Origin: a virus
Lineage: Duplodnaviria > Heunggongvirae > Uroviricota > Caudoviricetes
Reading direction: 5' to 3' (one strand)
DNA length: 64,000 nt
Virus record (IMG/VR): IMGVR_UViG_3300043436_002205
A model generated the notes under the pieces. The model was given only the letters and a program-made list of their open reading frames with translations. It did not search any database and was not told where the DNA came from. How positions within the stretch are numbered: position 1 is the first letter of the stretch; the number at the start of each line of letters is the position of its first letter. This document shows, in pieces, positions 1-64,000 of this stretch. A program made the position numbers and the translations under genes.

Positions 1-459
1 GCAGAAAGCAAAACCTTCCGTTGGATCATCTAGACTGTCAAGTCTCCAATTGTCAAACATTAGACCTTCTACGAAGCATCCTGATCCAAGACGAAAAACA
101 TTTCTTTCTTCAAAACCAGTTTCCGGTCTTATGATAGCACTTCTATGCGCCGAACGTATGATTACATCGTCTGGTACATCTATATGACCTTCCGTTGTGT
201 ACTCACCCGGCCCTATCTCAATAAGAGTAATCTCGCCTACACGATCCCAGGCTGCATCTACAGCTTGTTCTATCGTTGCGAACGCGCTATCCCATGATGT
301 TCCGCTATTTGAGTCGTTACCATTCTTTTGAACGTATACAACATTTCTAACAGGATTATTAGCAAGAAACGTTATAATCGCTTCGTCATTACCCTGCTTT
401 CTCTTAAGAAAGAGATTACCATCAAAGGTGTTAATCGCAAGTTCGCCTAGCTCAAGATC
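1..459 (-). CDS. Tail fibre/tailspike-like structural protein, N-terminal part (runs off the window start; not in the ORF track)
   Basis: Hand translation from ATG at 459: MATTIKHKRSSVSDRVPTVSDLELGELAINTFDG..., a fibre-type N-terminal motif, then VVYVQKNGNDSNSG...IEIGPGEY...ERNVFRLGSGCFVEG. The latter part is clearly similar to the middle of ORF 17889-20453. Confidence 0.75.
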
Positions 460-566
460 GGATACTGTTGGTACTCTATCCGATACAGAGCTTCTCTTAT
501 GTTTTATTGTAGTGGCCATTCTATTCTTCGACTCTTTTCGTTTGGTCGTTTTCTTTATTTATTTAC

Positions 567-875
567 TTAGTATGTGCCGCCGTCAATGACTTGCGCGTTA
601 AGTATATTTGTTGCGATAAACGTCTGTGATGAGGAGTTGTAAACAAGAATTGCGCCGTTTACATTATTGTTTAGATTTACGTCCGCAAGATCCTCAAGTC
701 TTCTTATTACGAGGTTCGATTGGTTTGTAAATATCTTTGGGCGTTCTGTTCCAACTGGAACTGTCGCTTGACCAACGATCACAGGCCCAGATTGGCTTGC
801 GAATACTTTAACATTCTCGCGGCCAATTGGTATAGATGCTTGACCAACTGTTACGTTAATTCTTTCTCTTGCCAT
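567..875 (-). CDS. Small virion structural protein
   Basis: LEDLADV...NGAILVYN motif and C-terminal IDGGTY, both typical of T4-like fibre-associated proteins. Confidence 0.55.
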   Translation of the reverse strand: MARERINVTVGQASIPIGRENVKVFASQSGPVIVGQATVPVGTERPKIFTNQSNLVIRRLEDLADVNLNNNVNGAILVYNSSSQTFIATNILNAQVIDGGTY

Positions 876-878
876 CTA

Positions 879-1217
879 TTATAACCTCGTGACAGTTGGA
901 AGAATAAACATAAGACCCTCTAAAACTTTTGTCCTAGACCCACTTAGATCCACCATGAGTATATCATATGTATATTTTCCAGGATCAAGATCTTCTGTGG
1001 TTTCTGGAGGAATGTATAACTCTATCATACTCGTATTTGCGTTGACGTGAGTCGTGATCTCTGCGTTTGCTACCGCAGATGAAGCGTACAACTTCTTAAT
1101 ATTACAGTAGAAAGACTTATTCGAAACGCTGTAATCCGCGCCTTCGTTAGTCGTTAGATATAGGTCGATTGAATAATCAACACCTTGGTCTACATACAAG
1201 TTTGCGCGAGTTGCCAT
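879..1217 (-). CDS. Conserved T4-like structural protein (likely start MATRANLYVDQG at 1217)
   Basis: NLYVDQG...YTYDILM...KVLEG beta-sandwich pattern; TATAAATA upstream. Confidence 0.55.
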   Translation of the reverse strand: MATRANLYVDQGVDYSIDLYLTTNEGADYSVSNKSFYCNIKKLYASSAVANAEITTHVNANTSMIELYIPPETTEDLDPGKYTYDILMVDLSGSRTKVLEGLMFILPTVTRL

Positions 1218-1241
1218 GTATTCTATCTCCACTTTTGTTTC

Positions 1242-1249
1242 TATTTATA
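1242..1249 (-). promoter_or_regulatory. T4-type late promoter TATAAATA
   Basis: Exact consensus about 25 nt upstream of the 879-1217 gene, right after a terminator. Confidence 0.7.
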
Positions 1250-1273
1250 AAAAGAGGGACTATTCGTCCCTCT
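1249..1273 (-). terminator. Rho-independent terminator
   Basis: AGAGGGAC-5nt-GTCCCTCT hairpin followed by a T-tract on the minus strand. Confidence 0.75.
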
Positions 1274-1308
1274 CAATTCTAAATCACAATGTAGAAGTGG
1301 AAGAAACT

Positions 1309-1608
1309 TTAGTCTTCTTCGTCTGGCTCGACTGGTATGAATGATATGCATATTCTCTGATAGACGTCCAGCATTTCTACCTTTGGCTTTGTCATCATAA
1401 CAATGCTACTTTTATTAAGTTCAACGATTGCTTCTGCAGACAGAATCTGCCAAGGCACGTATCTAAAAACTGGCATGCTTTCTGCATTAAACTTGTATTC
1501 AACAGACATAGGATTGATTAGTTCTATCGTCTTGCTGGTCTCAGATTTTACTTCTGCTATATAAGTCTTATCATTTTGTAAAAAAATAAGTTTGTAGTCA
1601 CCTTTCAT
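1309..1608 (-). CDS. Conserved hypothetical phage protein (Sm-like fold candidate); likely start MKGDYKL
   Basis: AGGAG Shine-Dalgarno before ATG 1608; LINPM...YVPW pattern seen in T4-like phages. Confidence 0.5.
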   Translation of the reverse strand: MKGDYKLIFLQNDKTYIAEVKSETSKTIELINPMSVEYKFNAESMPVFRYVPWQILSAEAIVELNKSSIVMMTKPKVEMLDVYQRICISFIPVEPDEED

Positions 1609-1624
1609 CTTCACTCTCCTCATA

Positions 1625-2296
1625 TTAAAGTTGTTTCCAGAACTCATAGTCTTTTTTATAAAAGTTCAGGACGTTTTCTTTGAGCTCTTCAGATAATGAA
1701 AAATCTTTTATCTTATCATCGTAAAAAGCTCTATCGTATATGTCTTTTACGTTTATATTTATATCCAAACCGACATCTTTTGTTAGAAACTCTACGAACT
1801 CGTCGTTGAACCCGTTTTCAAATTTCCAAACGTAAAAGTCTTCATTAAAAAAATCTACTTGCGGTTTGAACCAATTGTTAAACATATTGGTAAGACCTTT
1901 AAAAATAAAGTATTTTCCCTTAGTTCTTAACGAATACGGTTTTTCTTTCATAACATACTTAAAGTATATAGGGTCGTTCATTAGATGAAAATTTTCATAC
2001 CCACCAAAAAACAATTTCATTGACCACTCAGAATTAACTGTAGATAAGAAACGATCTAGAGGATTTCTAAATATGATGATCTTTTTAGAGTTTTTTAATT
2101 CTCCGTGGATATCTTTGAGTTCTTCGTATGTTATATGCATGTACTCACTATCTTTATAAAAGTGAGTATAAAAAATTTCTTTACACTTTTTGTTTTGTAT
2201 GTAAGAATTCTTCTTGAGTAGACTGATAAAGTGTCGCCCACCATTTCTGGGTATATGCACAAAGCATACGCTCTGGTCGTTCTTTTCAAATATCAA
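1625..2296 (-). CDS. Sulfotransferase-family (Sulfotransfer_2-like) protein
   Basis: 5'PSB-like FVHIPRNGG and 3'PB-like FRNPLDRFLS motifs; terminal FYKKDYE. Confidence 0.7.
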   Translation of the reverse strand: MIFEKNDQSVCFVHIPRNGGRHFISLLKKNSYIQNKKCKEIFYTHFYKDSEYMHITYEELKDIHGELKNSKKIIIFRNPLDRFLSTVNSEWSMKLFFGGYENFHLMNDPIYFKYVMKEKPYSLRTKGKYFIFKGLTNMFNNWFKPQVDFFNEDFYVWKFENGFNDEFVEFLTKDVGLDININVKDIYDRAFYDDKIKDFSLSEELKENVLNFYKKDYEFWKQL

Positions 2297-2306
2297 TTCT
2301 ATCTAC

Positions 2307-2906
2307 TCATTCCAAGTTCATTTCTTTTTTGAACTTATTTAAAACTGCGTCGCTTTCGTGTATCCAAGTCACGATTGCTTCGCGTGTTCCAGATTCTACG
2401 ATCCTAGCTTCATGGTAAAACACGGCTGGAAATATTATGAAGCTTCCGATTTCTTTTGAAAGCTTTGCTATTTCGTTATTATTGTTATCAAACACGACTA
2501 ACTCACCACCACCATAATCATTTTCTTCTGATAGATTAATCGAGCACGTGAGAATTCTTTTTATGTTAGTATCATACAAGGTGTCTTTGTGTTTTTTAAA
2601 GAAGTTACCTTTTTCGTATCTTGCATACTGTATCTCAGCAATATTTGTTAAGTCTATGTAAGAGCATATCGAAGAGTACTCGCTTATTATCGCGGATTGA
2701 AGTATGCTAAATGTGTTAGGATACTTATCGGCTTTTGGAAAGAAGATCGTAGAATTGCGAATACTTGTATCTAGTCTACCCTTGCCAGAACTGGAAAGCT
2801 GTGCATTAAAGCGATCTTCTTTATAAATATTTGCGTCCTTTGACAGTTTTCTTACTTCGTTTCGCGTAAGTTTACCGCTTGCAATATATTTAGAAAAGTT
2901 ATCCAT
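2307..2906 (-). CDS. 2OG-Fe(II) oxygenase (PKHD/prolyl-hydroxylase-like)
   Basis: RYEKGNFFKKHKD (HxD), LTCSINLS...YGGGEL, YHEARIV...REAIVTW (H, R). Confidence 0.85.
   Translation of the reverse strand: MDNFSKYIASGKLTRNEVRKLSKDANIYKEDRFNAQLSSSGKGRLDTSIRNSTIFFPKADKYPNTFSILQSAIISEYSSICSYIDLTNIAEIQYARYEKGNFFKKHKDTLYDTNIKRILTCSINLSEENDYGGGELVVFDNNNNEIAKLSKEIGSFIIFPAVFYHEARIVESGTREAIVTWIHESDAVLNKFKKEMNLE
2822..2829 (+). promoter_or_regulatory. Putative late promoter TATAAATA for the inverted glycosyltransferase, lying inside the 2OG gene
   Basis: Exact consensus about 75 nt upstream of ATG 2905 on +. Confidence 0.55.
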
Positions 2907-3600
2907 GAAGATCTCCCTAGGGACTACTTATTACAACAATCCCGAAAACATAGTAAATTTTATTGATCACCATCTGGAACACGTTGACGAATTAGTCATT
3001 GTAGACGATGGATCCTCTGATATTTATCACATATTGAATTATGTTCAACCGTCAGAAAAACTAAAATTGTATCGTGTCAAAAAGGACTATGGGTTTAATT
3101 CTCACGGGTGCAGAAATCTTATAATGAAAGAGTCATCAAACGAGTTTGTGATACTCTTGGATTCTGATCGAAAGTTAGAAGACCCAGCATATTCTATAGA
3201 ACAGATAAAAAGAAAAACACTAAAAGGGAATCGTCTGTATAGATTTGTGGCGCATTCTTTCAACATAGGAAAGAATGTGCACGAGTCTGTTAACGATTAT
3301 TTAATAAGTAAGACTCACTTCTTTAGTGCCGGTGGATACGATGAGGAATGGATAGGTTATAGAAACGGAGATCGTCAATTCTTTGAGCAACTGAAGTTTT
3401 TTGGCGATGAGAAACTTCTACACGACATTAATATATTACTCTTAAGATCTGCATCCTTAAGATTGGACAATAAAGAGATACGTTCTGAAAATGATTTAAC
3501 GAATCCAAGTAAAAAAGACTACGATGTCGTAATGCAAAGAATGAAAAAGCCGGATCCAAATAAAAAGATAATTACATTTGAATGGGAAAGACTTACTTAA
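2905..3600 (+). CDS. GT-A glycosyltransferase (GT2 / GT7-C-like)
   Basis: LVIVDDGS, GCRNL, LLDSD (DxD), GGYDEEWIGY..GD. Confidence 0.8.
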   Translation: MKISLGTTYYNNPENIVNFIDHHLEHVDELVIVDDGSSDIYHILNYVQPSEKLKLYRVKKDYGFNSHGCRNLIMKESSNEFVILLDSDRKLEDPAYSIEQIKRKTLKGNRLYRFVAHSFNIGKNVHESVNDYLISKTHFFSAGGYDEEWIGYRNGDRQFFEQLKFFGDEKLLHDINILLLRSASLRLDNKEIRSENDLTNPSKKDYDVVMQRMKKPDPNKKIITFEWERLT

Positions 3601-4585
3601 AGTCTCCAAGGTCGAACTTTGTCCCTTTCATCTTATTAATGTCTACTAGGTCGTTGTTCTTCCACACAAGTACTTCGTTATCCTCATACAAGAAATCACA
3701 GTCCTTGCAAAAAGAAACCTCGTCGAATCTTTTTTCGGTATGCATCTGTCGCAACCACTTATATCTATCACCATTCCATACTTCTTCGACAGACTTATTC
3801 TCTAACGATCCTAAATCTGCTTCTGCATCTCTTCCAAGCACTTGACAGCACGGTGCTACAGATAACTTGGTACCGTTGCTTCCACCAGCACGTATAGTGA
3901 TATCGGGTGAGAATGGACGCCCACAGGTTCTCTTCTCTCCCTTTCTCTTATATGTTGGATCGTATACTCCCGACCAGTTATGCATCTTCCATATCTCTGC
4001 GTGCGATCCTACTACGTCAATAAAGTTCTTTCTGTATTCAGAGACTTCGTATTCTTCCTGATCGTTATCGAGTATAAGGTGATAGGATGCTACGATGCAA
4101 TTAGAATTCCTTTCCTTGATGTAGTTCTTCATGTCAATTGCGTTTTGCTTAACCGTATCAAAAGCGTATCGATTCATCCACTTTCTATACATCGCTTGAT
4201 TGTAGCCAATGATCGAGAACCTGGCAAGATCTAACCCAGCATCGACACATTCCTTCATGAAGTCGCCTCGAAGGTTATAACCGTTTGTGTATATGAAAGC
4301 TTTCGCTCCGTACTTTTTTACGATAGCAATGTATTCCGGAAGATTACGATTTAGAGTCGGCTCGCCAGATCCTTCAAGGTTCACAACATTAAGACCTGCT
4401 TCTGCACACTCGGCAACTGCTCTCTCAAAATCTTCGAGAGACATCTTCTTGAGCCAGTCCTTACCTCGTCCACCATGCGTACCGTCAGCATTCGTCTGAG
4501 GACACATCTGACAGGTATAGTTGCAGCCCCCGTTGATCTCTATGACGGCTCTGTCTATATTGAGCGGTATTGAATAATCATTCAT
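3593..4585 (-). CDS. Radical SAM protein with SPASM-type C-terminal domain
   Basis: CNYTCQMC (CxxxCxxC), GSGEP, TCGRPF...APCC...LGSL...WNG...CKDC. Confidence 0.9.
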   Translation of the reverse strand: MNDYSIPLNIDRAVIEINGGCNYTCQMCPQTNADGTHGGRGKDWLKKMSLEDFERAVAECAEAGLNVVNLEGSGEPTLNRNLPEYIAIVKKYGAKAFIYTNGYNLRGDFMKECVDAGLDLARFSIIGYNQAMYRKWMNRYAFDTVKQNAIDMKNYIKERNSNCIVASYHLILDNDQEEYEVSEYRKNFIDVVGSHAEIWKMHNWSGVYDPTYKRKGEKRTCGRPFSPDITIRAGGSNGTKLSVAPCCQVLGRDAEADLGSLENKSVEEVWNGDRYKWLRQMHTEKRFDEVSFCKDCDFLYEDNEVLVWKNNDLVDINKMKGTKFDLGDFK

Positions 4586-4595
4586 TCTATCAACC

Positions 4596-5249
4596 TTATG
4601 GTATCATTACAAAATTATGTTTCTTATATTCGTCTTTGTCGTTTGAATAGTGATCTATCGTTCCGCCATACTTCATTGACATTACCTGGTCTGAAGCTGG
4701 AATAAAGAGATCATGTTTAACATTGACTAACTCTTTCATTCTATTATTTTGAAAGGCAAACTTTTCTATATGAGAGTACGGTCCATTACTTATCTCTACT
4801 CCATACATATGCTCTATTAGATCCTTTGCGAACCAGGGCTGAATGATATAGCTACCCATTGCAGCGCGATCGTAGAATGTAATTCCGTAAAGATTGTTAC
4901 ACCAAAGTTTTGAAGGATCTTGTAATATGCAGTCGTGTTCGAGTATTAGAATAGGTTTGTTCGTAAAGACTGATTCTTGCCAGAGACGAAAATGACTGTA
5001 GAAGCATGCACGTTCTGTTTCGGTTATCTCAACCTTCAATCCTCTTACTACATACTTAGGAGAAGTAGAGTATTTTGCGAACTTTAGGTCTTTCTGTCTG
5101 TGTAACGTCTTTGGTGTTATCGCGTTAAAGCGATTGACTGTGATCCCTACACTTTCCCAACTCGGCTTGCAATAATCGTGATAGTACTCAGACCTTTCGT
5201 CGTTCTCTATCACTATCATAAAACATGATATGTTTTTAAATATATCCAT
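4596..5249 (-). CDS. Glycosyltransferase family 25-like
   Basis: RFNAITP, ERACFYSHFRLW, ILILEHD. Confidence 0.75.
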   Translation of the reverse strand: MDIFKNISCFMIVIENDERSEYYHDYCKPSWESVGITVNRFNAITPKTLHRQKDLKFAKYSTSPKYVVRGLKVEITETERACFYSHFRLWQESVFTNKPILILEHDCILQDPSKLWCNNLYGITFYDRAAMGSYIIQPWFAKDLIEHMYGVEISNGPYSHIEKFAFQNNRMKELVNVKHDLFIPASDQVMSMKYGGTIDHYSNDKDEYKKHNFVMIP

Positions 5250-5955
5250 TTGATTTAAGATCTTTAAGTGGTCCTTGAGATTCTATAGCATGCTTATCGT
5301 AATCGCTATCTGTAATGTACTCCACCATATTAACCCACATGTCTCTATTGTGTATAACAAAGGCGATCGACAATCTGGCTTTCTTAGTTGAAGCTGCATG
5401 CCAGTACACTCTATTCGGTTCCTTGACTTCTGAAGGATAGTATCCGCACTTAACGTTCCAACCTGGCTTGTCATACATATACACTACTTCGTCTTTTTCT
5501 TTATCGTAGTACTTAAAGTGCCCATCGCCGTCCTGGCTATATGAGAACAATACATTATATCCTGGAGCGTTACCGTTATGATGCCACCCGATGTAACCGT
5601 CGTCAGGATACAACATACATAGCGCGTTTTGTGCAGACCCAACGGTGTTCTGAAGACGCATTAACTTTTTTGCCACTAATTCGTGAAAGAAACTACTTTT
5701 ATCAATGTCAGTACTTATGGTTCCTATACCTAACGCAGCTCTAGGATACGCAAAATCTTTTAATGGGTACTTTAATGCTTTTCTAAAATATGCATCGTCT
5801 ACAGAATGTAAATCTGTAATTAGATTATCTTTTTTTTCTTTACGTCTAGCTTCTTCAGATAGTCTTTTTATATTTTCTTCTTTAAAGACATCTTCAGTTA
5901 TACCAGATAGAATTTTCGTCAGTCTTTGACTTTTTAGGCAAACTTCTTTCATCAT
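5236..5955 (-). CDS. Cupin/2OG-Fe(II) oxygenase-like hypothetical protein
   Basis: YIGWHHN...YWHAAST...RLSIAF spacing resembles the double-stranded beta-helix metal site. Confidence 0.5.
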   Translation of the reverse strand: MMKEVCLKSQRLTKILSGITEDVFKEENIKRLSEEARRKEKKDNLITDLHSVDDAYFRKALKYPLKDFAYPRAALGIGTISTDIDKSSFFHELVAKKLMRLQNTVGSAQNALCMLYPDDGYIGWHHNGNAPGYNVLFSYSQDGDGHFKYYDKEKDEVVYMYDKPGWNVKCGYYPSEVKEPNRVYWHAASTKKARLSIAFVIHNRDMWVNMVEYITDSDYDKHAIESQGPLKDLKSNGYI

Positions 5956-6721
5956 TCAATCCCTTCTGTAGTCTTTCATAAAAATGTGTCATATCCTTAG
6001 ATCTCATGGATACCTTATCTATCTGATATACGATCGGACGTTTTCCATCGTATAGATCCTTTCCATCGTGTATCGTAGCGTTGTACACCTTTGGGCCTAT
6101 CTTTATATTTAAGTTGTTAAATCGTTCAAACTCTTTCCATCTGCCGGAAGTTAGTCTCCAAAGAGTAAACATATCAAATATTTTCCAATCGGGCCAAGCG
6201 AAGTCGTATGTCCACGGTTCGGTTCTTTGTTTTAGATATTCATCGAACCACGTCTGCATAAAATCTATCGTTAGGTCTGTCTTTCTGTAACCGCAGACCG
6301 CACCATGATACTTTACTGGTATCTTTTGTTCCTTATCAAAGAAAGACCACTTATAGTTACCGGTTGTATACCAGTAACTCTCTGTGAAGAACATGTCGCA
6401 GTCTTTAATCTCGTCGAATACGTTCTTTATCTTACTGCTTACGATCTGCGAGTCTACGTCGTTGTAGAATGTATTCTCGTATGGAGTCCTTGCCATACAC
6501 CACATCTTTGCTCGCTCGTGAACCGGAATGCCGGTGATCACGTTATTAAAAATCTCTCTTGCTCTATCGTCAACCCAAGCTTCGTGAGTAAAGAGAGTTA
6601 TGTGAGCGTTTCTATGCATTGTTCGAAGAGACTCTCCGGACAGCATGGCGAGTTCATAGAATAGTTTTTCTTTTGAAGCAACGTATATGAAACCATTTTC
6701 ACTTTTTTCTACATCATTCAT
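5894..6721 (-). CDS. Nucleotide-diphospho-sugar transferase (GT-A, GT8-like)
   Basis: GFIYVAS...AKMWCMARTPYENTFYNDVDS (DxD) motif. Confidence 0.6.
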   Translation of the reverse strand: MNDVEKSENGFIYVASKEKLFYELAMLSGESLRTMHRNAHITLFTHEAWVDDRAREIFNNVITGIPVHERAKMWCMARTPYENTFYNDVDSQIVSSKIKNVFDEIKDCDMFFTESYWYTTGNYKWSFFDKEQKIPVKYHGAVCGYRKTDLTIDFMQTWFDEYLKQRTEPWTYDFAWPDWKIFDMFTLWRLTSGRWKEFERFNNLNIKIGPKVYNATIHDGKDLYDGKRPIVYQIDKVSMRSKDMTHFYERLQKGLNDERSLPKKSKTDENSIWYN

Positions 6722-6735
6722 AAATCAATCTCATT

Positions 6736-7227
6736 TCAAGTTGTTTCGGCTTCTTCCTCGAGATCATCTAGGTAGTCTAGATAATCGTTGTAGTCCATAC
6801 CCTGATTTTCCATAAACTTTCTCGTGATATCTGTAACAATAAAGTCTAATACAGCTTTCGTTGGCGCTCTTCGTATTGCAGATTTTATATCTGTTCCTGC
6901 GTCACGAATAAATGGAAGTTCTAGGACTTTTGTTTTTTCGTTGAAAAGAGTCTTAAGCTCTATGACTTTCTCTTGAGTCCTTCTCTTTTCGTCGGCGTGC
7001 TTTTTATGATTTCTCTGTTCCGCTTCGATGCGGTTTCTTTTCTGACGCATTTCTTCGATATCAAATTCATCAACGATTCGATCCCAATACTTATTCACGC
7101 CTTTTCTTTTATTATTCGGAACAGTAAGTTCAGCAACGCTTTCGATTCCATCTTCACGTATTATCTTAAATCTTACTCTCGTCTTTTCCAAGTCTACATA
7201 TTCAGGGTTTAGTATTTTTTCAACCAT
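6736..7227 (-). CDS. Hypothetical protein, charged/coiled-coil
   Basis: 163-aa ORF packed in the operon; no family recognised. Confidence 0.5.
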   Translation of the reverse strand: MVEKILNPEYVDLEKTRVRFKIIREDGIESVAELTVPNNKRKGVNKYWDRIVDEFDIEEMRQKRNRIEAEQRNHKKHADEKRRTQEKVIELKTLFNEKTKVLELPFIRDAGTDIKSAIRRAPTKAVLDFIVTDITRKFMENQGMDYNDYLDYLDDLEEEAETT

Positions 7228-7230
7228 AAT

Positions 7231-9855
7231 TTAAAGAATCCTTCTCCAAAGAGTTTTCGTAGAGATTACTGAGCTATTATTATTTATTATCGATCCTGCA
7301 TATGTACTCTGATAGTCTACAGCTCCAGCATAATCGTTTGGTACTGTAGAGTCATAATTTACCGTATCCGGGACGGCTGCAATGTATGTTGTAGTATATG
7401 CAGGACCATCATAAGAGCTAGTATAGCTGGATGGTAAAGGACTAGAGAAGACCCCACCTGTGACTCCTATGTAATCGGTAATATATGACAGGGTCCCAAC
7501 ATAAAACACTGGAGCAAATCCTACAAATTGTCCTAGATATGTAGTTTCACTTATATACGACACCGGTCCAATACCAACGTAGTCTCCTAGATAAGCAACT
7601 GTGTTGTCATAGTTTGCCGCCGTCACTCCTAAGTAATCTATATCGTATGTTAACACTCCAACGTAGCTTGCGGGAGTCACACCGGCGTATTCACTCTCGT
7701 ATGTAACAGATAATATATAACTGCCAGCATCTGGAGTTAATCCAGCGTAGTTGCCAAGATAGGCTATAACCGTATCATAAACCGCTCCATCTGGGTTTGT
7801 TCCGAGATAATCTGCAGCAATGAGCGCAGTATATAATACTTCCGGTATACCAATATATCCGGCTCCGTCTGGAGTAGTTCCTGGACCGATATATGTAGGG
7901 CCGTCAAGAGGGCCCAAGTAACTAACATCAGGCCCGGCACCGAGATAGTTAACTGGTGCACCAGATCCAAGATAATTTATTGCGTTGTCTGACTCGTAGT
8001 TTATGGCATCCGGAGTCGCAGGACCTACGTAGTTAATTGATGGTATGGAAGTATAATCTACGAAGTTTAGTTTTTGCGACCCTTGATAATCTTGGTTTCC
8101 TGGGCCTAAGTAGTTGGTATCCGCGCCAGGGCCGAGGTAGCTTGTAGCTGCACCAGGGCCGAGGTAGTTTGTAGCATTCGCCGGGCCAGGGCCAACGTAT
8201 GATAATGTTTTGGTTCTCACGTACGTGATGCCCGGCCCTGGCCCGAGATAGTTTATAGAATTCGCTGCGCCTGGCCCAACATAATTTATAGCATTCGCCG
8301 TGCCCGGGCCAAGATAGTTTGTGACGTTAGCAACTAACGAAGTGTAGTTCGCAGCAGGACCTCCTGGGCCAAGGTAGTTAACAGTTGTAATGTCTCCTAG
8401 ATAGAAAGGTTCTGCGCTAGGACCTAAGTATAGAGGAAATAACGTATAGTTTGTAAAGTTTGCCGGGCCAGGACCAAGATAGTTTACGTTTGGGACTCCG
8501 GATTGAGATGCATAAGGAGCACCGTCCGTATCCGTAGATACATATAGAACTCCATCCAAAGGCCCAATATATGTGACTGGCGCAGAGGGTCCTAGATATG
8601 AAGCCGGAGTCGTTCCTGCATAGTTAATAGAGTCCGCCAACGGACCAAGATAGTTAACTGTCACGAATCGAGTACTATCATAGGTAACCTCTGCAGGTCC
8701 AACGTATGTGACTGGACCAATAAACCCAGTCACATACGTGATAGGAGTGATACCAACGTACGTAGCTGGTCCTACATAATCTGCTACGTAAGTAGCCGGT
8801 GTAACGCCGACATAAGAAATAGGACCGATGTAATCGCCGACATAGTTCGTTGGCGCAACTCCATCGTATACAATCCCGCCAAGATAGTCTCCATCGTATG
8901 TTGCAAAACCCGGACCTAGATAGTTTATACCACTAGGCCCTTCAAAGGTGGTAGTGTATGCCGCCGGTGCAACACCGTCATAACCAACAATAACAGAAGA
9001 AACGTAATCAGTGTCGTATGTTCCTATGTAATCTGTGTCATACGGTACGTCCGAACCGCCAAGATAGCTTATAGGAATAATACCGGTATAATTCACATCA
9101 GAAGTATATATCGGGCCTACATAATCTTGCGCAGATATCGTAGGTCTTGTGTCAAGGATAGTACCCATTTCAGCCCAAGTCCCTGGCGTTGGCGCAGCTA
9201 GCTGAAATGCATAGTAACCTATCTGTGTTGTTATAATTCTTTCTCTTACTTTTTCGACTAGCTGTTCTATTTCGGCCTGAGTCATGATCTGAATGGTTCC
9301 GCCAGATACATGTTTAAGAGGACTGTGTGTAAGAGTGGTAGTACCCGATATCTTTTTAAATAACGTGGTTACAGTAGTATTTGCTGTGTCTTGAACGTTG
9401 TTAATGCTTCCGATGGATACCCAAGTACCTCCAGCCGGCGCGGCGCTTGTTAACACGTAACCACCTGGGCCATCTCCAATAACCATATATTGTATAATAG
9501 CATCGGCAAGATCGTTGAGCTCTGTATTGTTCGCGATCTTAATATCAGTTCCGTTCCAATGTAATGGTGGATTCGTGACAGATCCGTAGTTACTCGTTCT
9601 ATCCTGATAAAGAGTGTATGTTGTAGAAAGAAGTGTAACGTCTCCAGTTCCAATAGCTCCCTGATATCGTGTATCAGTGAAATCACCTATTGCTACATAA
9701 GCGGTGTTTGCACCTTGTGCGTTGTATATGTTACCGGGCCCGTCAACAGAAGCAAACTTTTCAAGAACAACTTCAGCGATCGCTTCAAACTCAGAGTCGT
9801 TTATGATCTGTAATATGCCACTGCCCTTATAGGTAAGGACATTTGGTCTTGCCAT
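7231..9855 (-). CDS. Large Tyr-x-Gly repeat structural protein (fibre-like)
   Basis: 874 aa; triplicated N-terminal domain followed by about 600 aa of Y[LVIA]G(P) repeats. Confidence 0.7.
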   Translation of the reverse strand: MARPNVLTYKGSGILQIINDSEFEAIAEVVLEKFASVDGPGNIYNAQGANTAYVAIGDFTDTRYQGAIGTGDVTLLSTTYTLYQDRTSNYGSVTNPPLHWNGTDIKIANNTELNDLADAIIQYMVIGDGPGGYVLTSAAPAGGTWVSIGSINNVQDTANTTVTTLFKKISGTTTLTHSPLKHVSGGTIQIMTQAEIEQLVEKVRERIITTQIGYYAFQLAAPTPGTWAEMGTILDTRPTISAQDYVGPIYTSDVNYTGIIPISYLGGSDVPYDTDYIGTYDTDYVSSVIVGYDGVAPAAYTTTFEGPSGINYLGPGFATYDGDYLGGIVYDGVAPTNYVGDYIGPISYVGVTPATYVADYVGPATYVGITPITYVTGFIGPVTYVGPAEVTYDSTRFVTVNYLGPLADSINYAGTTPASYLGPSAPVTYIGPLDGVLYVSTDTDGAPYASQSGVPNVNYLGPGPANFTNYTLFPLYLGPSAEPFYLGDITTVNYLGPGGPAANYTSLVANVTNYLGPGTANAINYVGPGAANSINYLGPGPGITYVRTKTLSYVGPGPANATNYLGPGAATSYLGPGADTNYLGPGNQDYQGSQKLNFVDYTSIPSINYVGPATPDAINYESDNAINYLGSGAPVNYLGAGPDVSYLGPLDGPTYIGPGTTPDGAGYIGIPEVLYTALIAADYLGTNPDGAVYDTVIAYLGNYAGLTPDAGSYILSVTYESEYAGVTPASYVGVLTYDIDYLGVTAANYDNTVAYLGDYVGIGPVSYISETTYLGQFVGFAPVFYVGTLSYITDYIGVTGGVFSSPLPSSYTSSYDGPAYTTTYIAAVPDTVNYDSTVPNDYAGAVDYQSTYAGSIINNNSSVISTKTLWRRIL
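7305..9135 (-). repeat. Imperfect coding repeat (N/S/T)-Y-[LVIA]-G-P-G
   Basis: Dozens of copies in the translation; DNA shows recurring ccaagatag/gggccaagg-type units. Confidence 0.85.
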
Positions 9856-9856
9856 A

Positions 9857-10024
9857 TTATACAGAACCCCAGACTACAGTTCCTGCCGCATTAAGGATCT
9901 TTAGAGTTCTATTTGAACTGTCCTGCAAATAAGTAATCACGGCAGTGTTTGAGGTTGCCGTGAGTATGTTTGTTATATTTCTGCTATCGTCAATAACGGT
10001 TGTTCCAGATATCTTAACAGCCAT
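9857..10024 (-). CDS. 55-aa structural protein MAVKISGTTVIDDSRNI... (missed by the ORF track)
   Basis: Hand translation; AGGAG SD; N-terminal motif common in T4-like virion proteins; GATAAATA late-like motif upstream. Confidence 0.75.
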   Translation of the reverse strand: MAVKISGTTVIDDSRNITNILTATSNTAVITYLQDSSNRTLKILNAAGTVVWGSV

Positions 10025-10069
10025 CTTCGCTCTCCTTTAGAACTATTAGCTGTATCTATTTATCACAAC

Positions 10070-11095
10070 TTATGTCTTTAGCCATCTTTCGTTCTCTAGA
10101 GTCCACTTTACTACTTCTGCAATTCTTTCGCGGACTGAAGTGGCTGGTTCCCATCCAAGACTCTTCATCTTGTTTCCGTCTAGGGCATAGCGAAGATCGT
10201 GGCCTGGGCGACTCGAGTGAAAGTCGACAAACTCGTAGTTGAGTTCCTTACCTTGCGCGTCTGCGATGATCCTTGCAAGTTCGTAGTTATCGATCTCTTC
10301 TGCGCCGACGATGTTAAACTTGGGGCACTTAGCTCCACCCCATTCTTCCTTTAGATCAAAATTCCCATTTAGTAAGAATAAAACTGCATCTGCTACATCT
10401 TCTGCGTGGATGTAGTGACGTGATCCCGGGATCGTCTTTGTTCTATCGCTATGGATTGTAATCTTCTCGCCATCACGAGCTTTCTTGATGCACATTGGTA
10501 TGTACTTCTCCGGGTGTTGTCTCTGACCAAAGACGTTCATAGTATGAGTGATATAGATCGGCAAGCCGTAGGTATTCTCATACGCAACAGCAAGTTCTTC
10601 GCCGCCTGCTTTTGATGCGCTATAAGGATTCGTAGAGTTATAGCGATCGTTTTCACCATACTTAATTCCATCCGGCGCAGGACCAAAGACTTCATCGGTA
10701 CTGAAGTAGATGAACCTCTTAAGATTGCTCTTTTGCGCTCTTGCAAATTCGAGAATGTTACACGTTCCGACAACATTATCAAGAACGAACTCCATCGGAT
10801 AGTCGATAGAACGATCAACATGTGACCCTGCTGCAAGGTGAGCGATGTAGTCTACGGATCCTACTTCTGAACGAACGAGTGGGTTCATGTCGGCCTTCAG
10901 GTCGTGAAATACCACGCTTACTCTCTTACGAGTTTCGGCGTCGAACTCCTGTAGTGAGTCGTGGAGGCGATTCAAGTTTCCACTGTAGTCCAATCTATCT
11001 AGAGTAACTACCTCCCAATCCGTCTCTTTGAGCACTTTACATACGAGGTGGTGGGCAATAAAACCGGCTCCGCCAGTGATTAATATTCTTTTCAT
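10070..11095 (-). CDS. rmlB: dTDP-glucose 4,6-dehydratase (true start MKRILITGGAG at 11095)
   Basis: GGAGFIA, HLAAGSHVDRSI, STDEVFG, YSASK, RPGHDLRYALD. Confidence 0.9.
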   Translation of the reverse strand: MKRILITGGAGFIAHHLVCKVLKETDWEVVTLDRLDYSGNLNRLHDSLQEFDAETRKRVSVVFHDLKADMNPLVRSEVGSVDYIAHLAAGSHVDRSIDYPMEFVLDNVVGTCNILEFARAQKSNLKRFIYFSTDEVFGPAPDGIKYGENDRYNSTNPYSASKAGGEELAVAYENTYGLPIYITHTMNVFGQRQHPEKYIPMCIKKARDGEKITIHSDRTKTIPGSRHYIHAEDVADAVLFLLNGNFDLKEEWGGAKCPKFNIVGAEEIDNYELARIIADAQGKELNYEFVDFHSSRPGHDLRYALDGNKMKSLGWEPATSVRERIAEVVKWTLENERWLKT

Positions 11096-11118
11096 AATGT
11101 ATTCCTTTTCATTGTATG

Positions 11119-11145
11119 AAGAAGCGGGCAATGCCCGCTTCTTTT
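11119..11145. terminator. Hairpin terminator between the tctC-like gene and rmlB
   Basis: Perfect 11-bp stem AAGAAGCGGGC-AAT-GCCCGCTTCTT. Confidence 0.65.
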
Positions 11146-11153
11146 CTATATGA

Positions 11154-11981
11154 TTACTGCACCTGACTTTGGTAGGCAGACACTTCTTTCTGTATAGCTT
11201 CGAGCTGTGCTTCTCTATCGAGTAATGAAAGCTCACGACTATATGTGTTAAACATTTCTTTCCAAGAATCTGAAGAGGTAGAATCGTTTAAAACCTGCTT
11301 CATCTCTTCTAGATCAACATTTACTCCAAGGAATGCGAACTTCATACCGGCTGTAGAGAAGACGTCATCACTGTAATTAACTAGCGGTGTAATTTCAGTG
11401 CTGTTTGGATCTGTAGTCAGCACGCAGCTCATAATATCGCTTGGCTTGGTCGTATAGACAAAGTCTATCTCGTCTATTTCAAAAGCTGCCATATATTCAT
11501 TCGCGCTCTTATACGGAATGATCGTAGCATTACTCTGTACTGCTTTTACATTATTTTCTAAAGATAACTTGTATAGAAAATCAATAGCATAACCTATCTT
11601 TGCGTTTCCGTTTATAAAGTATTCGAGATCTTTACCGGAATCTTTCTTTGTGCAGATATAGTTATACGAAGAGATGTGAACAGTGATAAAATTATCTTTT
11701 GTGAGTGTTTCCTTACATTCTTCACTTGCTGAAAAAGGTTCTGCAATTGGCTGCCATATTACTATGGTTGGGTTAGTCTCAGTTTTAAGAATGCTTGCTG
11801 CTGTGGCACAGGACTCTACTTTTTCTACACTTCCAAAAAGAGAAGGGTTTGACTCGTGTAGATAGTTTCCTAGTTTAAAGGCAGCTCCGGTTGGATTGTA
11901 TGGATTTATGATGCGAACTAATTCGTTTGCGTAGAGCGGTGTAGAAATCATCATAAAGAGCGCTGTGATGTATTTAATCAT
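11154..11981 (-). CDS. Secreted type-2 periplasmic binding protein, TctC/Bug-like
   Basis: Signal peptide MIKYITALFMMISTPLYA; RIINPYNPTG and IIPYKSANEYMAAFEIDEIDF resemble Bug motifs; adjacent to the tctA-like gene. Confidence 0.6.
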   Translation of the reverse strand: MIKYITALFMMISTPLYANELVRIINPYNPTGAAFKLGNYLHESNPSLFGSVEKVESCATAASILKTETNPTIVIWQPIAEPFSASEECKETLTKDNFITVHISSYNYICTKKDSGKDLEYFINGNAKIGYAIDFLYKLSLENNVKAVQSNATIIPYKSANEYMAAFEIDEIDFVYTTKPSDIMSCVLTTDPNSTEITPLVNYSDDVFSTAGMKFAFLGVNVDLEEMKQVLNDSTSSDSWKEMFNTYSRELSLLDREAQLEAIQKEVSAYQSQVQ

Positions 11982-11989
11982 ATTTTACC

Positions 11990-13321
11990 TCATAAGTATA
12001 GAGCGTTGAATGTCATTATGCTGTAGTACAGCATGTCGTGAAGCAGAAATGCAAAGACTATTGGTGTTCTATCGTAACTCTTGAGCAGATAACCAATTGG
12101 TATCAAAGCTATAAGAAGTACTACATAGTACACGGACTGACCATACATAGATCCAGTAATATACGCGACGACAAAGAGCATCGCAATAATAAAGATATAT
12201 ATGTATCTAAAGTCTATCCTTGAAAAAACTCTTATCCAATTTACATACTTTCCTGCTATGAATACGCCGATAATCGCGCTAAGCATATAGACAACCATCA
12301 TATAAGGAAGCATGTGATAGAAGAAGTTTGTTGTTATATGTATTCCTTTACTCTCGACTATACTATATATAAAAGATTGTGTACTAGTAATTGGAAGACC
12401 TACGAGAAATAAAGGAATTATTTGTGAAAAAACACCTGCGTTGTTTGCAGTCTCGGCCGCAACAAGACAGTCTATATCACCAACCTGATACTTGTTTTGT
12501 TTCTTTTTTATTCTTTTTTCGAGTAGATACGCAAGTGTTGTTCCAAGATGATACGTAACTCCTGGTATAAACCCGGATACATAACCTATCAAGAATCCAC
12601 GAACTACAACTCCCCAATGTTGTAACATATTCTTAAACGACACAACATAACCTGAAAGTTGCAACTTATTCATCACTATCTTTCTTGAGCCTACTTCAAG
12701 TTGATCTAGGATATACGGTATTACGTATATTCCTAAGACGACACTGATTGTAGGAAGCCCGCTTAACAGATAATTGTTACCAAATGTAAGAAATGCGGTG
12801 TTTGTATTTTTATCCATCCCGACGTGCGCTAAGATAAAACCCAAGATTATAAATGCGCAACTGATCCAGTACTTATTCTTACTCACTACTATAAATGCTA
12901 TTAGACACAGAAAAGTAAGCAGCATTTTTATGCGCGTATCAAACATAGAGAACATATAGTAACTATACTGAATAAAGATGTACGACACCATGATAGAGAG
13001 AAGAGATCCTATGAAGCTTCCTATCGCTGCATACATTATTGCCCTATCACCATCTCCACGACGAAACAATTCGTGACCTTCGATTAACGAAGGAATGGAT
13101 GTCATAGAACCAGGGACAGCAAAGATAGTTGCTGACACAGATCCAAAGTATTGGCTCAGGCTTGCAACTACTACATATACTGCTAACGCGTTTGCTGGGT
13201 CAATTCCCATTAGAAACGGATACATTAGAGACAGCGTCACAAACACGGACACTCCTGGTATCAATCCGGACAAGACGCCAAAGAAGGTCGCAACAAGAAA
13301 AGAAACAACCATTTCTATCAT
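11990..13321 (-). CDS. tctA: Tripartite tricarboxylate transporter TctA-like membrane protein
   Basis: About 12 hydrophobic segments; GVLSGLIPG, YFGSVSATIFAVPG, G.ISGFIPG, VAAETANNA motifs. Confidence 0.85.
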   Translation of the reverse strand: MIEMVVSFLVATFFGVLSGLIPGVSVFVTLSLMYPFLMGIDPANALAVYVVVASLSQYFGSVSATIFAVPGSMTSIPSLIEGHELFRRGDGDRAIMYAAIGSFIGSLLSIMVSYIFIQYSYYMFSMFDTRIKMLLTFLCLIAFIVVSKNKYWISCAFIILGFILAHVGMDKNTNTAFLTFGNNYLLSGLPTISVVLGIYVIPYILDQLEVGSRKIVMNKLQLSGYVVSFKNMLQHWGVVVRGFLIGYVSGFIPGVTYHLGTTLAYLLEKRIKKKQNKYQVGDIDCLVAAETANNAGVFSQIIPLFLVGLPITSTQSFIYSIVESKGIHITTNFFYHMLPYMMVVYMLSAIIGVFIAGKYVNWIRVFSRIDFRYIYIFIIAMLFVVAYITGSMYGQSVYYVVLLIALIPIGYLLKSYDRTPIVFAFLLHDMLYYSIMTFNALYL

Positions 13322-13322
13322 T

Positions 13323-14495
13323 TCAACTATCTCTTAACTCTAAAGTGGATTTTCTTATGTATATGGACCTAGAAGGAATCGAATTTAATGTTTTATTTTC
13401 TTCATCTATGTATCTTGCGTCAACTCTTCTAGATATTTCTTCTTCAAAGAAATGCTGAGTTTCTCGAATAATTCCAATCTTTTCTCTTTTTAAATGAAGA
13501 TGTTTTAACCATCCGGAATAATCTGGACTCGCTCTCCAATAATTTCCATTCAATACATGACTCAAGGCTTTATATCCCATTGATTCATTTATAAGTGTAT
13601 AGTAAGAACTAGAAAAGTGTTGAACTTCACTCACAAGTTTTTCTGCTTCGCTCTTACTAATATTTCCACGTGCCTTGACAATACTTTCAATCGCTGATAT
13701 CTTAAGCCACGCGAGCTTTATCTGTATTTCTGGGACGTCGTCAGTAGAGAAAAAGAAGATTGTATCGTAGTCATTAGATGATGGAGTATCATATTGCCAC
13801 CACATTCCAGAATTAGTAGCCCAAAACCAATCTCCGTTTACCAAAGTTACACGAGGTTTTTCTAATCCCCATATCATACAAGATCGCGGTTTAGTCTTAT
13901 TCACTCTCTTGTGTCTTGAGTGATATTGGCCTATAGATTCCGGTAACTTAACCATAGTACGATAATCACCTACGAAATTCTCAAGAGCAAGTCTCCATTC
14001 TGCCGGGTCGTTTGGTGCAAGATAATTCGGTTTGTCTAAACCTTCTACCGTGTAGTTGAGTTGCTTTAACTTCTCGCTGTATTTACTCATAAGAGTATCA
14101 CGAATCTGTCCAAAGAGTTTTATTTTTGGATTAAAATCTTCGAAACCAAACCCGGCTCTATGCCAAAGTTTAACATTTCTTATACCTTCATCTATAAATG
14201 CATCGAGTATTGTATGACTATCAGTTCCTCCACTGTAGTGAATCGTAATGTCATCATACTTTTCCGCAAGGATTCTTGCGTGCTTCCTGAAATAGTCTTT
14301 AGATTCAAGAAGAGGTTCTACTCTCCATGCCTGCGGATTACGATACACGTCATAGTCAAGAACAAACTCTATCCTAGAGTCTCTTCTCTTACTTGCTTCT
14401 GAAAATGCTTCTACGTTATTATAAAACTTAGATCCGTTCGCGAGAAAGTAGAAGTTTGGTTTTGAAGAAGGAATATCGCGAAATAAATTTATCAC
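13323..14495 (-). CDS. PP-loop (adenine nucleotide alpha-hydrolase-like) protein of unknown function
   Basis: ITIHYSGGTDSHTIL (SGGxDS); later IWGLEKP. Confidence 0.65.
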   Translation of the reverse strand: MINLFRDIPSSKPNFYFLANGSKFYNNVEAFSEASKRRDSRIEFVLDYDVYRNPQAWRVEPLLESKDYFRKHARILAEKYDDITIHYSGGTDSHTILDAFIDEGIRNVKLWHRAGFGFEDFNPKIKLFGQIRDTLMSKYSEKLKQLNYTVEGLDKPNYLAPNDPAEWRLALENFVGDYRTMVKLPESIGQYHSRHKRVNKTKPRSCMIWGLEKPRVTLVNGDWFWATNSGMWWQYDTPSSNDYDTIFFFSTDDVPEIQIKLAWLKISAIESIVKARGNISKSEAEKLVSEVQHFSSSYYTLINESMGYKALSHVLNGNYWRASPDYSGWLKHLHLKREKIGIIRETQHFFEEEISRRVDARYIDEENKTLNSIPSRSIYIRKSTLELRDS

Positions 14496-14507
14496 AATTC
14501 AATAAGT

Positions 14508-17480
14508 CTACTTTTTCTCAACTTCGTCTAGACGAGCAGATAGCTCCTTTACAGCTTCAATAAGAACGGCTGTTATGTTACCATACGCTACTGATTTATA
14601 TTCACCTATGTCATGAACTACTTCTGGGAGTATCTTTTCAACTTCCTGCGCGATCACACCTACGTTCTGCTTTCCGTCTCTTTCGAAATACACACCTCTC
14701 ATTAGATCAACTTTTTCAAGAGCGCTATCGATTGTGCGAATATTCGTCTTAAGTCTTTCATCAGAATAAGCTGTTACGTTTCCACCGACGGCTAGGTTTC
14801 CGGTTGATGGTTGGAATGAGAACGCTGTGGCTGTAGTTCTTACTCTTGCTGTTTGGTCGCTTCCAGAACCGGCAACAAAGACTGGGTAGTGAACCGTAGA
14901 AGACGTCGAGTCTGCTGCATTGATTGTGCTAGATGGTCCGGCCAAGCCTTGTGTACCAGTAGTTCCTTGTCTACCTTGAATGCCTTGCGAACCGTTCAAT
15001 CCGTTCGATCCTAGAACACCCGCGGTACCTTGTACACCAGTACTACCCGCTGTTCCGGTCAATCCTTGAGAACCGGATCCTGTTGTACCTTGTCTCCCTT
15101 GAATACCCTGAAGCCCTTGTCCGCCAGTTGTTCCGGTTAATCCTTGAGAGCCAGACCCTGTTGTACCCTGTGTACCTAGAGTACCTTGAATGCCTTGAGT
15201 ACCTTGACGACCTTGGAAGCCTTGCGCTACTGCTCCACCGTCTTGACCTTGAATACCTTGGCTTCCTTGGAAGCCTTGAGCAACTGCACCACCATTGAGA
15301 CCTTGAATACCTTGACTACCAGCTCCGCTAATGCCTTGTGTACCTTGTCTACCTTGGAAACCTTGGACAGTACCGGCAGTACCTTGGAAACCTTGGTTAC
15401 CTTCTCCAGGTATACCTTGGACGCCCTGTCTTCCCTGGAAACCTTGCGCTGCGGCAGCACCAGTAAGACCTTGGATACCCTGATTACCGGTTCCAGCAAT
15501 ACCTTGAGTACCCTGGTTACCTTGGAAACCTTGGAATGTAGCTGAGCCGCTAAGACCTTGGATACCAAACGTACCTTGAATACCTTGTGAACCAGTTGCA
15601 CCAGTTGCACCCGATCCAGCAATACCCTGGAACCCTTGCGTACCCTGTCTTCCCTGGAACCCTTGCGTACCTTGAATACCTTGATCGCCGCTAGCACCAG
15701 TTGCGCCTGTTCCTACAAGACCCTGTAGTCCTTGGCCACCCGTTGTACCTTGCCTACCCTGGAAACCTTGAGCGGCGACTACACCTGCAATACCTTGATT
15801 TCCCTGAGTGCCGGTTCCAGAAATGCCTTGCCCGCCTTGCCTACCTTGAATACCTTGAGCAGCCACAGCTCCTTCAATGCCTTGGTTTCCAAGTCTACCT
15901 TGAAGACCTTGCGTGCCTTGAATACCTTGAGCAGCCGCGGCTCCTTCAATGCCTTGGTTTCCAAGTCTACCTTGAAGGCCCTGGAATCCTTGTGTTCCAG
16001 TTCGACCTTGGATACCTTGCGCAGCTGCCTGTCCGGCAAGACCTTGATTACCAAAAGTTCCTTGCAAACCTTGAAGACCTTGAGAAGCAGCAGCGCCAGT
16101 CGCACCTTGAATGCTAATTCCTTGAGCGCCTTGGATACCAAGCGTACCTTGAATACCTTGATTGGCGGCTGCGCCGGCCTGTCCTTGTAAACCTTGGGTT
16201 CCAATTCCCTGTATACCTTGTATACCTTGTCTACCTTGGCTTCCCTGTATACCTTGAAGACCTTGGATACCTTGAGTACCTTGTCTTCCTTGTGTTCCCT
16301 GTATACCCTGAAGACCTTGAGTTCCTTGAGTTCCCTGTGTCCCTTGACGACCTTGCGTACCCTGAGGACCTTTGATCTGGCCTCCGTTTGTCCACGTAGT
16401 TCCGTTATACGCCCAAACATCTCCTTCCAACTCGTCTATAACTGCATCTCCGGCAGTTGCGCTTGGAAATGCTGCGTTTAGAGTAGTCTGTGGATTGTTA
16501 GGCGGAGCTACGTTTACGTCTGCAACAGAACCGATAAGATTAATGGATGGACCGATAAGACCTTGTATACCTTGACGTCCCTGTGTTCCCTGCAGTCCTT
16601 GTATACCCTGAGTACCTTGAATACCCTGAAGACCTTGAGTTCCTTGTGTACCCTGAAGACCTTGAGTTCCTTGAGTTCCTTGACGACCCTGTGTACCCTG
16701 AAGACCTTGAATACCCTGTGATCCCTGGGTGCCTTGTGTCCCTTGCGGTCCTTGAATACCCTGATTGCCTAAAGAACCCTGAATACCTTGAACACCTTGT
16801 GAGCCAGCAGCACCAGTTGCACCTACACCCTGAATACCCTGCAGACCTTGCGATCCTTGAGTACCCTGCCGACCTTGAGTACCTTGGGTTCCTTGTCTAC
16901 CTTGAGTACCCTGAGTTCCAGTTTCGCCTTGTAAACCTTGCCCGCCTTGTCTACCTTGAGTACCCTGTGTACCTTGGTTACCCTGACGACCTTGGTTACC
17001 TTGGTTACCCTGAACTCCTTGCGGTCCCTGCGGTCCCTGAATACCCTGTGTACCTCTAAACGGGCCGAGGTTTAACCAATCGTCATTTCCGATATAAGCC
17101 CATAGTTCATCTAATGCCTGGTCAACAACCGTATCGCCAACTAGCGCTGATGGAAAGAAAGCTGAAAGAAGGCCGTCTGGGTTGGTGTTAGCATTTACAT
17201 CTGCGACCTCACCGATGATTTTAATCGCAGGGCCAAAGTTACCTTGTACACCTTGTACTCCTTGTGGACCTTGTGGACCTTGAAGACCCTGGACTGATAT
17301 CCCGATTTCTATCCAATCAGAACCATCAGAATAGTACATAATACTAGTGTTTGAAGAATCTGTGTTTGCATAAACAATCGAGCCTTCGTATACACCAGGA
17401 TCTAGAGCGATAGGGTAGGACTGCCTAATACCGGGTCCTATTATAGGTGTTCTTCCTCTTACTGTCTTAAGCGACATCAT
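14508..17480 (-). CDS. Collagen-like tail fibre with C-terminal intramolecular chaperone (peptidase S74)
   Basis: Long Gly-X-Gln tracts; YSDERLKTNI...GVIAQEVE...VAYGNITAVLIEAVKEL. Confidence 0.9.
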   Translation of the reverse strand: MMSLKTVRGRTPIIGPGIRQSYPIALDPGVYEGSIVYANTDSSNTSIMYYSDGSDWIEIGISVQGLQGPQGPQGVQGVQGNFGPAIKIIGEVADVNANTNPDGLLSAFFPSALVGDTVVDQALDELWAYIGNDDWLNLGPFRGTQGIQGPQGPQGVQGNQGNQGRQGNQGTQGTQGRQGGQGLQGETGTQGTQGRQGTQGTQGRQGTQGSQGLQGIQGVGATGAAGSQGVQGIQGSLGNQGIQGPQGTQGTQGSQGIQGLQGTQGRQGTQGTQGLQGTQGTQGLQGIQGTQGIQGLQGTQGRQGIQGLIGPSINLIGSVADVNVAPPNNPQTTLNAAFPSATAGDAVIDELEGDVWAYNGTTWTNGGQIKGPQGTQGRQGTQGTQGTQGLQGIQGTQGRQGTQGIQGLQGIQGSQGRQGIQGIQGIGTQGLQGQAGAAANQGIQGTLGIQGAQGISIQGATGAAASQGLQGLQGTFGNQGLAGQAAAQGIQGRTGTQGFQGLQGRLGNQGIEGAAAAQGIQGTQGLQGRLGNQGIEGAVAAQGIQGRQGGQGISGTGTQGNQGIAGVVAAQGFQGRQGTTGGQGLQGLVGTGATGASGDQGIQGTQGFQGRQGTQGFQGIAGSGATGATGSQGIQGTFGIQGLSGSATFQGFQGNQGTQGIAGTGNQGIQGLTGAAAAQGFQGRQGVQGIPGEGNQGFQGTAGTVQGFQGRQGTQGISGAGSQGIQGLNGGAVAQGFQGSQGIQGQDGGAVAQGFQGRQGTQGIQGTLGTQGTTGSGSQGLTGTTGGQGLQGIQGRQGTTGSGSQGLTGTAGSTGVQGTAGVLGSNGLNGSQGIQGRQGTTGTQGLAGPSSTINAADSTSSTVHYPVFVAGSGSDQTARVRTTATAFSFQPSTGNLAVGGNVTAYSDERLKTNIRTIDSALEKVDLMRGVYFERDGKQNVGVIAQEVEKILPEVVHDIGEYKSVAYGNITAVLIEAVKELSARLDEVEKK
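14935..17295 (-). repeat. Collagen Gly-X-Y triplet repeat, interrupted twice by a globular insert
   Basis: Recurring 9-nt units such as ccttgagta/ccttgaata/ccctgtgta. Confidence 0.95.
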
Positions 17481-17892
17481 CCTGCTCCGCTTGTCCTATT
17501 GTGTAGGATATTGTTACATTTACTGACCCATTTATAGATGCTTTTACATCAACCGTGTCTCCAGTGTATATGAACTGACCGTTTAATGGAAGTGGAAGAA
17601 CATCAAACGCAGGAACTGGTAGTTCGTTAGCTATTATGAATGACGTGTTAGAACTTGCTCTGTATATTCTTACGCTTACATCTACAGTCTGAACATCAAT
17701 ATTAGTGATAATCATTGGACTGATAATTTCTGCCACCCCGGGAACGACGACGGTGTCGCCGCCGAATACTAATTCGGGTACTTCAAAACTAGGAACTTCA
17801 ATAATAGTCTCCCAGTCGTCAGTTAAGGTTACGCTTAGACCAATTGGCTTTGCGTCAGGCGCTTGGCTTGTTGTAACTATGCTATATGTCAT
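17467..17892 (-). CDS. Virion structural protein
   Basis: Beta-rich 141-aa ORF between fibre genes. Confidence 0.55.
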   Translation of the reverse strand: MTYSIVTTSQAPDAKPIGLSVTLTDDWETIIEVPSFEVPELVFGGDTVVVPGVAEIISPMIITNIDVQTVDVSVRIYRASSNTSFIIANELPVPAFDVLPLPLNGQFIYTGDTVDVKASINGSVNVTISYTIGQAEQDDVA

Positions 17893-20453
17893 ATTGATGC
17901 CCTACTTTGCGAAGCTCTACGAGCTAGTTTTCTAACAGATGATGTGAATGGCCTTCCTTCAATTCTTCCGGTACGACCGTTAATTTTAAGACCTCTAGCG
18001 AAGTACTGGTTATTTAGTTCGTCGGCTCCAGACCAACGTACTCTTCCACCATCTTCTTGAAGAACAGATGCAGCGGCTGATATAGGCTGGCCAAGTCTTC
18101 TGAAGTTAAGTGGAAGCGCGTTAACGTTAACGCCTGCACTTGCGAGGTTAAACTGGTGTGAGAGACTCTCTACGAGGCTACCGAAACGAAGAATGCGAGG
18201 ATTTCTTAAGCTTGCTATGAGGACGTCATCTACAAGACCGTCAACCATATTTTCTTCTGTGGCGGTTAGTGTAAAGTTTATCTTAATATAGTCACCCATA
18301 TGAGTAAACGAATCTGTAAAGGCGTTAAGAAGAGTTATATCATTTGGCCCGTCGTTAGTCCACGCAGATCCATCCCAGTAGTAGACGTCTCCGTCATAGA
18401 TATTTGATACACTGGTATATACAACATACGCATCATTTACTTCTACCGTAACTCCACTAGGTAGAGCTCCAACAGTAGCTACGCTTCCTATGTATCTTAA
18501 GCCATCGGTGTTTGGATTAAACACCGAGAATACATGTCTTCCTTCATAATTAAAGAGGCCAGCTGTAAATATACGAGTTCCTGTTTGTGTACCTTCACGA
18601 AAATCGTTTGTGATAGAACGTATAAAGTTTAGAGCATCTCTACGAGTAAGTTCTTCGTTTACAGTGTTTGCAGAATACCCTTCAGTGATCGTTAGATAGT
18701 CCCACATGTCGTCTATGATTGTGTTTGCGCCTGCGAGTATTTCATCTGCAAGACCGTCGTTCTCTACAAGAGTAGCGGTCGTTAATCTAGGGTTTTGGAC
18801 CGGAGTAGATCCCTTCGCGCGCATAGATATGTCGCCGAACTGAGTACCAGAGTTGTTTAGAGTAATCTGACCGCCGTTTAGAGAATAGAACGCACAGCGC
18901 GAGAAGATGGAAAGAGAGCTGATGCCATTAATACCTGCGCCATTCTTCGCAACATAACCCAAACCATTCTGAGTTCTAGGTGTAACACCAAAGCAAAGTA
19001 TGTATGGGAAGATTGAGTCTTGGTCGACTAATGCTCGGTCTGCGAGTACAGTCCCCCCACCTCTTCCTACTTCTTTGTTAGGATAGTCTTCTTCTAGAAC
19101 TGCATCAATGATAGCCGTTCCGCCGGATGAAGATGTAATGAGTGACCCAACTTCAAGATCATCGCTATTGTTTCTGATGTATATCGTTCCAGATCCAATC
19201 TCGGTGACTCTTGACACATATCCTGTTACGCCGTTGTTAGCCGTAACTAGGTCGTCAACTTCCCAAGTTCCGGTAACTCCGGTAACTTCTACCTCGTATC
19301 CTAGATCCTCAATTGTACCACGGCTGTTGAATGGATTTAATAGAGGAGGGATCTCTCTTCCAAAGTAGTTCGCTATCTGACTGCAGTCTCTTAAATATGG
19401 CGAACGAATGATTTTAGCACCAGGGCGGAACGAAAAAGCGAACCCTTTAGACGGATAGTCAAAGTTATCAACAATATTATTAAAGAAAGAAAAACCTTGA
19501 ACATAGCAGCCAGATCCTATGAGTATGACGTTTTCTCTTTCGTATCCAGGGTTCTGAATGATACGAGTTGCATACTGTCCGTTTGTCGACACCATCGTGC
19601 AACGATCCGGAAGAGAAAGGTTTCCGTTTGTGTAATAGTCGCCAGGAAAAACGGTAATCGCCGTTGGGATGCCTGGGCTGTTATCTCCAGGATAACCAGA
19701 AGGTATACCACCGGCCGCAGCTTCTTGTGCAAGTTCGAATGCCCGCGCGAGAGTTGCAACTGGCTTTAGATAACTTCCTGGGTTCGTATCATCTCCATCA
19801 ACACCGACGTATACTTTGTTTGCTTTCTTTGCGGTTTTAGATATCTCTTTGTATAGATCCTCGTAAGAGATCGCGACAGTTCTGCCTAAAGAAACGTCCT
19901 TAAGATAGAAGTAATCCGTATTTGATATGTCAGGAGCAAATGCTTCATCAACGTTAATGTTCGGGTCGTTTATTGTTGAGTCATTTATGATCCCGTCGTT
20001 TATAGTGGAATCATTTATAATTGCGTCGTTTATAGTTGAATCGTCTATGATAACGTCTGTTAGTATCGATGCGTTAATAAACGACGCATTCATAGTTGAA
20101 ATGTTAATGACGGATGATTCCATCGTAGAGTTCGTGATATCGGATTCGTCTATGTCAGAGTTATTAATATCCGAGTTATTCAACACCGACGTATTGATAG
20201 TCGAGTTGTTCATCGTAGAAGTGTTGATGACCGAGCCCGTAATCGTTACGTTTGTAAGCGGGATGTTTTGAATATAATCGCCGCCATTAATCTTTATATT
20301 AGTAAAAACTTCTTGCTGAATAGCTTTTACTAGTTCGGCACGAGTAATATTCTTCGTGCCGTCGTCGCCCTGATCGAGGCTGACAGTTACAAACAAGTCT
20401 CTGGATTTTGTATTACCGCCGGTAATTTTACCAAGTTCGGATATTTTAGACAT
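17889..20453 (-). CDS. Tail fibre/tailspike-like protein with pentapeptide repeats and a parallel beta-helix-like domain
   Basis: MSKISEL...DLFVTV...TKNIT N-terminus; (INDST)n repeats; VYVGVDGDDTNPGS motif; paralogous to ORF 1-459. Confidence 0.7.
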   Translation of the reverse strand: MSKISELGKITGGNTKSRDLFVTVSLDQGDDGTKNITRAELVKAIQQEVFTNIKINGGDYIQNIPLTNVTITGSVINTSTMNNSTINTSVLNNSDINNSDIDESDITNSTMESSVINISTMNASFINASILTDVIIDDSTINDAIINDSTINDGIINDSTINDPNINVDEAFAPDISNTDYFYLKDVSLGRTVAISYEDLYKEISKTAKKANKVYVGVDGDDTNPGSYLKPVATLARAFELAQEAAAGGIPSGYPGDNSPGIPTAITVFPGDYYTNGNLSLPDRCTMVSTNGQYATRIIQNPGYERENVILIGSGCYVQGFSFFNNIVDNFDYPSKGFAFSFRPGAKIIRSPYLRDCSQIANYFGREIPPLLNPFNSRGTIEDLGYEVEVTGVTGTWEVDDLVTANNGVTGYVSRVTEIGSGTIYIRNNSDDLEVGSLITSSSGGTAIIDAVLEEDYPNKEVGRGGGTVLADRALVDQDSIFPYILCFGVTPRTQNGLGYVAKNGAGINGISSLSIFSRCAFYSLNGGQITLNNSGTQFGDISMRAKGSTPVQNPRLTTATLVENDGLADEILAGANTIIDDMWDYLTITEGYSANTVNEELTRRDALNFIRSITNDFREGTQTGTRIFTAGLFNYEGRHVFSVFNPNTDGLRYIGSVATVGALPSGVTVEVNDAYVVYTSVSNIYDGDVYYWDGSAWTNDGPNDITLLNAFTDSFTHMGDYIKINFTLTATEENMVDGLVDDVLIASLRNPRILRFGSLVESLSHQFNLASAGVNVNALPLNFRRLGQPISAAASVLQEDGGRVRWSGADELNNQYFARGLKINGRTGRIEGRPFTSSVRKLARRASQSRASI

Positions 20454-20477
20454 GGTTGTCGAGATCCCTTTTTCTTT

Positions 20478-20485
20478 TATTTATA
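20478..20485 (-). promoter_or_regulatory. T4-type late promoter TATAAATA
   Basis: Exact consensus 25 nt upstream of ATG 20453. Confidence 0.7.
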
Positions 20486-20525
20486 TCGAAGAAATACCAA
20501 CATGATATTTAGAGAACAAAGAGTT

Positions 20526-21548
20526 TTAACTACCATTCTTCAAAGTTTTTATTTCTTCGTGAAGTTCTTTAATCGCTTCGATTAATAGCGGTACTAATTT
20601 TTCATAACGAACAGCCATGTATCCGTTTTCTCGAGTTGTTACGACTTCCGGTAATACTTGGTTTACTTCTTGAGCGATGACACCAACTTCTTTAACACTA
20701 GTATCTTTACTCTCAACTTCTTTAGCTAAGTCATTCCAATTAAAAGTAACACCATTCAGTTTTTCAATCTTTGATAGAGCGTCTGTAATATTTTCTACAT
20801 TTGTTTTCAATTCTCTATCAGAAGTAGCAAAAGCCGTGATCTCGCCACCTGCGTTAATAGCTCCGCTTACACCTAGACCGCCCGTGATGACGACAGAACC
20901 AGTCGTCCTACTAGTACTCGGTGTGTTATTAGTAAATGTCTTAATGCCAGCAATTGATTGGTTGCCAATCGTGTATACACCGTTTGTGACTGTGGCTGCG
21001 TTTCCAGTTATATTTCCAGTCACTGCACCAGAAATATTTCCAGTTATCGTTCCAGTTACAGTAAGGTTATTATCAACAACAAGATTGTTTCCAACATTCA
21101 TATTTCCTGCAATAGTAAGATCGCCAGATGGAGATACAGAAAGTTTTCTAGTTCCCGATCCAGTGTCAACTATAAAACTGGTGTTTGCGTTTGACTCAAA
21201 GCCAACTTGCCATATCACGGAAGCATTTGAATAATTCACTCTAGGTGCGTTCGTGCTTATAAGAGTTTGAATCGTTTGTGTTGGTGTATTAATTGTTACA
21301 GGTGACGTAACTTCTATTGCTGACGATCCTACTTTAGGAGATAAGGTATTAGCGCGCAAAGTATTAAATGCAATCACAGTATTTGCAGTGAACGATCCAA
21401 TCAGAGTCGAATTACCAGTTGTGGTATCGCCTAATGCTGAGGCCGTCATAGCATCGGAACTCACTATATCTACTAAGTCGTTGGTCCTATCCAACCATTG
21501 TTGAAACGTGTCCGAAGTAGTGACCTGACTTATACCGGTTTTTGCCAT
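20526..21548 (-). CDS. Tail fibre protein with C-terminal S74 chaperone
   Basis: DTFQQWLDRTN N-terminus; TSDRELKTNV...GVIAQEV...VRYEKLVPLLIEAIKEL. Confidence 0.85.
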   Translation of the reverse strand: MAKTGISQVTTSDTFQQWLDRTNDLVDIVSSDAMTASALGDTTTGNSTLIGSFTANTVIAFNTLRANTLSPKVGSSAIEVTSPVTINTPTQTIQTLISTNAPRVNYSNASVIWQVGFESNANTSFIVDTGSGTRKLSVSPSGDLTIAGNMNVGNNLVVDNNLTVTGTITGNISGAVTGNITGNAATVTNGVYTIGNQSIAGIKTFTNNTPSTSRTTGSVVITGGLGVSGAINAGGEITAFATSDRELKTNVENITDALSKIEKLNGVTFNWNDLAKEVESKDTSVKEVGVIAQEVNQVLPEVVTTRENGYMAVRYEKLVPLLIEAIKELHEEIKTLKNGS

Positions 21549-21550
21549 GT

Positions 21551-21727
21551 TTATGTGCTCTCTATCTTGTCTAATCTTTCACATAAGGAAGAAAGAACTC
21601 TTCTTATCTCTGGTAACTCTTTATAGATTTGTTCTATCTTTCTCACTCGATCCCTGTCTACTTTGTATTTATTTAGAGCAGCCAGGTCATCGTTGATAAG
21701 TGCTCTCGATCTTTCGTCTCTTATCAT
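21551..21727 (-). CDS. 58-aa conserved T4-like protein MIRDERSRALINDD... (missed by the track)
   Basis: Hand translation; ATGA overlap with the upstream stop; coiled-coil tail. Confidence 0.7.
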   Translation of the reverse strand: MIRDERSRALINDDLAALNKYKVDRDRVRKIEQIYKELPEIRRVLSSLCERLDKIEST

Positions 21728-24700
21728 GTTAGTGATATTCCTCTGTAGTCTAGAAGTCTTGGCGCTTTAAAGATATCTTCGGAGAGTAACTCTATCTTTA
21801 TTGCAAATCTGCGATAACCTTCAAAGGTTCCAATACCATTCGTATATGTAATCACACCTAAGTTTTTATTGGTGTTAGATACTTGATACACATACTCTTT
21901 AAAGTCATTAACATTGCTTACAGATGAATATAGATTAACTCCACCAGTAAGTTCTAACTCTATCCAATCGTTCGTTTCGAACACAGTTGGGTCATCTGCT
22001 GATTGCACTTTGATGTATACTGCGATATCTGTACCACGTGGTCTGTATCCTGTTACATAGATACGGAAATCTTCTGCATCTAGGTTTTCAGCCAATTCTA
22101 CGGTTTTAGATATGTACTTAGAAGTAGTTGTCGAATCGTTGGTGATCTTCCACTGATAAGCAAGAATGGACGCAGTCTCGATGTCAATGAAAGGAGACGA
22201 AGTGACATTCGAGTTGTTAGACATAGACACCGTAAGGTCTAGAGTCTTTTCTCTTGCGATGTCATTAGACTTACTATACACAACCATGCCGGTCTTACTA
22301 AACAACGCCTTGTCATTGAATTGCATCGGCAAGCTATATGTGTTTGACGGGTTGGCTGGATCGACGAGTGTTCCAGATAGAGTCGTTGCGGTTACGCTAT
22401 CGTTCGTTCTATGAATCATTGGCTGAATGTAGCTGAACTCAACGTTATCAACCGTGGTTATCGTCGCAGCTGCAGCGCTATCAAATCCGTACACTGTGTT
22501 ACCGGCAGCAAACTTTCGTGTAGAAGTTGCAGAAGATTCTTCGAGAATGATAAAATCCGGATATCTAAAGTCATAGTGACGAAGTATACCCATTGTAATC
22601 GGTAAACCACTTGTACTATCCGTGAAATATGATGGTCTATCCGCAACTATCACTGTAGAGTTTGCGCTAACAACTTTAAAGATCTGTCTGTTTGTAGTAC
22701 CGTTGCTTATCAGAACAAAGTCGCCGGCAGAATATGTGGCTGAAAGATTCGTTCCGCTGATCTGATTATTTCCGGAAACGGTGCTTAAGTTAGCTCCAGT
22801 AGTCCCGTCTTTAGACTCAAGCTTGTATACGGTCTCTCCAACTTTAAATGTTCCGATGTTGTTCTCTGTTGAGATAAACTCGTGGTCATCATTTGTAAGT
22901 GTGATAGTGCCAGCACTTGCATTGAAGTTATGGCGATACAGTACAAACTTAATGTCCTCGTCTTGATATGACTTCCACGCGCGATTGTTTGTAGATGTGA
23001 ATAGAACACCATCACCCCAGTCTTGGACGATTGGAAGTCCTTGATTCGCGCCTGGTGTTAGATCAACTCCACCAACCTTTGATGTAAAGATTAGATAGTC
23101 AGGATCGGCTGCATCTGGTATTACGACTACTGCATATTCTTTTTCAACATCAAGACGAACTGGGGCATTAAAAGTTACCGTTGTTTCGACAGAAGCATCA
23201 TCTGAAGTAAGTACTTCTGATGGAGTTAGGTGTACTTTAGAGAACGGTATCACGTCATATGAAGGATAACCATTTATAACTTCTCTTAATTCAACATTTA
23301 CGCCGTTTATATTACTTCTTCTCTTGAAGAACAGATCTATTTTAGAGACAAATACAGTGTCAGATCCAAGACCCATGCCAGATTTTATGAAGAAGGTCTG
23401 AGCAATTGGATCTGGCGACGGGTCTCGCCCGCGATCACCTTCAGTTGGTCTTCTTGTAACATTTCTATCCGTGGTTGTTGTTGCAGTAGAAGCTGCACGG
23501 CGAGTTGAGACTGTTAAAGATGCTTTTTCTACAGAGAAGTTATATGCTCTATAGGTTACAAAACCATACGATGTGCTGGCGCTATCAATCGCAGCGTGCG
23601 TGTCAACGTCAACTACTTCTAGTTTTCTGTCTCCAACATAGAACCTTGATGATGGTAGACTAAACACCGCCCTCAAGACGCCGTTCGCATCTGTTTCGAC
23701 CGCCGCGTTAGCAACACCGCGTCTTCTTATTTCACTCGGGGAGTTAACATTGCTTCCTGGGAACACAAATTGGTTCACATCTTCTTCATCAAAGAAGAAA
23801 TAGTGGCGAGTGTTAGGGCGAAGACCAGACATGTATATATTAATGTCACGGCCTCTCATGAATGGATTAAATGTAAAGTTCGTAACAAAATCGCCAACGC
23901 GGCGTTGGTTCGTGTTATTTGTGTTGGCTTGAATAGCGGTTGACGTTAACGGATTAAGCTCTTGTGTAGCGGCAGTCGACACAGTTAAGCGTCTTCTATT
24001 CAAACCTATATTAACTGGGTTAGTGACAGTATCATAGACTGCGTCGTATTCCGGTTCTATTTCGCCAATGCCACGATATGAATAGAAGTTACTTACGCAG
24101 TTTCTAAATTCTGTGGCGTAGGGTTGCGATATGATGGATACGTCGGTGTTTCTCTGAAGTGTTCCGACCTTTGCATTTGACGTGGTTGGGAACAGCGTCG
24201 CAGAAGATGCAGACTTATACTTAAGGTTTAACGGGAATGTTTTTACAGATGGCATAAGCGATTGTTCTGTAAAGTCCAGCGCAGCATTAAATTCCACATT
24301 CTCTAGGTTGGCTATACTAAGATCGTTAAAGGGATCAACTATGATGCCGTTCTTAAAACGATCTAGACCGTTTTCATCAACAATGTTTAGATTTTTTGTA
24401 TCGGCTTCTAGGGTGTTCAGCAGAACATAATACTCTAAGCTGTCGATCTTCTTTTCTAAGTTTTCGATATCTTTCATACGATAAGATTTTGTACCTTTAG
24501 GAACGATCTGCACAGCATACTGAGGTCTATCCTGTTCGTCAGCTTCTTCTGGTGTAAGTGCTGGCGCTCCTGGTACGAATATTTCCGCGATCTTAACCTG
24601 ATCGCCAGATATGATTGGCGGAATAGAATTCTCTACTTCCGTTCCTCTTAACAATGATATTCTGCCATAAGAGTCAAGAATTACCGCATCGGTTCTGTTT

Positions 24701-27003
24701 AGGTAGAACTCGTAGTCTATCTCTCCAAACTGATCGTGAGATGGTGTAAGTATCGTATATGAACCGGAGAAGCTCGGCGCAACGTTAACACCTGTTGATC
24801 CATTGCTTACAGTTGGCGCTGTACCAAGAACAGCCGCATTTATATATGTGGCCGGCGATAGCGGTTGTACGTATGGTCTAAAGTCAAGACAGTCTCTGAG
24901 ATTATAGACCTTTCCTGAAGATGAAACGAACGGCTGTATCTTATTCTTGGCGACAGCACCAGGGTAACTATCTACAGTAAAGAAGTAGCTTCCTGTTGTG
25001 TCGTTTAGTTTAAATGCTTTAAAACGAACTGTCATTAAACCGGCCGCGGGTACTGGTCTTCCAGGAATATATTCTATATAAGAATGATCGTAGAAGTTAT
25101 CTCTTTGGTTGGTTTTAAGCTTAAAGCTAGAAGTAACAGTTTTGCTTTCTGAGTCTGTAATAGAGACGATCTCATACACATCTGGAAAACCTAGATTATA
25201 TCTAGTTGTGGATGATACGATGTCGTTATTTGCGAAGGTGCACTTAACATATAGTTCAGCGCTAACTTTCGTAAACGGGCTTGCACTAGTAATTCTCTTA
25301 TTGTAATAGATCGTAGAAGGAGTCGATGGTGTAGAACCAAGGGTGACTTGGAGGTCAGCACCAGATAGAACAGCACTAGTCACATCTCTTCTAGTACTTG
25401 TGTTATCTACAAAGAGTATATCATCATTCTCTAGATTAAAATCTTCGCCAGCGTCAGGCGTGATGTTAAAAGTAGTAGCAGTTCCAGTAATAGTTTTTCT
25501 TGCTCTTACTGGAATTGACAGGTTGCTAGTAGATTTAAGACTCAGCATTCCCGTGTCAAATACCATTGATGAAGAACTTGTTTCTTTTATAACAGAATTG
25601 TTTGCAACTGGTATGTACCCGGAAGTTCCAACAACTCTTTCCACTTGCGATATCTGATTAGCACCCGACAATCTAACATCAAACAGGAAGATTTTGGTAT
25701 CAGTGATGTTACGAACTCTCGCAGTTCCTAGGACAGAGTTTCCACCGTCTCTGAGAGAAACGGTTGCAAATGTTCCTAATGGGACTACGCCTCCTACGCT
25801 AGTATCGAGTATGTCAAGGTACCCGCCATAGTTAAAAGATACGCCCTGATTTGCTCTATCATCAACCGAAGCTTCCGATATGTCATCTATATCGAGGAAA
25901 ATCTCTCTAAGATTTTCTACTCTATGACCCTTAACATACGCGACTCCACTTCCGATAGAAGCTTTTAGATTACCATCTCTTCTTACGACTGTAGTTTGAA
26001 AGTCATTGACAATGTAGTCACCAGATTCTTCATACGTGCGACGAGCCATCTCTTCGCCTAAAATGTTATACTGTGATACGTCTCTAAGAAGAACTGCATT
26101 ACCGTTTACATAGCGTGTAAGAGTAAAGAATGTAGTGTCAGCATCAGCTTCAGAAGTTGGAAGAGCTGTAAGTATTGGAATAAGTTTTAGTCTATCTGCG
26201 CCAGGAGCATTTTGGTTAAAAGATCCGTTTGCATTGTCATATAGAGACGAGTCTTGGAACGCATTAATTACTCTTTCCTGAACTGTGTAACCTATCGACA
26301 CACTGTTCGGTACATTCGTATACTTTGAAACAATTACAAGCTGCTCTTCAGCGTATAGGAAGTGACCCTTTTGGAATATGATACCTGGCGCAGATTTAAG
26401 TCCGAAAGAGTTGCCAACTGCCCCAGCGAACGTAGTAACGTTGATAGTCTTATCAGTCAGAACTTCTGTTTCGTCTCTATTGATGCTCGTTCCTTGTTCG
26501 TACACACTTACTTTGTATATTCTAAGTCTTTCGCCAGCCTGAAAGACTTTATTTCCAGAAGATGTTGTTTTGTAGTTAATAAAGAACGTGTTAAGATCTG
26601 GGTTTCTTGTTTCAAAACCACGCGTCGCAGCTAAGACGGTCGCTCGGACTCCTGTCACAACTCCTTCGAGTTCGTATGTGTTATCTCTTACGTAATCAAC
26701 ACCGCTTATAGTGACCGTATCTGTAAATCCAACATATTGAGTTGGGTCAAATCCAGTAACATCCGTAAGCTTAACGTAGTTTAAGTCTGATAACTCTGTA
26801 AAGTTGCATCCCTTTATGATAGATCCTTCTTTAAATATATTATCACCAAACTGCTCGATCTGATTCTGAAGAATCGTTTGCATCTGAGTCAATTCTCTAG
26901 CTTGAACCGCGTAAGACGGTTTAAAAAGCACGCGATGGAACTGATTCGTTATATCAAAATCATCAAAGTACGGCGCAACATTCAGGTCTTTATTAATTGG
27001 CAT
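21724..27003 (-). CDS. Large baseplate-associated virion protein (DUF4815/VrlC-like)
   Basis: LNVAPYFDDFD...HRVLFKP.YAVQARELTQMQTILQNQI N-terminus. Confidence 0.85.
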   Translation of the reverse strand: MPINKDLNVAPYFDDFDITNQFHRVLFKPSYAVQARELTQMQTILQNQIEQFGDNIFKEGSIIKGCNFTELSDLNYVKLTDVTGFDPTQYVGFTDTVTISGVDYVRDNTYELEGVVTGVRATVLAATRGFETRNPDLNTFFINYKTTSSGNKVFQAGERLRIYKVSVYEQGTSINRDETEVLTDKTINVTTFAGAVGNSFGLKSAPGIIFQKGHFLYAEEQLVIVSKYTNVPNSVSIGYTVQERVINAFQDSSLYDNANGSFNQNAPGADRLKLIPILTALPTSEADADTTFFTLTRYVNGNAVLLRDVSQYNILGEEMARRTYEESGDYIVNDFQTTVVRRDGNLKASIGSGVAYVKGHRVENLREIFLDIDDISEASVDDRANQGVSFNYGGYLDILDTSVGGVVPLGTFATVSLRDGGNSVLGTARVRNITDTKIFLFDVRLSGANQISQVERVVGTSGYIPVANNSVIKETSSSSMVFDTGMLSLKSTSNLSIPVRARKTITGTATTFNITPDAGEDFNLENDDILFVDNTSTRRDVTSAVLSGADLQVTLGSTPSTPSTIYYNKRITSASPFTKVSAELYVKCTFANNDIVSSTTRYNLGFPDVYEIVSITDSESKTVTSSFKLKTNQRDNFYDHSYIEYIPGRPVPAAGLMTVRFKAFKLNDTTGSYFFTVDSYPGAVAKNKIQPFVSSSGKVYNLRDCLDFRPYVQPLSPATYINAAVLGTAPTVSNGSTGVNVAPSFSGSYTILTPSHDQFGEIDYEFYLNRTDAVILDSYGRISLLRGTEVENSIPPIISGDQVKIAEIFVPGAPALTPEEADEQDRPQYAVQIVPKGTKSYRMKDIENLEKKIDSLEYYVLLNTLEADTKNLNIVDENGLDRFKNGIIVDPFNDLSIANLENVEFNAALDFTEQSLMPSVKTFPLNLKYKSASSATLFPTTSNAKVGTLQRNTDVSIISQPYATEFRNCVSNFYSYRGIGEIEPEYDAVYDTVTNPVNIGLNRRRLTVSTAATQELNPLTSTAIQANTNNTNQRRVGDFVTNFTFNPFMRGRDINIYMSGLRPNTRHYFFFDEEDVNQFVFPGSNVNSPSEIRRRGVANAAVETDANGVLRAVFSLPSSRFYVGDRKLEVVDVDTHAAIDSASTSYGFVTYRAYNFSVEKASLTVSTRRAASTATTTTDRNVTRRPTEGDRGRDPSPDPIAQTFFIKSGMGLGSDTVFVSKIDLFFKRRSNINGVNVELREVINGYPSYDVIPFSKVHLTPSEVLTSDDASVETTVTFNAPVRLDVEKEYAVVVIPDAADPDYLIFTSKVGGVDLTPGANQGLPIVQDWGDGVLFTSTNNRAWKSYQDEDIKFVLYRHNFNASAGTITLTNDDHEFISTENNIGTFKVGETVYKLESKDGTTGANLSTVSGNNQISGTNLSATYSAGDFVLISNGTTNRQIFKVVSANSTVIVADRPSYFTDSTSGLPITMGILRHYDFRYPDFIILEESSATSTRKFAAGNTVYGFDSAAAATITTVDNVEFSYIQPMIHRTNDSVTATTLSGTLVDPANPSNTYSLPMQFNDKALFSKTGMVVYSKSNDIAREKTLDLTVSMSNNSNVTSSPFIDIETASILAYQWKITNDSTTTSKYISKTVELAENLDAEDFRIYVTGYRPRGTDIAVYIKVQSADDPTVFETNDWIELELTGGVNLYSSVSNVNDFKEYVYQVSNTNKNLGVITYTNGIGTFEGYRRFAIKIELLSEDIFKAPRLLDYRGISLT

Positions 27004-27013
27004 TTATTTTTCC

Positions 27014-28666
27014 TTAAAATTCAAGAAGTATCTTAAATCGTTCCCTTGACTCTTCAGTTCTCGTAATTGGAAAGAAGCTATTCATATAGTAAACTTCTCC
27101 AGTTCTCTGAACATATGGTGATATTGAAAACCCTGGGTAATCTATGTCATATTCTAGTGGATACTCTGGATCGTTATCTGTATTTATATTAAGTATTTGA
27201 TTGTCTGCAGATCTTATCGGCAGATTTATGTTAAGCGAGATGTCGCTAAAATCAGTGTTTGCAAATGAAGAGGAATTTGGATACGGCCCCATGTACTCAC
27301 ATATATACACAAAGTTATTTGAAACTTGATGAACTTTACCGCTAAATATTACCTCGTTATAGAATGAACTATTAACATCCGTTTCTATCTGTGTAACTAT
27401 TTCATTTACAGAAAGAGAGTGACTGTCAAGAGCTAGTTCTATACGGTTATCAAATATGTCATTGTTTCCTGCATTTTTAAACTCAGGGTTCTTAACAATA
27501 CCAATGCTCGTGAAGTCGTTTGTAGCTGGAACTGTAAAGTTGTCTGTCTCCGTAAGAGTCGTGTACGCAAGAATGTGCCTGCACATAAGTTCATCGATTA
27601 AGTTCGAAGCATGATCACCAGCCGAAGAAAGAATTGGTCTTAGTATAGCTCTTTCATTAAGAGAGTTTAGCGAATTTGGGTCGAAAGAAAACGGGTCTGG
27701 AACAAACGCGGTTGCATTCTTATAACCAGAACCTTTGGACAGCATTGTGACACCTATTATAGAACCATTTGCCGACACATCGGCTAGCCCAACTGCTCCA
27801 GTTCCATCGCCCTTTATTTCAATGCGAGGTAATAGTTTGTAAGAAGCGGAGTCAGTAAGAACGGTATAATCCGGTGCTTCGGTTAACGTAATGACTGCTC
27901 TTTTTGAAGCAGGATCGTAAGTATAAGTATCTACTACGTAAGACCTCGAGTCATTACCAAATACGCTTGTTACGTAGAATGTATATCCTGAGTAATAGTT
28001 TTCAATCGCATTAAGAGTTCCACTACTTGCCGTTATAACTATCTCGCCAGTTCCAGTTGCTGTTTGAAAAACAAATCCTTCAGACTTTTCATATCCTCTA
28101 TTTGTTGAATTTGTTATGACAATCTGACTTATAGAACTTGTTTGAACTGCCGTGTTACCACTCTCAGTCGACATAATAGGTATGTATCCGCGAGTATTGT
28201 AATCATCAAATTCTAACTCACTAATATTAAACAGATACTTCCAAACATACCCATCTGCCAAAGCATAAATCTGATCCTGTTGAGATACACTGTAATTAGG
28301 CGGTGTTAAAGATTTTGCTCCGCCGTTATTGAATAGACACTTATAGACTCTATAGTCACCAACCTCGTTATTCACTGGATAGACAACTGTGTAGAACTTC
28401 TTGTTTGACATATCTAAATTATCGTCGTACTGGTCGTATACTGCATCTATTTCCCAAGGATAATTCTTAATCATATAGAAAACTTCTTGTGCACCTATCT
28501 TCTTTCCAAAGATAGTTTTTTCAAGAAATTCCGTTTTTGATTTTTCTGAATTAATCACGGTTGTGTTTGCTGTGCTTGACACAAACATATAGTAATCGTT
28601 GAATGTTACATCATCAACGAAGCGTCGTGCAGTATCAGATCTATATTTACTTGTGATGACAGACAT
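27014..28666 (-). CDS. gp8: Baseplate wedge subunit gp8-like
   Basis: YDQYDD, YRVYKCLFNN, DGYVWKYLF motifs; synteny. Confidence 0.85.
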   Translation of the reverse strand: MSVITSKYRSDTARRFVDDVTFNDYYMFVSSTANTTVINSEKSKTEFLEKTIFGKKIGAQEVFYMIKNYPWEIDAVYDQYDDNLDMSNKKFYTVVYPVNNEVGDYRVYKCLFNNGGAKSLTPPNYSVSQQDQIYALADGYVWKYLFNISELEFDDYNTRGYIPIMSTESGNTAVQTSSISQIVITNSTNRGYEKSEGFVFQTATGTGEIVITASSGTLNAIENYYSGYTFYVTSVFGNDSRSYVVDTYTYDPASKRAVITLTEAPDYTVLTDSASYKLLPRIEIKGDGTGAVGLADVSANGSIIGVTMLSKGSGYKNATAFVPDPFSFDPNSLNSLNERAILRPILSSAGDHASNLIDELMCRHILAYTTLTETDNFTVPATNDFTSIGIVKNPEFKNAGNNDIFDNRIELALDSHSLSVNEIVTQIETDVNSSFYNEVIFSGKVHQVSNNFVYICEYMGPYPNSSSFANTDFSDISLNINLPIRSADNQILNINTDNDPEYPLEYDIDYPGFSISPYVQRTGEVYYMNSFFPITRTEESRERFKILLEF

Positions 28667-28690
28667 TTTCCTAAACCTATTTTGCTCTAT

Positions 28691-30823
28691 TTATTCCGCG
28701 TCAATAATAATTCTAGAAGATATCGGTGTTGACATAACGTCTTCTAGGTTAAATCTACCAAAGACTTTTGTTCCAGCAACGTGCACGATTTCTCTTAAAG
28801 ACTCTTCGTATTCCGGAAGATTTACTGTAGAAAGAATCTCATATGAAAATTCTTGATAGTAATTACTATCCTGAACTCTCTTACCGGAGTCATAGTATGT
28901 TAGACTCGCACCGTCTAAAACATATCCGTTTATATGCGAGTCCAATGAAGCCCAATATCCTTCTGTAGATCCTGGGCCTAAAGCTGAGATCGTTCCTTTT
29001 GATGCCAATTCTCCATCCGCGTCTATGATATCGGCAATCGTATTATGAGTATAACCGTAACCAGAATCGATTACAGATACGTTGGTTATCTTTCCTACTC
29101 CGAAAGATGTTACTGCATTTATAGTAGCATTAAATCCGGCAATTGGCGAATTAAAGTCTGTCGACACACCAACAATGCCATAGTTAACACCTTTGAATAT
29201 AAGACCTGATGTATTATTAAATCCGGCGTAAGTGTATGGCGTAATCGTAAGAGTATTATTATTTATAGAGACTACTTTTCCATTCGTACTTTCCTGTGTT
29301 ACCAAACTTCCAACACTTATCGTTGCTGGCATATTAGAAAGAGTAACTAGCTGATTTCTCTTTTTGAAAAGTGATATTCGTGTATCATATGCTATAGCAA
29401 ATACATCGTTTTCATAATCAGTACCTGGGTTTATATTATCAAACCTAACAATTCTTCCTATATCGATAGGCGTTAAATCGAACGCCTCGTTAAGAGGTGT
29501 ACTGATTGTAATTGGATCGGTGTCAGGAAAACCACTCATAGGCTGTTCTGCCGGCGGGTCGTTGTAGTTTGCAGCATTAAGAGCAACGTTTGCGTAATCA
29601 CCAATTAGATCAAAGATAAGAGACACGCTCTCCTCGTTATCAATCTCTGCGAGAATAACGTCGTCAGTATCTAACGTTTCTGGATAGAGAGGACCTGGTG
29701 AGCTATCATTCTTCTCCAAAATTCGTATTGGAGTCAATGGCGATAGTGTTGTAATATTAACATTTATGTCTCTATCCATTGTCGTAATGATAGACGTGTT
29801 CGTAAATTCATCTCCAACATCCATCTTTAAACCAATTGCAGTATTACTCTGCCCGATCACGATGCCTCTATTTCCAGAATCATCTTCTAAAGCTTCTAGC
29901 AGTTGAAACTTTCCGCCCTCGTTATCAAGGAATATCGTTTGGTTAGAAACAAGAAGCTTTGTTGTATCTACAGAGTAACCCCAGCCCCCGTCCTCAATAT
30001 CGTATCTAACGAAACCCGAAAAATTCTCAGTAACTGCGGTGACGAGCCCTTTTGCGCCAAACCCATTGTCGGTTCTAAATGTTACTATGTCACCTATTTC
30101 GTTTCCTATCGATCCACCAAAATTATCATCCACTGCTATTGATGTTAGAGATCCATTGATAACACCAAAGCTTATAGGTATACCACTGAATTCACTTATT
30201 ATGTTTTCTTTACCAATAAAACTTCCAGTCTCATCATTAATGAAAAGTATTGGAGTAATAGTATTACCGACGATGACGAAGTTTATCTTATCAACTGTAG
30301 CCTTTACTCTTGAAGATGCACCAATGATTTGTTTACCGATTAGGTCTTTATATGTATATGTCTGAGTTGTTTTTGTTGAAGTGAATAGCCCATTGTTAGG
30401 CATCATCTGAAGATAGGTGCCTTTCTTCCACTCAGAATCGGAAGGTCTAAACATATCTTTGGCTGGGTAGTATACTTTGATGCTTTCGTTATAAAAAATA
30501 TTGAAGAAGAGCTCGAGCCCGCCTTGAGTTCCTTTTCTACGATACAGACCTAATATGTTCTTTACAACAATTCTTACGGTGTCACCATCGAACGGAAGAT
30601 CTGCGAGATACTTTTTCTTAAAGAATATCAGCATACTTTCAAGAGTAGTATCTATATCTTTATACTCAAAGAGTCTTCTTCCGTTATATAAACTCTGTTC
30701 GGTGTTTGTTTCTAAAAACTTATAGTATTCTTTTACCAATTGAATAAGTTCTTGACCATCTTCACGATAGATGGCCGGGAACTGTCGTTCTATATGAAAC
30801 GATATTAGCTTTTCTACTGGCAT
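28691..30823 (-). CDS. gp7: Baseplate wedge initiator gp7-like
   Basis: QFPAIYRE..FYKFLE, YRRKGT, QDSNYYQEFSYEI...HVAGTKVFG. Confidence 0.8.
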   Translation of the reverse strand: MPVEKLISFHIERQFPAIYREDGQELIQLVKEYYKFLETNTEQSLYNGRRLFEYKDIDTTLESMLIFFKKKYLADLPFDGDTVRIVVKNILGLYRRKGTQGGLELFFNIFYNESIKVYYPAKDMFRPSDSEWKKGTYLQMMPNNGLFTSTKTTQTYTYKDLIGKQIIGASSRVKATVDKINFVIVGNTITPILFINDETGSFIGKENIISEFSGIPISFGVINGSLTSIAVDDNFGGSIGNEIGDIVTFRTDNGFGAKGLVTAVTENFSGFVRYDIEDGGWGYSVDTTKLLVSNQTIFLDNEGGKFQLLEALEDDSGNRGIVIGQSNTAIGLKMDVGDEFTNTSIITTMDRDINVNITTLSPLTPIRILEKNDSSPGPLYPETLDTDDVILAEIDNEESVSLIFDLIGDYANVALNAANYNDPPAEQPMSGFPDTDPITISTPLNEAFDLTPIDIGRIVRFDNINPGTDYENDVFAIAYDTRISLFKKRNQLVTLSNMPATISVGSLVTQESTNGKVVSINNNTLTITPYTYAGFNNTSGLIFKGVNYGIVGVSTDFNSPIAGFNATINAVTSFGVGKITNVSVIDSGYGYTHNTIADIIDADGELASKGTISALGPGSTEGYWASLDSHINGYVLDGASLTYYDSGKRVQDSNYYQEFSYEILSTVNLPEYEESLREIVHVAGTKVFGRFNLEDVMSTPISSRIIIDAE

Positions 30824-32607
30824 CAGTTTGTCTCTATGAAGTTGACTAATACATCTTCGTCGCGAACTGTAAGAATTCTGCTTTTTGGCGCTGTTATATC
30901 AACAGATGTTGTTGCCGCATAGATCTTAATACCATTTCCTGTGAAAGACTCTACTATAAAGTTTATGAGCCTTACTTCGCCTGTTGTGTAATCCACGGTG
31001 CCAGCATTTGGTTTAAGTATTTCAGTATTAACTGCGCCAGCACTGATAATTTGCATATTTCCAGCGCCATCATCCTGTATCTTTGATAGAATTCCGCGAT
31101 AAGTAAATGGTGTACTTACGATGGCTGGTTTAAAGTCAGCGAAACCATTTACTGATTTGTAAGGATAAGGTTTTACGAGTTGACTTTCAAACTTAAACTT
31201 AGGATTGAGCGCAAGGTTTAGAACCGGCTTATATTCAATAATAGGGTTCACGCAGAGCGAGTTACTCAGAATTCCATCGTCCAAGTCATCTATGATTGAA
31301 GATAGTCTCGATGATCTAAGAATTTCACCGAAATCATCTAGGTTCGTTTGATTAAAGTTAAGTATGGCCGATCTTATAAGAGTTTCGAGCTGAGCTGTTG
31401 ACTTGGTCGTAAGCTTACGAGAAAATGATATGTCCACGATAGCTTCTATGTATAGGAATTCTGGATCAACGAATATCGGTTCTATAGAAAGAGGACTCTT
31501 GTCTGAAAGAAAAGCAACATAGGAATTCTTATTCGTGTTTGAAAGAATTCTTTCTCCCTGTAGATTTACCGATATCGCGACTCTTCCATACTGCGGAGGA
31601 TCCAACTCGTCTCCACCATAGACTGACACTGACTGAATGTCTGGAAATCTTTGACGAAGAAGAACTTCGTAGTCTCTTGCGGTTATAGCTCTTTCTTGGA
31701 TCTGCAGTGACTTTGGAGCAAAGTACTTTATGCTATCAATCGTCTCACGCTCAGCTCCACCACTCGCAGCTTCTACTGTCGTGACCGTTGCGTTTGGAAT
31801 AAAACTAGTACCAAAGCGAGCTGCGCCGTTTGGTTCTGAACCGCTACAAATTCTATACTGTACCTTAACATCAATGTCTACGCCTGGTTGCTCACCGTAG
31901 ATGTTTCTTCCGAAGTAGATCGAGTATCTATCATCAAAGTATGGATCTAAATAAAACACCTTACTCGTTGGTGTGACACCGAAGATATCTGGCGTGTATA
32001 GGAATTGATTTTGATTTTCAGTAGCGACTTCATCTACATACACTTCGATTGTACTAGTGTCTATGTTATCGTTCGTAAGATTACATCTCAAGAAATTCTG
32101 GTCATCCAGGAAGAAGCCGTCTTTCTCAAAGTTCGTAAGTATCTCTCCTTCAAATATTTCTACGTTGGCCGCAACGAACGTGCTTCCTGATGTTCTACGC
32201 GCAGCATACACTTCATTCGTTATGAATGTAAAAGTAGATCCTTGGTAAGTAGATGTGAATTCGGTGAAACGAGGTATAGTAATCGTCTGTGAAGTCTCTG
32301 TCGGTGCAGAGATGGACAGGTTAACTATAGCCTTCGCAGAAGTTCTAGATCTTGGAAGATAGTTTAATTCCTTTGCGTGCGATACGACCGAGTTCTTAAG
32401 AACCGCAGAGTCAAGAAACATCTCGCCAATTGCCATGTTCGTATAAAAGTTATTCATATACGTGTTGTATGATAGAACATCCAAAAGAACGTTCATATTT
32501 GAACCAGCAAAATTGTAATCCTTAAACTGAGTCTGGCCCTTAAGGAATGTAATGAACTGATCTTTTAATGCTGCGAAATCTAGTTCGTTAATTGGTTTCG
32601 TAGCCAT
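30823..32607 (-). CDS. gp6: Baseplate wedge subunit gp6
   Basis: ELDFAALK...DYNFAGSNMNVLLDVLSYNT; QERAITARDY; PPQYGRV. Confidence 0.95.
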   Translation of the reverse strand: MATKPINELDFAALKDQFITFLKGQTQFKDYNFAGSNMNVLLDVLSYNTYMNNFYTNMAIGEMFLDSAVLKNSVVSHAKELNYLPRSRTSAKAIVNLSISAPTETSQTITIPRFTEFTSTYQGSTFTFITNEVYAARRTSGSTFVAANVEIFEGEILTNFEKDGFFLDDQNFLRCNLTNDNIDTSTIEVYVDEVATENQNQFLYTPDIFGVTPTSKVFYLDPYFDDRYSIYFGRNIYGEQPGVDIDVKVQYRICSGSEPNGAARFGTSFIPNATVTTVEAASGGAERETIDSIKYFAPKSLQIQERAITARDYEVLLRQRFPDIQSVSVYGGDELDPPQYGRVAISVNLQGERILSNTNKNSYVAFLSDKSPLSIEPIFVDPEFLYIEAIVDISFSRKLTTKSTAQLETLIRSAILNFNQTNLDDFGEILRSSRLSSIIDDLDDGILSNSLCVNPIIEYKPVLNLALNPKFKFESQLVKPYPYKSVNGFADFKPAIVSTPFTYRGILSKIQDDGAGNMQIISAGAVNTEILKPNAGTVDYTTGEVRLINFIVESFTGNGIKIYAATTSVDITAPKSRILTVRDEDVLVNFIETN

Positions 32608-33024
32608 TTATCTTGTCCTCTCTAGGAACACCGTTAAGGTGATCGGCTGTTCAATGTTATTTATGTAGAAATAGATCGCGACTTCTACAGTAGATTCATC
32701 TAATGAAGATTGAACTATAACATCCAAGAGTGTTGCTCTCGGTTCGTAAAAGTTAATCGTTTCTTTGATTGATTCTTGAATGATCTTTATGGTCGATGGC
32801 GTGTTATTCTCGAAAAGCATGGCGCGAATGTTTCCGCCGACGAGTGGTTGCATTAGTCTCTCGCCACGATCCGTAAGAATGAGGTTCTTAATGGCTTCCT
32901 TTACAGCTTCTTCGTCTCTCTTCACTGCCAAGTCTTCGGTAATAGGATTCTGCGTGAGATCCTTGTGAAAGTCTGAGAACAGACTAACTCTCTTACGAAC
33001 TGGTGTTACGATCTGTACTACCAC
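32608..33024 (-). CDS. gp25: Baseplate wedge subunit gp25
   Basis: IKNLILTDRGERLMQP..G; INFYEPR. Confidence 0.95.
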   Translation of the reverse strand: MVVQIVTPVRKRVSLFSDFHKDLTQNPITEDLAVKRDEEAVKEAIKNLILTDRGERLMQPLVGGNIRAMLFENNTPSTIKIIQESIKETINFYEPRATLLDVIVQSSLDESTVEVAIYFYINNIEQPITLTVFLERTR

Positions 33025-33059
33025 TTATTATGCCTCCCTAGGCAAGGATTGTGTTCTTA

Positions 33060-34574
33060 CTAGCCGGACCACGATCTTTCTGGTCCTACGTCTATATGAA
33101 TGAAGCTGTTGTATCTTCCTATTCCTCTGAATCCACGCGTTCTCGCCAATCTTATAAACTCTTCTTTAGTTTCATTGTTTAGACCAGACCAAGATATATC
33201 TAAAGCCTTTCCTTGCATATGATACGAGTTCTTAGCGGCCCCGTCTAATTTTGCATTATATTCAGGCGATCTGTATCCACTATTTACAAACAGAGGTCGG
33301 CCAAAGTCTTTCTGAACCTTCATTAACATTGCTCTTACTCCAATGTCAACTTTCTCCCAACCATCTCTGCCTAAAGCAGCAACCCACCTACCGTTAAACG
33401 TTACTCTAGAGTCACCCTTGCCTTCGTTCCAAGGAGTTACTGCTTGAAAATCTTCCGGGCCCATTGGCGGAATATCTCCAGCTGCTGTATAAATTTCTCT
33501 ACTTGTATTTATTCCAGTACCACGAGCAGGAAGATCGTAACGAATTCCACCAGCAGTGACGGATCGCGCGCTATTTGCGGCTGAGTTTGATGTTAGAATG
33601 CTTATCGTATCTTTATATGAATTCACAAAGGTGTCGAGGGGGTTTTTAATTGCATTGATGCCGTTCTCTACTTGTGAAACGAATTGGCAGAATCTATATA
33701 GAAGAAACTGGATATCTTCAAGAGTCGGGTTTTTAAACACGCCGACCGCATAGTCTATGATTGCTTGTATCTTATTCTTAAAGTTCTTTAAGTTTTCAGG
33801 ATCAAAGAACTTCATCGCAGCTTCTTTTATCTTTTGAAACTGACCACCTATCTTTTCTACTATAAATGTCTTTACTTCAGAAATAACATCTGCGATTGAA
33901 AAGTTTTCGATAATGTTCTTCACTTTATCAATTACTTTATCCAATACTTTTGTTATATTATCTTTAAGCTGATTCAACAGACCTGCTAGAGAAAAGTTAA
34001 GTGCGAAGTTCTTTAGCTTATTGACTAAATCTGCAATTCCGTCAAGGGCCGTAAAGAATGCTCCTATAGCACCAAATATGCTAGGAACGAGAGCGCAGAA
34101 ACTGCCGATAGTACTCTGAGTAAAGTTCTTTGTGTAGAACGCTTCGAATTCATTAATTAACTTGATAGATACGATGGAGCTAGATACAGATAGAGTAATC
34201 GGGGTATAGCCATACTCACGTATAAAATCTGCTATCTCTACAGGAGTGAAGACAACACCGGTGTTTACTCTCTCATCTAACAGGGGGTGTCTATCCGGAT
34301 TAATGAGGTTTCTAACGTCGGGTCTCGTAAAGTATTGGTTAACCGCCGCAACGGAAGAATAGAAAGGATCCGTTCCATACTGTCTTGTAATCACGGTGAT
34401 AGGATCGTTATCTCCAGGAGAAGAGACAACACCGCTCTGGTATAAGTCGTTGAGTGATGCGGCACTAAACTCTCCGATATCAAGAGCCTGAGGAATCTCA
34501 AGCTCTATGATCTCGCCAGAATCACCAACTCTAGTTACGCAATTTCTTCTACTGCACAGACCACTCGTGGTCAT
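33060..34574 (-). CDS. Baseplate-region protein with C-terminal peptidase M15 (D-Ala-D-Ala/endopeptidase) domain
   Basis: VNSGYRSPEYN...SYHMQGKALDI...IHID. Confidence 0.8.
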   Translation of the reverse strand: MTTSGLCSRRNCVTRVGDSGEIIELEIPQALDIGEFSAASLNDLYQSGVVSSPGDNDPITVITRQYGTDPFYSSVAAVNQYFTRPDVRNLINPDRHPLLDERVNTGVVFTPVEIADFIREYGYTPITLSVSSSIVSIKLINEFEAFYTKNFTQSTIGSFCALVPSIFGAIGAFFTALDGIADLVNKLKNFALNFSLAGLLNQLKDNITKVLDKVIDKVKNIIENFSIADVISEVKTFIVEKIGGQFQKIKEAAMKFFDPENLKNFKNKIQAIIDYAVGVFKNPTLEDIQFLLYRFCQFVSQVENGINAIKNPLDTFVNSYKDTISILTSNSAANSARSVTAGGIRYDLPARGTGINTSREIYTAAGDIPPMGPEDFQAVTPWNEGKGDSRVTFNGRWVAALGRDGWEKVDIGVRAMLMKVQKDFGRPLFVNSGYRSPEYNAKLDGAAKNSYHMQGKALDISWSGLNNETKEEFIRLARTRGFRGIGRYNSFIHIDVGPERSWSG

Positions 34575-34592
34575 AGGTTATCCTCCGAATAC

Positions 34593-36455
34593 TTAAACAA
34601 GTGTACCGCTGCTAGTACCAGCGAGACCGTTTAAAAACTTTTGTCTTTCAATAGTTCTTCTCTGAACAAGAGCGCTCAAAGTAACGCCGCCAGCTTTTGA
34701 ATACTCTAACATCTTGGCCGCGATCGTGGCATTATCTCTTGTACCATTGGCCGTAAGTTCATTTATACTGCCAATGTTATAAGCAAAGCAAGTAAGAGCG
34801 TCTTTCGACTCTTGCGTCCAATTATAGTTACCCTTCTGATTTATCGTCTCAACGTTAACAATAAACTTCTGCAGGTTCTCGCTTAGAAGGCGTGTCGCCT
34901 CTTGCTCGGATATAGGTCCGGGTATCTTAGGCGGTTGACTTGAAGGACCAACACCACTGCCGTAACCAATCGACCATTGTCCGTAATCCTCGTACGGGTA
35001 CTCACTAAATCCTTCGAAAGATTTTACAAGCGTAAGAAGATCCATACTTGCGTTTGCCGATCCGGTATACTCTACCGCAGGATCTGCACCGCTAGCGCTA
35101 GAAGAAGAACCTCCACCACCTTCATCCTGGGATGCGTATCCAGCGGATCCAAGCGATGAACTGTTTCTATATTGAGTCGTGCTTGCACTCTTTGATGCAG
35201 GTTCTGGAAGCTCTGTACCCTCTGCAGCTACCGCAGTTGTTGCTACTGACGGGCTTACTGCAGATCCGTTAGCCATACTAACGTTGTCGTCTATATAAAC
35301 ATTAGAAGCATTAATGTCAACCCGAGACTGTCCGCCTATTCTAACAGTCTGAGCTCGAAGATGTCCTATGTCTTCTGCATTTAAGAATAGATTTGTTCCA
35401 GACTTAATATCAAGTCGGTCTGTTGATTGTATAGCTATAGCCTCACCAGACTTGACACTGATTGACTTTCCGCTCTCAATGTTGATTGCTCTGCTCGATT
35501 TTAAATTGATGTTCTCAACGTTAGCTTCAAAACGAAGCTTGGCGGCTCGCATCTGAACTTCTTCGCTTCCGTTTAAGTTCATCTGACCGGCAACAGATAA
35601 CAGATGGTTACCGTGAACGATCTGCATAAAGTCGCCTTCAACTTCTTCTACCTTATTTCCTTTTACGAGAACTCGGCTATCTCCCATGATAGTCACTTGA
35701 CTCTTACCACCAACATATACGTGTTGATGTGTATCGTTGACCTCGTACTTATCAGAGATTGACTTATGAACCGATGTGCCGTTCGAGTCAATAGATACGT
35801 ATGAACCTGATCTATGGAATATCGTAATTCTCTCTGCACCTGGAGTGTCATCAAGTTCTATCGAGTGGCTTGCCGTTTCAATAACTCTATTGTATGGATA
35901 CTGTGCGTTGTATGCTGGAGCTGGTTCTTCGAATGCAGGCGACGGATCATCGCTGTTCATCTTTGCGGTAGGCACGTCCTTTACACGGTTCAATTCTTGC
36001 AGAAGAACATATGTCTGATCTAGGTTCTCTCCTCTTTCGAGTCTCGAGTTTGACGGCTGGCCGTAATCGTCAGGAGTAGATCCTTTTGCGATTATACTTG
36101 AGTCACGACCAGGAACTGCGCCCCACCCGGTGACCGAAGGATTAATCACTTCGGTTAACTGTGTAGGTATAAGACCAAGGATCATAGGTTGCTGTGCATC
36201 ACGGCCATCAACAAAGAAGCCGAATACAAATGAGTTTATAGGAGGTAGAGGGGAGTTTGGATCGTAGCTACCGTATATAAGAGTAGCCCACGGCAGACTC
36301 TCGGTTGGTACCTGATCCACAGTTCCATGCACTCCGAAGGCACGGACCTGTACTCTCTTTTCAAGTCTCTCATCAACGTTGTTTTCTACAACTCCGATAA
36401 AGAAGAGCGGCTCGTATAACCCAACACCAGTCTCTCTCATTCTGTTGTACTCCAA
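34593..36455 (-). CDS. gp5: Baseplate hub/tail lysozyme gp5-like
   Basis: Gp5 OB N-terminus (FIGVVENNVDERL..RVQVRAFG), YPYNRVIET.SH.IELDDTPGAERI, C-terminal GH24-like SFEG...D..WSIGYG. Confidence 0.9.
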   Translation of the reverse strand: MEYNRMRETGVGLYEPLFFIGVVENNVDERLEKRVQVRAFGVHGTVDQVPTESLPWATLIYGSYDPNSPLPPINSFVFGFFVDGRDAQQPMILGLIPTQLTEVINPSVTGWGAVPGRDSSIIAKGSTPDDYGQPSNSRLERGENLDQTYVLLQELNRVKDVPTAKMNSDDPSPAFEEPAPAYNAQYPYNRVIETASHSIELDDTPGAERITIFHRSGSYVSIDSNGTSVHKSISDKYEVNDTHQHVYVGGKSQVTIMGDSRVLVKGNKVEEVEGDFMQIVHGNHLLSVAGQMNLNGSEEVQMRAAKLRFEANVENINLKSSRAINIESGKSISVKSGEAIAIQSTDRLDIKSGTNLFLNAEDIGHLRAQTVRIGGQSRVDINASNVYIDDNVSMANGSAVSPSVATTAVAAEGTELPEPASKSASTTQYRNSSSLGSAGYASQDEGGGGSSSSASGADPAVEYTGSANASMDLLTLVKSFEGFSEYPYEDYGQWSIGYGSGVGPSSQPPKIPGPISEQEATRLLSENLQKFIVNVETINQKGNYNWTQESKDALTCFAYNIGSINELTANGTRDNATIAAKMLEYSKAGGVTLSALVQRRTIERQKFLNGLAGTSSGTLV

Positions 36456-37723
36456 TCATACTTAACAAGTTTCATATCAGTCTGATGTATGTCTTTATTA
36501 AAGACATGCGTTAGATCATTTATCATATAGTAGCCGGATAGCTGTCTATTCTGCTGCGGGTTAGGCGACATCTTAAACTCAGGAATCTTAATGTTAACGA
36601 TATCACCAACACTGAAATCAAGGCGGCCATGCGCCTTCGCGTACACGATAGTGTGATTTAAGTGATGGCGATATGCAAGACGGTTAGATACTATCTCAGG
36701 AATGAACTGATCACCTCTCAGTTGCTGAGTGCCCGAGTCGTCATAGTCCCGTATGACGATATATCTTCTTTCATTCTCAGGAGTAAAGTATCCGTTTATG
36801 AATTCGTCCGTATGAGAGTCTTCACCCTCTCCCTTTCCTGACACGGACATGTACTTCTTCTTGGCATCCTGATAGTTATACTCATACTTATTTGACTTGC
36901 CAGGGAGTGTAACTTGTCTCTTTATGAGGTCGATCTCAATTACGTTGCTACGATAGGAACCGGACGCGAGATCCATCGCGGTGTTGACTCTATCTGAGTT
37001 TCTTATCTCAACGAGGTTCTTCATCTGAGCGAGAAACGCTGTACCAGACTTGTCTACTGCATCACTAAATGTAAACTCTTTAATCTCTTCTTTATTCTCA
37101 AGGAAGCGATTGATAAGATACTCGTCAGATACGAAGTAGTAGTTATCAGATGTTTCAAAAAAACGGAAAGAGCACGACGGACTCTTTCGACTGTATGCTC
37201 TGTTTGCAAGAAAGTTCATAGTTTGCATAGGAGTATAGTTTGGAACGATGCAACGGAATAATCCAATCGTATCTTCGAGAATGAGCTGTTTAGGTCCTAC
37301 ATAGTAGTTTTGAAACACGTTTTCTACTATATTAGAAATCGTATCGTTAAACGGTTCGATAATTCTTCGAAACATTGCTTCAAACGAATACTTAGACATA
37401 AAGTGTATTTTATAAGTAAGACCATCGTTCGTCTTTTTAATATTCACATCTGTGATTTTGTATATCGCAAACTCATGCGTTACTTTATTCTTTAGCGAGT
37501 CTTCGATTTGAATCGTAAGGAGTTCTTCTCCTCTTAAAGGAAGATCTTCTAACAGACCGATATTGTCATACACAGATGCAGTTCCACGTATGCTATCCTT
37601 ATCAAGAGACTCTTCTATCGTAAACTCTGGAATTAAGCTAAGTATCTCTATGCCGTCGCCGTTCAGCGGCGTGACTACCGCTGAGATAAGCTTATAGTAA
37701 CCAGGTAAAACAAATCCACTCAT
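36437..37723 (-). CDS. Baseplate hub protein (gp27-like)
   Basis: Position between gp53 and gp5; hub-like motifs FRFFET, DFSVGDIV, LSGYYMI..LTH. Confidence 0.6.
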   Translation of the reverse strand: MSGFVLPGYYKLISAVVTPLNGDGIEILSLIPEFTIEESLDKDSIRGTASVYDNIGLLEDLPLRGEELLTIQIEDSLKNKVTHEFAIYKITDVNIKKTNDGLTYKIHFMSKYSFEAMFRRIIEPFNDTISNIVENVFQNYYVGPKQLILEDTIGLFRCIVPNYTPMQTMNFLANRAYSRKSPSCSFRFFETSDNYYFVSDEYLINRFLENKEEIKEFTFSDAVDKSGTAFLAQMKNLVEIRNSDRVNTAMDLASGSYRSNVIEIDLIKRQVTLPGKSNKYEYNYQDAKKKYMSVSGKGEGEDSHTDEFINGYFTPENERRYIVIRDYDDSGTQQLRGDQFIPEIVSNRLAYRHHLNHTIVYAKAHGRLDFSVGDIVNIKIPEFKMSPNPQQNRQLSGYYMINDLTHVFNKDIHQTDMKLVKYDWSTTE

Positions 37724-37971
37724 CTTATCTTGTCTTCAATCTCTTTTTCGATCTGCGATAGGTATACACGATCAACGAGTTGTATATTTCTCTTATTATC
37801 GTTTAATGCCTGTTCGTATTCGTAAACGCGATAAGGAACCCATTCAGCAGGAATGATACGCTTAATTACGATACGTCTTCCAGCTTCTGTTCTTAGGATT
37901 ACACGATCTTCTTTACGAAGAAAGATAGTTCGAAAACTATCTGGTGCAAGTCTAATAAAATCAACTGCCAT
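37720..37971 (-). CDS. C-terminal half of a split gp53
   Basis: PYRVYEYEQALNDNKRNIQLV matches the gp53 C-terminal motif; GAGGT SD. Confidence 0.65.
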   Translation of the reverse strand: MAVDFIRLAPDSFRTIFLRKEDRVILRTEAGRRIVIKRIIPAEWVPYRVYEYEQALNDNKRNIQLVDRVYLSQIEKEIEDKIR

Positions 37972-37973
37972 GT

Positions 37974-38360
37974 TTATACCTCTTTATAGTAATAGACTAT
38001 ATTGTCGCCAAATGCATCCGTAGTATCACGCGCCCAGTCTATCACTTCGTATCCTGTTTTTCCTGATTTCTCAGCATACTTATCGATTAGATAATTATGG
38101 AACGTATCTTCATCCATAGGCCAATCGTGATACGGGTCAATGATATTATTTGATAGATACACGAGCCATGCATAGTTCGGATCGCCGTAGTAATGATAGG
38201 CGATGTCTTCTGCGCGATCGCCTTCTTCTATCGTATAGGGAAGAAACGCGTACGGGTTTTCTATCGACTGTTTAAGAAAGTTAACTCGTCTTGTGATATC
38301 TCTCACAAGAACGTTGTTATATCTTACCTCTGGTAGTTTTTGAAAATATTCGCCGCTCAT
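37974..38360 (-). CDS. gp53: Baseplate wedge gp53, N-terminal half
   Basis: YTIEEGDRAEDIAYHYYGDPNYAWLVYLSNNIIDPYHDWP. Confidence 0.85.
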   Translation of the reverse strand: MSGEYFQKLPEVRYNNVLVRDITRRVNFLKQSIENPYAFLPYTIEEGDRAEDIAYHYYGDPNYAWLVYLSNNIIDPYHDWPMDEDTFHNYLIDKYAEKSGKTGYEVIDWARDTTDAFGDNIVYYYKEV

Positions 38361-38362
38361 TT

Positions 38363-39322
38363 TTATCTTTCATCTATGCTAGTTTGTACAACAGACGGTG
38401 AAAATGTTGAAGCACCACCATAATCTTCTGCGGTATGGATGTCAGCTTCAACGAGATTCATGCTCAAACTAACCATTGCTGGCTTTCCACCCTTTACGAT
38501 AGCTAGGCCGTGTGGAGTATAGCTCACGTTAAATCCCTGTATCATGGATGTCTTAAAGTACATATAGTACTGCTGGTCTACGCCCAGTAGGAATATATCT
38601 ACGGTGCTTGGATAGTTTAAGAGAGCTTGTGAAAATCCAACGGCGGTGCCGTATGTCGGTAGCATGTTTCGCTTAATCGTATTCGTTATATCACGTATTA
38701 CATCGGATTCCCGAGCGTCTTGTGGAGCTAGGTTCCAATCAAACGTTAGTTGCTTTAAGTTAACACCATCAAAGTAGAGTGATGTCTTTGGGTTAATAGT
38801 GTTTCCTAGTCCAGTGTCAACAGCTCTTCCTAGATTAGAAGGAAGGCTTCTTCTTCCGAGAAACGCAACGTTTCTAGATATATCACCCATGTTAGGAGAT
38901 AGTATAGAGTTTGCATCCAATCCAGAACCACTAAGCACACCGCCGAGCGCAGTAGCGATGTTTCCTGAGCTCAAGTCTCCAGCGCCTGCAAATTGAGATG
39001 CTGCTCCGGCAACTAGAGCACCACTGAGTTCTGCGTCGTATCCTTGAACACGAACGTTGTATGAATCTTGAAGATTTACCGGCAGCGGTAGTTCTATTGT
39101 GGTCTTTCCAGCAGGAGTTGGACCGGTGACGTTACCTCTTCCGGTACTTCCTAGTTTGTTCAATCCTCTTTGACCCGGAGCTACATACTTATACTGATTG
39201 AAAACCATCAGCATTCTATGAGCACCCTGATTATGAATAGGGAACCTTAAGCTCTGTATTGTTGCAGAAGCTTTACTTGTTCTGATGGCTGGCTGCGGAA
39301 AGTCGTTTATATTTCCCAACAC
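38363..39322 (-). CDS. gp48: Baseplate tail-tube cap gp48
   Basis: NPK.SLYFDGVNLKQLTFDWNLAP...ESDVIRDI...MLP; YPS. Confidence 0.85.
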   Translation of the reverse strand: MLGNINDFPQPAIRTSKASATIQSLRFPIHNQGAHRMLMVFNQYKYVAPGQRGLNKLGSTGRGNVTGPTPAGKTTIELPLPVNLQDSYNVRVQGYDAELSGALVAGAASQFAGAGDLSSGNIATALGGVLSGSGLDANSILSPNMGDISRNVAFLGRRSLPSNLGRAVDTGLGNTINPKTSLYFDGVNLKQLTFDWNLAPQDARESDVIRDITNTIKRNMLPTYGTAVGFSQALLNYPSTVDIFLLGVDQQYYMYFKTSMIQGFNVSYTPHGLAIVKGGKPAMVSLSMNLVEADIHTAEDYGGASTFSPSVVQTSIDER

Positions 39323-39332
39323 GCGTTTCCTT

Positions 39333-39340
39333 TATAAATA
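39333..39340 (+). promoter_or_regulatory. Late promoter TATAAATA for the gp4-gp29 operon
   Basis: Exact consensus at the strand switch. Confidence 0.75.
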
Positions 39341-39357
39341 GGATATGAGATTGATTC

Positions 39358-39365
39358 TATTTATA
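39358..39365 (-). promoter_or_regulatory. Late promoter TATAAATA for the gp48 operon
   Basis: Exact consensus on the minus strand at the strand switch. Confidence 0.75.
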
Positions 39366-39381
39366 TTGAAAACGGAAAGAC

Positions 39382-39840
39382 ATGTCCTACAAAGGCCGAT
39401 TTAGACCAAAACACCCAGAGAAGTACAACGGCGATCCGACTAAAATTACATATCGTTCGTTATGGGAATTTAAATTCTTTCGTCACCTTGATGAACATCC
39501 TGACGTATTATGGTGGGCTTCTGAAGAATACATTGTTCCATACGTGTCGCCGGTAGATGGAAGAATGCATCGTTATTTTCCAGACGTCGTTTTAAGGAAA
39601 AAGAACGCAAGCGGAACTACCGAGACATTAATGATAGAGATAAAACCCAAGGCTCAAACAAAGCCACCGGATATAAGGAAAAAGAATGCGACGCCATCCG
39701 GCAGAGTTTCAAGAAGGTACATCAACGAAGTGAAGACCTACGGTGTAAACGAAGCAAAATGGATAGCAGCAAGAAAGTTCTGCGCCGAAAAGGGTTGGCA
39801 GTTTCAAATCATAACCGAAGATCATTTAGGAATTAAGTAA
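39382..39840 (+). CDS. gp4: Head completion nuclease gp4
   Basis: YKGRFRPKHPEKY.GD...YRSLWE; HRYFPD; IEIKP. Confidence 0.95.
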   Translation: MSYKGRFRPKHPEKYNGDPTKITYRSLWEFKFFRHLDEHPDVLWWASEEYIVPYVSPVDGRMHRYFPDVVLRKKNASGTTETLMIEIKPKAQTKPPDIRKKNATPSGRVSRRYINEVKTYGVNEAKWIAARKFCAEKGWQFQIITEDHLGIK

Positions 39841-39841
39841 G

Positions 39842-40459
39842 ATGGCAGCAAAGGTTTTTGACGATCTTCTCCTAAAGGGAATTCGTTCCGGCCAAGTTCC
39901 TGCGAGAACAAAGGCTGCTCGTGATTGGTATCGCGACCAAGCAAACGGCATTGCAAGATCTGAGTTTAGAGATAAAGAATTAAAATTCGTACGTGAAATG
40001 GGAACTGACCGATACGAAAACAGATTTCGCATCGGTCATATGTACATGTTTGTGTATGATCCAAAGCACAAAGAAACACTTCCTTATTACGATAGGTTTC
40101 CTCTTATATTCCCGATAAATAAAGCAAAGGGCGGGTTCCTTGGCATTAACTTTCACTACTTGCCGCTGCCACAAAGAGCTAAATTAATGGATGCGTTATA
40201 TAATGTCACATCAAATGATAACTTTGACGAAACAACTAAACTAAGGGCTTCATATAGTTTATTGAATGGTGCTTCTCAATACAAAGAGTTCAGGCCGACC
40301 GTGAAACACTACCTAGCGTCACAAGTAAGAACGAGACTTGTGTACATCAATCCAGCTGAGTGGGACATGGCACTTTTCTTGCCGACAGAAAACTTCGTTG
40401 GAGCAAGTAAGACTAAAGTCTGGGAAGACTCAAGAAAGATCATAAGAGGCGGAAGATAA
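39842..40459 (+). CDS. gp2: DNA end protector gp2
   Basis: MYMFVYDPKHKETLPYYDRFPLI; GINFHYLP. Confidence 0.95.
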   Translation: MAAKVFDDLLLKGIRSGQVPARTKAARDWYRDQANGIARSEFRDKELKFVREMGTDRYENRFRIGHMYMFVYDPKHKETLPYYDRFPLIFPINKAKGGFLGINFHYLPLPQRAKLMDALYNVTSNDNFDETTKLRASYSLLNGASQYKEFRPTVKHYLASQVRTRLVYINPAEWDMALFLPTENFVGASKTKVWEDSRKIIRGGR

Positions 40460-41257
40460 ATGCCATTCAATATAAACGAGTTTAAGAGCACAATGAATAA
40501 GTACGGTGGACCAGCCCGTAAGAATTTGTTTGTTGTTGAGATTATGAACGTGCCGCCATTTAATAACGGAATGTCTCTGCGTGATTTAAGATTCTTTTGT
40601 CAAACTGCGCAGGCGCCTGGAGTAAACGTTGCGGTCACTGATAACTTTCCAAACGGGTTCGGCGTAAGACAATCCATCCCAACACAGATGACGCACTCGC
40701 CATTTAATGCAGTCTTTATGTTGGACTCGGATCATCAAGTATTGCGCTTTTTTCACCAATGGTTACAAAGTGTTATAAACTTTGACTATACTAGAGGTGG
40801 GTATAATTCAGTTAACGATCAGCTTCCGTATGAAGTTGGGTACGTAAAGGACATATCGACTCGTATTGTAATACGAAGCTATAGCACAGACTCAAACGGT
40901 TACTATGAGTATGTTCTCGAGGACGCGTTTCCAACAGAGATATCTGGAGAAACTCTATCTTGGTCAGACACCGATTCATACGCAACAGCTACAGTCAACT
41001 TTGCATACTCGCATCTAAGTGTATCTGGTTTTAAACCAGGTACTTACTCTGAAAGAAATAATAGAGGAAACGGCTTCTTAGAACTAATCAACAGAATTGG
41101 CACAACAGGTCAACTTATAAACCAAGGTAACCTGCCGACTTCTGTTCAAGATGCAATTAACTCATTCACTAATTTTAACACAAAGCTCATAAATGTGAAC
41201 AATTCATTGTCTCAGATAAAAACCGGTCTGAGCAATATTGGAAATATTTTTAGATAA
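40460..41257 (+). CDS. gp54: Tail tube initiator gp54 (gp19-like fold)
   Basis: GPARKNLF, FHQW, LEDAFP...LSW...VNFAY. Confidence 0.7.
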   Translation: MPFNINEFKSTMNKYGGPARKNLFVVEIMNVPPFNNGMSLRDLRFFCQTAQAPGVNVAVTDNFPNGFGVRQSIPTQMTHSPFNAVFMLDSDHQVLRFFHQWLQSVINFDYTRGGYNSVNDQLPYEVGYVKDISTRIVIRSYSTDSNGYYEYVLEDAFPTEISGETLSWSDTDSYATATVNFAYSHLSVSGFKPGTYSERNNRGNGFLELINRIGTTGQLINQGNLPTSVQDAINSFTNFNTKLINVNNSLSQIKTGLSNIGNIFR

Positions 41258-41272
41258 TAAGGAGACTATGAT

Positions 41273-41974
41273 ATGGCGCTACCTAAGATTACCCTACCTA
41301 TATACGAACTTAAACTTCCGTCGAACGATAAGAAAGTTAAGTTTAGACCCTTCACTGTAAAGGAAGAAAAGATACTTCTCATCGCTCAAGAGACTCAAGA
41401 TCCGGCACAGATTATAAACTCAGTGAAACAAGTCGTGAATAACTGTTTAATTGATTACGACATCGAAGATCTTGCGTTGTTTGATCTAGAGTATCTTCTT
41501 ATTAATATAAGAGCGAAGTCGATCGATAACATCGTAAAGTTTAAGATCGAAGATCCGGATACAAAAGACGAGGTGCAGCTCGAATTGGATCTAAATAACG
41601 TTAAGGTAGAAAGAGACGATAAACATACGAATAGAATAAAACTTAATGACACATATACTCTATTCTTAAAGTATCCTAGCATAGATGTATTCTTTGACTT
41701 CTTAACGCAAGAGAAACCAAGCGCTGAAAAGAACTTAGAAATAATGCTATCTTGCATGGATAGATTAGTATCAGAAGAAGAAGTGTATAACTTTAAAGAC
41801 TTTACGAAAAAAGAAGTAGACACTTTTGTTGAGAGTCTTCACGCAGATTCCGTTAAGAAGCTTAAAGAATTCTTTGATACAATTCCTAAGATAAGACACG
41901 AGATACCGTATAGAAATAGAGCAGGCGAAGATAAGACTTTCGTAATACAAGGAACCCAAACTTTTTTTATCTAA
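41273..41974 (+). CDS. gp26: Baseplate hub subunit gp26
   Basis: MALPKI..PIYELKLPS..VKFRPFTVKEEKILL; IRAKS. Confidence 0.95.
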   Translation: MALPKITLPIYELKLPSNDKKVKFRPFTVKEEKILLIAQETQDPAQIINSVKQVVNNCLIDYDIEDLALFDLEYLLINIRAKSIDNIVKFKIEDPDTKDEVQLELDLNNVKVERDDKHTNRIKLNDTYTLFLKYPSIDVFFDFLTQEKPSAEKNLEIMLSCMDRLVSEEEVYNFKDFTKKEVDTFVESLHADSVKKLKEFFDTIPKIRHEIPYRNRAGEDKTFVIQGTQTFFI

Positions 41975-42141
41975 TGTTGAGTCATACAAACCTGTCCATA
42001 TATTATAATAAGATGTTTGGTATGGTTCAACACCACAAATACAGTATGTTTGATATTGAAAGTTCTATGCCTTTTGAAAGAGATCTATACTACGATCTTT
42101 TAGTGGACTACATTAAGAAAGAAGAAGAAAAGAGAAAGTAG
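41974..42141 (+). CDS. gp51: Baseplate hub assembly protein gp51, 55 aa (missed by the track)
   Basis: MLSHTNL..YY...FGMVQHHKYS..DIE..MPFERDLY; TAATG overlap. Confidence 0.9.
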   Translation: MLSHTNLSIYYNKMFGMVQHHKYSMFDIESSMPFERDLYYDLLVDYIKKEEEKRK

Positions 42142-42149
42142 GCCAAGAC

Positions 42150-44018
42150 ATGGCAACATTAGACGACCTAAAAATAGTCCTAGAATCTATTAACACGAAC
42201 ATCTCTGGTCAGAGCTCCGTGTTGTCAAACATACTTGTTTTACAGCAAGGTATGTCTGCATCGCAACAAAGGGCATCACAGCTTGGGAGCGCAAATAGAA
42301 GCTCTTTAGGTGGAGCTTTATCTGGGATTGGCAGTATAGGAACTGGTATAGGCAGCGCAGTATCTAGTGTTGGTAATGTAGCATCGGGGATTGGAAGCGG
42401 AATAGGAAGCGCTGCGTCTGGCATCGGCATGGGTGTTGGGGCAGCTGGTCTTGGTATCGGTGCATTGCTAGCTGGTGGGGGTTATTTTTTACAAGCGCTT
42501 GAAGATTTTGATGGTGCAAAAGTAAAAGAAAACGTATTAGAGCTTTTCTCTATTTCTGAATCCTTCTCGGCTGGAATGTTACAGTTCTTTGCAGAAGGTG
42601 GCTTATTTGCAGCTGCAATGACAGGTATCGGTATAGGTTTAGCATCGTTCGGAGTTGGTAGTGCAGCGGCCGGATTGGCTGACGCCTTAAATAATTACTT
42701 AGGTGTAGATAACTGGGCTCAGAGTGTAAAAGATAATGTATTAACTCTACTATCAATTTCTGACGCCGCTGGAGGCAATATAGATTTTCTTCTTACAGGC
42801 GGAACGTTTGGTTTGGCGATGACTGGGCTGGCTCTCGGTCTTGCAGCATTCGGCATTGGCAGTGGAATTGCTGGCATTGGCGAAGTGCTTGCGCGGTTCG
42901 GCGGTGGAGAAGAGTGGGCGCAAAATACCAAGAATAACGTCCTAACATTACTATCTATTTCTGATTCTCTTGGTGGTAAACTAGAATCATTCGGTGAAAC
43001 CGGTACTTTCCTGGCAGTCATGAGTGGTATCGCAGCAGGTCTTGCATTGTTTGGGGCAGGTTCGGCTGGCGTAGGTATAGCAGAATTAATAAACAACACA
43101 GACTGGGCGCAAAAGATCAAAGACGACGTTGGAATATTAATGTCGATAGAAGATTCTCTTGGCGGCACAACTGAAGCATTCGGTGAAACTGGTACGTTCC
43201 TAGCAGCCATGACTGGCATAGGAACAGGTCTTGCAGTCTTTAGTGCAGGTAGTGCGATTTCAGGCCTGTCTGCCTTAATGAATGATGAAGATTGGGCACT
43301 TAAGATCAAGAGTGACGTGCTTGCGCTTCTTTCTATTGGCGACTCACTTCCTGGAGATGATACTTTTATTGGAGAAAGCAGCAAGTTTTTCTTATCGATG
43401 GTTGGTATTGGCGCTGGTCTTACAGCATTTGCCGCAGGTAACTTTGTAGGAACGATGGCCAACGCGGTCACGGCTGTCCTTTCATTCTTCGGTGTTGATA
43501 GCCCATTTGAACAGCTCATGAAATTGGCGGATAATGCCGATGAGCTTACTCAAGGAGCAGACGCATTAGATAGATTGACCGTATCTCTAGATAAGATCGG
43601 CCAACTTCAGTTTGATGGGAAAAAACTTAGAATAAGAGAGTTTGCTGAAGATCTTAAGGAAGCAGTTCCTATTATAGAAGCCGCGATCATGGGAGAAGAA
43701 GGCGGATATATCTTTGGCGCCGCGATCAAAGGGCTAGCTTCTCCGGATGTTGATTACGATACTGCTATTAAGAATATCGTAATGTTAAGACAAGCTCTCT
43801 CGGGTGTTGTCTCAGAAGATACCGTAAGTGGTATAGCAACTGTGAATGGCGCTGGAGCAGGCGGCGGTGCTCAGCAAGTTAATGTCAATGTAGACAATAG
43901 CGATAACAGTGTAACCAGTTCAAGCATTAACGGTGGAAGCCCTGCAACAACCGTGAATGTGATTGGGTCTAGCAGATCCGATCTAGACTTTCTATCACGC
44001 CCATCCGGCGCGCAATAA
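42150..44018 (+). CDS. Tail tape-measure protein (gp29-like)
   Basis: 622 aa, Gly/Ala-rich amphipathic repeats; follows gp26-gp51. Confidence 0.7.
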   Translation: MATLDDLKIVLESINTNISGQSSVLSNILVLQQGMSASQQRASQLGSANRSSLGGALSGIGSIGTGIGSAVSSVGNVASGIGSGIGSAASGIGMGVGAAGLGIGALLAGGGYFLQALEDFDGAKVKENVLELFSISESFSAGMLQFFAEGGLFAAAMTGIGIGLASFGVGSAAAGLADALNNYLGVDNWAQSVKDNVLTLLSISDAAGGNIDFLLTGGTFGLAMTGLALGLAAFGIGSGIAGIGEVLARFGGGEEWAQNTKNNVLTLLSISDSLGGKLESFGETGTFLAVMSGIAAGLALFGAGSAGVGIAELINNTDWAQKIKDDVGILMSIEDSLGGTTEAFGETGTFLAAMTGIGTGLAVFSAGSAISGLSALMNDEDWALKIKSDVLALLSIGDSLPGDDTFIGESSKFFLSMVGIGAGLTAFAAGNFVGTMANAVTAVLSFFGVDSPFEQLMKLADNADELTQGADALDRLTVSLDKIGQLQFDGKKLRIREFAEDLKEAVPIIEAAIMGEEGGYIFGAAIKGLASPDVDYDTAIKNIVMLRQALSGVVSEDTVSGIATVNGAGAGGGAQQVNVNVDNSDNSVTSSSINGGSPATTVNVIGSSRSDLDFLSRPSGAQ

Positions 44019-44043
44019 AAAAGGGAGCTTTCGCTCCCTTTTT
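44017..44043. terminator. Bidirectional rho-independent terminator
   Basis: AAAAAAGGGAGC-TTTC-GCTCCCTTTTT between convergent genes. Confidence 0.9.
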
Positions 44044-44046
44044 CAT

Positions 44047-44493
44047 TCACTCTAAAAGAAGTTCTTTATTACTTGCAATTGGAATTTTCTTTGGTTTCTT
44101 TTCCTCAGGTATCACGTTGAGCAATTGAACTCTGAGCATACCGTTCTCAAGAGATACACTGCTTACTTCAATCGTGTCCGCTAGAGTAAACTTACGAATA
44201 AAGCTTCTTGCTGCGATCCCTTTATGAAGGTAGTTCGTGACTGTTTCGTTTTCGGCGACTTCAGCACGAATAGTAAGAATACTGTTATGCAGTTCTACGT
44301 CAAAGTCTTTCTCGTTAAAACCTGCGACAGCAAGTTCAATTAGAAATGTATCTTCGCCCGTTTTAATTAAATTGTATGGTGGATAGTTTGATGCATTGGA
44401 TTTATTAATTTGATCGAACTTATCTAAGAACGAGTCAAAACCAATGAAGAATGGATCATTTAATAGATCTAGGTTTATTCTACGAGTATTCAT
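44047..44493 (-). CDS. hsp20: Small heat-shock protein Hsp20 (IbpA-like)
   Basis: DPFFIGFD, NYPPYNLI, IELAVAGF, YLHKGIAARSF, LENGML. Confidence 0.95.
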   Translation of the reverse strand: MNTRRINLDLLNDPFFIGFDSFLDKFDQINKSNASNYPPYNLIKTGEDTFLIELAVAGFNEKDFDVELHNSILTIRAEVAENETVTNYLHKGIAARSFIRKFTLADTIEVSSVSLENGMLRVQLLNVIPEEKKPKKIPIASNKELLLE

Positions 44494-44575
44494 ATCTTTC
44501 TCCTTATTAAAGCGAGTTGTGTTTAACCGTCATCTGACCGGTTTATAAAAGCGGAGACCCGATTGGCATCTCCGC
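44491..44575 (-). promoter_or_regulatory. ROSE-like RNA thermometer candidate in the hsp20 5' UTR
   Basis: Three hairpins; the last, CUCGCUU-UAAU-AAGGAG, pairs the SD with a bulged G of a UCGCU motif. Confidence 0.6.
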
Positions 44576-44578
44576 ATT

Positions 44579-44586
44579 TATTTATA
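44579..44586 (-). promoter_or_regulatory. Late promoter TATAAATA upstream of the hsp20 leader
   Basis: Exact consensus 3 nt before hairpin I. Confidence 0.65.
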
Positions 44587-44650
44587 TCACATGCATAGGT
44601 CTTCATACTTTGTTGTATGAATTCTGTGCGTGCTCATATCTTTATGAATA

Positions 44651-45256
44651 TTACTTGTGATTAAGTTCATCAGCCATTTCATGATTTCTATCCCTGTGAC
44701 CTGCTTCATCTTCTCTTACTACGAGAACAACGTCACGTAGAGTTGCGTCTTCTGGCAGCTTCCAATAATCAATTGCGATCCTTGGAGCCGGAACGTTCTG
44801 TATCTTTCCGCTGTCTATCTCAGAAAGAAACTCTGTATAGGATCGAACGGCTTCTTCTTCAAAGTAACCAATGATGCGATGTGCAGTCTTTGGAAAAAAG
44901 AAATATACGATTGCATAGAAACCAACAAAGATTGCCTGTGCGATTAAGATGATGATACGCTCAAACATATTTGGTTTTGCGAGTTCAACGAATGTCATAA
45001 GATGCATACGTTCGTTATCTGCTTCATCTAAAAGTTCTTTAATCCAACCTCGATCGTCTTTCATTGTGCGCAAAGATTTAAGATGCAATCCTGCGCCCGC
45101 GACCATTCCTGGTACTGCCGCCACGGTCTCTAGAACCACAGCTCGATGACCGTATCTCTTTTTAAAGAAGGTATCCGCAATAAAGCGAAGGGCCTTTGTA
45201 AAGCCCAACGCGATCCTATCAGAAACATCCTTTGGTGCGTGATGTTTCTCTGTCAT
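44651..45256 (-). CDS. aox: Alternative oxidase (ubiquinol oxidase, AOX)
   Basis: LETVAAVPGM, EADNERMHL, YFEEEAVRSY, EDEAGH di-iron motifs. Confidence 0.95.
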   Translation of the reverse strand: MTEKHHAPKDVSDRIALGFTKALRFIADTFFKKRYGHRAVVLETVAAVPGMVAGAGLHLKSLRTMKDDRGWIKELLDEADNERMHLMTFVELAKPNMFERIIILIAQAIFVGFYAIVYFFFPKTAHRIIGYFEEEAVRSYTEFLSEIDSGKIQNVPAPRIAIDYWKLPEDATLRDVVLVVREDEAGHRDRNHEMADELNHK

Positions 45257-45259
45257 ATA

Positions 45260-45481
45260 TTAGTCCTTCTTAGAAACAAAGGTGTACATTTCCTGAGCCT
45301 TCTTCATAAGGTCGTCAGTAGAATACATTTTTGCGGCTTCTTGATATTCTTCGAAGGTCTTTCTACCTTCTTCCATGGACTTTTGCATGAAATTCAAATT
45401 CATATGATAGCTTTGATCCATATAATCCTTGGCAAGCTGAAGGATCTCTGCGCGGATCTCGAATGGGTTCTTAGTGGTCAT
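45260..45481 (-). CDS. Conserved small phage protein (KNPFEIR.E.L.LAKDY)
   Basis: 73 aa, GGAG SD, helical. Confidence 0.65.
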   Translation of the reverse strand: MTTKNPFEIRAEILQLAKDYMDQSYHMNLNFMQKSMEEGRKTFEEYQEAAKMYSTDDLMKKAQEMYTFVSKKD

Positions 45482-45504
45482 CTTGTTCTCCTGTGTGTTG
45501 CGTG

Positions 45505-46014
45505 TTAAGAGATCCCGGTGCTTCCGAAACCTCCGTTTCTTTCCGTCTTCTGAGACGGTCTCTCTTCTACTTCTTCGATGGTATACACCAAAGTCTTCTC
45601 AAGCATTGCCTGCGCAATGCGTTCGCCATCCTCGATGATGACTACTGCATCCGATGTATTCTGTAGAATCACATATGTTTCTTCTACATAATCGGAATCT
45701 ATAATACCGGTTCCATTCGCAAGAACTAGACTCTTTTTTAGCGACGAACCGGATCTCGGATATATCTTTAGGACGTGACCTTCTGGAATATCAAAGATAA
45801 GACCAGTTGGTATTAACATTTTCTGCATTGGATACAACTGCACGCATACTTTATTATTGATAACACGCGCATGTGATACAGATTCTTTATTTAGAGCATT
45901 GTAGTACGTGATCTTGCTGTTATTATCAAAACATGCTTTAATATCAAAGCAAGCAGAACCGGTCGTAGAAAACTTTGGTAGTTCTGCTTTTTTATTTAAA
46001 CGAAACGCCTTCAT
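45505..46014 (-). CDS. dut: Trimeric dUTPase
   Basis: SACFDI, IPTG, YPRSG, GIIDSDY, ERIAQ, RNGGFGSTG. Confidence 0.95.
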   Translation of the reverse strand: MKAFRLNKKAELPKFSTTGSACFDIKACFDNNSKITYYNALNKESVSHARVINNKVCVQLYPMQKMLIPTGLIFDIPEGHVLKIYPRSGSSLKKSLVLANGTGIIDSDYVEETYVILQNTSDAVVIIEDGERIAQAMLEKTLVYTIEEVEERPSQKTERNGGFGSTGIS

Positions 46015-46030
46015 AATATAATTCCTTAAA

Positions 46031-46435
46031 TTACTTCTTTTTTCCGATATTATACTTTGGTTCTAATATCCATTCATCTTTTTCTTTATGCGATAGTATC
46101 TTTATCTGGCTAAGTGGAGCAACCGGATCTTCAGACTTGGATGGGTCGACTATCTTAAGTAGATCCCATTCTTCTAGGAGGTTTATTACAGTGTTTCTTC
46201 TAGATCTATCTTCGTCAGCAAAAGTATTCTCTTTACCGTCAAGTATAAACAGTTCTTTAAAGTGAAGAATCGCATAGCGCCCTTGCTTGTGTAGAATATG
46301 GCAGGACTGATATAGTTTCTTTTCTTTTTTCGAGGATATACCAATACGAGTTAACGTTTCTTTTATCTTAAGAAAGTTATCAGGATTCGGAAGTGTTATC
46401 TCTACGCCAACCCCTCGGAATAAGTCTTTCTCCAT
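46031..46435 (-). CDS. regA: Translational repressor RegA (likely start MEKDLF)
   Basis: DNFLKIKETLTRIGI, LYQSCHILHKQGRY.I.HFKELF.LDG. Confidence 0.95.
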   Translation of the reverse strand: MEKDLFRGVGVEITLPNPDNFLKIKETLTRIGISSKKEKKLYQSCHILHKQGRYAILHFKELFILDGKENTFADEDRSRRNTVINLLEEWDLLKIVDPSKSEDPVAPLSQIKILSHKEKDEWILEPKYNIGKKK

Positions 46436-46496
46436 GATGAGTTCACCTTTATAGTTATTATTATTGCGATGATGCTCATAAAGACCATCCGAGTAT

Positions 46497-46904
46497 TTAT
46501 AATTTAGCTTCTCCACCTTTGTTGAATCTCTTATGAAGCTTAACCAGGTCTTCCTTAGACATAACTTTCAGATACATCTTTGCGACGGTTCTGTTCACCG
46601 AGTAGTGTTCCTGAATTGCATCAAGGTCTGGGTTCTTCTCTTCCTTGAGCCATTTTGAAAAACGATTGCGTGGACGCAGGGCACCGAGATAATACCGGTA
46701 CTGCGCGTCTTTGAATAGATGATGATTGATATTCATCGTGTTAGCATGTAGTATACTATCTTCAAAGGCAGCGAATGCTCGGTTTACAATAAACGGAACA
46801 TACTGCTTCTCAGCTTGTTCTGGATAGTCTGCCTCACGGATAAGATCCTTCTTATTATGAGATGCAGACTTTACAAAATCAAAAGGAGTCAAATCTTGAG
46901 GCAT
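46497..46904 (-). CDS. gp62: Clamp loader small subunit gp62
   Basis: YVPFIVNRA, ANTMN, RPRNRFSKW. Confidence 0.9.
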   Translation of the reverse strand: MPQDLTPFDFVKSASHNKKDLIREADYPEQAEKQYVPFIVNRAFAAFEDSILHANTMNINHHLFKDAQYRYYLGALRPRNRFSKWLKEEKNPDLDAIQEHYSVNRTVAKMYLKVMSKEDLVKLHKRFNKGGEAKL

Positions 46905-47085
46905 GCGCTTCATCCTTTATATCTGCAAAATCGTCAAAAGTTTTTGCGCATTCACTGCACATCTTTGCACTGTGAAGTCCTTCTGTAGATGAGTACTGCA
47001 GAGTGAACGCGCTGCTTTCTTTCAGATCTGTTTTACAAAAGAAACAGACTTTTGGTTTTTTAGAAAAGAAAGAAAGCCAACTCAT
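46879..47085 (-). CDS. Small CxxC..CxxC zinc-finger protein
   Basis: CFFC and CSEC; overlaps both neighbours. Confidence 0.55.
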   Translation of the reverse strand: MSWLSFFSKKPKVCFFCKTDLKESSAFTLQYSSTEGLHSAKMCSECAKTFDDFADIKDEAHASRFDSF

Positions 47086-48035
47086 TTATAGCTGGCCTCG
47101 AACATTACCTCCGTCAAGAAGGCAACCATATTGACTTCGTGGTCGGCAACGAAGCTAGACTTATACATATAATCAGCAAGAGTAACGATAAACCCTGGAA
47201 GACTCTTAAGTTCTACACGGTCTGTTGCGGCGTCATAGATGGTACGAAACATTTCATTCGCGTCTTGGTCACTGTTATTCGAACACCACTTGCGCATCTC
47301 AACGAAGTTCTTTTCTTTCAACATCAAAAAGAGTTGTTCGATCGACTCCTGCTTGATGTTTGTGAAGATACCCTCATCGATCCTACCTGATGCTGCATAA
47401 GATTGAAGTTCGGTAAGTACACGCCGAAAATCTGGGAAATGCCTTTCGATAATCTTTGCGACGACATCCTTATCGTGTTCTACGTTTTCTGCGTTTAGAA
47501 TTGCGAGAACACGTTTATAGAACTGAGCAGCCATCTTTGGACGATCTGACTTCTCAATCGTAAAGTCAACTTCAGAAAGACGAGAACGAAGTGGCTCGAT
47601 AACACGGTTCTTAAAGTTACACGTAAAGATAAAGCCACAGTTCTTTGAATATTCTTCGATAAAGTTACGAAGAGCAGGCTGAACGTTAGCTGCATTGAGA
47701 TAGTCGGCTTCATCAAGGATAACGTATTTACGACCACCACTGAATGAAACGGAAGATGCAAAGGTCGAGATCTCGTAACGAAGAGTATCGAGGTTAACAT
47801 TCAACGAACCGTTCTTTACGATGTAATCGCAACCGAGCTCGTTCAGCATTGCTTTCGCAATTGTGGTCTTACCCATACCTGGGCCACCAGTCAGTAGCAG
47901 GTTAGGAATGGATTTATCTGCAACGAATCTTTTGAAGACATCTTTAGTCTTCTGAGGAAGAATTGTATCCTCAATGACTCTGGGTCGATAACGTTCAACC
48001 CAGAGTACTTCTTCAGTATTTGTATCAAGTGCCAT
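47082..48035 (-). CDS. gp44: Clamp loader large subunit gp44
   Basis: LWVERYRP, GGPGMGKTT, ILDEAD, SRL, FPDFRR. Confidence 0.97.
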   Translation of the reverse strand: MALDTNTEEVLWVERYRPRVIEDTILPQKTKDVFKRFVADKSIPNLLLTGGPGMGKTTIAKAMLNELGCDYIVKNGSLNVNLDTLRYEISTFASSVSFSGGRKYVILDEADYLNAANVQPALRNFIEEYSKNCGFIFTCNFKNRVIEPLRSRLSEVDFTIEKSDRPKMAAQFYKRVLAILNAENVEHDKDVVAKIIERHFPDFRRVLTELQSYAASGRIDEGIFTNIKQESIEQLFLMLKEKNFVEMRKWCSNNSDQDANEMFRTIYDAATDRVELKSLPGFIVTLADYMYKSSFVADHEVNMVAFLTEVMFEASYK

Positions 48036-48070
48036 AATATAATCTCCGGTGTGGTGTGTAAGGTTGGAGC

Positions 48071-48262
48071 TCAGTTTTCAGTTTTTACCGGTTCCTTTGT
48101 TTCCTTTGGCTTATTCTGCTCAATGAATAGAGCAAACTTATCACGGATAGTACCAACAGTAGTAAGCTCAGAACCTTCGATAGCTCCGCGCTTAACACAG
48201 ATATCGATAATAGAAAGGACTGTGTAGATATCTTGAAGAGAGATGTTAACTTGTTCAGACAT
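48071..48262 (-). CDS. Conserved hypothetical protein (likely start MSEQVNIS)
   Basis: IIDICVKRGAIEGSEL..VG motif; AGGAG SD. Confidence 0.65.
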   Translation of the reverse strand: MSEQVNISLQDIYTVLSIIDICVKRGAIEGSELTTVGTIRDKFALFIEQNKPKETKEPVKTEN

Positions 48263-48263
48263 A

Positions 48264-48929
48264 TTACTCTCCTTTCTTGTACGTTGACTTAGAGTCAACA
48301 CCAACGTAATAGGATACATCAGCACCCTTGAAGAGCGATACACCCTTTGCGCAGAGAGTCACTTCGTAATCCTGAGGAAGCAACTTAAAGTTGTCAGTCT
48401 TAAGGATGAGAGTAAACGTGTCGTTGGTGGTACCAATCTCTACACCAAATGCGTCTGACGATTTGTTATTACTGTCGATTGCTCGAAGGAAGCACTTGCC
48501 ATCTTCGCCGACGAATGCGATTTCGCTAAACTGCAAAACACCAGCAGCCTTGATCACAGACTGAAGATCGGACCATTTCACGCTAACCGAAACGTCGGAA
48601 GAAGGAATGGCGATTTCTTTTTCTGGAGCTGCATGGACCATCGAGATGTCTGCATAGACATATTTCATCTTAAGCTTGCCTTCAGAGATGATGAAATGAT
48701 TTTCAAGGAATTCCACATCTGGGTCTTGATAAAGGCTCAGCATCGAAAGAAAACGTGAGAGATCATAGATAACAGCAGTGGTTGGGAACTGATCTTCAAT
48801 GTTTGCGATGGCGATGAAGTTTTTTTCCGGAGTAATCGTACGCAAGACCTGGCCAGGCTTCAGTACGATTGATTTGTTGATTGTAGCAAAACTCTTGAGA
48901 ATTGTAAGAGTGCGGTCAGAAAATTTCAT
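48264..48929 (-). CDS. gp45: Sliding clamp gp45
   Basis: TLTILKSFATINKSI, IYDLSRFLS, LPQDYEV. Confidence 0.95.
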   Translation of the reverse strand: MKFSDRTLTILKSFATINKSIVLKPGQVLRTITPEKNFIAIANIEDQFPTTAVIYDLSRFLSMLSLYQDPDVEFLENHFIISEGKLKMKYVYADISMVHAAPEKEIAIPSSDVSVSVKWSDLQSVIKAAGVLQFSEIAFVGEDGKCFLRAIDSNNKSSDAFGVEIGTTNDTFTLILKTDNFKLLPQDYEVTLCAKGVSLFKGADVSYYVGVDSKSTYKKGE

Positions 48930-48962
48930 AGTATAGTCTCCTATTCATTATTAAGTAGTTTA

Positions 48963-48991
48963 TCTATATCACATTTTTTATGATATGTCAA
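48963..48991 (-). promoter_or_regulatory. Sigma70-type promoter for gp45
   Basis: TTGACA-17-TATAGA. Confidence 0.65.
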
Positions 48992-48996
48992 CTGTT

Positions 48997-49875
48997 TCAC
49001 GGTCTAAATGCTTGTTTCTTCTTTTCTTTATATGTCTTTTCGTTTGATCTCTTTCCTGCGGTTGGCGTTTCACCGATAGAAGCGATCGCGCCCATCGATC
49101 CCTTAAAGATATACGAACCGACGTGCTGCAGTTCCATCCAAGGACACAGGTGCAACTTAATTCCCACTTCTCTTGCTTTGCGACAGAAGAAGTAATCTTC
49201 AGACAGGTACCGCTTTGAAATAGGATCGATAATGCAATCAAAGAAAGCGGTGATCTCACGCGAACCATCGAAGTTCTTCGTGCGAGCGTGGTCAGGAATA
49301 TACTTGAGTTCTGGGTATGCGTCTCTGTATTTTTCCAACACGGCTCGAGGTATAAGCATAAATCCGGTACCAGCCTCGCTCACTTCGATAGGTTGGTCAA
49401 TACGGAAAGACGTGGTTCCCTTTGCTGGGTTGAACACGTAGTCGGCTGTATAGAAGTCCAAGTCGAAAGGATTCTCCGCCTTTCCCATCTCTACCGCCTT
49501 CTTTACCTTTTCCCAAGCAATCGTTTTCTTTGGATACGGACCAGTCATGATATCATACTGATCCGGGTGCATGGTCTGAATACCGAGCATCGACAGTACA
49601 TCATTAGGTCTGAAACCAATATCAGCATCGATAAACATAAGATGTGTGCAGTCTGACCTCATGAATTCATCTACTACATAGTTCCTTGCCCTTTGAACTA
49701 AGCTTTCATTAAATAGATAATAGAACTTAAGATCGATGTTGTATTTGGCACAGAGAGATGCTAGGTCGTTCGTAGATTTACAGAACATTCCTGCGCACTG
49801 CCCACCATACATCGGCGTTCCAACAAAGATAGAATATTTTCGTAGGTGTTCTGCTGTAATCTGTAGTTGCATCAT
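48997..49875 (-). CDS. GT-A-like nucleotide-sugar transferase
   Basis: TPMYGG, ESLVQRARN, LMFIDADI (DxD), GTGFMLI, YLSEDYFFC. Confidence 0.7.
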   Translation of the reverse strand: MMQLQITAEHLRKYSIFVGTPMYGGQCAGMFCKSTNDLASLCAKYNIDLKFYYLFNESLVQRARNYVVDEFMRSDCTHLMFIDADIGFRPNDVLSMLGIQTMHPDQYDIMTGPYPKKTIAWEKVKKAVEMGKAENPFDLDFYTADYVFNPAKGTTSFRIDQPIEVSEAGTGFMLIPRAVLEKYRDAYPELKYIPDHARTKNFDGSREITAFFDCIIDPISKRYLSEDYFFCRKAREVGIKLHLCPWMELQHVGSYIFKGSMGAIASIGETPTAGKRSNEKTYKEKKKQAFRP

Positions 49876-49884
49876 TTTTACTCC

Positions 49885-50508
49885 TTATGATAGTTCAAGA
49901 TCGTTCTCTGCGCGATAGATCTGCTGAAGACGAAGAACGTCAGCGAGAATATCCCAGGAACTATCGTGTTTCTTAAATACTTTATTCCACTTGTCAGAAT
50001 CAACGAGCGGAGAAAACGAGTTTTCTTTTGGAAAGTTAAGTTTAGCATCAATAAACGTACGCGTATCACGAACACGCCAATACTTAAGATACTCATCAAG
50101 ATGCAGAAGCTTTCCTTCGGCTGCAAAGAGTCGTGATAGGATGATTGGATCGAAAGTATTCGAACGACTCCACCAGTAATCTACCTTTGGAGACTCAATA
50201 AGGAATTCGTGAAACTGCTTTACAAATTCCTTCACAGTCAGGTCAGATTTCTTTGGAGCAATGTTTGCACGAACTTCAGGACTCTGTTCTTCCCAGAACT
50301 GAAGAGTACTCTTATCAATCTCGAAACCATAGTTCTTTACCTGATCCGTCACGGATAGTTTAAAACGTTTCGCGTAGGAGATACTCTCGATCGTATAAGG
50401 ATTTGTTAGAAAACGATCGAAGTCAAAGACCATGACTGAACAGTCGATAACGGCGCACTTTCCTGCGTCCTTACCCATTGTCTCAAAGTCAATAATTAGG
50501 TGAGTCAT
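49885..50508 (-). CDS. dexA: DEDD 3'-5' exonuclease (DexA-like)
   Basis: IIDFET, WSRSNTFD, VRDTRT, HDSSWD. Confidence 0.8.
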   Translation of the reverse strand: MTHLIIDFETMGKDAGKCAVIDCSVMVFDFDRFLTNPYTIESISYAKRFKLSVTDQVKNYGFEIDKSTLQFWEEQSPEVRANIAPKKSDLTVKEFVKQFHEFLIESPKVDYWWSRSNTFDPIILSRLFAAEGKLLHLDEYLKYWRVRDTRTFIDAKLNFPKENSFSPLVDSDKWNKVFKKHDSSWDILADVLRLQQIYRAENDLELS

Positions 50509-51722
50509 ACAAAGAATCCTTCAAGTGTTGCGTTTTGACTTCCCGAACCTAGCGGGTCGTACTCGTTCTTTTCGTAGTGATTGTTCTGACGAAGATAGTT
50601 TGTTCCGGATAGAGGAAGCTCTCCGCGAATGAACTTGGCGATTTCAGAATGAATATCGCGCGACGTAGGAACCGGAACGTTCTGAGCGATGTGGTTCATC
50701 TTTGCGAGTCCACCGACCAATTCAAAATCGTGAGGGAAACCCATCATATGCAGAGCTTCACGAATCGTAAGCGAACGATCGTGAATAGGATGGATCGTAT
50801 CAGCAAGGTTACGACCAATCACAGCGTTCATGCATTCGTCAAAGACGTGTGTTGAGCTATCCCAGATACCCTTGTTGTCCGCAAACTTTTTAATAGCGTG
50901 TTCCGATACTTTAATTCCGCGTTCGTGGCCAACCTGATGCATCCACTTATTTGCTTCTTCAAGCAGACCAGCACGATTGATATAGTTGAAAGCTGTAATG
51001 TTACCGCTCTTAATAATAACATCCCTCGGATTGTCGTTCGTTCTTGATTTAATAAACGCGTAATACGGTTCATCATCCAACTTGGAATTGATAACCAAGT
51101 CTTGCTGAAGCGTGTTCTGTTGCAACTCGGACAAGTACTCTTTAAAGTTTTTACGATCGCGTTTAAACCAAGACATGATCGGAGCCTTCTCTGATTTCCA
51201 GCCGATAGCAAAGGTTCGATCGCGAGCTTGCGGAATGCCGTGATACATCGTTGATGTTTTGTACAGAGTTAAACTATACCCTCTTTTATTACAAATGTCA
51301 AACAAATTGTTTGCGACTGCACGACCTTTATTCGTATAGAGAGCAGGCGCGTTCTCGACTACTACAGCCTTTGCTTCAAACAGATCAATCGCGTCCTCGA
51401 AGACTTTATACATCCATTCGTTCTTTGCACAAGCAGCACCTTTTGATTCAACTGTCTGACCTGTGTTTAGCTGCGATAGAGCTGCACAAGGAGGAGTACC
51501 AGAGACAACATCTACCTTATGAATAGGTGGGCCGTTATCCAAGAGTCGATACTCGAGTCCTCTGCCCTTTACGTTATTCTGATAGTTTACGTAGTGACTA
51601 TCGTTTGCTTGAAATCCATCGTATGAATAGATAGCAAGAGGTGGAACGCCAAAAGCTTTTTCGGCTCCTAGCATCTGTCCACCGATAAGTGGGATATGAG
51701 GTACCCAAGTAATATCACTCAT
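50505..51722 (-). CDS. C5-cytosine DNA methyltransferase-like protein with atypical SAM motifs
   Basis: GTPPC, VVENA, PQARDR, RSLTIRE, GFP; motif I is IPLIGG and motif X is AQNVP. Confidence 0.8.
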   Translation of the reverse strand: MSDITWVPHIPLIGGQMLGAEKAFGVPPLAIYSYDGFQANDSHYVNYQNNVKGRGLEYRLLDNGPPIHKVDVVSGTPPCAALSQLNTGQTVESKGAACAKNEWMYKVFEDAIDLFEAKAVVVENAPALYTNKGRAVANNLFDICNKRGYSLTLYKTSTMYHGIPQARDRTFAIGWKSEKAPIMSWFKRDRKNFKEYLSELQQNTLQQDLVINSKLDDEPYYAFIKSRTNDNPRDVIIKSGNITAFNYINRAGLLEEANKWMHQVGHERGIKVSEHAIKKFADNKGIWDSSTHVFDECMNAVIGRNLADTIHPIHDRSLTIREALHMMGFPHDFELVGGLAKMNHIAQNVPVPTSRDIHSEIAKFIRGELPLSGTNYLRQNNHYEKNEYDPLGSGSQNATLEGFFV

Positions 51723-51735
51723 TATTCTTTATCCT

Positions 51736-52980
51736 TTATACGAAAAAATCTGCAAGTGTTGTTATAGTCTTTTTTTCAAATGCTTGAACATCAGGACGAG
51801 TGTAGTTCGTGTCGAAAGCATTCATAATCTTATCATTAATAAAAGTACCATCGTAGTACTCAGGCTTAAGCACTGCCTTGCGTAGTTCCTTAAGAAGGTT
51901 CTGATGCGCTTCATGTGTATCTACCATCTCCATACGGCGAAAGAACTCTTCTGGAGTCTTTGGACGTAGAAACTCTGGAATTGGTAGATGACCTTGCATA
52001 TCATAGGTCGGATGCAGGAATGGAATAACACCAGCATGGATCATCTCAATATACTTAGATGTAACCCAGCCTTCCTTAATCGGAATGATGAAAGTAAACT
52101 TTACGTCCTGAAGTTTCTTCTGCAGCTCGTTGATGTGCAACGATCCTTTAAACCGAGAGTCAACAGTTGCTGCACCATGTTCCCACTTGCCATAGACTTC
52201 AACGTTATCGAACTTGTTGAGAACCCATTCCTTCAGAAGGTCGTAGCGAGACGGCTTGCCTTCGTTAAGAACGACCATAAAGTTTGTGTTACGATTTACG
52301 TTGACTTCTTCAGTGTATTCGTAGTCTCCGCAGAAGGCCGTCTCCATACCTGCATATTCCGAATGAACTACGCGAGTGATGCGTTCCTGATCAACATAGT
52401 CGCGAATCGCAAACGTTTCATAATCATAATCATACTGACCAAGAGAACGCATTGGCATGTGAAACAGATCGCGAGGTTGCTTAATCGTATAGCGAGGATC
52501 ATTAACGATTTCAATATACGGAACCTGCTCTTGGTTCAGCCAAGTAACGATTGGAGTCGTATACCACTTGGTCATATCGAGAGTCGCAGCAGGCTTTCCA
52601 TCGTTACCTTCACGAACCTTCTGAATGCGATCCGGAATCGTAACGTTGCTGAGCTGACCAACCATCATAATGGTAAAGTCGAGAGTAACTTTCTTTTCTT
52701 TAAAGTAATTGACGACGTGATCAAAGTACTTCTGAGAAATCTCAAGACCAACACCTTCCCATACATCAATCACGTTATCGTATGGAAAGAGATCTGCTTT
52801 CTCAGATTCTGTAAGAGTACCGAAGTCAGAGCGACCAACGATATAGAACTTCTTATCAGGATTGTTGTTCGCAACTGCTCGTAGTGTGCAAGAAGCTTCG
52901 TTGTCTCCGCCGATAGGCGAGTACTTATTCGTCTTAAACTTTACAGATTTACCAATCTTGCAAAAACCAATGTTCTTCAT
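51736..52980 (-). CDS. GT-B DNA glycosyltransferase, T4 beta-glucosyltransferase-like (likely start MKNIG)
   Basis: N-terminal MKNIGFCKIGKSVKFKT and C-terminal VEVYG...FKGSL...WVTSKYIE.. pattern resemble BGT; ATGA-coupled to the HAD gene. Confidence 0.7.
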   Translation of the reverse strand: MKNIGFCKIGKSVKFKTNKYSPIGGDNEASCTLRAVANNNPDKKFYIVGRSDFGTLTESEKADLFPYDNVIDVWEGVGLEISQKYFDHVVNYFKEKKVTLDFTIMMVGQLSNVTIPDRIQKVREGNDGKPAATLDMTKWYTTPIVTWLNQEQVPYIEIVNDPRYTIKQPRDLFHMPMRSLGQYDYDYETFAIRDYVDQERITRVVHSEYAGMETAFCGDYEYTEEVNVNRNTNFMVVLNEGKPSRYDLLKEWVLNKFDNVEVYGKWEHGAATVDSRFKGSLHINELQKKLQDVKFTFIIPIKEGWVTSKYIEMIHAGVIPFLHPTYDMQGHLPIPEFLRPKTPEEFFRRMEMVDTHEAHQNLLKELRKAVLKPEYYDGTFINDKIMNAFDTNYTRPDVQAFEKKTITTLADFFV

Positions 52981-53342
52981 AGTGTATCCCATTCTATAAA
53001 TTTCACAAATTCATCTGGCCTTAGAGCCTTATCATCAACGTAGTAGACCGCATTCGGTTTACCAAACATTAGTTCATCGTATGGAACGTTGTTTTCTTTA
53101 AGCCAATTAACCGTAAGATCGCCAACATCCTCTATGACTTTATTTATATCACCATTATGAGTGGCCATTCGCCTCGCAGTAAACAGAACGATACGAAAGC
53201 CCTTTTCTTTTGCTTTACGAATGCTTTCGATCATTTCGAGTTTTGGTGTCGCCTTGCCATACTTTTCGAACGTATCCTTCTCGCCATCGTTAGGCGTACA
53301 GATCGTATGATCAATATCAATGACTAGAGTTTGCGTACTCAA
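52977..53342 (-). CDS. HAD phosphatase (capsule-biosynthesis BcbF/EcbF-like)
   Basis: VIDIDHTI, LFTAR, VPYDEL.FGKP, YVDDKA. Confidence 0.85.
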   Translation of the reverse strand: MSTQTLVIDIDHTICTPNDGEKDTFEKYGKATPKLEMIESIRKAKEKGFRIVLFTARRMATHNGDINKVIEDVGDLTVNWLKENNVPYDELMFGKPNAVYYVDDKALRPDEFVKFIEWDTL

Positions 53343-54825
53343 TTACATATTCCTTCATTTGTTCCTGTCGAATAGAGCTGTCATAGTGAAGAGGAATGGC
53401 TGTCGCGATAAGCAATGCGCCACCATCGATGATCTCACGATACTCTTTTGAATAATACTTTCGAATAATCTTTGAGAAACTTTCACGAACATACTTAGGA
53501 TACGCCTTGCTCTGAAACAGCGAGTTGTATCCATGATAGAGATCGTGAGAGAGTTTACACAGGTCGTATAGATGATCGCCGCCGCAACCAACATGATTGC
53601 CGTATTCTCCACGAGGATCCAAGAGAGTAATGCTATCGTTATATGGATTATACAATATATTTCCAAAATGTAAATCGCCATGCATAGCCAGAACAGGCTC
53701 AGCTCGGTTCATACATCTTTCAGCGATCCGCCCGTAATATCCTTGCTCAGAAGAACTTAGGCCAGACTTATTGAGTCTTTCAGTTGTCTTTTGGATCCAC
53801 ATGGCATTTGCGTTACTGCTAAAGTCTTTTAGAAACTCAAGACTAGGTCTCTGATGAAAGTTGTTTCGAACAGAAAGTACAACCTTTTCAATTAGATAGT
53901 CGATAGTACTCTTAGAAATGTCCTCGTGGATGAATAGATCCGAGAGCAGAGTACCGGACTCATAAGACAGAGATAGGCCGTAGTCATCATCTAGCACCTT
54001 TGGAACGAACATTCGCTGCTTTGAATTGAGAGCTTTGTACCAAGACTTTTCGTTCATGACAGTACGAACAGCGAACTCATTCGTATAGTTTGGTACCTTC
54101 GTAACTACGTTGAGTTCTGGGTCGTACTGAAACGAATTGAATGCACGAGCTTTAAAAGTAAGGAACTCTGCGCATGTACGATGATACGAAGCAATGTCAC
54201 CAATGTCGTACCAGTTGCTCGTATTAATACGGTTAAAAGATCTTGAAGTTGAACGCGCATACTTCTCAAGGGCAAACGAGATGTCGTACTCAGTCGCTGA
54301 GGAGAACGCATAGTCAGCGCCTACACCATCTGCGAAACTATACAGGCCAACGAGTGCAGCAGCATTTGGAACCGTCTCCGTTGGTTTATTGAAGAATTCC
54401 TTACCATCCCACATACACCACGCAAAGTGGTCTTCAACTTCTTTCGTAAGAAGAAAGTCGGTGCCTAGTGGAAGATCATTATCAAGAATGATTGCGTCTC
54501 CAAGCCATACGACGAGCGGCATATCTTTATTCGACAGCTCTGCAATACCAACACGAATAGCATCACGGGGACCGTTCAACGATCCCTGCTTTACGCAACG
54601 AATATCATCGCTATAGGCACTCTTTGTAGCCCATTCACGAATATCATCATGCTTGCCGTCAACGATTACGATCTCTCCGATATCTGGAGTATTCTTATAG
54701 ATCGACTCGATGATGTACTCGATTGTTGGTTTACCATGTACGCGAACCATTGCTTTGGAACAGTTCGATGTTAGCGGCCGAAGACGAGTAGCCTCACCCG
54801 CCGCTGGAATTACTACGTTGATCAT
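53317..54825 (-). CDS. Nucleotidyltransferase fused to an APH/choline-kinase-like sugar kinase (likely start MINVV)
   Basis: IPAAGEATRL..SKAM, WLGD, WYDIG; HGDLHFGNI, LLDPRG, YDLCKL. Confidence 0.85.
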   Translation of the reverse strand: MINVVIPAAGEATRLRPLTSNCSKAMVRVHGKPTIEYIIESIYKNTPDIGEIVIVDGKHDDIREWATKSAYSDDIRCVKQGSLNGPRDAIRVGIAELSNKDMPLVVWLGDAIILDNDLPLGTDFLLTKEVEDHFAWCMWDGKEFFNKPTETVPNAAALVGLYSFADGVGADYAFSSATEYDISFALEKYARSTSRSFNRINTSNWYDIGDIASYHRTCAEFLTFKARAFNSFQYDPELNVVTKVPNYTNEFAVRTVMNEKSWYKALNSKQRMFVPKVLDDDYGLSLSYESGTLLSDLFIHEDISKSTIDYLIEKVVLSVRNNFHQRPSLEFLKDFSSNANAMWIQKTTERLNKSGLSSSEQGYYGRIAERCMNRAEPVLAMHGDLHFGNILYNPYNDSITLLDPRGEYGNHVGCGGDHLYDLCKLSHDLYHGYNSLFQSKAYPKYVRESFSKIIRKYYSKEYREIIDGGALLIATAIPLHYDSSIRQEQMKEYVIEYANSSH

Positions 54826-55462
54826 AATGTGTTCTCCATTCGTCATATTCATCTTCTAATAAAGCCCAGTGCAGCTTTGTTGAACGATCGAAGTTGCTCG
54901 ACCTTCTGTCCCAGACGATCCACATATATGCGATCATGCCGCCAAGCTGATGTGTCTTATTTATGGGCTCTACTAAGCCCGAACCAAAATTAATTCTATC
55001 ACTTAGAAATATAATATCACTTGGAGGGTATTTTGTAAACAAGTTTTTTCGCTTCTTTCCTTCAAGAAACGTAAGACGAACAAACATTGCTACGTATGGA
55101 TATTCCGATAGAGCTTTCTCTGTAATCTTTCGAGGAAGATCCTTATGATACGGAGGGTTCGTAATCAAACCTTCGTATCCGGTTGGTCGTTCGAGCTCAA
55201 GAACATCAATGCTAGTTTCGATGTCTACGAGACTATTATCATATTCGTTAAGATCGAACGATTTTACATTATGACCGTTTCTTTGGAGTTCGATCGAAAT
55301 ATTACCTCGGCCCGCGCAGGGTTCAACCACATTCTTTGGTGGACGAACATACTTACACAGAATGTAAGTTGCGAGTGGCGGTGTTGGATAGAAGTCGTTT
55401 TCTTTACGATCTGGGTCGTCCTTCTTTACACCAACGTATATATCAGTTAAGTTCTTAGCCAC
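54794..55462 (-). CDS. Amino-group (N6A/N4C) DNA methyltransferase
   Basis: NDFYPTP, VEPCAGRG, ITNPPY. Confidence 0.8.
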   Translation of the reverse strand: MAKNLTDIYVGVKKDDPDRKENDFYPTPPLATYILCKYVRPPKNVVEPCAGRGNISIELQRNGHNVKSFDLNEYDNSLVDIETSIDVLELERPTGYEGLITNPPYHKDLPRKITEKALSEYPYVAMFVRLTFLEGKKRKNLFTKYPPSDIIFLSDRINFGSGLVEPINKTHQLGGMIAYMWIVWDRRSSNFDRSTKLHWALLEDEYDEWRTHYDQRSNSSGG

Positions 55463-55806
55463 TCTTTACATTCCTTTAGACAATTGTTTTCATATTCTCT
55501 ATCGTTTAGCTTTCGGTTCAATGGAGACGGGTGCGGAAGGGTATAGTGTTCCACTCCTGCTCGCTTAAGTGCCTGCGAGGCAAAACCACCGAGAGCAATT
55601 ACCTTCCTATATCCATTCACAAAGGATCGAACAAAGTTTAGATCAACATCCTTCATCTTGTACTCGCCTTCGTATGGAATTACATTCGAAAAAGAATAGT
55701 GATGGAAACCGAGAGCTTCCATCCATACATTCATCTTATCTAACGAACAGTTCTTACGAAAAGGTTTTCCTGAAGGGTTGATACCAACGAGAATTACTTC
55801 ACTCAT
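55447..55806 (-). CDS. Uracil-DNA-glycosylase superfamily protein, minimal
   Basis: LVGINP (motif A), SN, VIALG, LPHPSP (motif B). Confidence 0.7.
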   Translation of the reverse strand: MSEVILVGINPSGKPFRKNCSLDKMNVWMEALGFHHYSFSNVIPYEGEYKMKDVDLNFVRSFVNGYRKVIALGGFASQALKRAGVEHYTLPHPSPLNRKLNDREYENNCLKECKEWLRT

Positions 55807-56273
55807 TCAAAGTTCCAATGACGCTCGTTGATATAAGTAATCGAGACACCAGCCTCTTCATACATCGGCCGAGACATTCCATTCCACTGGTTCTGCCACT
55901 TCTCAGGAGAATGTTCAGGGTACGTGATCACGACTCGTTTAATGCCGGATTGAATGACCGACTTAGTGCACTCAGCACAGATTGGCAGACCCCATACGTA
56001 GATCGTTGCGTCTTTGACGGATACGCCACTATAGAGTGCATTCATCAGAGCATTCATCTCGCCGTGAACGATACGTGGATACTTTTGTTCACGATCATTA
56101 AGACGCTCCTCGGTATCTTCAATACCACGAGGAAACCCGTTATATCCGGTCGCAAGGATACGACGTTCATCATTAACGATTACAGCGCCAATCTTGCTCG
56201 AAGGATCCTTACTCCAAGTTGAAATCTCGCGCGCGAGTTTCATAAAGCGGTTGTCCCATTTACTATCAATCAT
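55803..56273 (-). CDS. cd: dCMP deaminase
   Basis: SKDPSSKIGAVI, TGYNGFPRG, HGEMNA, PICAEC. Confidence 0.95.
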   Translation of the reverse strand: MIDSKWDNRFMKLAREISTWSKDPSSKIGAVIVNDERRILATGYNGFPRGIEDTEERLNDREQKYPRIVHGEMNALMNALYSGVSVKDATIYVWGLPICAECTKSVIQSGIKRVVITYPEHSPEKWQNQWNGMSRPMYEEAGVSITYINERHWNFE

Positions 56274-56439
56274 TTATCTTACTCCATTTAATTCCAAAGA
56301 AGAGTCTCTGCATAAAGCGATGAAAAGCGTTTGGTTGCTTGCCTTCTTCTAAGTTCCAATATACGCCGTTTATTAGTTGGCACTTCCAAGCAGGTTCGGG
56401 TGGTGCGGAGATAGTATAAGTTACACCTATATCACGCAT
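56266..56439 (-). CDS. 57-aa protein MRDIGVTY...KQPNAFHRFMQRLFFGIKW (missed by the track)
   Basis: Hand translation; fills the gap and overlaps both neighbours. Confidence 0.6.
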   Translation of the reverse strand: MRDIGVTYTISAPPEPAWKCQLINGVYWNLEEGKQPNAFHRFMQRLFFGIKWSKIND

Positions 56440-57094
56440 CCATCAACTCCTCGATGAACTTGAAGTGGCGTTCGTATACATGCAGGTTCGTTGCAGTCCA
56501 GATGAGATCACCGACTCCAACTCTAAGGTCCGCAGCAAGTTTCTTTTGAACATGCATTGCCCAGTGAACATCGTTGTCATAACCGAACACTGCGTCGTTC
56601 GAACGCATCAGATAGTGGCTGATGAGTTTACCGTCACGGATCATAAAAGTGTTTGCATAGGTGCAGATGAAATCTGACATATCGTCTTCGTAATAGTCAG
56701 TATGCATGGAAGGACGATTGTAGATCATGACAGCACGGCGGCTGTTAGGGTTATTCAAAAGTTCAGTAAGAACGTTCATATACTGAAAACCGTTCTTTTC
56801 AGACCAAATGAGATGACCATAGTTTGAATTGATACGACCATGTTTTGAAGCAACATTTTTCCAGATCGCAGGAGTCTCACCAGGAATATCTTCAACATAC
56901 AGAGACTGCGACTCGTACCATTCGAGTTCACGTTCGATGTATTCGTAGTTTGGTTTACGAATGATCCAATCCTCATCAGCGATAAAGGATTGTCCGATAA
57001 GCTCGATGGTTTTAACACCGGTCTTATCAGTCACAAAGTCTTGATCACGATACTTTTGAATGAGTTGATTGCGAATATTAAAAACTCTTTGCAT
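56432..57094 (-). CDS. gp42: dCMP hydroxymethylase/hydroxylase (T4 gp42-like thymidylate synthase homolog)
   Basis: INSNYG, SRRA.MIY.RPSM, DFICT, MRSND.VFG..ND (Asp at the dCMP-specificity position). Confidence 0.9.
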   Translation of the reverse strand: MQRVFNIRNQLIQKYRDQDFVTDKTGVKTIELIGQSFIADEDWIIRKPNYEYIERELEWYESQSLYVEDIPGETPAIWKNVASKHGRINSNYGHLIWSEKNGFQYMNVLTELLNNPNSRRAVMIYNRPSMHTDYYEDDMSDFICTYANTFMIRDGKLISHYLMRSNDAVFGYDNDVHWAMHVQKKLAADLRVGVGDLIWTATNLHVYERHFKFIEELMDA

Positions 57095-57578
57095 ATTCCA
57101 TTACTCCATGTCTCATATATTTTTGAACGATGCTCATATCAGTAATTGTACCAATAAGAGTCATTTTGTCAATAGGAAAGTGAGCAACGTATCGCTTATC
57201 ACGAGTATTTTGTCTGATTACAAAATTTCTTTTACCGAGAGGAGGGGCACTGTAAATCCTAAGGACTGGATCATCAGGCTCTGGGCGTTGACAAAAGATA
57301 AGAATGTCGACATTCATACACTTGCTTAGCTGATTGCTATGGATGCCACTCGCTTTTTCATTTGATGAGATCGGAACTGTAAAACTATTGAACATATGAA
57401 AACGCGTTTCCAACTTATTCTCTAGAGAATGGTCTTCACCGTTCACGGTAAGAATCAAATCTTTATCAGCGTCGAACGGATCTTTAGAAAGTTTAGCCGT
57501 GATGCCTCGCTTAGAGAAAAATTCTACGATAAGATGCTCGATGTCAACGCCGAGTTGTCTATCTGCTTGAGTACCCAT
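57078..57578 (-). CDS. Putative PD-(D/E)xK nuclease
   Basis: G.DIE..IV...DPFD.DKD....ENK spacing. Confidence 0.4.
   Translation of the reverse strand: MGTQADRQLGVDIEHLIVEFFSKRGITAKLSKDPFDADKDLILTVNGEDHSLENKLETRFHMFNSFTVPISSNEKASGIHSNQLSKCMNVDILIFCQRPEPDDPVLRIYSAPPLGKRNFVIRQNTRDKRYVAHFPIDKMTLIGTITDMSIVQKYMRHGVMEYAKSF
57145..57172 (-). promoter_or_regulatory. Sigma70-type promoter for gp42 (inside the upstream ORF)
   Basis: TTGACA-16-TACAAT. Confidence 0.5.
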
Positions 57579-58123
57579 TATTTAAATCCTTTCAAAAATT
57601 GCTCAACAGAAGGAACGGTGTTTGCAAATCCGCCATTGATGCTGATGTTGATATGAAGCTTGTGCATGCAGGAAGAAACGGTGTATGCTTCGATAAAAGC
57701 AGACATCGTTTCATTGTATTCATGTAGAGATTTCTCAAGACTATCGCCGTCGTCACGAGCAGCGATAGCTTCAGGATCATCAGTCAGAAGAATGAGAGCT
57801 GCTTCTGGATAATTACGAAGATACCGATAGTCCAACTCATAGATATCAGCTGGGTTTGCACCACGATACTTCTCGCCATAGACAGCCGCGCCAAGGTGAA
57901 AGCGGTCGAAGATCACATCATAGAAGTAGTCGTCAACGAGCATCTGACTCGATTGAAACAACGACTCGTAGTGTTTAATTTCCCATGCATTTGGGTCCTC
58001 TACCTTAGGAGGAGAAGACGAGTGATGCACGAGAATGTTTGGCGATGTAAAGTGTCGCTTACGTAGATGTTCAACGAGCGTTGACTTACCACAGCGATCC
58101 ATACCTTCAACGATGAGTAGCAT
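57578..58123 (-). CDS. dNMP (thymidylate-kinase-like) kinase
   Basis: IVEGMDRCGKST P-loop, IFDRF. Confidence 0.85.
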   Translation of the reverse strand: MLLIVEGMDRCGKSTLVEHLRKRHFTSPNILVHHSSSPPKVEDPNAWEIKHYESLFQSSQMLVDDYFYDVIFDRFHLGAAVYGEKYRGANPADIYELDYRYLRNYPEAALILLTDDPEAIAARDDGDSLEKSLHEYNETMSAFIEAYTVSSCMHKLHINISINGGFANTVPSVEQFLKGFK

Positions 58124-58131
58124 TATACCTC

Positions 58132-58596
58132 CTATTTTAGTTGTTTTGAGAAAGGAAGATTGTGTAGTTCACTTTCACTAAGATATCGACTAGTAAGATT
58201 TTGTTCTATAGTGCGATTTACTTCTACTTCACCGTTAATAATATCACCAGTCAAAGGACATGTCAATGATATTGGCATCTTAGGAGCAGCAACAGCATAA
58301 ATGTCAATCTTAGACTCTCCAAGTTCCTTCATCACTCTAAGAATACGTCTATTTGTTGCATCACCACGTTTACTCGCGCCACCTTTATACTTATCAACAC
58401 GACCGTACCACCCACGAGAACCACCGGCAATGCCGATCTTCATTAAGCGACCTTTTACATACATAAAGTAAACGATGTTGCCCATGTCACGAAAGTTAGA
58501 CCACGTCTTATCAGTAACATAATCTATCTCTGTTTCCGTGACATTGAAATGCCCGATATATTCAGCCGTTTTCGCGAGTTCAGAAATTGACTTCAT
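58132..58596 (-). CDS. denA: GIY-YIG nuclease resembling T4 endonuclease II
   Basis: NIVYFM..KIG...GRVDKY...DAT..RI...KIDIYA...E; layout parallels EndoII (from recall). Confidence 0.6.
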   Translation of the reverse strand: MKSISELAKTAEYIGHFNVTETEIDYVTDKTWSNFRDMGNIVYFMYVKGRLMKIGIAGGSRGWYGRVDKYKGGASKRGDATNRRILRVMKELGESKIDIYAVAAPKMPISLTCPLTGDIINGEVEVNRTIEQNLTSRYLSESELHNLPFSKQLK

Positions 58597-59108
58597 TTGG
58601 TTTTCCTATGTTTTACGAAGTTTTTATACACGATTGGTTCTGGATGTACTTTGATACCAACTGCACTATAACGATCACCATTTTCCGGCATCATTCTTTG
58701 ATAGCCAGCTTCGTTTAGCATCTTATCTTCTTCTTTAGTTACGAAGACGATGCGATTATGCTTACTTAAGAAATCATAGATCGATTTCTCGTCAGTGCAC
58801 TCCTCTACCATCTTTTGAATGAGTATGTTTAGAGGAACGACGTGTTCATGAATACCAAACTTCTTTAAAGCATCGCCACCAGCTGGCTTGCCAAGAGACT
58901 CCCACTTCTCTTTAAATCTTTCGGACATATAGGCGAAGTCAGGACTATCAATGCCTTTATCGATCCCGAGTCTTTCGTGAGTAGCTGCATTGTAAACATT
59001 GCAGAAAATGTATCTCATGGATCGAGTATCGTTAGAATTGTATTTTGCTCCTGAACGTATGTCGTTCAGGAGCAACTTGATCATTGTAAGATTTGTTTCT
59101 AAAGTCAT
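58593..59108 (-). CDS. Hypothetical protein with HEHVVP motif (possible HNH-like)
   Basis: IHEHVVPL; otherwise unrecognised. Confidence 0.4.
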   Translation of the reverse strand: MTLETNLTMIKLLLNDIRSGAKYNSNDTRSMRYIFCNVYNAATHERLGIDKGIDSPDFAYMSERFKEKWESLGKPAGGDALKKFGIHEHVVPLNILIQKMVEECTDEKSIYDFLSKHNRIVFVTKEEDKMLNEAGYQRMMPENGDRYSAVGIKVHPEPIVYKNFVKHRKTK

Positions 59109-59353
59109 TATCGGTATCGAGTGTATACATAGACGTCAGCAGACGTGGCGTAAGGAAGAGGAAGCGAGTCATTGTAGCGACGAACTCCGCGACGATGACC
59201 GCGACCCTGCAGCTTGACATACTGAGTGGTACCGAAAGCAGTGTTACCAAGCTTGACGACGGTACGCAGACCGTCAACAGCGGCTTGGTCCTCAGGAGCA
59301 ACTTGGCCGTTAACCATACGAACAGTGAAGCGATAAGCAGAAGTGCGAGTCAT
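59108..59353 (-). CDS. Small basic early protein
   Basis: Own sigma70 promoter and SD. Confidence 0.6.
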   Translation of the reverse strand: MTRTSAYRFTVRMVNGQVAPEDQAAVDGLRTVVKLGNTAFGTTQYVKLQGRGHRRGVRRYNDSLPLPYATSADVYVYTRYR

Positions 59354-59382
59354 AGGATGGTTCCTTTCCTTTTCCTATTGTC

Positions 59383-59411
59383 AATCTATACTGATTCTAA
59401 ACGAATGTCAA
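59383..59411 (-). promoter_or_regulatory. Early sigma70 promoter
   Basis: TTGACA-17-TAGATT; spacer contains GAATCAG. Confidence 0.75.
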
Positions 59412-59414
59412 TAG

Positions 59415-59585
59415 TTAAGAAGCGAAGTTGCGGTCCTGAAGACCAACTTTTTTCGCACCCTTTGCCCAGGCGCCCGACTTACCGCGCCAGGTCTTAAACC
59501 GCTTGCGAGACGGCGAGAGAACTTTTACCTCACCGCCGTTAGCGGCGAAATTTGCGACGAGCTTTGCGATGTCAGTTTTAGTCAT
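59415..59585 (-). CDS. 56-aa basic early protein MTKTDIAKLVANFAANGGEVK... (missed by the track)
   Basis: Hand translation; AGAGGAG SD; own promoter. Confidence 0.75.
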   Translation of the reverse strand: MTKTDIAKLVANFAANGGEVKVLSPSRKRFKTWRGKSGAWAKGAKKVGLQDRNFAS

Positions 59586-59611
59586 AGTTGTTCTCCTCTC
59601 GTTATAGATAT

Positions 59612-59640
59612 AGAATATCTGATTCGGGAGGAGATGTCAA
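59612..59640 (-). promoter_or_regulatory. Early sigma70 promoter
   Basis: TTGACA-17-TATTCT; spacer contains GAATCAG. Confidence 0.75.
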
Positions 59641-59643
59641 CCA

Positions 59644-60060
59644 TTAAATGAGAACATTTGGAAGGTGGCCATGATTTCCTTCATGAGATGGAGCTTGCCA
59701 ACCCTCAGGCTTGAGCAGATCCGGCAATCCAAAAGGATTCGGGCGCCCAGGCTTGACACCAGGAGACTTAGACATGTTTGCTTCGTATACTTTATCCCAA
59801 GCAGCCTTTGCATCAACACCAAACACGTCGAGAGTACCGAGTGCAAAGACAACGAGATCGATGAGACCGTCGACTACCTCTTCAGAATCTTTTGCGGCGT
59901 ATGCAGCGACCGTTTCGTCAAGTTCTTCCTTGCACATAGAGAGACGGAACTCAAGATACTTGTCCATCAGATCTTTGTCGTGCTTGTTCTTTTCGAACCA
60001 CTCGTGCACTCCAAACTTGTTGTGCATCATATACATGTCATGGATAAGGTCAGCTGACAT
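59644..60060 (-). CDS. All-alpha NTP pyrophosphohydrolase (MazG/PRA-PH-like)
   Basis: KEELDE...EVVDGLIDL...VYEANMSK. Confidence 0.85.
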   Translation of the reverse strand: MSADLIHDMYMMHNKFGVHEWFEKNKHDKDLMDKYLEFRLSMCKEELDETVAAYAAKDSEEVVDGLIDLVVFALGTLDVFGVDAKAAWDKVYEANMSKSPGVKPGRPNPFGLPDLLKPEGWQAPSHEGNHGHLPNVLI

Positions 60061-60253
60061 ATTTAACTCCTTCAGATTTCAAACAGGCTTCGATAGAAGT
60101 GATCTCATCTTTAATTGATAGCTTAATTCGCTTTTGAGTGTTGATCATTTCTTCAGGAGCTTTCTCTCCTTCCAATGCTTCAACCAAGTTATGTACTGCA
60201 GTATGCTTTTCTTTTAGAGACGCTAGTCTTTCTAGTCTGGTCTTTGGATCCAT
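60050..60253 (-). CDS. DUF465/YdcH-like small protein
   Basis: LKEKH...L....KRIKL.IKDEI. Confidence 0.65.
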   Translation of the reverse strand: MDPKTRLERLASLKEKHTAVHNLVEALEGEKAPEEMINTQKRIKLSIKDEITSIEACLKSEGVKYVS

Positions 60254-60283
60254 TCTAATCTCCCCCTTGTTAGTTGATAATTC

Positions 60284-60311
60284 TTTATACCATAATATTT
60301 CAAAATGTCAA
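60284..60311 (-). promoter_or_regulatory. Sigma70-type promoter
   Basis: TTGACA-16-TATAAA. Confidence 0.6.
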
Positions 60312-62840
60312 TCACATAAAAAACGATTCGAGACTCGCAACCTTCTTGGATCTCCAACCGATCGCTTCAAGAATGCTTTCGATAGGTCCCAAGAAAACTT
60401 TTTCAAACTGAGTGTTATAGTCAATGTACTTGTCCACGTTGAGTTCCTTTGGAAGAACGTTAGGAAACGAGATTACATTTTCTTTAATCGGGTTTGGTAT
60501 ATTGAGATACACGATCTTAATCTTGTCACCACCACGGATCAGCTGATACCTATTCTCTAGCTTGTTTTCCTTCAAAGCTTTGTTGTATAGGATCGAACCA
60601 CGAACGTGCATTGGGCAACCTCTTTTGTAGTCATTGCCTACCATGTACTTTTCAATATCGTCGGTACCAGAGATCTTTGCGATGTCTTCAGCCGGAAGAT
60701 TAAAGAACTCTTCTCGGAAATCTTCGATGAAGATTTGCACGTCGGACTCTGAGCCGTTCATAATCACCTCGAACGACTTTTTCATCTTCTCACGGCAAAC
60801 TTCAGGAGTCGACGAACGAACCGACTCGATACCGGTAACACTGATCTTTGGCTTTGCGTAGTGAACACCTTCAGAGTTGAGAACGTTCATAATGTATCGC
60901 TTTTTGGCGACGAACACAGACTTATCTGTAATCTTTTCGCGTTTCATAACCATCGCGTTACGGCAAGCACCCATCTTTTTTGCGAGGTTCTCGTATCCGA
61001 GAGCGATGACCGCCTCGAGCTTTTCCTTACATACGTTGTCAAGGAATTCTTCACCGGTCTTTCGATCGATGTCTGTTGTTCCGAACACTGCCTGGATAAG
61101 AGGACCAAAGTTCACGTAGATGGAGTCGGTATCGATATAGACGATGTAGTCTACATCGGTCGTCTTTAGTACTTTATTGAGATATTTGTTGACAGATTTT
61201 TCGGCATAACGAATTGACAGTTGACCTGAAGTGGTAATCGCTTCTGCCATCTCGCCGATATAGTAAAGGAAGTAGACGTTTGCGGTCGCACCATATAGAG
61301 AGTTCATAGCAATCTTAATCGCCATCTGAGAGTTATGCAGCTGAGTCATCTGCTTCTTCAGATCCTTCTTTTTGTCCGGATCCTTCTCGTTTTCCATGGC
61401 TTGTTCAACAGCAAGCATTTCTTTCTTGATCTTTGAACGATTGCCATAGTACTCGTCAATGATCTCAGGAATTACACCTTTTACTTTATTGGTAAAGCAG
61501 ACGCCATTTGCGCATGCAGAATATTCGGTGTCTGTGTTTTCAAACTGATCGTTAAGAACCATGTCTTGTGTAACATAGACTCTCTTATCTTGCATATGAG
61601 TCTCAGGCGACATATTATACTGAAGCATCAGATGCGGATACAGAGAGTTAAGGTCGAACGATACGATCCACTTATGCATACCGACCTTTGGATCCTTCAC
61701 GTAACCACCGACGAGATCCTTTCCACGATCACCAGGACCACCCTTGATCTGCGGAACACGATTGTCTCGAATAAGTCGACGATACAGAGTGGTTTCCCAG
61801 ATACCAACGGTGCCGAAGGCATCGCTGAAGTTAACGCCGCCGCCATATGCGACAGTCATAACGAGAGCGAGAAGAGCCGTTTCGTCTTCGAACTGTTGAA
61901 TGAGCCATGTATCCTTGAGGTTATAGTCGAGATACAGTTGCGGGTTTTGATCGTATAGAGCCGTAAGGTTACCATACTCGGAATAATCCAGCTTCTTTTC
62001 GCCAAGGATAACGTGAGCGATATGATCGAGTTTGTAGGACTCTTGAGGACCATACTTATAACCGAACTTCTTAAACGCGTCCATATAGTCAATCACGGTC
62101 ATACCAGAGATTGCATATGTTGACTGTGGCTTGCCAAAGATCTCTCGAGTATTCTTACGAATGGATCCCCACGGCGACAGCTTCTTTGCAGTATCCTCGC
62201 CAAACAGACGAATGATACGAGTTACGATGTACATAATGTCAAAGTACTCAACGTTCCAACCGGTTACAACATCGGGATAGTCGTTCTGCCAGATCTGCAT
62301 GAACCTACGAAGCAGAGCCTGCTCAGTGTCAAACTTCATGAACTGAATGTTTTCTGGATCGATCTTAAGAAGAGTCTTGCTCTTATCATAATCTTTACGA
62401 CCGAGCAGATGATACGTATCAGACTTAGACGATTTAATCGCGATCGAGGTAATCTCTTTATCGGCTTCATCGATGTTGGCATAACCGTCTCGAATATCAA
62501 CTTCGATGTCGAACGAAAAGATGTTAATCTTTTTCATATCGAACTGAATGTTGTCAGGATATTGTTCTTGAATAAACTGAGTTACGTAGTTTGTGTTGCC
62601 GTGGATCTCAAGGCCACGAACGTCTTTGTGGCGTTCAATAAACTCTTTTGCTTCAGCCATCGAGTCACAGACTCGCGGACCAAGTGGCCGATCACCAATC
62701 AGCGACTTATATGCGCCGTCCTTGGATGGAAGAAAGAGCGTTGGACGATACTGATGGCGTCGCATGAACTGCTTTCCATCTTCATATCCACGCCAGAGAA
62801 TTGTATTGCCGTATCGTTCAACGTTCGTATAGAAATTCAT
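60312..62840 (-). CDS. gp43: Family B DNA polymerase gp43
   Basis: FDIE, GWNVEYFD, SFDLNSLYP, KIAMNSLYG, YIDTDS. Confidence 0.99.
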   Translation of the reverse strand: MNFYTNVERYGNTILWRGYEDGKQFMRRHQYRPTLFLPSKDGAYKSLIGDRPLGPRVCDSMAEAKEFIERHKDVRGLEIHGNTNYVTQFIQEQYPDNIQFDMKKINIFSFDIEVDIRDGYANIDEADKEITSIAIKSSKSDTYHLLGRKDYDKSKTLLKIDPENIQFMKFDTEQALLRRFMQIWQNDYPDVVTGWNVEYFDIMYIVTRIIRLFGEDTAKKLSPWGSIRKNTREIFGKPQSTYAISGMTVIDYMDAFKKFGYKYGPQESYKLDHIAHVILGEKKLDYSEYGNLTALYDQNPQLYLDYNLKDTWLIQQFEDETALLALVMTVAYGGGVNFSDAFGTVGIWETTLYRRLIRDNRVPQIKGGPGDRGKDLVGGYVKDPKVGMHKWIVSFDLNSLYPHLMLQYNMSPETHMQDKRVYVTQDMVLNDQFENTDTEYSACANGVCFTNKVKGVIPEIIDEYYGNRSKIKKEMLAVEQAMENEKDPDKKKDLKKQMTQLHNSQMAIKIAMNSLYGATANVYFLYYIGEMAEAITTSGQLSIRYAEKSVNKYLNKVLKTTDVDYIVYIDTDSIYVNFGPLIQAVFGTTDIDRKTGEEFLDNVCKEKLEAVIALGYENLAKKMGACRNAMVMKREKITDKSVFVAKKRYIMNVLNSEGVHYAKPKISVTGIESVRSSTPEVCREKMKKSFEVIMNGSESDVQIFIEDFREEFFNLPAEDIAKISGTDDIEKYMVGNDYKRGCPMHVRGSILYNKALKENKLENRYQLIRGGDKIKIVYLNIPNPIKENVISFPNVLPKELNVDKYIDYNTQFEKVFLGPIESILEAIGWRSKKVASLESFFM

Positions 62841-63061
62841 AGTATACCTTTCAAGTATTCAACAACAAAGTGTTCTGTCGGTTGGTCAGATCTTTGTATC
62901 ATTTTTCCATCATACACCATAACTTGATATTTGTCAACCAACTTAACTACAGTTATGCGAGAGTCGCTTCGAAAAAAATCCATGGCATCACCAGTTTCTT
63001 TGCGAAAATGAGAGTCATATGCGTATCCTTTCTCTCCGAGGAATGCGTTTACTTCTTTCAA
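62837..63061 (-). CDS. Hypothetical protein
   Basis: 74 aa between gp46 and gp43. Confidence 0.55.
   Translation of the reverse strand: MKEVNAFLGEKGYAYDSHFRKETGDAMDFFRSDSRITVVKLVDKYQVMVYDGKMIQRSDQPTEHFVVEYLKGIL
62909..62937 (-). promoter_or_regulatory. Sigma70 promoter for gp43 (inside the upstream ORF)
   Basis: TTGACA-17-TATGAT. Confidence 0.7.
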
Positions 63062-63070
63062 TCTTTACTC

Positions 63071-64000
63071 CTATGCTGCGATCTGGCTGAAGTTCTTTAC
63101 CTTTTCAAATTTAATATGCGAGTCGAACTTTTCTCCAAACTGATCTGACCGGTGAGAGATCACAAAGATGTTATCGTTGTTGTTCAGATTGTGCAGAGTG
63201 TCAATTAGATTTTCAACACCGGCGCCATCCATCGCACCATCCAACGTTTCATCAAGTATCAGCAGGTTCGTTGAGACTGAGTTGCGAAGTTTTGCTACGG
63301 CTCGCCACGACAACATGATGGACAAAGAAATTCTCAGCTTTTCGCCTTCCGAGAACGAAGCATACGAAAAGGCGTCACGAAAGCGAGACTTAATTACCTC
63401 GTTAAAGTTTTCATCAAGATGAAAGTCAACAAAGAGTTCAAACGCAGACAGATATTTGTTGATGAGTTTGTTCATAACTGGAATGTACTGGCGAATGATA
63501 CGAGTCTTAATACCGCCGTCCTTTAGCATTGCTGCAGCTACACCAAGAGTTTCTCTTTCATCAAACAGTTTTGTCTGATCCGCCTGAAGATCCTTCAGAC
63601 CTTTATTATATTCTTCGAGCTTGCTTGTGTCAACTTCTTCGACTTCTTTCTCTGCGGCATCGAGGTCATCCTTAAACGATTTAAGAGCATTCATAGACAT
63701 CTTAATATGAGCTCGGTGTTCGCCGATCTTTAGGTTGTGCGTTTGAATTGTATCCTCGACCTTTGAGATCTCCTCGACACGAGCTTCGATCTCAGCAATC
63801 TTTGCTTCGATCTCTGTAAGACCAGTTTCGGCTTCGTTCTTCTTTTGGTTACGGTCAGTGACGATCGTTTCCTTAAAGTCGTGATCGATTCCTTGCTTAC
63901 ACGTCGGGCAGTTGTCATTATCGTGATAGAAGTTTAGATCCTTGAGATAACCACGAAGAACGCCGTCCAGTTCCTGTCGAATGCTCTTTGTTCTATCGAG
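63071..64000 (-). CDS. gp46: Recombination endonuclease subunit gp46 (Rad50/SbcC-like), C-terminal part; ORF continues beyond the window
   Basis: Frame open to 64000; CPTC zinc hook, SFSEGEK signature, LILDE, VISH. Confidence 0.95.
   Translation of the reverse strand, partial: LDRTKSIRQELDGVLRGYLKDLNFYHDNDNCPTCKQGIDHDFKETIVTDRNQKKNEAETGLTEIEAKIAEIEARVEEISKVEDTIQTHNLKIGEHRAHIKMSMNALKSFKDDLDAAEKEVEEVDTSKLEEYNKGLKDLQADQTKLFDERETLGVAAAMLKDGGIKTRIIRQYIPVMNKLINKYLSAFELFVDFHLDENFNEVIKSRFRDAFSYASFSEGEKLRISLSIMLSWRAVAKLRNSVSTNLLILDETLDGAMDGAGVENLIDTLHNLNNNDNIFVISHRSDQFGEKFDSHIKFEKVKNFSQIAA

Follow-up and report, generated by a model that had tools for sequence, protein, structure and literature searches.

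Why would a lytic T4-like phage encode a TctA-family permease, a TctC-like binding protein and a PP-loop enzyme next to its tail-fibre genes, and do the three proteins act together? The phage comes from an uncultured sample and has a 218 kb genome, of which the window (the whole stretch of DNA that was analysed) covers 64,000 nucleotides. The initial annotation read the three genes as an undescribed module combining a TctB-less TctC plus TctA transporter with a PP-loop ATP-dependent enzyme, and comparative evidence now supports this core reading; the initial interpretation as a whole is borne out in part. On balance, we somewhat favour reading the genes as a phage-specific cassette, complete in itself, for taking up a solute and ligating it.

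Gene layout at the end of a tail-fibre operon

The three genes lie tightly packed on the minus strand, at the coordinates and with the gaps first described. They encode a PP-loop ATP pyrophosphatase-type enzyme (P0003, 390 aa, 13323..14495), recognised from its open reading frame, translation, AF2 model and structural alignment; a short TctA-family permease (P0002, 443 aa, 11990..13321); and a TctC/Bug-family periplasmic solute-binding protein (P0001, 275 aa, 11154..11981). A single nucleotide (13322) separates the PP-loop gene from the TctA gene, and 8 nt (11982–11989) separate the latter from the binding-protein gene. The PP-loop gene starts with GTG, 12 nt beyond the stop of a collagen/S74-type fibre gene, and in this genome the cassette occupies the end of the tail-fibre operon, amid sugar- and protein-tailoring enzymes; glycosyltransferases, a radical SAM enzyme, a sulfotransferase-like gene and an epimerase surround the PP-loop gene. 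An apparent 83-nt overlap with the downstream gene was discarded, as the true epimerase start is the ATG at 11093.

The transcription unit likely ends at a GC-rich hairpin (11121..11141, minus strand; GAAGCGGGC-att-GCCCGCTTC), read from the sequence as a 9-bp stem with a 3-nt loop, 13 nt past the binding-protein stop. The terminator proposed initially is thus present as a hairpin, but its T-tail is weak, and for this reason it is missing from the list produced by a consensus terminator scan. No promoter was found directly upstream of the cassette, the nearest T4-late motif lying 6 kb upstream. The trio is AT-richer than its surroundings, as had been noticed, with a GC content of 0.374 against 0.415 for the window (4th percentile among equal-sized windows). 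This contrast is modest and arises mainly because both flanks are GC-rich (0.46 and 0.50); GC at third positions (0.30–0.37) is similar to that of several other genes of this phage. A cyanophage-type host was considered and rejected, since the genome lacks psbA and its DNA polymerase shares just 45% identity with those of cyanomyoviruses.

A shortened permease and a diverged binding protein

Bacterial tripartite tricarboxylate transporters (TTT; TC 2.A.80) include TctCBA of Salmonella and BctCBA of Bordetella, together with receptors of the Bug family such as BugD, BugE, Bug27, TphC and MatC. Like these systems, the phage encodes a permease of the Pfam TctA family: P0002 matches PF01970 over residues 7–417 of 443 (1.5e-69, 235.1 bits, cut-off 28.9), and retains the AETANN motif as well as both GxxxGxxPG motifs, one located in the first helix and the other, its repeat, in the second half of the protein. 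Its family invariants are G15, G19, P22, G23, G246, P253, E290, N293 and N294, and in an alignment of 33 short TctAs G15, G19, P22, G23, G246, G250 and P253 are invariant or nearly so. Unlike bacterial permeases, P0002 is shorter by about 60 residues, lacking ~13 residues at the N terminus and ~45 at the C terminus, including the last transmembrane helix; the alignment shows these 45 C-terminal residues to be missing across the whole viral TctA clade. A crude hydropathy scan counts 11 hydrophobic segments, where roughly 12 had been proposed and bacterial TctA has twelve transmembrane helices. TctB is absent, as originally stated: PF07331 has no match at E≤1 across the 218-kb genome, the two intergenic gaps leave no space for such a gene within the operon, and no membrane ORF was found among the cassette neighbours at related loci.

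A solitary TctA-like protein has a precedent in archaea, where MMJJ_13030 of Methanococcus is required for natural transformation (PMC10133366). The viral permease, with ~11 transmembrane helices and no TctB, resembles these archaeal proteins, which act in DNA uptake and have no TctC partner; unlike them, it keeps a TctC-type binding protein.

P0001 begins with a predicted Sec signal peptide (residues 1–18, MIKYITALFMMISTPLYA; 11928..11981, minus strand), read from the sequence, and an N-terminal hydrophobic segment is found in 38/38 members of its family; 37 of the 38 reach the hydropathy cut-off of 2.0, P0001 itself scoring 1.9. As in bacterial TTT systems, the binding protein is predicted to be periplasmic and its gene lies beside that of the permease. 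In contrast to its bacterial counterparts it is too diverged for Pfam, with no match even at E≤5, and no PF03401 match exists in the genome. A PDB sequence search with P0001 alone likewise returned nothing useful. The AF2 model (pLDDT 92) has the two-lobed Bug fold, and Foldseek matches it to Bug27, BugE, TBP, TphC, MatC, BugD and TctC in the PDB (TM 0.56–0.67). Bug27 ranks top at E 1.9e-10, a lead within noise given that the next Bug proteins score 3.9e-10 to 4e-9, and Bug-fold matches range to 6e-8. Furthermore, a family profile built from 39 viral members matches TTT binding proteins in the PDB (25hk, 4e-8; BugE, 1.1e-5; TphC, 2.1e-5) as well as bacterial Pfam-TctC ORFs (5.6e-16), and one viral member (L143:7104-7991) passes Pfam TctC itself at 67.6 bits. 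By predicted fold and family profile, P0001 is thus a TctC/Bug binding protein, in agreement with the initial call of a signal-bearing TctC/Bug-like protein.

The ligand loop differs from the usual one. TctC/Bug proteins normally carry PFxxGGxxD at a position that in P0001 reads NPYNPTGAAFK, with PTGAAF at the GGxxD site, while the PYK...D motif is retained (Y157, D173). Given this change in the canonical GGxxD loop, the ligand may be something other than a classical carboxylate.

A virus-only PP-loop enzyme with a synthetase-like predicted fold

The PP-loop assignment was borne out by both sequence and model. P0003 carries HYSGGTDS at residues 86–93, with the SGGTDS motif (residues 88–93) at 14217..14234 on the minus strand, and an alignment of 70 family members shows little or no variation at S88, G89, G90, D92 and S93. 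The family comprises 499 representatives (clusters at 50% identity); G90, D92 and K213 are invariant in it, and its family-specific invariants include G210-x-E-K213-P. P0003 has no match in Pfam, PHROG or NCBIfam, a PDB search with the single sequence gave nothing useful, and the family profile finds only weak PP-loop matches in the PDB.

The AF2 model (pLDDT 92) adopts a PP-loop fold. In VIA-align, the top 11 rows of structural matches all belong to the asparagine-synthetase class (Z 7.3–9.3, 204–290 residues aligned), including human ASNS (Z 9.3, 288–290 residues), E. coli AsnB (Z 8.9), beta-lactam synthetase (Z 8.0–8.4) and carbapenam synthetase (Z 7.4). Other PP-loop enzymes (LarE, NAD synthetase, GMP synthetase, TilS and PAPS reductase) match at Z 5–6.6, the highest being 6.6, over about 150–170 residues. 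On the tool's own calibration a Z near 9 is only middling, and the likeness to asparagine synthetase is to be read at that level; the predicted fold appears nearest to the synthetase domain of asparagine synthetase B and beta-lactam synthetase.

P0003 shares the SGGxDS PP-loop with the class B asparagine synthetase superfamily (AsnB/ASNS, beta-lactam synthetase, carbapenam synthetase, TsnB9), which also provides the best structural matches to its predicted synthetase-domain architecture, and the chemistry that this similarity suggests is adenylation of a carboxylate followed by attack of a nitrogen nucleophile. It departs from that superfamily in several respects. The N-terminal Ntn glutaminase-type domain, which in those enzymes is active or degenerate and ~200 residues long, is missing, there being room for only about 60–75 residues ahead of the PP-loop strand. 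Asn_synthase (PF00733) is matched at E≤0.01 by no sequence among the 70 family members, and by sequence the PP-loop alone aligns, hhalign of the family against E. coli AsnB pairing merely 13 PP-loop residues. The family also has its own invariants and occurs essentially in viruses only: 28 of its 30 nearest clusters are unnamed Uroviricota clusters, and it was not found at the 80 cellular TctA loci examined. A tblastn search with P0003 returned no match. The protein is predicted to be cytoplasmic.

Recurrence of the cassette and its proposed function

Gene neighbourhoods were taken from IMG/VR loci, with homologues found by alignment-based scans; single-protein scans of IMG/VR found nothing. 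Among 39 distinct (non-identical) viral TctA genes, 37 have a binding protein within three genes and 36 have an ATP-dependent ligase within two; 19 of these ligases are PP-loop enzymes and the other 17 probable ATP-grasp enzymes. The three families, whose co-occurrence had been put forward for checking, do occur together on many viral contigs. Their genes stand in at least four different orders, and contig L046 has two full cassettes, with a separate ligase in each. Such a coupled cytoplasmic ligase is lacking from the bacterial TTT loci examined. Searching from the PP-loop side, TctA and TctC were adjacent in 11/18 loci and TctA was absent from 6/18 (L137, L138, L142, L144, L145 and L147), two of which place the enzyme beside collagen-Hint proteins and one beside a Gly-rich protein; the enzyme is therefore not strictly dependent on the importer. 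PP-loop paralogues number 3–4 in L017/L019 and 3 in L145. The flanks of the cassette are very varied (PhoH, SufBD, portal, terminase, RNR). Small HxD...H oxygenase-like genes often flank it at other loci, and sulfotransferase-like genes recur there.

All 17 ATP-grasp-like cases fall in one TctA sub-clade (17 rows, support 100) in which the PP-loop gene is replaced by a gene for a ~380-aa protein. The ATP-grasp family represents another class of ATP-dependent carboxylate-amine ligase. The nearest named clusters of the ~380-aa protein are all ATP-grasp (scores 0.95–0.97), and it has a weak ATP-grasp_3 match (E 0.037); hhalign against RimK was not significant (E 0.33), although the expected motif region aligned, and a PDB profile search with the family gave no match. 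These sequence comparisons are suggestive of an ATP-grasp enzyme. We also compared the distance matrices of the three cassette proteins in a mirror-tree test; Pearson correlations were 0.82–0.88, but rank correlation was barely present (0.13–0.28), and we make no claim of deep co-evolution or co-inheritance.

Dozens of uncultured phages from aquatic settings carry the trio, which is widespread among those of marine and fresh waters; the searches turned it up in no cultured phage and in no cellular genome. A Megablast search with the region found nothing in 50,697 GenBank phage records, and tblastn of TctA against these records returned only six, at 23–25% identity, that were bacterial-type sequences or contaminants. 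Scanning 185,579 species genomes yielded only ordinary TctAs of ~500 aa, at most 31% identical and with no PP-loop or ATP-grasp neighbour. In the TctA phylogeny, which had also been proposed as a check, the viral and short metagenomic TctAs split as one group from the bacterial TctAs sampled, with support of 100 both in FastTree (106 rows) and in IQ-TREE under LG+C20 (43 rows). These results speak for a long residence of TctA in viruses. The searchable literature contains only one passing mention of a viral tctA, a "tctA domain hit" of "precise metabolic role unknown" on SUP05 viral contigs from 2014; that report describes no binding protein, ligase or cassette (PMC4164917).

The viral clade, separate from the bacterial TctAs sampled, means that the cassette is not a recent bacterial operon fragment, which, like a lack of co-occurrence, the initial annotation had named as grounds for abandoning its reading. 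We give almost no credence to the idea that the trio is a recently captured piece of a bacterial TTT operon: its GC content, somewhat under the window mean, would fit, but third-position GC is ordinary for this phage, cellular matches are distant, and the virus-only PP-loop family has no counterpart at the cellular TctA loci examined. It is also very improbable that the membrane pair serves not uptake but an envelope-level function in superinfection exclusion, receptor masking or anti-defence. Its place beside tail-fibre and host-recognition genes, the truncated permease, the loss of TctB and the archaeal solo TctA-like proteins, which are required for taking up DNA and not for transporting citrate (PMC10133366), would suit such a device. 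However, the TctA transport motifs are invariant throughout a deeply diverged viral clade, and a decoy would need neither the matched binding protein nor the cytoplasmic ligase found beside nearly all of these permeases (37/39 and 36/39).

Two further readings concern the enzyme. On the imported compound it might perform a PP-loop reaction other than amide formation, such as a sulfur transfer of the LarE type, adenylylation of sulfate or of a nucleotide in the manner of CysD or PAPS reductase, or amidation of NaMN/NaAD in NAD salvage following uptake of nicotinate or quinolinate, which are Bug27-type ligands. LarE, CysD, APS/PAPS reductases and NAD and NMN synthetases do match (Z 5–6.6), Bug27, reported to bind quinolinate and nicotinate (PMC11452294), ranks first among the fold matches to the binding protein, and sulfotransferase-like genes recur in the flanks. 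We consider this improbable, given that the asparagine-synthetase class holds the top 11 rows with 204–288 residues aligned, against about 150–170, that the Bug27 lead is within noise, and that an ATP-grasp-like replacement suits carboxylate-amine ligation better than sulfur transfer. Alternatively, two functions may share an island, TctC and TctA being a plain nutrient-uptake set and the PP-loop enzyme, merely a frequent neighbour, separately modifying a phage macromolecule (collagen-like fibre, virion glycan or DNA). The TctA-less loci beside collagen-Hint and Gly-rich proteins, the fibre gene directly before the PP-loop gene, the tailoring genes nearby and the paralogue expansion, which resembles that of tailoring enzymes, all point this way. 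We nonetheless regard it as rather unlikely, because the ligase stays within two genes of TctA in 36/39 cases despite shuffled order and differing flanks, is doubled too in the duplicated L046 cassette, and, where its class is lost, has its slot refilled with another ligase class instead of being left empty.

Most likely, then, the cassette serves to bring in a small organic acid, which is joined to something or trapped by way of an amide bond made at the expense of ATP. In an infected Gram-negative host, the periplasmic binding protein would catch the acid and pass it to the permease, which would import it by ion-coupled symport, as in bacterial TTT systems. The PP-loop enzyme would use ATP to adenylate a carboxyl group, either on the imported solute or on an acceptor to which the solute is joined, and the resulting amide or lactam would trap or convert the solute. 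The N-termini fit this model, being signal-like throughout the binding-protein family and in only 1/27 PP-loop and 0/16 ATP-grasp-like proteins. Since the cassette sits at the end of the tail-fibre operon amid tailoring enzymes, the product may be used to tailor the virion or the envelope and not for bulk nutrition. The initial suggestion that a carboxylate is imported and then activated with ATP fits the asparagine-synthetase-like fold and the ATP-grasp replacement; a specific role in supplying 2-oxoglutarate to the nearby oxygenases lacks direct support and was rejected, as nothing favours 2-oxoglutarate over other ligands.

To our knowledge, phage auxiliary uptake genes encode single binding proteins that borrow a host transporter. 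Cyanophage PstS, for instance, is a binding protein only and plugs into the host ABC transporter. The cassette resembles PstS as a phage-encoded part of host solute uptake in marine systems, but this phage supplies both the permease and the binding protein, together with a downstream enzyme, in a single mobile unit. We tentatively propose, as a possibility falling somewhat short of probable, that aquatic phages evolved and long kept a minimal TctB-independent, binding-protein-dependent secondary importer, hard-wired to virus-only amide-forming enzymes (an ATP-grasp ligase in one lineage), for building a scavenged acid into a phage-specific product. If true, the virus would encode an entire pathway of uptake and conversion, a new class of auxiliary gene module that turns a specific acid scavenged from the environment into a product such as a fibre or glycan decoration or a metabolite that the host cannot make. 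Finding the ligand would show what infected cells scavenge, with a bearing on aquatic nutrient and carbon flow, and would reveal what a large virus-only family of PP-loop enzymes does; it would also provide a natural minimal TTT transporter without TctB, an aid for a family whose mechanism is poorly understood.

Layout of the cassette and its phage setting

The three genes are tightly packed on the minus strand, with the PP-loop enzyme (P0003, 13323-14495) leading, followed by the TctA permease (P0002, 11990-13321) and the binding protein (P0001, 11154-11981). The ORF coordinates bear out the gaps of 1 and 8 nt given in the initial annotation, and the purine-rich ribosome-binding sequences within the trio overlap the stops of the preceding genes. 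P0003 starts with GTG, 12 nt beyond the stop codon of the preceding gene, which encodes a 990-aa collagen/S74 tail-fibre protein. A terminator had been placed after the last gene; this is supported in part, by a 9-bp GC-rich hairpin (11121-11141) located 13 nt past the stop of the binding-protein gene. The mechanical ORF of the downstream NAD-dependent epimerase/dehydratase (10070-11236, GTG start at 11236) overlaps the binding-protein gene by 83 nt. We rejected this overlap, since the true start is almost certainly the ATG at 11093 (MKRILITGGAGFIA), just past the hairpin, which leaves the two genes separate.

No sigma-70-like site is outstanding (7 found, 12.9 expected). In the whole window there are 11 copies of the T4 late-promoter motif TATAAATA against 5.0 expected, a count matched by none of 100 shuffles; nine of them lie on the minus strand, where most genes are encoded. 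The closest copy on the trio strand (20478-20485) lies upstream of the fibre genes, and a late fibre operon may end with the trio. The AT-richness noted earlier holds only modestly, for overall composition (GC 0.374 versus 0.415 for the window, 4th percentile); third-position GC is not unusual, and the contrast is sharp because the flanks are GC-rich.

The window corresponds to bases 81,630-145,629, on the reverse strand, of a 217,966-bp IMG/VR virus record graded complete by CheckV. The baseplate wedge and hub proteins of the phage are T4-type, as is its DNA polymerase, which is 45% identical to cyanomyovirus polymerases, and psbA is absent from the whole genome; on these grounds we treat it as a T4-like myovirus of a Gram-negative aquatic host. 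A block of tailoring genes (1625-5249) encodes a sulfotransferase-like protein, a 2OG-Fe(II) oxygenase, a GT2 (the sole plus-strand gene of the block), a radical SAM/SPASM enzyme and a GT25. Between the epimerase and the glycosyltransferase block, an 874-aa ORF (7231-9855) has no Pfam or PHROG match.

A short TctA permease and a TctC-type binding protein

P0002 matches Pfam TctA at 1.5e-69 and groups with TctAs of about 420-470 aa, to which it is 30-82% identical, compared with 25-27% for ordinary bacterial TctAs of ~503 aa. In a 106-sequence alignment, the short set lacks ~13 N-terminal and ~45 C-terminal residues of bacterial TctA, and the final hydrophobic helix is missing. A simple hydropathy scan gives 11 hydrophobic segments for P0002, rather than the roughly 12 transmembrane helices proposed, versus 13 peaks for a bacterial reference. 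Across the short set, the AETANN motif and the glycine/proline motifs of each half show no variation; at the level of sequence, this argues for the short viral TctA being a working transporter. In two methanogens, natural transformation requires solo archaeal TctA-like proteins of 11 helices, which lack TctB and TctC (PMC10133366).

P0001 alone has no match in Pfam, PHROG, NCBIfam or PDB sequences, and its close homologues number just nine; when the ORFs of related viral loci are clustered transitively, its family is found in 44 loci. The AlphaFold2 model built from a 39-sequence family alignment is confident (pLDDT 92), and its best PDB structural matches are all TTT receptors (E 2e-10 to 6e-8), namely Bug27, BugE, the terephthalate-binding TBP and TphC, MatC, BugD and Polaromonas TctC. 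The family profile also finds TTT receptors among PDB sequences (4e-8 to 8e-3) and bacterial ORFs with E-values down to 5.6e-16, all three of those checked being Pfam TctC, and one viral member by itself scores as Pfam TctC. The N-termini of all 38 members resemble signal peptides, with 37 reaching an N-terminal hydropathy cut-off of 2.0 and P0001 itself scoring 1.9. Fold, profiles and N-termini are in agreement with the signal-peptide-bearing TctC/Bug-like protein originally proposed. The usual N-terminal GGxxD loop is altered in P0001, and the ligand class is therefore not certain.

Two families of predicted ATP-dependent enzyme

P0003 carries the anticipated SGGxDS signature as SGGTDS at residues 88-93. 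The protein itself has no family match, and an exhaustive HMMER search delineates a family of 499 representative clusters, no member of which has a convincing Pfam assignment; G90, D92 and K213 are invariant in a 70-sequence alignment. Of its 30 nearest language-model clusters, 28 are unnamed and virus-only, and in BFVD it most closely resembles uncharacterised proteins from uncultured Caudovirales. The structural model (pLDDT 92) is closest to synthetase domains of the asparagine synthetase class (Z 6.9-9.3 over 204-290 residues), with human and E. coli asparagine synthetase, beta-lactam synthetase, TsnB9 and carbapenam synthetase as top matches, whereas generic PP-loop enzymes reach Z ≤6.6 over ~150-170 residues. 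P0003 has no glutaminase domain. Only the PP-loop aligns between the P0003 family and AsnB, and by sequence criteria P0003 is not a member of the asparagine/beta-lactam synthetase class. The model suggests that P0003 is probably a PP-loop adenylating enzyme with the mode of action of that class, in which a carboxylate-AMP intermediate is converted to an amide or lactam.

A different family of ~380 aa, without significant Pfam or PDB match, replaces the PP-loop enzyme in loci L016, L018, L020, L022-L026, L028, L030, L032-L036 and L038-L042 (for example L033:1621-2787). Its nearest named clusters are all ATP-grasp (0.95-0.97), a weak match to ATP-grasp_3 covers the C-terminal metal-binding region, and the comparison with RimK by hhalign is not significant. 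The family has PFIIKPxxGSG and DxNPRxG patterns, which we take to be typical of the ATP-grasp fold. The TctAs that accompany it all belong to one clade, which is nested among the PP-loop-linked TctAs; we interpret this as one ATP-dependent ligase having been exchanged, a single time, for another. The replacement is the best argument, albeit an indirect one, that the third gene's job would be carboxylate ligation. Within this ATP-grasp-like sub-clade the binding-protein gene is inverted (convergent), and a second ATP-grasp-looking family, f54 (for example L024:5640-6707), is encoded a few genes upstream.

Linkage, origin and role of the cassette

Scanning IMG/VR with the short-TctA alignment gave 49 viral loci containing 39 non-identical TctA genes. 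The binding protein lies within three genes of TctA in 37 of the 39 and a ligase within two genes in 36 (PP-loop family in 19, the ~380-aa family in 17), confirming that the three families co-occur in viruses. Exceptions to the full cassette are one contig end, two loci with the PP-loop gene a few kb away and one without a detected binding protein. Gene orders include enzyme-A-C, as in the window, A-C-enzyme, enzyme-C-A and C-A-enzyme. A 66-kb viral contig (L046:3244-11058) has two complete, diverged cassettes in tandem, each enzyme-TctA-binding protein, separated by an HxD...H oxygenase-like gene. In L017 and L019, nearly identical contigs of which the latter is filed in a GVMAG (giant-virus MAG) bin, a single TctA is surrounded by three to four PP-loop paralogues, with ribonucleotide reductase alongside.

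From the enzyme side, TctA and the binding protein adjoin the PP-loop gene in 11 of 18 loci, and the enzyme occurs without a transporter in six, two of these beside collagen-Hint proteins. The latter (L137:1484-2302 and L138:3927-4808) are collagen-repeat proteins with a terminal Hint (intein-like self-cleaving) domain, encoded directly after the PP-loop gene. At L143:5980-7991 and L141:2638-4731 the PP-loop gene adjoins one for a TctC-type binding protein, and the flanking sequence fetched there contains no TctA; the next gene in L141 is Rieske/ring-hydroxylating oxygenase-like.

Small soluble proteins with an invariant HxD...H (families A6 and A7) often adjoin the cassette and are weakly similar to 2-oxoglutarate oxygenases ('beta-hydroxylase' 0.025, AtsK 1.9); one PP-loop neighbour and two flank clusters match Asp_Arg_Hydrox. 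Radical SAM/SPASM, nitroreductase-like, methyltransferase, DegT aminotransferase and SDR genes recur nearby in other phages. Other flanks are mixed (PhoH, SufBD, heme oxygenase, portal, terminase, RNR, tail fibres, sugar enzymes, sulfotransferases), a variety that identifies the trio as a mobile unit.

The trio could have been a recent bacterial operon fragment. However, a single branch of support 100 separates all viral and short metagenomic TctAs from the bacterial ones, both in FastTree (106 rows) and in IQ-TREE under LG+C20 (43 rows), and the depth of this viral clade rules out recent capture. Furthermore, a scan for the short-clade pattern in one genome per species across 185,579 prokaryote species gave ordinary TctAs only, at ≤31% identity; their neighbours include Pfam-TctC genes but in no case a PP-loop or ATP-grasp-like gene. 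Because the bacterial TctAs in both trees were retrieved by similarity, the viral clade may have a hidden cellular sister group.

In the searchable literature, viral tctA appears only as 'tctA (protein domain hit only)' on SUP05 viral contigs in a 2014 report, which gave its role as unknown (PMC4164917), and in a review repeating that mention (PMC6359870). We add two phylogenies showing the viral TctA clade, proof from sequence profiles of a TctC-family binding protein, linkage counts from the transporter and enzyme sides, the single-clade swap to an ATP-grasp-like ligase, and a PP-loop family that also lives without the transporter. The core of the initial annotation, a phage TctC, TctA and PP-loop module, was largely right: the cassette is a phage-specific variant of the TTT importer, differing from it in lacking TctB, coupled with PP-loop enzymes of a new, virus-only branch. 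Its anatomy and comparative genomics suggest solute uptake followed by ATP-dependent amide formation, which would serve either nutrition or the tailoring of fibres and glycans.

Follow-up and report, generated by a model that had tools for sequence, protein, structure and literature searches.

The gene at 44651-45256 (minus strand) of the 64,000-nt window, the whole stretch of phage DNA analyzed here, encodes a predicted AOX-type (ubiquinol:oxygen) alternative oxidase. The source record comprises 217,966 bp and is 100% complete according to CheckV. The location in a complete genome, the phage flanks, the recurrence of the gene in other viral genomes, and the purifying selection acting on it identify it as a phage auxiliary metabolic gene (AMG). 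AOX enzymes oxidize ubiquinol and reduce O2 to water, without proton pumping and without haem. Taken together, the data make it likely that this is an accessory gene of uncultured T4-like phages with genomes of 195-283 kb, which infect marine alphaproteobacteria rather than cyanobacteria, and that its product would provide a bypass from ubiquinol to O2. The phage thus probably rewires host respiration during infection. The enzyme belongs to a known family; its carrier is under-described.

The uninterrupted ORF starts with ATG and encodes a protein of 201 aa. The original prediction had read it as an alternative oxidase of the AOX rather than the PTOX type, with intact di-iron motifs and the signature segments DNERMHLMTF and EEEAVRSY; the ORF boundaries were exact, both segments were found in the protein, and the assignment to the AOX type was upheld. 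The protein matched Pfam PF01786 with 278.4 bits (E 5e-83, cut-off 22.7). The alignment runs from profile position 11 to the final position, 216, and with a match over the full length, chance is of no concern. The PHROG search yielded no family for this protein, and in the PDB search the Trypanosoma brucei AOX (TAO) chains matched it at E 2e-47. The conservation of motifs was scored on an alignment of 57 AOX homologues, comprising bacterial and viral rows. All six iron ligands (E43, E82, H85, E134, E184, and H187), which belong to the LET, NERMH, EEE, and DEAxH segments, are present in the protein and kept in 56-57 of the 57 rows; the same holds for N81, D183, and the catalytic tyrosine, Y140. 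R38, the arginine of the quinol site, is conserved in 52-53 rows and W165 in 52-57. According to published diagnostic rules, AOX proteins are recognized by the motifs ERMHLMT and LEEEA, and PTOX proteins by GWxRR and HHLLxME (bioRxiv 10.1101/2021.01.20.427478). The first AOX motif occurs exactly at residues 82-88 and is invariant across the viral clade. At the position of the second, the phage protein reads FEEEA instead of the plant-derived LEEEA; the residue preceding EEEA is F in 37 and L in 19 of the 57 rows, and a rule drawn from plant sequences appears overly strict for the bacterial enzymes. Neither PTOX motif was detected in the phage protein. The protein contains no cysteine, and the redox switch of plant AOX therefore cannot apply to it.

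The AlphaFold2 model built on the homologue alignment had a mean pLDDT of 92.7 and a pTM of 0.88. The predicted fold superposed on the TAO structures 9kun/3vv9 with a TM-score of 0.95 and an rmsd of 1.5 Å, at about 42% identity in the structural alignment, and the next-best folds were bacterioferritins (TM about 0.5). A hydrophobic membrane-binding helix was located at approximately residues 97-120; its most hydrophobic stretch (101-119) maps in the predicted model to the helix that docks TAO onto the membrane. The protein is accordingly modeled as a four-helix-bundle di-iron core with two amphipathic or hydrophobic helices for membrane docking. Di-iron carboxylate folds serve many chemistries, and the phage protein might have been repurposed, either to lower O2 for O2-sensitive phage enzymes or for a non-quinol hydroxylation, maybe linked to nearby base modification. 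We consider such a role very improbable: the phage protein shares 64-72% of its residues with cellular AOX, its modeled fold is near-identical to that of TAO, the residues of the quinol site are kept along with the hydrophobic membrane helix, purifying selection extends over the whole length, and the gene is missing in close relatives that keep the neighbors phrog1574, orf207, and a C5-methyltransferase-like gene.

The distinction from PTOX was clear by score, identity, and phylogeny. The PTOX proteins of cyanophages Syn9, S-SSM7, P-SSM4, and S-SCSM2R scored 40-44 bits on PF01786, against 278 for the phage AOX, to which they are 22-30% identical. In the 139-row tree, the phage protein was nested in proteobacterial AOX, and a branch of 4.42 + 4.42 changes per site (about 8.8 in total), with a support of 100, separated it from cyanophage PTOX. 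The paper describing S-SCSM2R reports a phage 'AOX' gene and cites bacterial AOX work (PMC12801897). This gene, ORF180 (PQ898602.1, 155271-155627; L190), encodes a protein matching PF01786 with 42.4 bits, 73% identical to the Syn9 PTOX and 24% identical to the phage AOX of 44651-45256, and is hence a PTOX. In the full-text literature outside subscription journals, viral 'alternative oxidases' were reported only from cyanophages and prasinoviruses, both of the PTOX lineage, and no published description of a ubiquinol-type AOX in a phage was found. The names in use constitute an annotation trap: the published 'AOX' of a cultured phage (S-SCSM2R) is a PTOX, and a real AOX-type gene, that of Phage C48C1, is labeled hypothetical.

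Both trees placed the phage AOX in an all-viral clade (SH-aLRT 96-99) inside proteobacterial AOX. This clade groups at a support of 92 with SAR86 and a second marine clade, which includes Tara Oceans members, one of them on a 1.06-Mb contig. In a search of one genome per prokaryote species, the nearest cellular AOX proteins, taken as the best 80 loci, were 64-72% identical. Those of the 80 that were named to class or below belonged mostly to Alphaproteobacteria (Kiloniellaceae, Kordiimonas, Caulobacterales, and Rhodobacterales), together with a few Gammaproteobacteria (Lysobacter, Woeseiaceae, and SAR86), and no cyanobacterial AOX was among them. The viral clade is separate from every cellular sequence, with at most 73% identity. 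A first AU test, which counted the sequence P0180 (origin not known, pairing strongly with C48C1) as non-viral, rejected a single viral clade (p 2e-05), an artefact of that count. When rows of unknown origin were left out, a single viral clade was not rejected (p-AU 0.62) and was 6 log-likelihood units better; the proposal of at least three independent AOX acquisitions was dropped on this ground. What does differ among the phage AOX types is the insertion site.

The AOX gene lies downstream of a T4-type replication block at 46031..48929, all genes of which are on the minus strand: gp45 (48264-48929), gp44 (47082-48035), a small ORF (46879-47085), gp62 (46497-46913), and regA (46031-46516). The dUTPase gene (45505..46014, minus strand; PF00692 71.6 bits, phrog_135) is the final recognizable gene of this replication and nucleotide block ahead of a flexible slot. 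It is located 23 nt upstream of orf73 (45260..45481, minus strand), which encodes a small conserved helical protein of 73 aa that matched no Pfam or PHROG family; a gap of 3 nt separates the stop codon of orf73 from the start of AOX. An AAGGA Shine-Dalgarno sequence for AOX is situated inside the 3' end of orf73 (45264-45268). The 3-nt and 23-nt gaps and the Shine-Dalgarno sequence suggest read-through from the replication genes, and judging from this spacing, AOX is probably co-transcribed with gp45, gp44, gp62, regA, dUTPase, and orf73. A scan for sigma-70 promoters returned 9 sites versus 10.2 expected from shuffles, which is no better than chance. At AOX-bearing loci, orf73 always precedes or follows AOX. 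Its role as an AOX partner was ruled out, since it also occurs in AOX-less relatives (L109, L110, L112, L119, and others). Across the phage group, orf73 is kept beside hsp20 or AOX, and its order relative to hsp20 flips between sublineages. Genes for baseplate, tail, and a DNA polymerase of the T4 type are located farther out; no CBB3-type-domain cytochrome c was found in the genome. Megablast of the 12 kb around AOX returned no match among GenBank phages.

The G+C content of the AOX gene is 42.7% (GC3 37%), compared to 41.9% for the genome, and its composition is fully ameliorated to that of the phage. The same slot holds AOX in more than 13 independent IMG/VR contigs from different samples; together with the phage-like G+C content, this shows that the contig is not chimeric at this position. 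The possibility that cellular DNA had entered the record through mis-assembly or mis-binning was tested and rejected for 44651-45256, and we assign it a negligible probability. One IMG/VR hit speaks for this possibility: the AOX of a record labeled 'provirus' (L017, IMGVR_UViG_3300039159_000814) is 63% identical to the phage protein, nests in Rhodobacterales AOX, and is probably a gene of the host flank and not a phage gene. Against it stand, for the gene studied here, the phage-flanked slot common to the contigs mentioned, the occurrence of the gene in two further complete genomes, of which one has terminal repeats, GC and GC3 values matching the phage, and a viral clade whose identity to cellular AOX nowhere exceeds 73%.

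On the other side, AOX adjoins the hsp20 gene for a small heat-shock protein (44047..44493, minus strand; PF00011, phrog_432), from which it is separated by a 157-nt spacer. The spacer contains TATAAATA, a T4-type late-promoter motif, at 44579..44586 (minus strand). In the 64,000-nt window this motif occurs in 11 copies versus 4.98 expected, and none of 100 shuffles reached 11. The motif is followed by a structured hsp20 leader (44515..44575, minus strand) resembling ROSE_3: the match to Rfam RF02523 covers model positions 1-69 of 69 with E 0.0063, and its 23.7 bits are sub-threshold (gathering 43). The fold of the whole spacer was predicted at -47.2 kcal/mol (z = -5.96). ROSE elements are characteristic of proteobacteria. 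With TATAAATA followed by hairpins, the leader region 44515-44586 makes hsp20 a candidate temperature-gated phage chaperone gene. The gene holds its position in nearly all relatives, whether AOX is present or absent. The original prediction had placed AOX in a stress block with hsp20; this part was not supported, as hsp20 stays in place without AOX and possesses its own TATAAATA late-promoter motif and ROSE-like leader. A single stress operon of AOX and hsp20 was ruled out on the same grounds. The independence of hsp20 from AOX and its separate unit indicate that AOX was inserted beside hsp20, in the flexible slot that ends the replication block, and that the two do not work as one functional unit.

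The hsp20 gene converges with an ORF at 42150-44018 (plus strand) encoding a Gly/Ala/Ser-rich protein of 622 aa, which had no Pfam or PHROG match. Between the two, a GC-rich hairpin followed by a T-run was read from the sequence at 44014..44040 (no strand assigned) and is likely a two-way terminator closing the block. The 622-aa protein contains several internal repeats of a 'DWAQ..K.NVL.LLSI.DS.GG' module, and homologues with 32-44% identity occupy the same place in four other loci (L008, L016, L110, and L141).

The survey of IMG/VR revealed 16 further loci carrying AOX in the same slot with 84-92% identity. Besides the source genome, two of the AOX-bearing genomes are complete, with sizes of 195 kb (with direct terminal repeats) and 283 kb. 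In a large protein collection, about 100 AOX clusters were found at 80-98% identity, several of them on contigs of 50-283 kb; below these clusters, identity steps down to about 72%, where the named bacterial AOX start. A total of 80 relatives were fetched through gp44, of which 30 continue for 2 kb or more beyond regA/dUTPase. AOX was carried by three of these 30, or by five of 32 when two shorter loci reaching AOX are counted (about 10-15%). It was absent from the slot in the pair of relatives with the most similar gp44 (85-88% identical), and one of this pair, the closest complete relative (201 kb), has no AOX anywhere in its genome. Being carried by few relatives and missing from the closest complete one, AOX is dispensable and perhaps niche-specific.

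When compared with eight related phages, the AOX protein was 84-92% identical, while the corresponding ranges were 40-67% for gp45, 54-80% for gp44, 42-56% for dUTPase, and 34-71% for hsp20. The dN values of AOX were 0.05-0.13, against 0.13-0.74 for the flanking core genes; its pS values were 0.64-0.88, near saturation, and omega was about 0.03, with values of about 0.016-0.04 where computable. With synonymous sites near saturation, the high protein identity reflects long-term purifying selection, and a recent horizontal sweep was ruled out by the same pS values. AOX is thus the best-conserved gene of its neighborhood, yet an accessory one.

Two further types of phage-borne AOX were distinguished. 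The second viral variant, 66-71% identical to the first, was found in the order dUTPase-hsp20-AOX-orf73 at loci L111, L122, L124, and L127, in phages with gp44 proteins 76-79% identical to that of the source phage. The third type belongs to Phage C48C1 (OQ984149.1), which is filed under Kyanoviridae; no other GenBank phage has a gene of the AOX type. The C48C1 gene (26279-26830; L001/L024), annotated as 'hypothetical protein', follows a tRNA-Thr between gp45 and gp44; the product is 54% identical to the phage AOX and reached 233 bits.

The DNA polymerase of the source phage was at best 45% identical to those of cultured phages, with cyanomyoviruses on top, and by this measure the phage represents a deep uncultured T4-like lineage. 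Searches of the complete genome with PF00124, PF00504, and PF00923 (psbA/psbD, hli, and talC) returned nothing, and psbA/psbD were likewise absent from nine related records, C48C1 among them. The genome encodes GapR (PF10073, 104.5 bits; G000:C1:181606-181821, L108), an alphaproteobacterial marker. Among the control genomes, the GapR profile matched Caulobacter alone. GapR was also present in two other complete AOX-bearing genomes (G002 and G003) but occurred neither in G001, the complete relative that lacks AOX, nor in C48C1; the co-occurrence of GapR and AOX is only a hint, resting on four or five genomes. The lack of psbA/psbD, hli, and talC, the presence of GapR, the ROSE-like leader of hsp20, and the absence of cyanobacterial loci among the 80 best cellular AOX matches make a non-cyanobacterial host probable. 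The host is most likely an alphaproteobacterium, and more generally a ubiquinone-respiring marine proteobacterium, GapR being a marker and not proof. A SAR86-like host is conceivable, the nearest neighbor in the AOX tree being gammaproteobacterial SAR86; with a support of 92, this placement is not decisive.

Were the host a cyanobacterium, the AOX-type enzyme would oxidize plastoquinol and stand in for the cyanophage PTOX. Plant AOX targeted to plastids can replace PTOX, hsp20 is typical of cyanomyoviruses, the cultured phages with the most similar DNA polymerase belong to the same group, and C48C1 carries a Kyanoviridae label. The polymerase identity is only 45%, however, and the photosynthesis-related genes listed above are missing from the complete genome, as are psbA/psbD from the nine related records; with GapR present and no cyanobacterial locus among the 80 best cellular AOX matches, we regard a cyanobacterial host as quite improbable.

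For a ubiquinone-respiring host, the following course of events is proposed. The phage AOX would dock onto the inner face of the host membrane and hand electrons from ubiquinol directly to O2 with no protons pumped, so that the quinone pool would stay oxidized at any membrane potential and in any state of the cytochrome branch. An oxidized pool could allow NADH dehydrogenase, succinate dehydrogenase, and the quinone-dependent dihydroorotate dehydrogenase of pyrimidine synthesis to continue working, and little ROS would arise from over-reduction as the phage draws on the cell's resources to make DNA. The enzyme would thereby act as the respiratory counterpart of the cyanophage PTOX safety valve. 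The roles in redox balance, nucleotide supply, and ROS control that the original prediction proposed are plausible. The placement of AOX downstream of the replication genes and dUTPase is compatible with a connection to nucleotide supply, though it is no proof of one.

A broader proposal is that the phage AOX forms one old viral lineage, mobile among T4-like phages of abundant ubiquinone-respiring, often proteorhodopsin-bearing marine bacteria (SAR86 or alphaproteobacterial plankton), where it would uncouple the re-oxidation of NADH and dihydroorotate from membrane potential and let nucleotide synthesis proceed at full speed. It starts from the p-AU of 0.62 for one origin of all three phage AOX types. 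We put this forward tentatively, as a possibility that we hold to be less probable than its opposite. If true, it would amount to a general 'respiratory AMG' strategy that parallels the photosynthetic AMGs of cyanophages, and the carbon respired per ATP in infected heterotrophs would change measurably.

The enzyme may instead serve as an inhibitor-proof or metal-sparing back-up oxidase when the haem-copper/bc1 branch fails, and not as an overflow valve; we find this rather unlikely. The triggers considered for it are NO, sulfide, cyanide, scarcity of Fe, Cu, or haem, and decay of the host complexes after shut-off in a long latent period. AOX requires just two iron atoms and no haem. Lacking cysteine and with it a plant-type redox switch, the phage enzyme would be constitutively active, and its patchy occurrence among close relatives fits a niche-dependent benefit. 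The AOX of Vibrio fischeri is reported to relieve nitric-oxide stress, as cited in PMC12801897. On the other hand, nothing at the locus indicates regulation by NO, sulfide, or metals, and AOX lies behind replication genes and not stress genes, hsp20 being a separate unit. A back-up oxidase and an overflow valve are not mutually exclusive.

Cyanophage psbA, petE, and PTOX tune photosynthetic electron flow and are the textbook case of viral reprogramming of host energy metabolism. To our knowledge, respiratory equivalents in phages of heterotrophic bacteria have barely been documented. AOX is under stronger constraint than the phage's own sliding clamp and recurs in approximately 100 clusters with no less than 80% identity; taken together, this suggests direct control of the host quinone pool by some of the phages that infect non-photosynthetic marine bacteria. 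An active enzyme would lower the energy yield of respiration in infected cells, which bears on bacterial growth efficiency and carbon flux; the minimal cysteine-free oxidases of 200 aa would, in that case, also be convenient compact AOX variants for biochemistry.

Among known systems, the bacterial AOX of Novosphingobium aromaticivorans, Vibrio fischeri, and marine alpha- and gammaproteobacteria share family and subfamily with the phage protein, those of the marine proteobacteria at 64-72% identity. They also have in common the FEEEA variant of the third iron motif, a short, cysteine-free sequence, and the lack of a mitochondrial presequence. The phage AOX differs from them in its location inside a T4-type replication module, its own viral clade, its phage-adapted G+C content, and a slightly smaller size (196-205 aa versus 211-235 aa). 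TAO (3VV9 and 9KUN) has identical iron ligands and the same catalytic tyrosine, and the phage model superposes closely on it, as given above. Unlike TAO, the phage protein has no N-terminal targeting sequence or arm; S139 replaces T219 of TAO (S in 53 of the 57 rows), and F replaces L before EEEA.

The prasinovirus 'alternative oxidases' are, like the phage AOX, virus-encoded members of the AOX/PTOX superfamily from marine plankton (PMC12584671). Their hosts are eukaryotic algae, and in the tree of that study they group with the PTOX of Micromonas, cyanophages, and Prochlorococcus and not with the ubiquinol AOX clade. The cyanophage PTOX proteins (Syn9, P-SSM4, S-SSM7, and S-SCSM2R) are likewise phage-borne, membrane-bound di-iron quinol oxidases of the PF01786 superfamily, and their presumed role in the infected cell is that of a safety valve for electrons. 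They differ from the phage AOX in the motifs LEVIARAPY, NETEHL, and DELEHA, in drawing on the plastoquinol pool, and in their cyanobacterial hosts.

Follow-up and report, generated by a model that had tools for sequence, protein, structure and literature searches.

A T4-like phage locus predicted to replace cytosine with 5-hydroxymethylcytosine and to decorate it with a phage-activated sugar

What does a phage gain from keeping enzymes of nucleotide metabolism, a sugar-activating module, putative glycosyltransferases and a protein with the fold of a cytosine methyltransferase in one block of genes? The question is raised by an uncultured T4-like phage, whose 218-kb genome sequence is known from a metagenome alone. 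In the window (the whole stretch analysed, 64,000 nucleotides of IMG/VR record IMGVR_UViG_3300043436_002205), positions 48997–60060 hold 18 ORFs, all on the minus strand, with 12 of the 17 junctions overlapping by 1–59 nt and the other five showing gaps of 8–61 nt; the description of a co-oriented, mostly overlapping cluster, given in the initial annotation, thus holds. The genes of the locus adjoin gp43, gp45 and gp44. The same order (Pol, MazG, TS, CD, NTase/kinase, HAD, GT-B, methylase-like, DexA, GT-A, gp45) was found in 80 IMG/VR loci. The initial annotation took 14 of the genes for a single cytosine-hypermodification pathway, possibly leading to a new base or glycan. From homology we infer, with a probability of about 0.75, a T4-style replacement of cytosine by 5-hydroxymethylcytosine (5hmC), followed by glycosylation of the DNA with a sugar whose donor the phage activates itself.

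Proposed synthesis of the modified nucleotide

The base depends on the thymidylate-synthase (TS) homologue (56432–57094), which matches PDB 1b5e with E 1e-70. Its identities are bimodal, 52–58% to T4-type enzymes (55% to Tequatrovirus gp42) versus approximately 25% to the RB69 type. The catalytic Cys is present, Asp occupies the positions of ThyA N177 and L143, and Asp is retained at D169; at D169 and N177, every scored TS homologue of the related loci agrees with this enzyme. A residue signature, including D169N, separates the hydroxymethylase from 5-hydroxy-dCMP synthase (PMC13326640). Judged by its sequence, the protein is a T4-type dCMP hydroxymethylase (5hm-dCMP synthase, gp42-type) and not an RB69-type 5-hydroxy-dCMP synthase.

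In the proposed pathway, dCTP would first be depleted by a MazG/PRA-PH-type all-alpha NTP pyrophosphatase (59644–60060; Pfam PRA-PH, E 4.8e-11; phrog_671), a candidate dCTP and/or dUTP pyrophosphatase in the role of T4 gp56. It gave no match in the T4-like genomes searched; in the PDB it comes closest to the MazG-like enzyme DR2231 of Deinococcus (E 2.5e-6). Since this closest solved relative is of the dUTPase type, exclusion of cytosine may be incomplete. A gene of the dUTPase family, distinct from the MazG-type one, lies at 45505–46014. Next, the gp42-type enzyme would convert dCMP to 5-hydroxymethyl-dCMP, which a thymidylate-kinase-like P-loop kinase (57578–58123; Pfam Thymidylate_kin, 27.6 bits at a cut-off of 27; phrog_761), a candidate 5hm-dCMP kinase, would phosphorylate; the host's NDP kinase and then the phage polymerase would bring 5hmC into the DNA. 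No T4 gp1-type DNMK was found in the whole genome, and TS-adjacent thymidylate-kinase-like genes are also present in Enterococcus phage 9183 and in locus L093. The supply of dTTP would be maintained by a dCMP deaminase (55803–56273; Pfam dCMP_cyt_deam_1, E 1.4e-21; phrog_174), predicted to provide dUMP to the phage's own canonical ThyA, which is encoded separately, elsewhere in the genome (E 4.7e-101).

The probable DNA glycosyltransferase and its methylase-like partner

The protein proposed to move the sugar onto 5hmC in duplex DNA is a GT-B glycosyltransferase (51736–52992) that matched no Pfam or PHROG family. In a Foldseek search, the best match of its AF2 model (pLDDT 79.7) was T4 beta-glucosyltransferase (BGT; E 7.9e-8), and the VIA comparison with BGT gave Z 19.6 and rmsd 4.2 over 315 residues. 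The GT-B ends in TLADFFV, the methylase-like protein encoded beside it in TLEGFFV, and the family-B DNA polymerase gp43 (60312–62840, minus strand; Pfam DNA_pol_B) in SLESFFM; a tail of the [ST]LE[DE]FF type is present on these three proteins only and is absent from the GT-A-like protein. Homologues of the polymerase end in T[IL][ED]DFF, and the GT-B tail is conserved in 78 homologues. In RB69, a clamp-peptide structure reportedly has the gp43 C-terminal peptide on gp45, and T4 alpha-glucosyltransferase is likewise said to interact with gp45. As with these gp45-binding peptides of T4/RB69 gp43, a short acidic-hydrophobic C-terminal tail is common to the polymerase and DNA-modifying enzymes, although here it is carried by a GT-B and a methylase-fold enzyme, and the predicted complex of gp45 with the tail of the methylase-like protein received weak support. 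The shared tail is probably a clamp-binding one, and the gp45 sliding clamp (48264–48929, minus strand; Pfam gp45-slide_C, E 9.2e-13) probably the platform on which its three bearers dock. By docking on gp45, the GT-B would be held at the replisome.

The methylase-like protein (50505–51722) has the C5-cytosine-methyltransferase fold (PF00145 above cut-off, E 3.2e-22; AF2 model pLDDT 83.6, top folds M.HaeIII and the Cx-SAM carboxymethyltransferase) and belongs to a large phage family; its catalytic residues are retained, whereas its cofactor motifs are altered. Throughout this family, motif I reads PLIGG instead of the usual FxGxG, a Ser replaces the Glu that ends strand 2 and binds ribose (by hand alignment to M.HhaI), and motif X has QNVP in place of GN(A/S)V. 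The gene adjoins a homologue of the phage's GT-B in six of seven distant contigs sampled and stays linked to GT-B and sugar genes over an identity range of 29–49%. The initial view of it as an addition to the established pathways is supported: the gene is conserved alongside that of the GT-B, and a full-replacement model leaves its presence unexplained. The protein could methylate cytosine that escaped replacement, or catalyze another covalent reaction at C5/C6.

The first of these options belongs to the alternative that survives best, a serious competitor to which we assign somewhat less than even odds. It assumes that 5hmC replacement is incomplete and that a clamp-riding, SAM-dependent C5-methyltransferase methylates the leftover cytosine, so that the DNA carries 5mC together with glycosyl-5hmC. 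The profile match and the fold are consistent with such an activity, as are the invariance of Cys79, Glu123, Arg167 and Arg169 in 135 diverse family members, an insert of the size of a target recognition domain (TRD) kept with few gaps, and the absence of a proven dCTPase. However, all three cofactor changes are fixed family-wide, and the tight linkage to GT-B and sugar genes would be unexpected of a stand-alone protective methylase. Moreover, no methylation was detectable in E. coli for phage C5-MT clades III and IV (PMC8256090), a result that would bear on this protein if it belonged to one of those clades.

A target other than DNA, with the sugar module and the GT-B acting on a protein, a lipid or a small molecule and the nucleotide genes being incidental neighbours, is highly improbable. 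It could draw on the missing sequence family of the GT-B, on the BshA, MshA and glycogen-synthase-type GT-B enzymes that come close behind in the structural ranking (Z 15–17), and on a separate glycan cassette held by the window near the tail-fibre genes. Against it, DNA glycosyltransferases stand at the top (T4 BGT), at rank 9 (HY126 GT) and at rank 13 (T4 AGT) of that ranking, the C-terminal tail of the GT-B is shared with the DNA polymerase, in unrelated phages homologues of the GT-B have a TS homologue or a gene of the DNA C5-MTase fold next to them, and a module of the sister architecture acts on 5hmC DNA (10.1101/2023.12.21.572611).

Proposed activation of the sugar

Upstream of DNA glycosylation, the donor would be made by two proteins. 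One is a fusion (53317–54852) of an N-terminal NTP_transferase domain (Pfam E 2.8e-15; NCBIfam matches of RmlA, GlmU and GalU type) with a C-terminal APH-type sugar kinase, inferred to be a bifunctional sugar-1-phosphate nucleotidyltransferase and sugar kinase. Its architecture is that of RB69 gp52:53 (AfhE), although identity to studied or cultured-phage counterparts is only 22–27% (22% to the PhAPEC2 orthologue, E 5e-6; 27% to the proteins of Enterococcus phage 9183 and Pseudoalteromonas phage XG4, which also carry the TS-HAD-NTase/kinase-GT-B set). The other is a small HAD phosphatase of EcbF/BcbF type (52977–53342; TIGR01689, E 1.2e-23), 30% identical to the RB69 gp51 (AfhF) orthologue (E 2e-12) and predicted to strip the distal phosphate from a sugar bisphosphate. 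It is proposed that the APH-type domain phosphorylates a host sugar phosphate at C1, the HAD enzyme takes off the distal phosphate, and the nucleotidyltransferase domain produces the NDP-sugar. By analogy, this logic would match the ADP-heptose and the UDP-arabinofuranose (Afh) routes; heptose, pentose and hexose are all compatible with it.

The lack of a sugar-phosphate isomerase, first noted for the window, extends to the whole 218-kb genome, in which neither SIS nor SIS_2 was found, while both searches gave matches in control genomes. The sugar precursor must therefore be host-derived. A new sugar, however, does not follow from this absence. In contig 53 subclass III, a HAD-APH fusion, a cytidylyltransferase and a GT-B produce mono- and di-heptosyl-5hmC, and these three phage enzymes with host precursors sufficed in E. 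coli (2023 preprint, 10.1101/2023.12.21.572611). A sister subgroup of the present loci has a HAD-APH fusion and a PF01467 transferase instead, beside a GT-B 61–65% identical to ours, and its locus L042, compared by description, shows the contig 53-type architecture next to a 64%-identical GT-B. The chemical logic and the BGT-like GT-B are shared with contig 53, but the window has a PF00483 transferase fused to the kinase and a separate HAD, and 5hmC came from a methylase and TET there, whereas here it would come from the gp42-type enzyme. Because the kinase domain of the fusion and that of the sister subgroup have little in common beyond the catalytic loop, donor identity is not transferable between them.

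The initial parallel with RB69-type phages, drawn for the self-made sugar donor, needs revision as to the base, since the RB69 product is 5-hydroxycytosine and not hmC (PMC13326640). RB69, DLP3 and HY126 use a fused transferase/kinase and a HAD protein for arabinosylation (PMC13326640), and their clusters resemble this one in having these genes beside a TS homologue, together with a thymidylate-kinase-like gene and a GT-B, but the module proteins are only 22–30% identical and the glycosyltransferases are unrelated by sequence. An RB69-type reading, in which the TS homologue here would form 5-hydroxy-dCMP and the module would add arabinose to 5-hydroxycytosine, is nevertheless the least probable of all, since, despite the common architecture, the diagnostic D169N change is absent (which predicts 5hmC), the TS homologue falls with T4 gp42, no arabinose-5-phosphate isomerase is present, and RB69-type queries (isomerase, arabinosyltransferase, kinase, gp50) gave no tblastn match in the window or the fetched loci except the T4 and Mosigvirus references.

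Neighbouring genes and relation to known pathways

Most of the initial gene identities were confirmed by profile or structure matches, with three exceptions. The proposed EndoII-like nuclease (58132–59108, two ORFs of 171 and 154 aa) and putative nuclease (57078–57578, 166 aa) gave no match in Pfam, PHROGs, NCBIfam, T4-like genomes or the Atlas; for the former two ORFs the genomes of T4, Mosigvirus and XG4 also gave none and Atlas structural matches to HNH clusters reached only TM 0.35–0.37, and the latter has weak homologues (30–38% identity) at the same position in related loci. The 119-aa minimal UDG-superfamily-like protein (55447–55806) scored 24.0 bits, near but below the Pfam UDG cut-off of 24.3, and had no PDB sequence match. 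Its presence is limited to the two closest loci (L008 and L032), and we class it as accessory. The NPPY-type, Dam-like amino-methyltransferase (54794–55462), identified solely by phrog_799 (E 1.3e-40) and the FYPTP, EPCAGRG and NPPY motifs, is absent from many related loci and is an accessory gene as well. The DexA-like 3'-5' exonuclease (49885–50508; Pfam Rv2179c-like, E 2.8e-20; phrog_255) corresponds to a core T4 gene. The GT-A-like protein (48997–49875; phrog_1574, E 1.2e-58; a DAD motif and weak GT matches) has an Anp1 or GT2 annotation on about one-third of its Atlas neighbour members. Its gene adjoins gp45 across the phage's lineage, with orthologues beside gp45 in DLP6, Cr30 and phiM12; the one in Stenotrophomonas phage DLP6 is 56% identical, and DLP6 lacks a TS-family gene altogether. 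The distribution of these genes does not support the grouping of all 14 into a single pathway; GT-A, DexA, the amino-methylase and the UDG-like protein are at best candidate members of it.

The central part of the initial annotation is supported, namely a T4-style pre-replicative hmC pathway coupled to sugar-donor synthesis by the phage and to DNA glycosylation by a BGT-like enzyme. The T-even pathway (gp56, gp42, gp1, alpha- and beta-glucosyltransferases) is matched by the gp42-type enzyme with all signature residues, by the deaminase and separate ThyA, by the fold of the GT-B and by the position next to gp43, gp45 and gp44. It differs in that the kinase here is thymidylate-kinase-like and not gp1-like, the pyrophosphatase has no detectable similarity to the searched T4-like genome, the donor is predicted to be phage-made and not host UDP-glucose, the GT-B ends in a polymerase-type tail and does not resemble BGT in sequence, and a C5-MTase-fold gene joins the set. 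Post-replicative pathways built on C5-MT, TET (5mYOX) and GT likewise link a C5-MTase-fold gene to DNA glycosyltransferases and sugar-nucleotide genes (PMC8256090), but no TET/JBP turned up either in this genome or around the methylase-like gene in its seven sampled contexts, the cofactor motifs are altered, and 5hmC would come from the gp42-type enzyme. A novel glycan or base is possible, the methylase-like enzyme being the only pointer to it. The scheme itself is already known, and the combination found in this phage is a new variant of the sugar-5hmC pathway.

Layout of the cluster and its probable hydroxymethylase

The window corresponds to the reverse strand of positions 81630-145629 in a 217,966-bp IMG/VR record that is rated complete. 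Its family-B polymerase shares no more than 45% identity with those of cultured phages, the best matches being in cyanomyoviruses, and a megablast search with the 11-kb locus found no counterpart among cultured phages; the genome thus belongs to a distant, uncultured T4-like phage. The cluster comprises 18 ORFs on the minus strand, running from 60060 down to 48997; neighbouring ORFs overlap at 12 of their 17 junctions and are 8-61 nt apart at the rest. It is flanked by the polymerase gene (60312-62840) on one side and, on the other, by the genes for the clamp (48264-48929) and the clamp loader (47082-48035). The initial annotation had treated it as one large cytosine-hypermodification locus, and most of the gene names given there were borne out by profile-library searches; the two nuclease calls found no support in any library or comparison. 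The MazG-type protein and a 154-aa ORF gave no match in the T4-like, Mosigvirus, and Pseudoalteromonas phage XG4 genomes, so a relationship to gp56 or EndoII is not demonstrable, and an Atlas search with a 171-aa ORF yielded only low-TM HNH-like rows. A separate cassette at 1625-5249 of the window contains a sulfotransferase-like gene, a 2OG-FeII_Oxy_3 oxygenase, a GT2, a radical SAM/SPASM enzyme, and a GT25; none of these genes is TET-like.

The core of the cluster is a new combination of a known scheme, consisting of a T4-type hydroxymethylase, a sugar-donor module with the architecture of the RB69-type UDP-arabinofuranose (Afh) route but without its isomerase, and a GT-B glycosyltransferase resembling T4 beta-glucosyltransferase (BGT). 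The first component, a thymidylate synthase (TS) homologue at 56432-57094 (Pfam Thymidylat_synt, E 3e-18), matches the structures of T4 dCMP hydroxymethylase (PDB 1b5e, E 1e-70) with the catalytic Cys aligned (FICT vs FMCT). Specificity for dCMP is marked by Asp at the position of ThyA N177, and water access by an acidic residue at L143 (PMC13326640). The TS homologue has Asp at both positions (motifs MSDFICT and MRSNDAVFGYDND). Judged by its fold, the catalytic Cys, and these two residues, the gene initially described as a gp42-like dCMP-modifying enzyme probably encodes a T4-type dCMP hydroxymethylase. Lee et al. assigned the formation of 5-hydroxy-dCMP to the Mosigvirus/Dhakavirus-type enzyme, including RB69 gp48, for which the marker is Asn at E. 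coli ThyA D169 (PMC13326640). A synthase of this type was considered for the TS homologue and rejected, as Asp is kept at the D169 position, where the RB69-type sequence has Asn (alignment A1), and the protein shares just 25% of its residues with the Mosigvirus enzyme. Across all phage records, the identities are bimodal, with 52-58% to the T4 type and ~25% to the Mosigvirus/Dhakavirus type. In the related environmental loci, every TS homologue scored has Asp at both D169 and N177. Hypermodification of thymidine through 5hmU was also considered, and was rejected on account of the Asp at the N177 position.

A canonical ThyA, which is the phage's true dTMP synthase, is encoded elsewhere in the genome, outside the window (G000:C1:4364-5248, E 4.7e-101), and no ThyX was found in the genome; the dCMP deaminase is thus left in its normal T4-like role. 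Since no T4 gp1-type kinase was found in the genome, the thymidylate-kinase-like gene at 57578-58123 is left as the candidate 5hm-dCMP kinase. Similarly, a separate dUTPase-family gene outside the cluster (45505-46014, minus strand; PF00692, E 9.4e-19) leaves the MazG-type enzyme (59644-60060), a candidate dCTP pyrophosphatase, free to act on dCTP. The GT-A gene (48997-49875), the amino-methylase, the UDG-like gene, and DexA (49885-50508) are not clearly members of the pathway. Orthologues of the GT-A adjoin gp45 in DLP6, in Cr30, and in phages of the phiM12 group, and DLP6 has no ThyA-family gene, so the GT-A gene is not tied to hmC. Several related loci lack the amino-methylase, and the UDG-like gene is confined to the closest relatives; the UDG-like protein scores 24.0 bits in Pfam, just below the cut-off of 24.3, and gave no useful match against PDB sequences. 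DexA is a core T4-type gene.

Predicted sugar-donor module and GT-B glycosyltransferase

The donor module is formed by two adjoining genes. The fusion enzyme (53317-54852; 511 aa) joins NTP_transferase and APH-type kinase domains in one protein according to Pfam, and aligns with the RB69 gp52:53 orthologue over 457 residues at 22% identity (E 5e-6). The second protein, a HAD of 121 aa (52977-53342), is an EcbF/BcbF-type phosphatase (TIGR01689, E 1.2e-23) with 30% identity to the orthologue of AfhF (RB69 gp51; E 2e-12). In the RB69-type pair, arabinose-5-phosphate is phosphorylated at C1, the 5-phosphate is removed, and UDP-arabinofuranose is made (PMC13326640). This phage thus has both the bifunctional nucleotidyltransferase/kinase and the AfhF-like HAD of the Afh route, but the arabinose-5-phosphate isomerase of that route is absent. 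No SIS or SIS_2 isomerase was detected in the 218-kb genome, while control genomes did score, and tblastn queries with four RB69-type proteins (isomerase, arabinosyltransferase, kinase, and gp50) had no match in the window or, the T4/Mosigvirus references aside, in the fetched loci.

The absence of an isomerase, noted initially for the window, therefore extends to the whole genome; its use as a sign of a new sugar does not hold, given the related loci. In a sister subgroup (L042 and others), a HAD-APH fusion and a PF01467 transferase replace the HAD and fusion-enzyme genes, and the GT-B adjoining that module is 61-65% identical to the GT-B of the window. The donor module of these sister loci has the architecture of a published heptosylation module, "contig 53", of which three enzymes sufficed in E. 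coli for the formation of mono- and di-heptosyl-5hmC (preprint 10.1101/2023.12.21.572611). With three enzymes enough for this architecture, the lack of an isomerase is no argument for a new sugar. The combination found in contig 53 (HAD-APH fusion, PF01467 cytidylyltransferase-like protein, and BGT-like GT-B) is present in the sister loci but it is not that of the window, which appears to share with it the fold of the GT-B, as judged from a model. Moreover, when the kinase of the window and that of the sister module are compared directly, they have little in common beyond the catalytic loop, and homology therefore gives no ground for carrying the sugar over from the sister module. The use of a UDP-xylose pyrophosphorylase is described for Shewanella phage Thanatos (PMC12838424). 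As a rough estimate, the sugar is a heptose with ~40% probability, a pentose with ~25%, and anything else with ~35%.

The GT-B itself (51736-52992; 418 aa) has no match in Pfam, PHROG, or NCBIfam, and none among PDB sequences at E up to 1. Its AF2 model (pLDDT 79.7) has a GT-B fold and comes closest to T4 beta-glucosyltransferase, at E 7.9e-8 in Foldseek and Z 19.6 in VIA (315 residues superposed, rmsd 4.2). The next family lies ~2 Z units lower; T4 alpha-glucosyltransferase and the DNA glycosyltransferase of HY126 also rank high. The modeled fold thus suggests closeness to the T4 beta-glucosyltransferase family, but by sequence the protein is not a member. Homologues of this GT-B come after the TS, HAD, and fusion enzyme in Enterococcus phage 9183 and Pseudoalteromonas phage XG4. 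The first of these, a siphovirus of a Gram-positive host, carries a thymidylate kinase, TS homologue, dUTPase, HAD, transferase/kinase fusion, and GT-B homologue (MT939241.1, 28004-32956), and no methylase-like gene in this locus. In its TS homologue, the residues at the N177 and D169 positions are both Asp, and the gene content suggests glycosylated 5hmC in this phage group.

The methylase-like partner of the GT-B

The most interesting element of the locus is the methylase-like protein encoded at 50505-51722. It matches PF00145 with 79.8 bits (cut-off 22), and its model has a C5-methyltransferase fold, with M.HaeIII, a prophage enzyme, and a Cx-SAM carboxymethyltransferase as top matches. The family is large, with 740 relatives at 90% clustering and 379 representatives of 50% clusters at E 1e-30 or better. 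The catalytic motifs of a DNA cytosine-C5 methyltransferase (PC, ENV-Glu, and QxRxR) are present, and Cys79, Glu123, Arg167, and Arg169 are invariant in 135 diverse family members; the SAM-binding motifs I and X, however, do not have the canonical form. Motif I reads PLIGG instead of FxGxG and motif X reads QNVP instead of GN(A/S)V, both kept family-wide; the PF00145 match begins at profile position 36, and a hand alignment to M.HhaI places Ser at the position of the ribose-binding Glu.

To sample the gene contexts of the family, contigs of seven diverse members (32-46% identity) were looked up, of which six had informative flanks and one was a short, uninformative contig. A GT-B homologue (29-49% identity) lies within a few kb in five of them; the sixth has AGT-like and TAGT-like glycosyltransferases with HAD and fusion-enzyme homologues instead. 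Together with phage XG4, in which the same pairing is found, these contexts indicate that the GT-B and the methylase-like protein form a conserved pair. Of the TET/JBP dioxygenase expected for a post-replicative C5-MT + TET + GT pathway, no gene is listed in the seven sampled contexts, and PF12851 (TET/JBP) has no match in the genome, with control genomes equally silent; the 2OG oxygenase of the window is of the 2OG-FeII_Oxy_3 type.

The two proteins also share their C-terminal end with the polymerase: SLESFFM in the polymerase, TLADFFV in the GT-B, and TLEGFFV in the methylase-like protein. This tail is kept in 78 GT-B homologues, in close members of the methylase-like family, and in polymerase homologues, and is not present on the GT-A, DexA, or fusion enzyme. 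In T4 and RB69, the C-terminus of the polymerase docks on gp45, which makes tethering of the GT-B and the methylase-like protein to the replisome the natural reading of the shared tail, by analogy with the polymerase. When the end of the methylase-like protein (residues 361-405) was paired with gp45, the complex prediction scored 0.42 (best control 0.00), a value that the method grades as weak support, with a partner pLDDT of ~40 and at least 40% of contacts common to the runs; it is not counted as evidence either way. Of 80 solved complexes, 58 attained the mark used, as did 2 of 110 mismatched pairs, and scores of 0.60 or lower comprise only seven of the 80 solved complexes plus both mismatched pairs that passed.

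Two readings of the activity can be considered. The protein may be an ordinary methylase acting on residual cytosine, as its catalytic residues would allow. It is also possible that it carries out a different covalent C5/C6 reaction, because enzymes of the C5-methyltransferase type are able, in vitro and without SAM, to attach hydroxymethyl groups or to take them off. To the fullest form of the second reading, we give about one chance in four: the protein would not be a methylase but a clamp-tethered DNA enzyme with a Cys-C6 covalent mechanism and a non-SAM partner, the obligate partner of the GT-B, giving an undescribed base or linkage. Within this non-methylase reading, the protein may hydroxymethylate cytosines that escaped replacement, or it may activate the 5-CH2OH of 5hmC for exchange. 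For clades III and IV of the phage C5-MTs, which may or may not include this protein, Burke et al. observed no methylation (PMC8256090). A text search of the MetaGPA paper for methylase, APH, and GT terms had no match.

Relatives and significance

Members of the methylase-like family occur in other arrangements as well. P0219, a metagenomic protein of 598 aa, is fused to a CXXC zinc finger, and two others, of 768 and 1462 aa, continue at the C-terminus into long stretches with no annotation. On two ENA marine scaffolds (L091 and L092), a distant member is accompanied by a GT-B homologue, a sugar epimerase/dehydratase, a weak GmrSD_C-like gene, and two AdoMet-decarboxylase-like genes. Cyanophage S-TIM5 (NC_019516.2) encodes a full-length homologue (30% identity) and, ~3 kb from it, a "thymidylate synthase" in which Asp occupies the N177 position, a residue that predicts dCMP as the substrate; no GT-B homologue was found in this phage. 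The unannotated record of Pseudoalteromonas phage vB_Psh_XG4 (PP712099.1) carries TS, HAD, fusion, GT-B, second GT-B-like, and methylase-like genes at 100-6580, and this cultured phage is the best experimental stand-in for the locus of the window.

Whether a given restriction, CRISPR, or type IV system can act on a phage is decided by the hypermodification of its DNA, which is also a source of enzymes for DNA labelling and sequencing chemistry. The locus shows the classical T4 hydroxymethylase combined with interchangeable modules for a sugar donor of the phage's own making in abundant uncultured, apparently marine T4-like phages. It also offers two testable ideas. One is that the sliding clamp may serve as a docking site for DNA-modifying enzymes that carry a tail of the polymerase type. 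The other is that DNA glycosyltransferases have a fixed partner in a large branch of the C5-methyltransferase fold that is confined to phages and has remodelled cofactor motifs. Once worked out, the activity of the methylase-like enzyme could extend DNA-modification chemistry by a new reaction.
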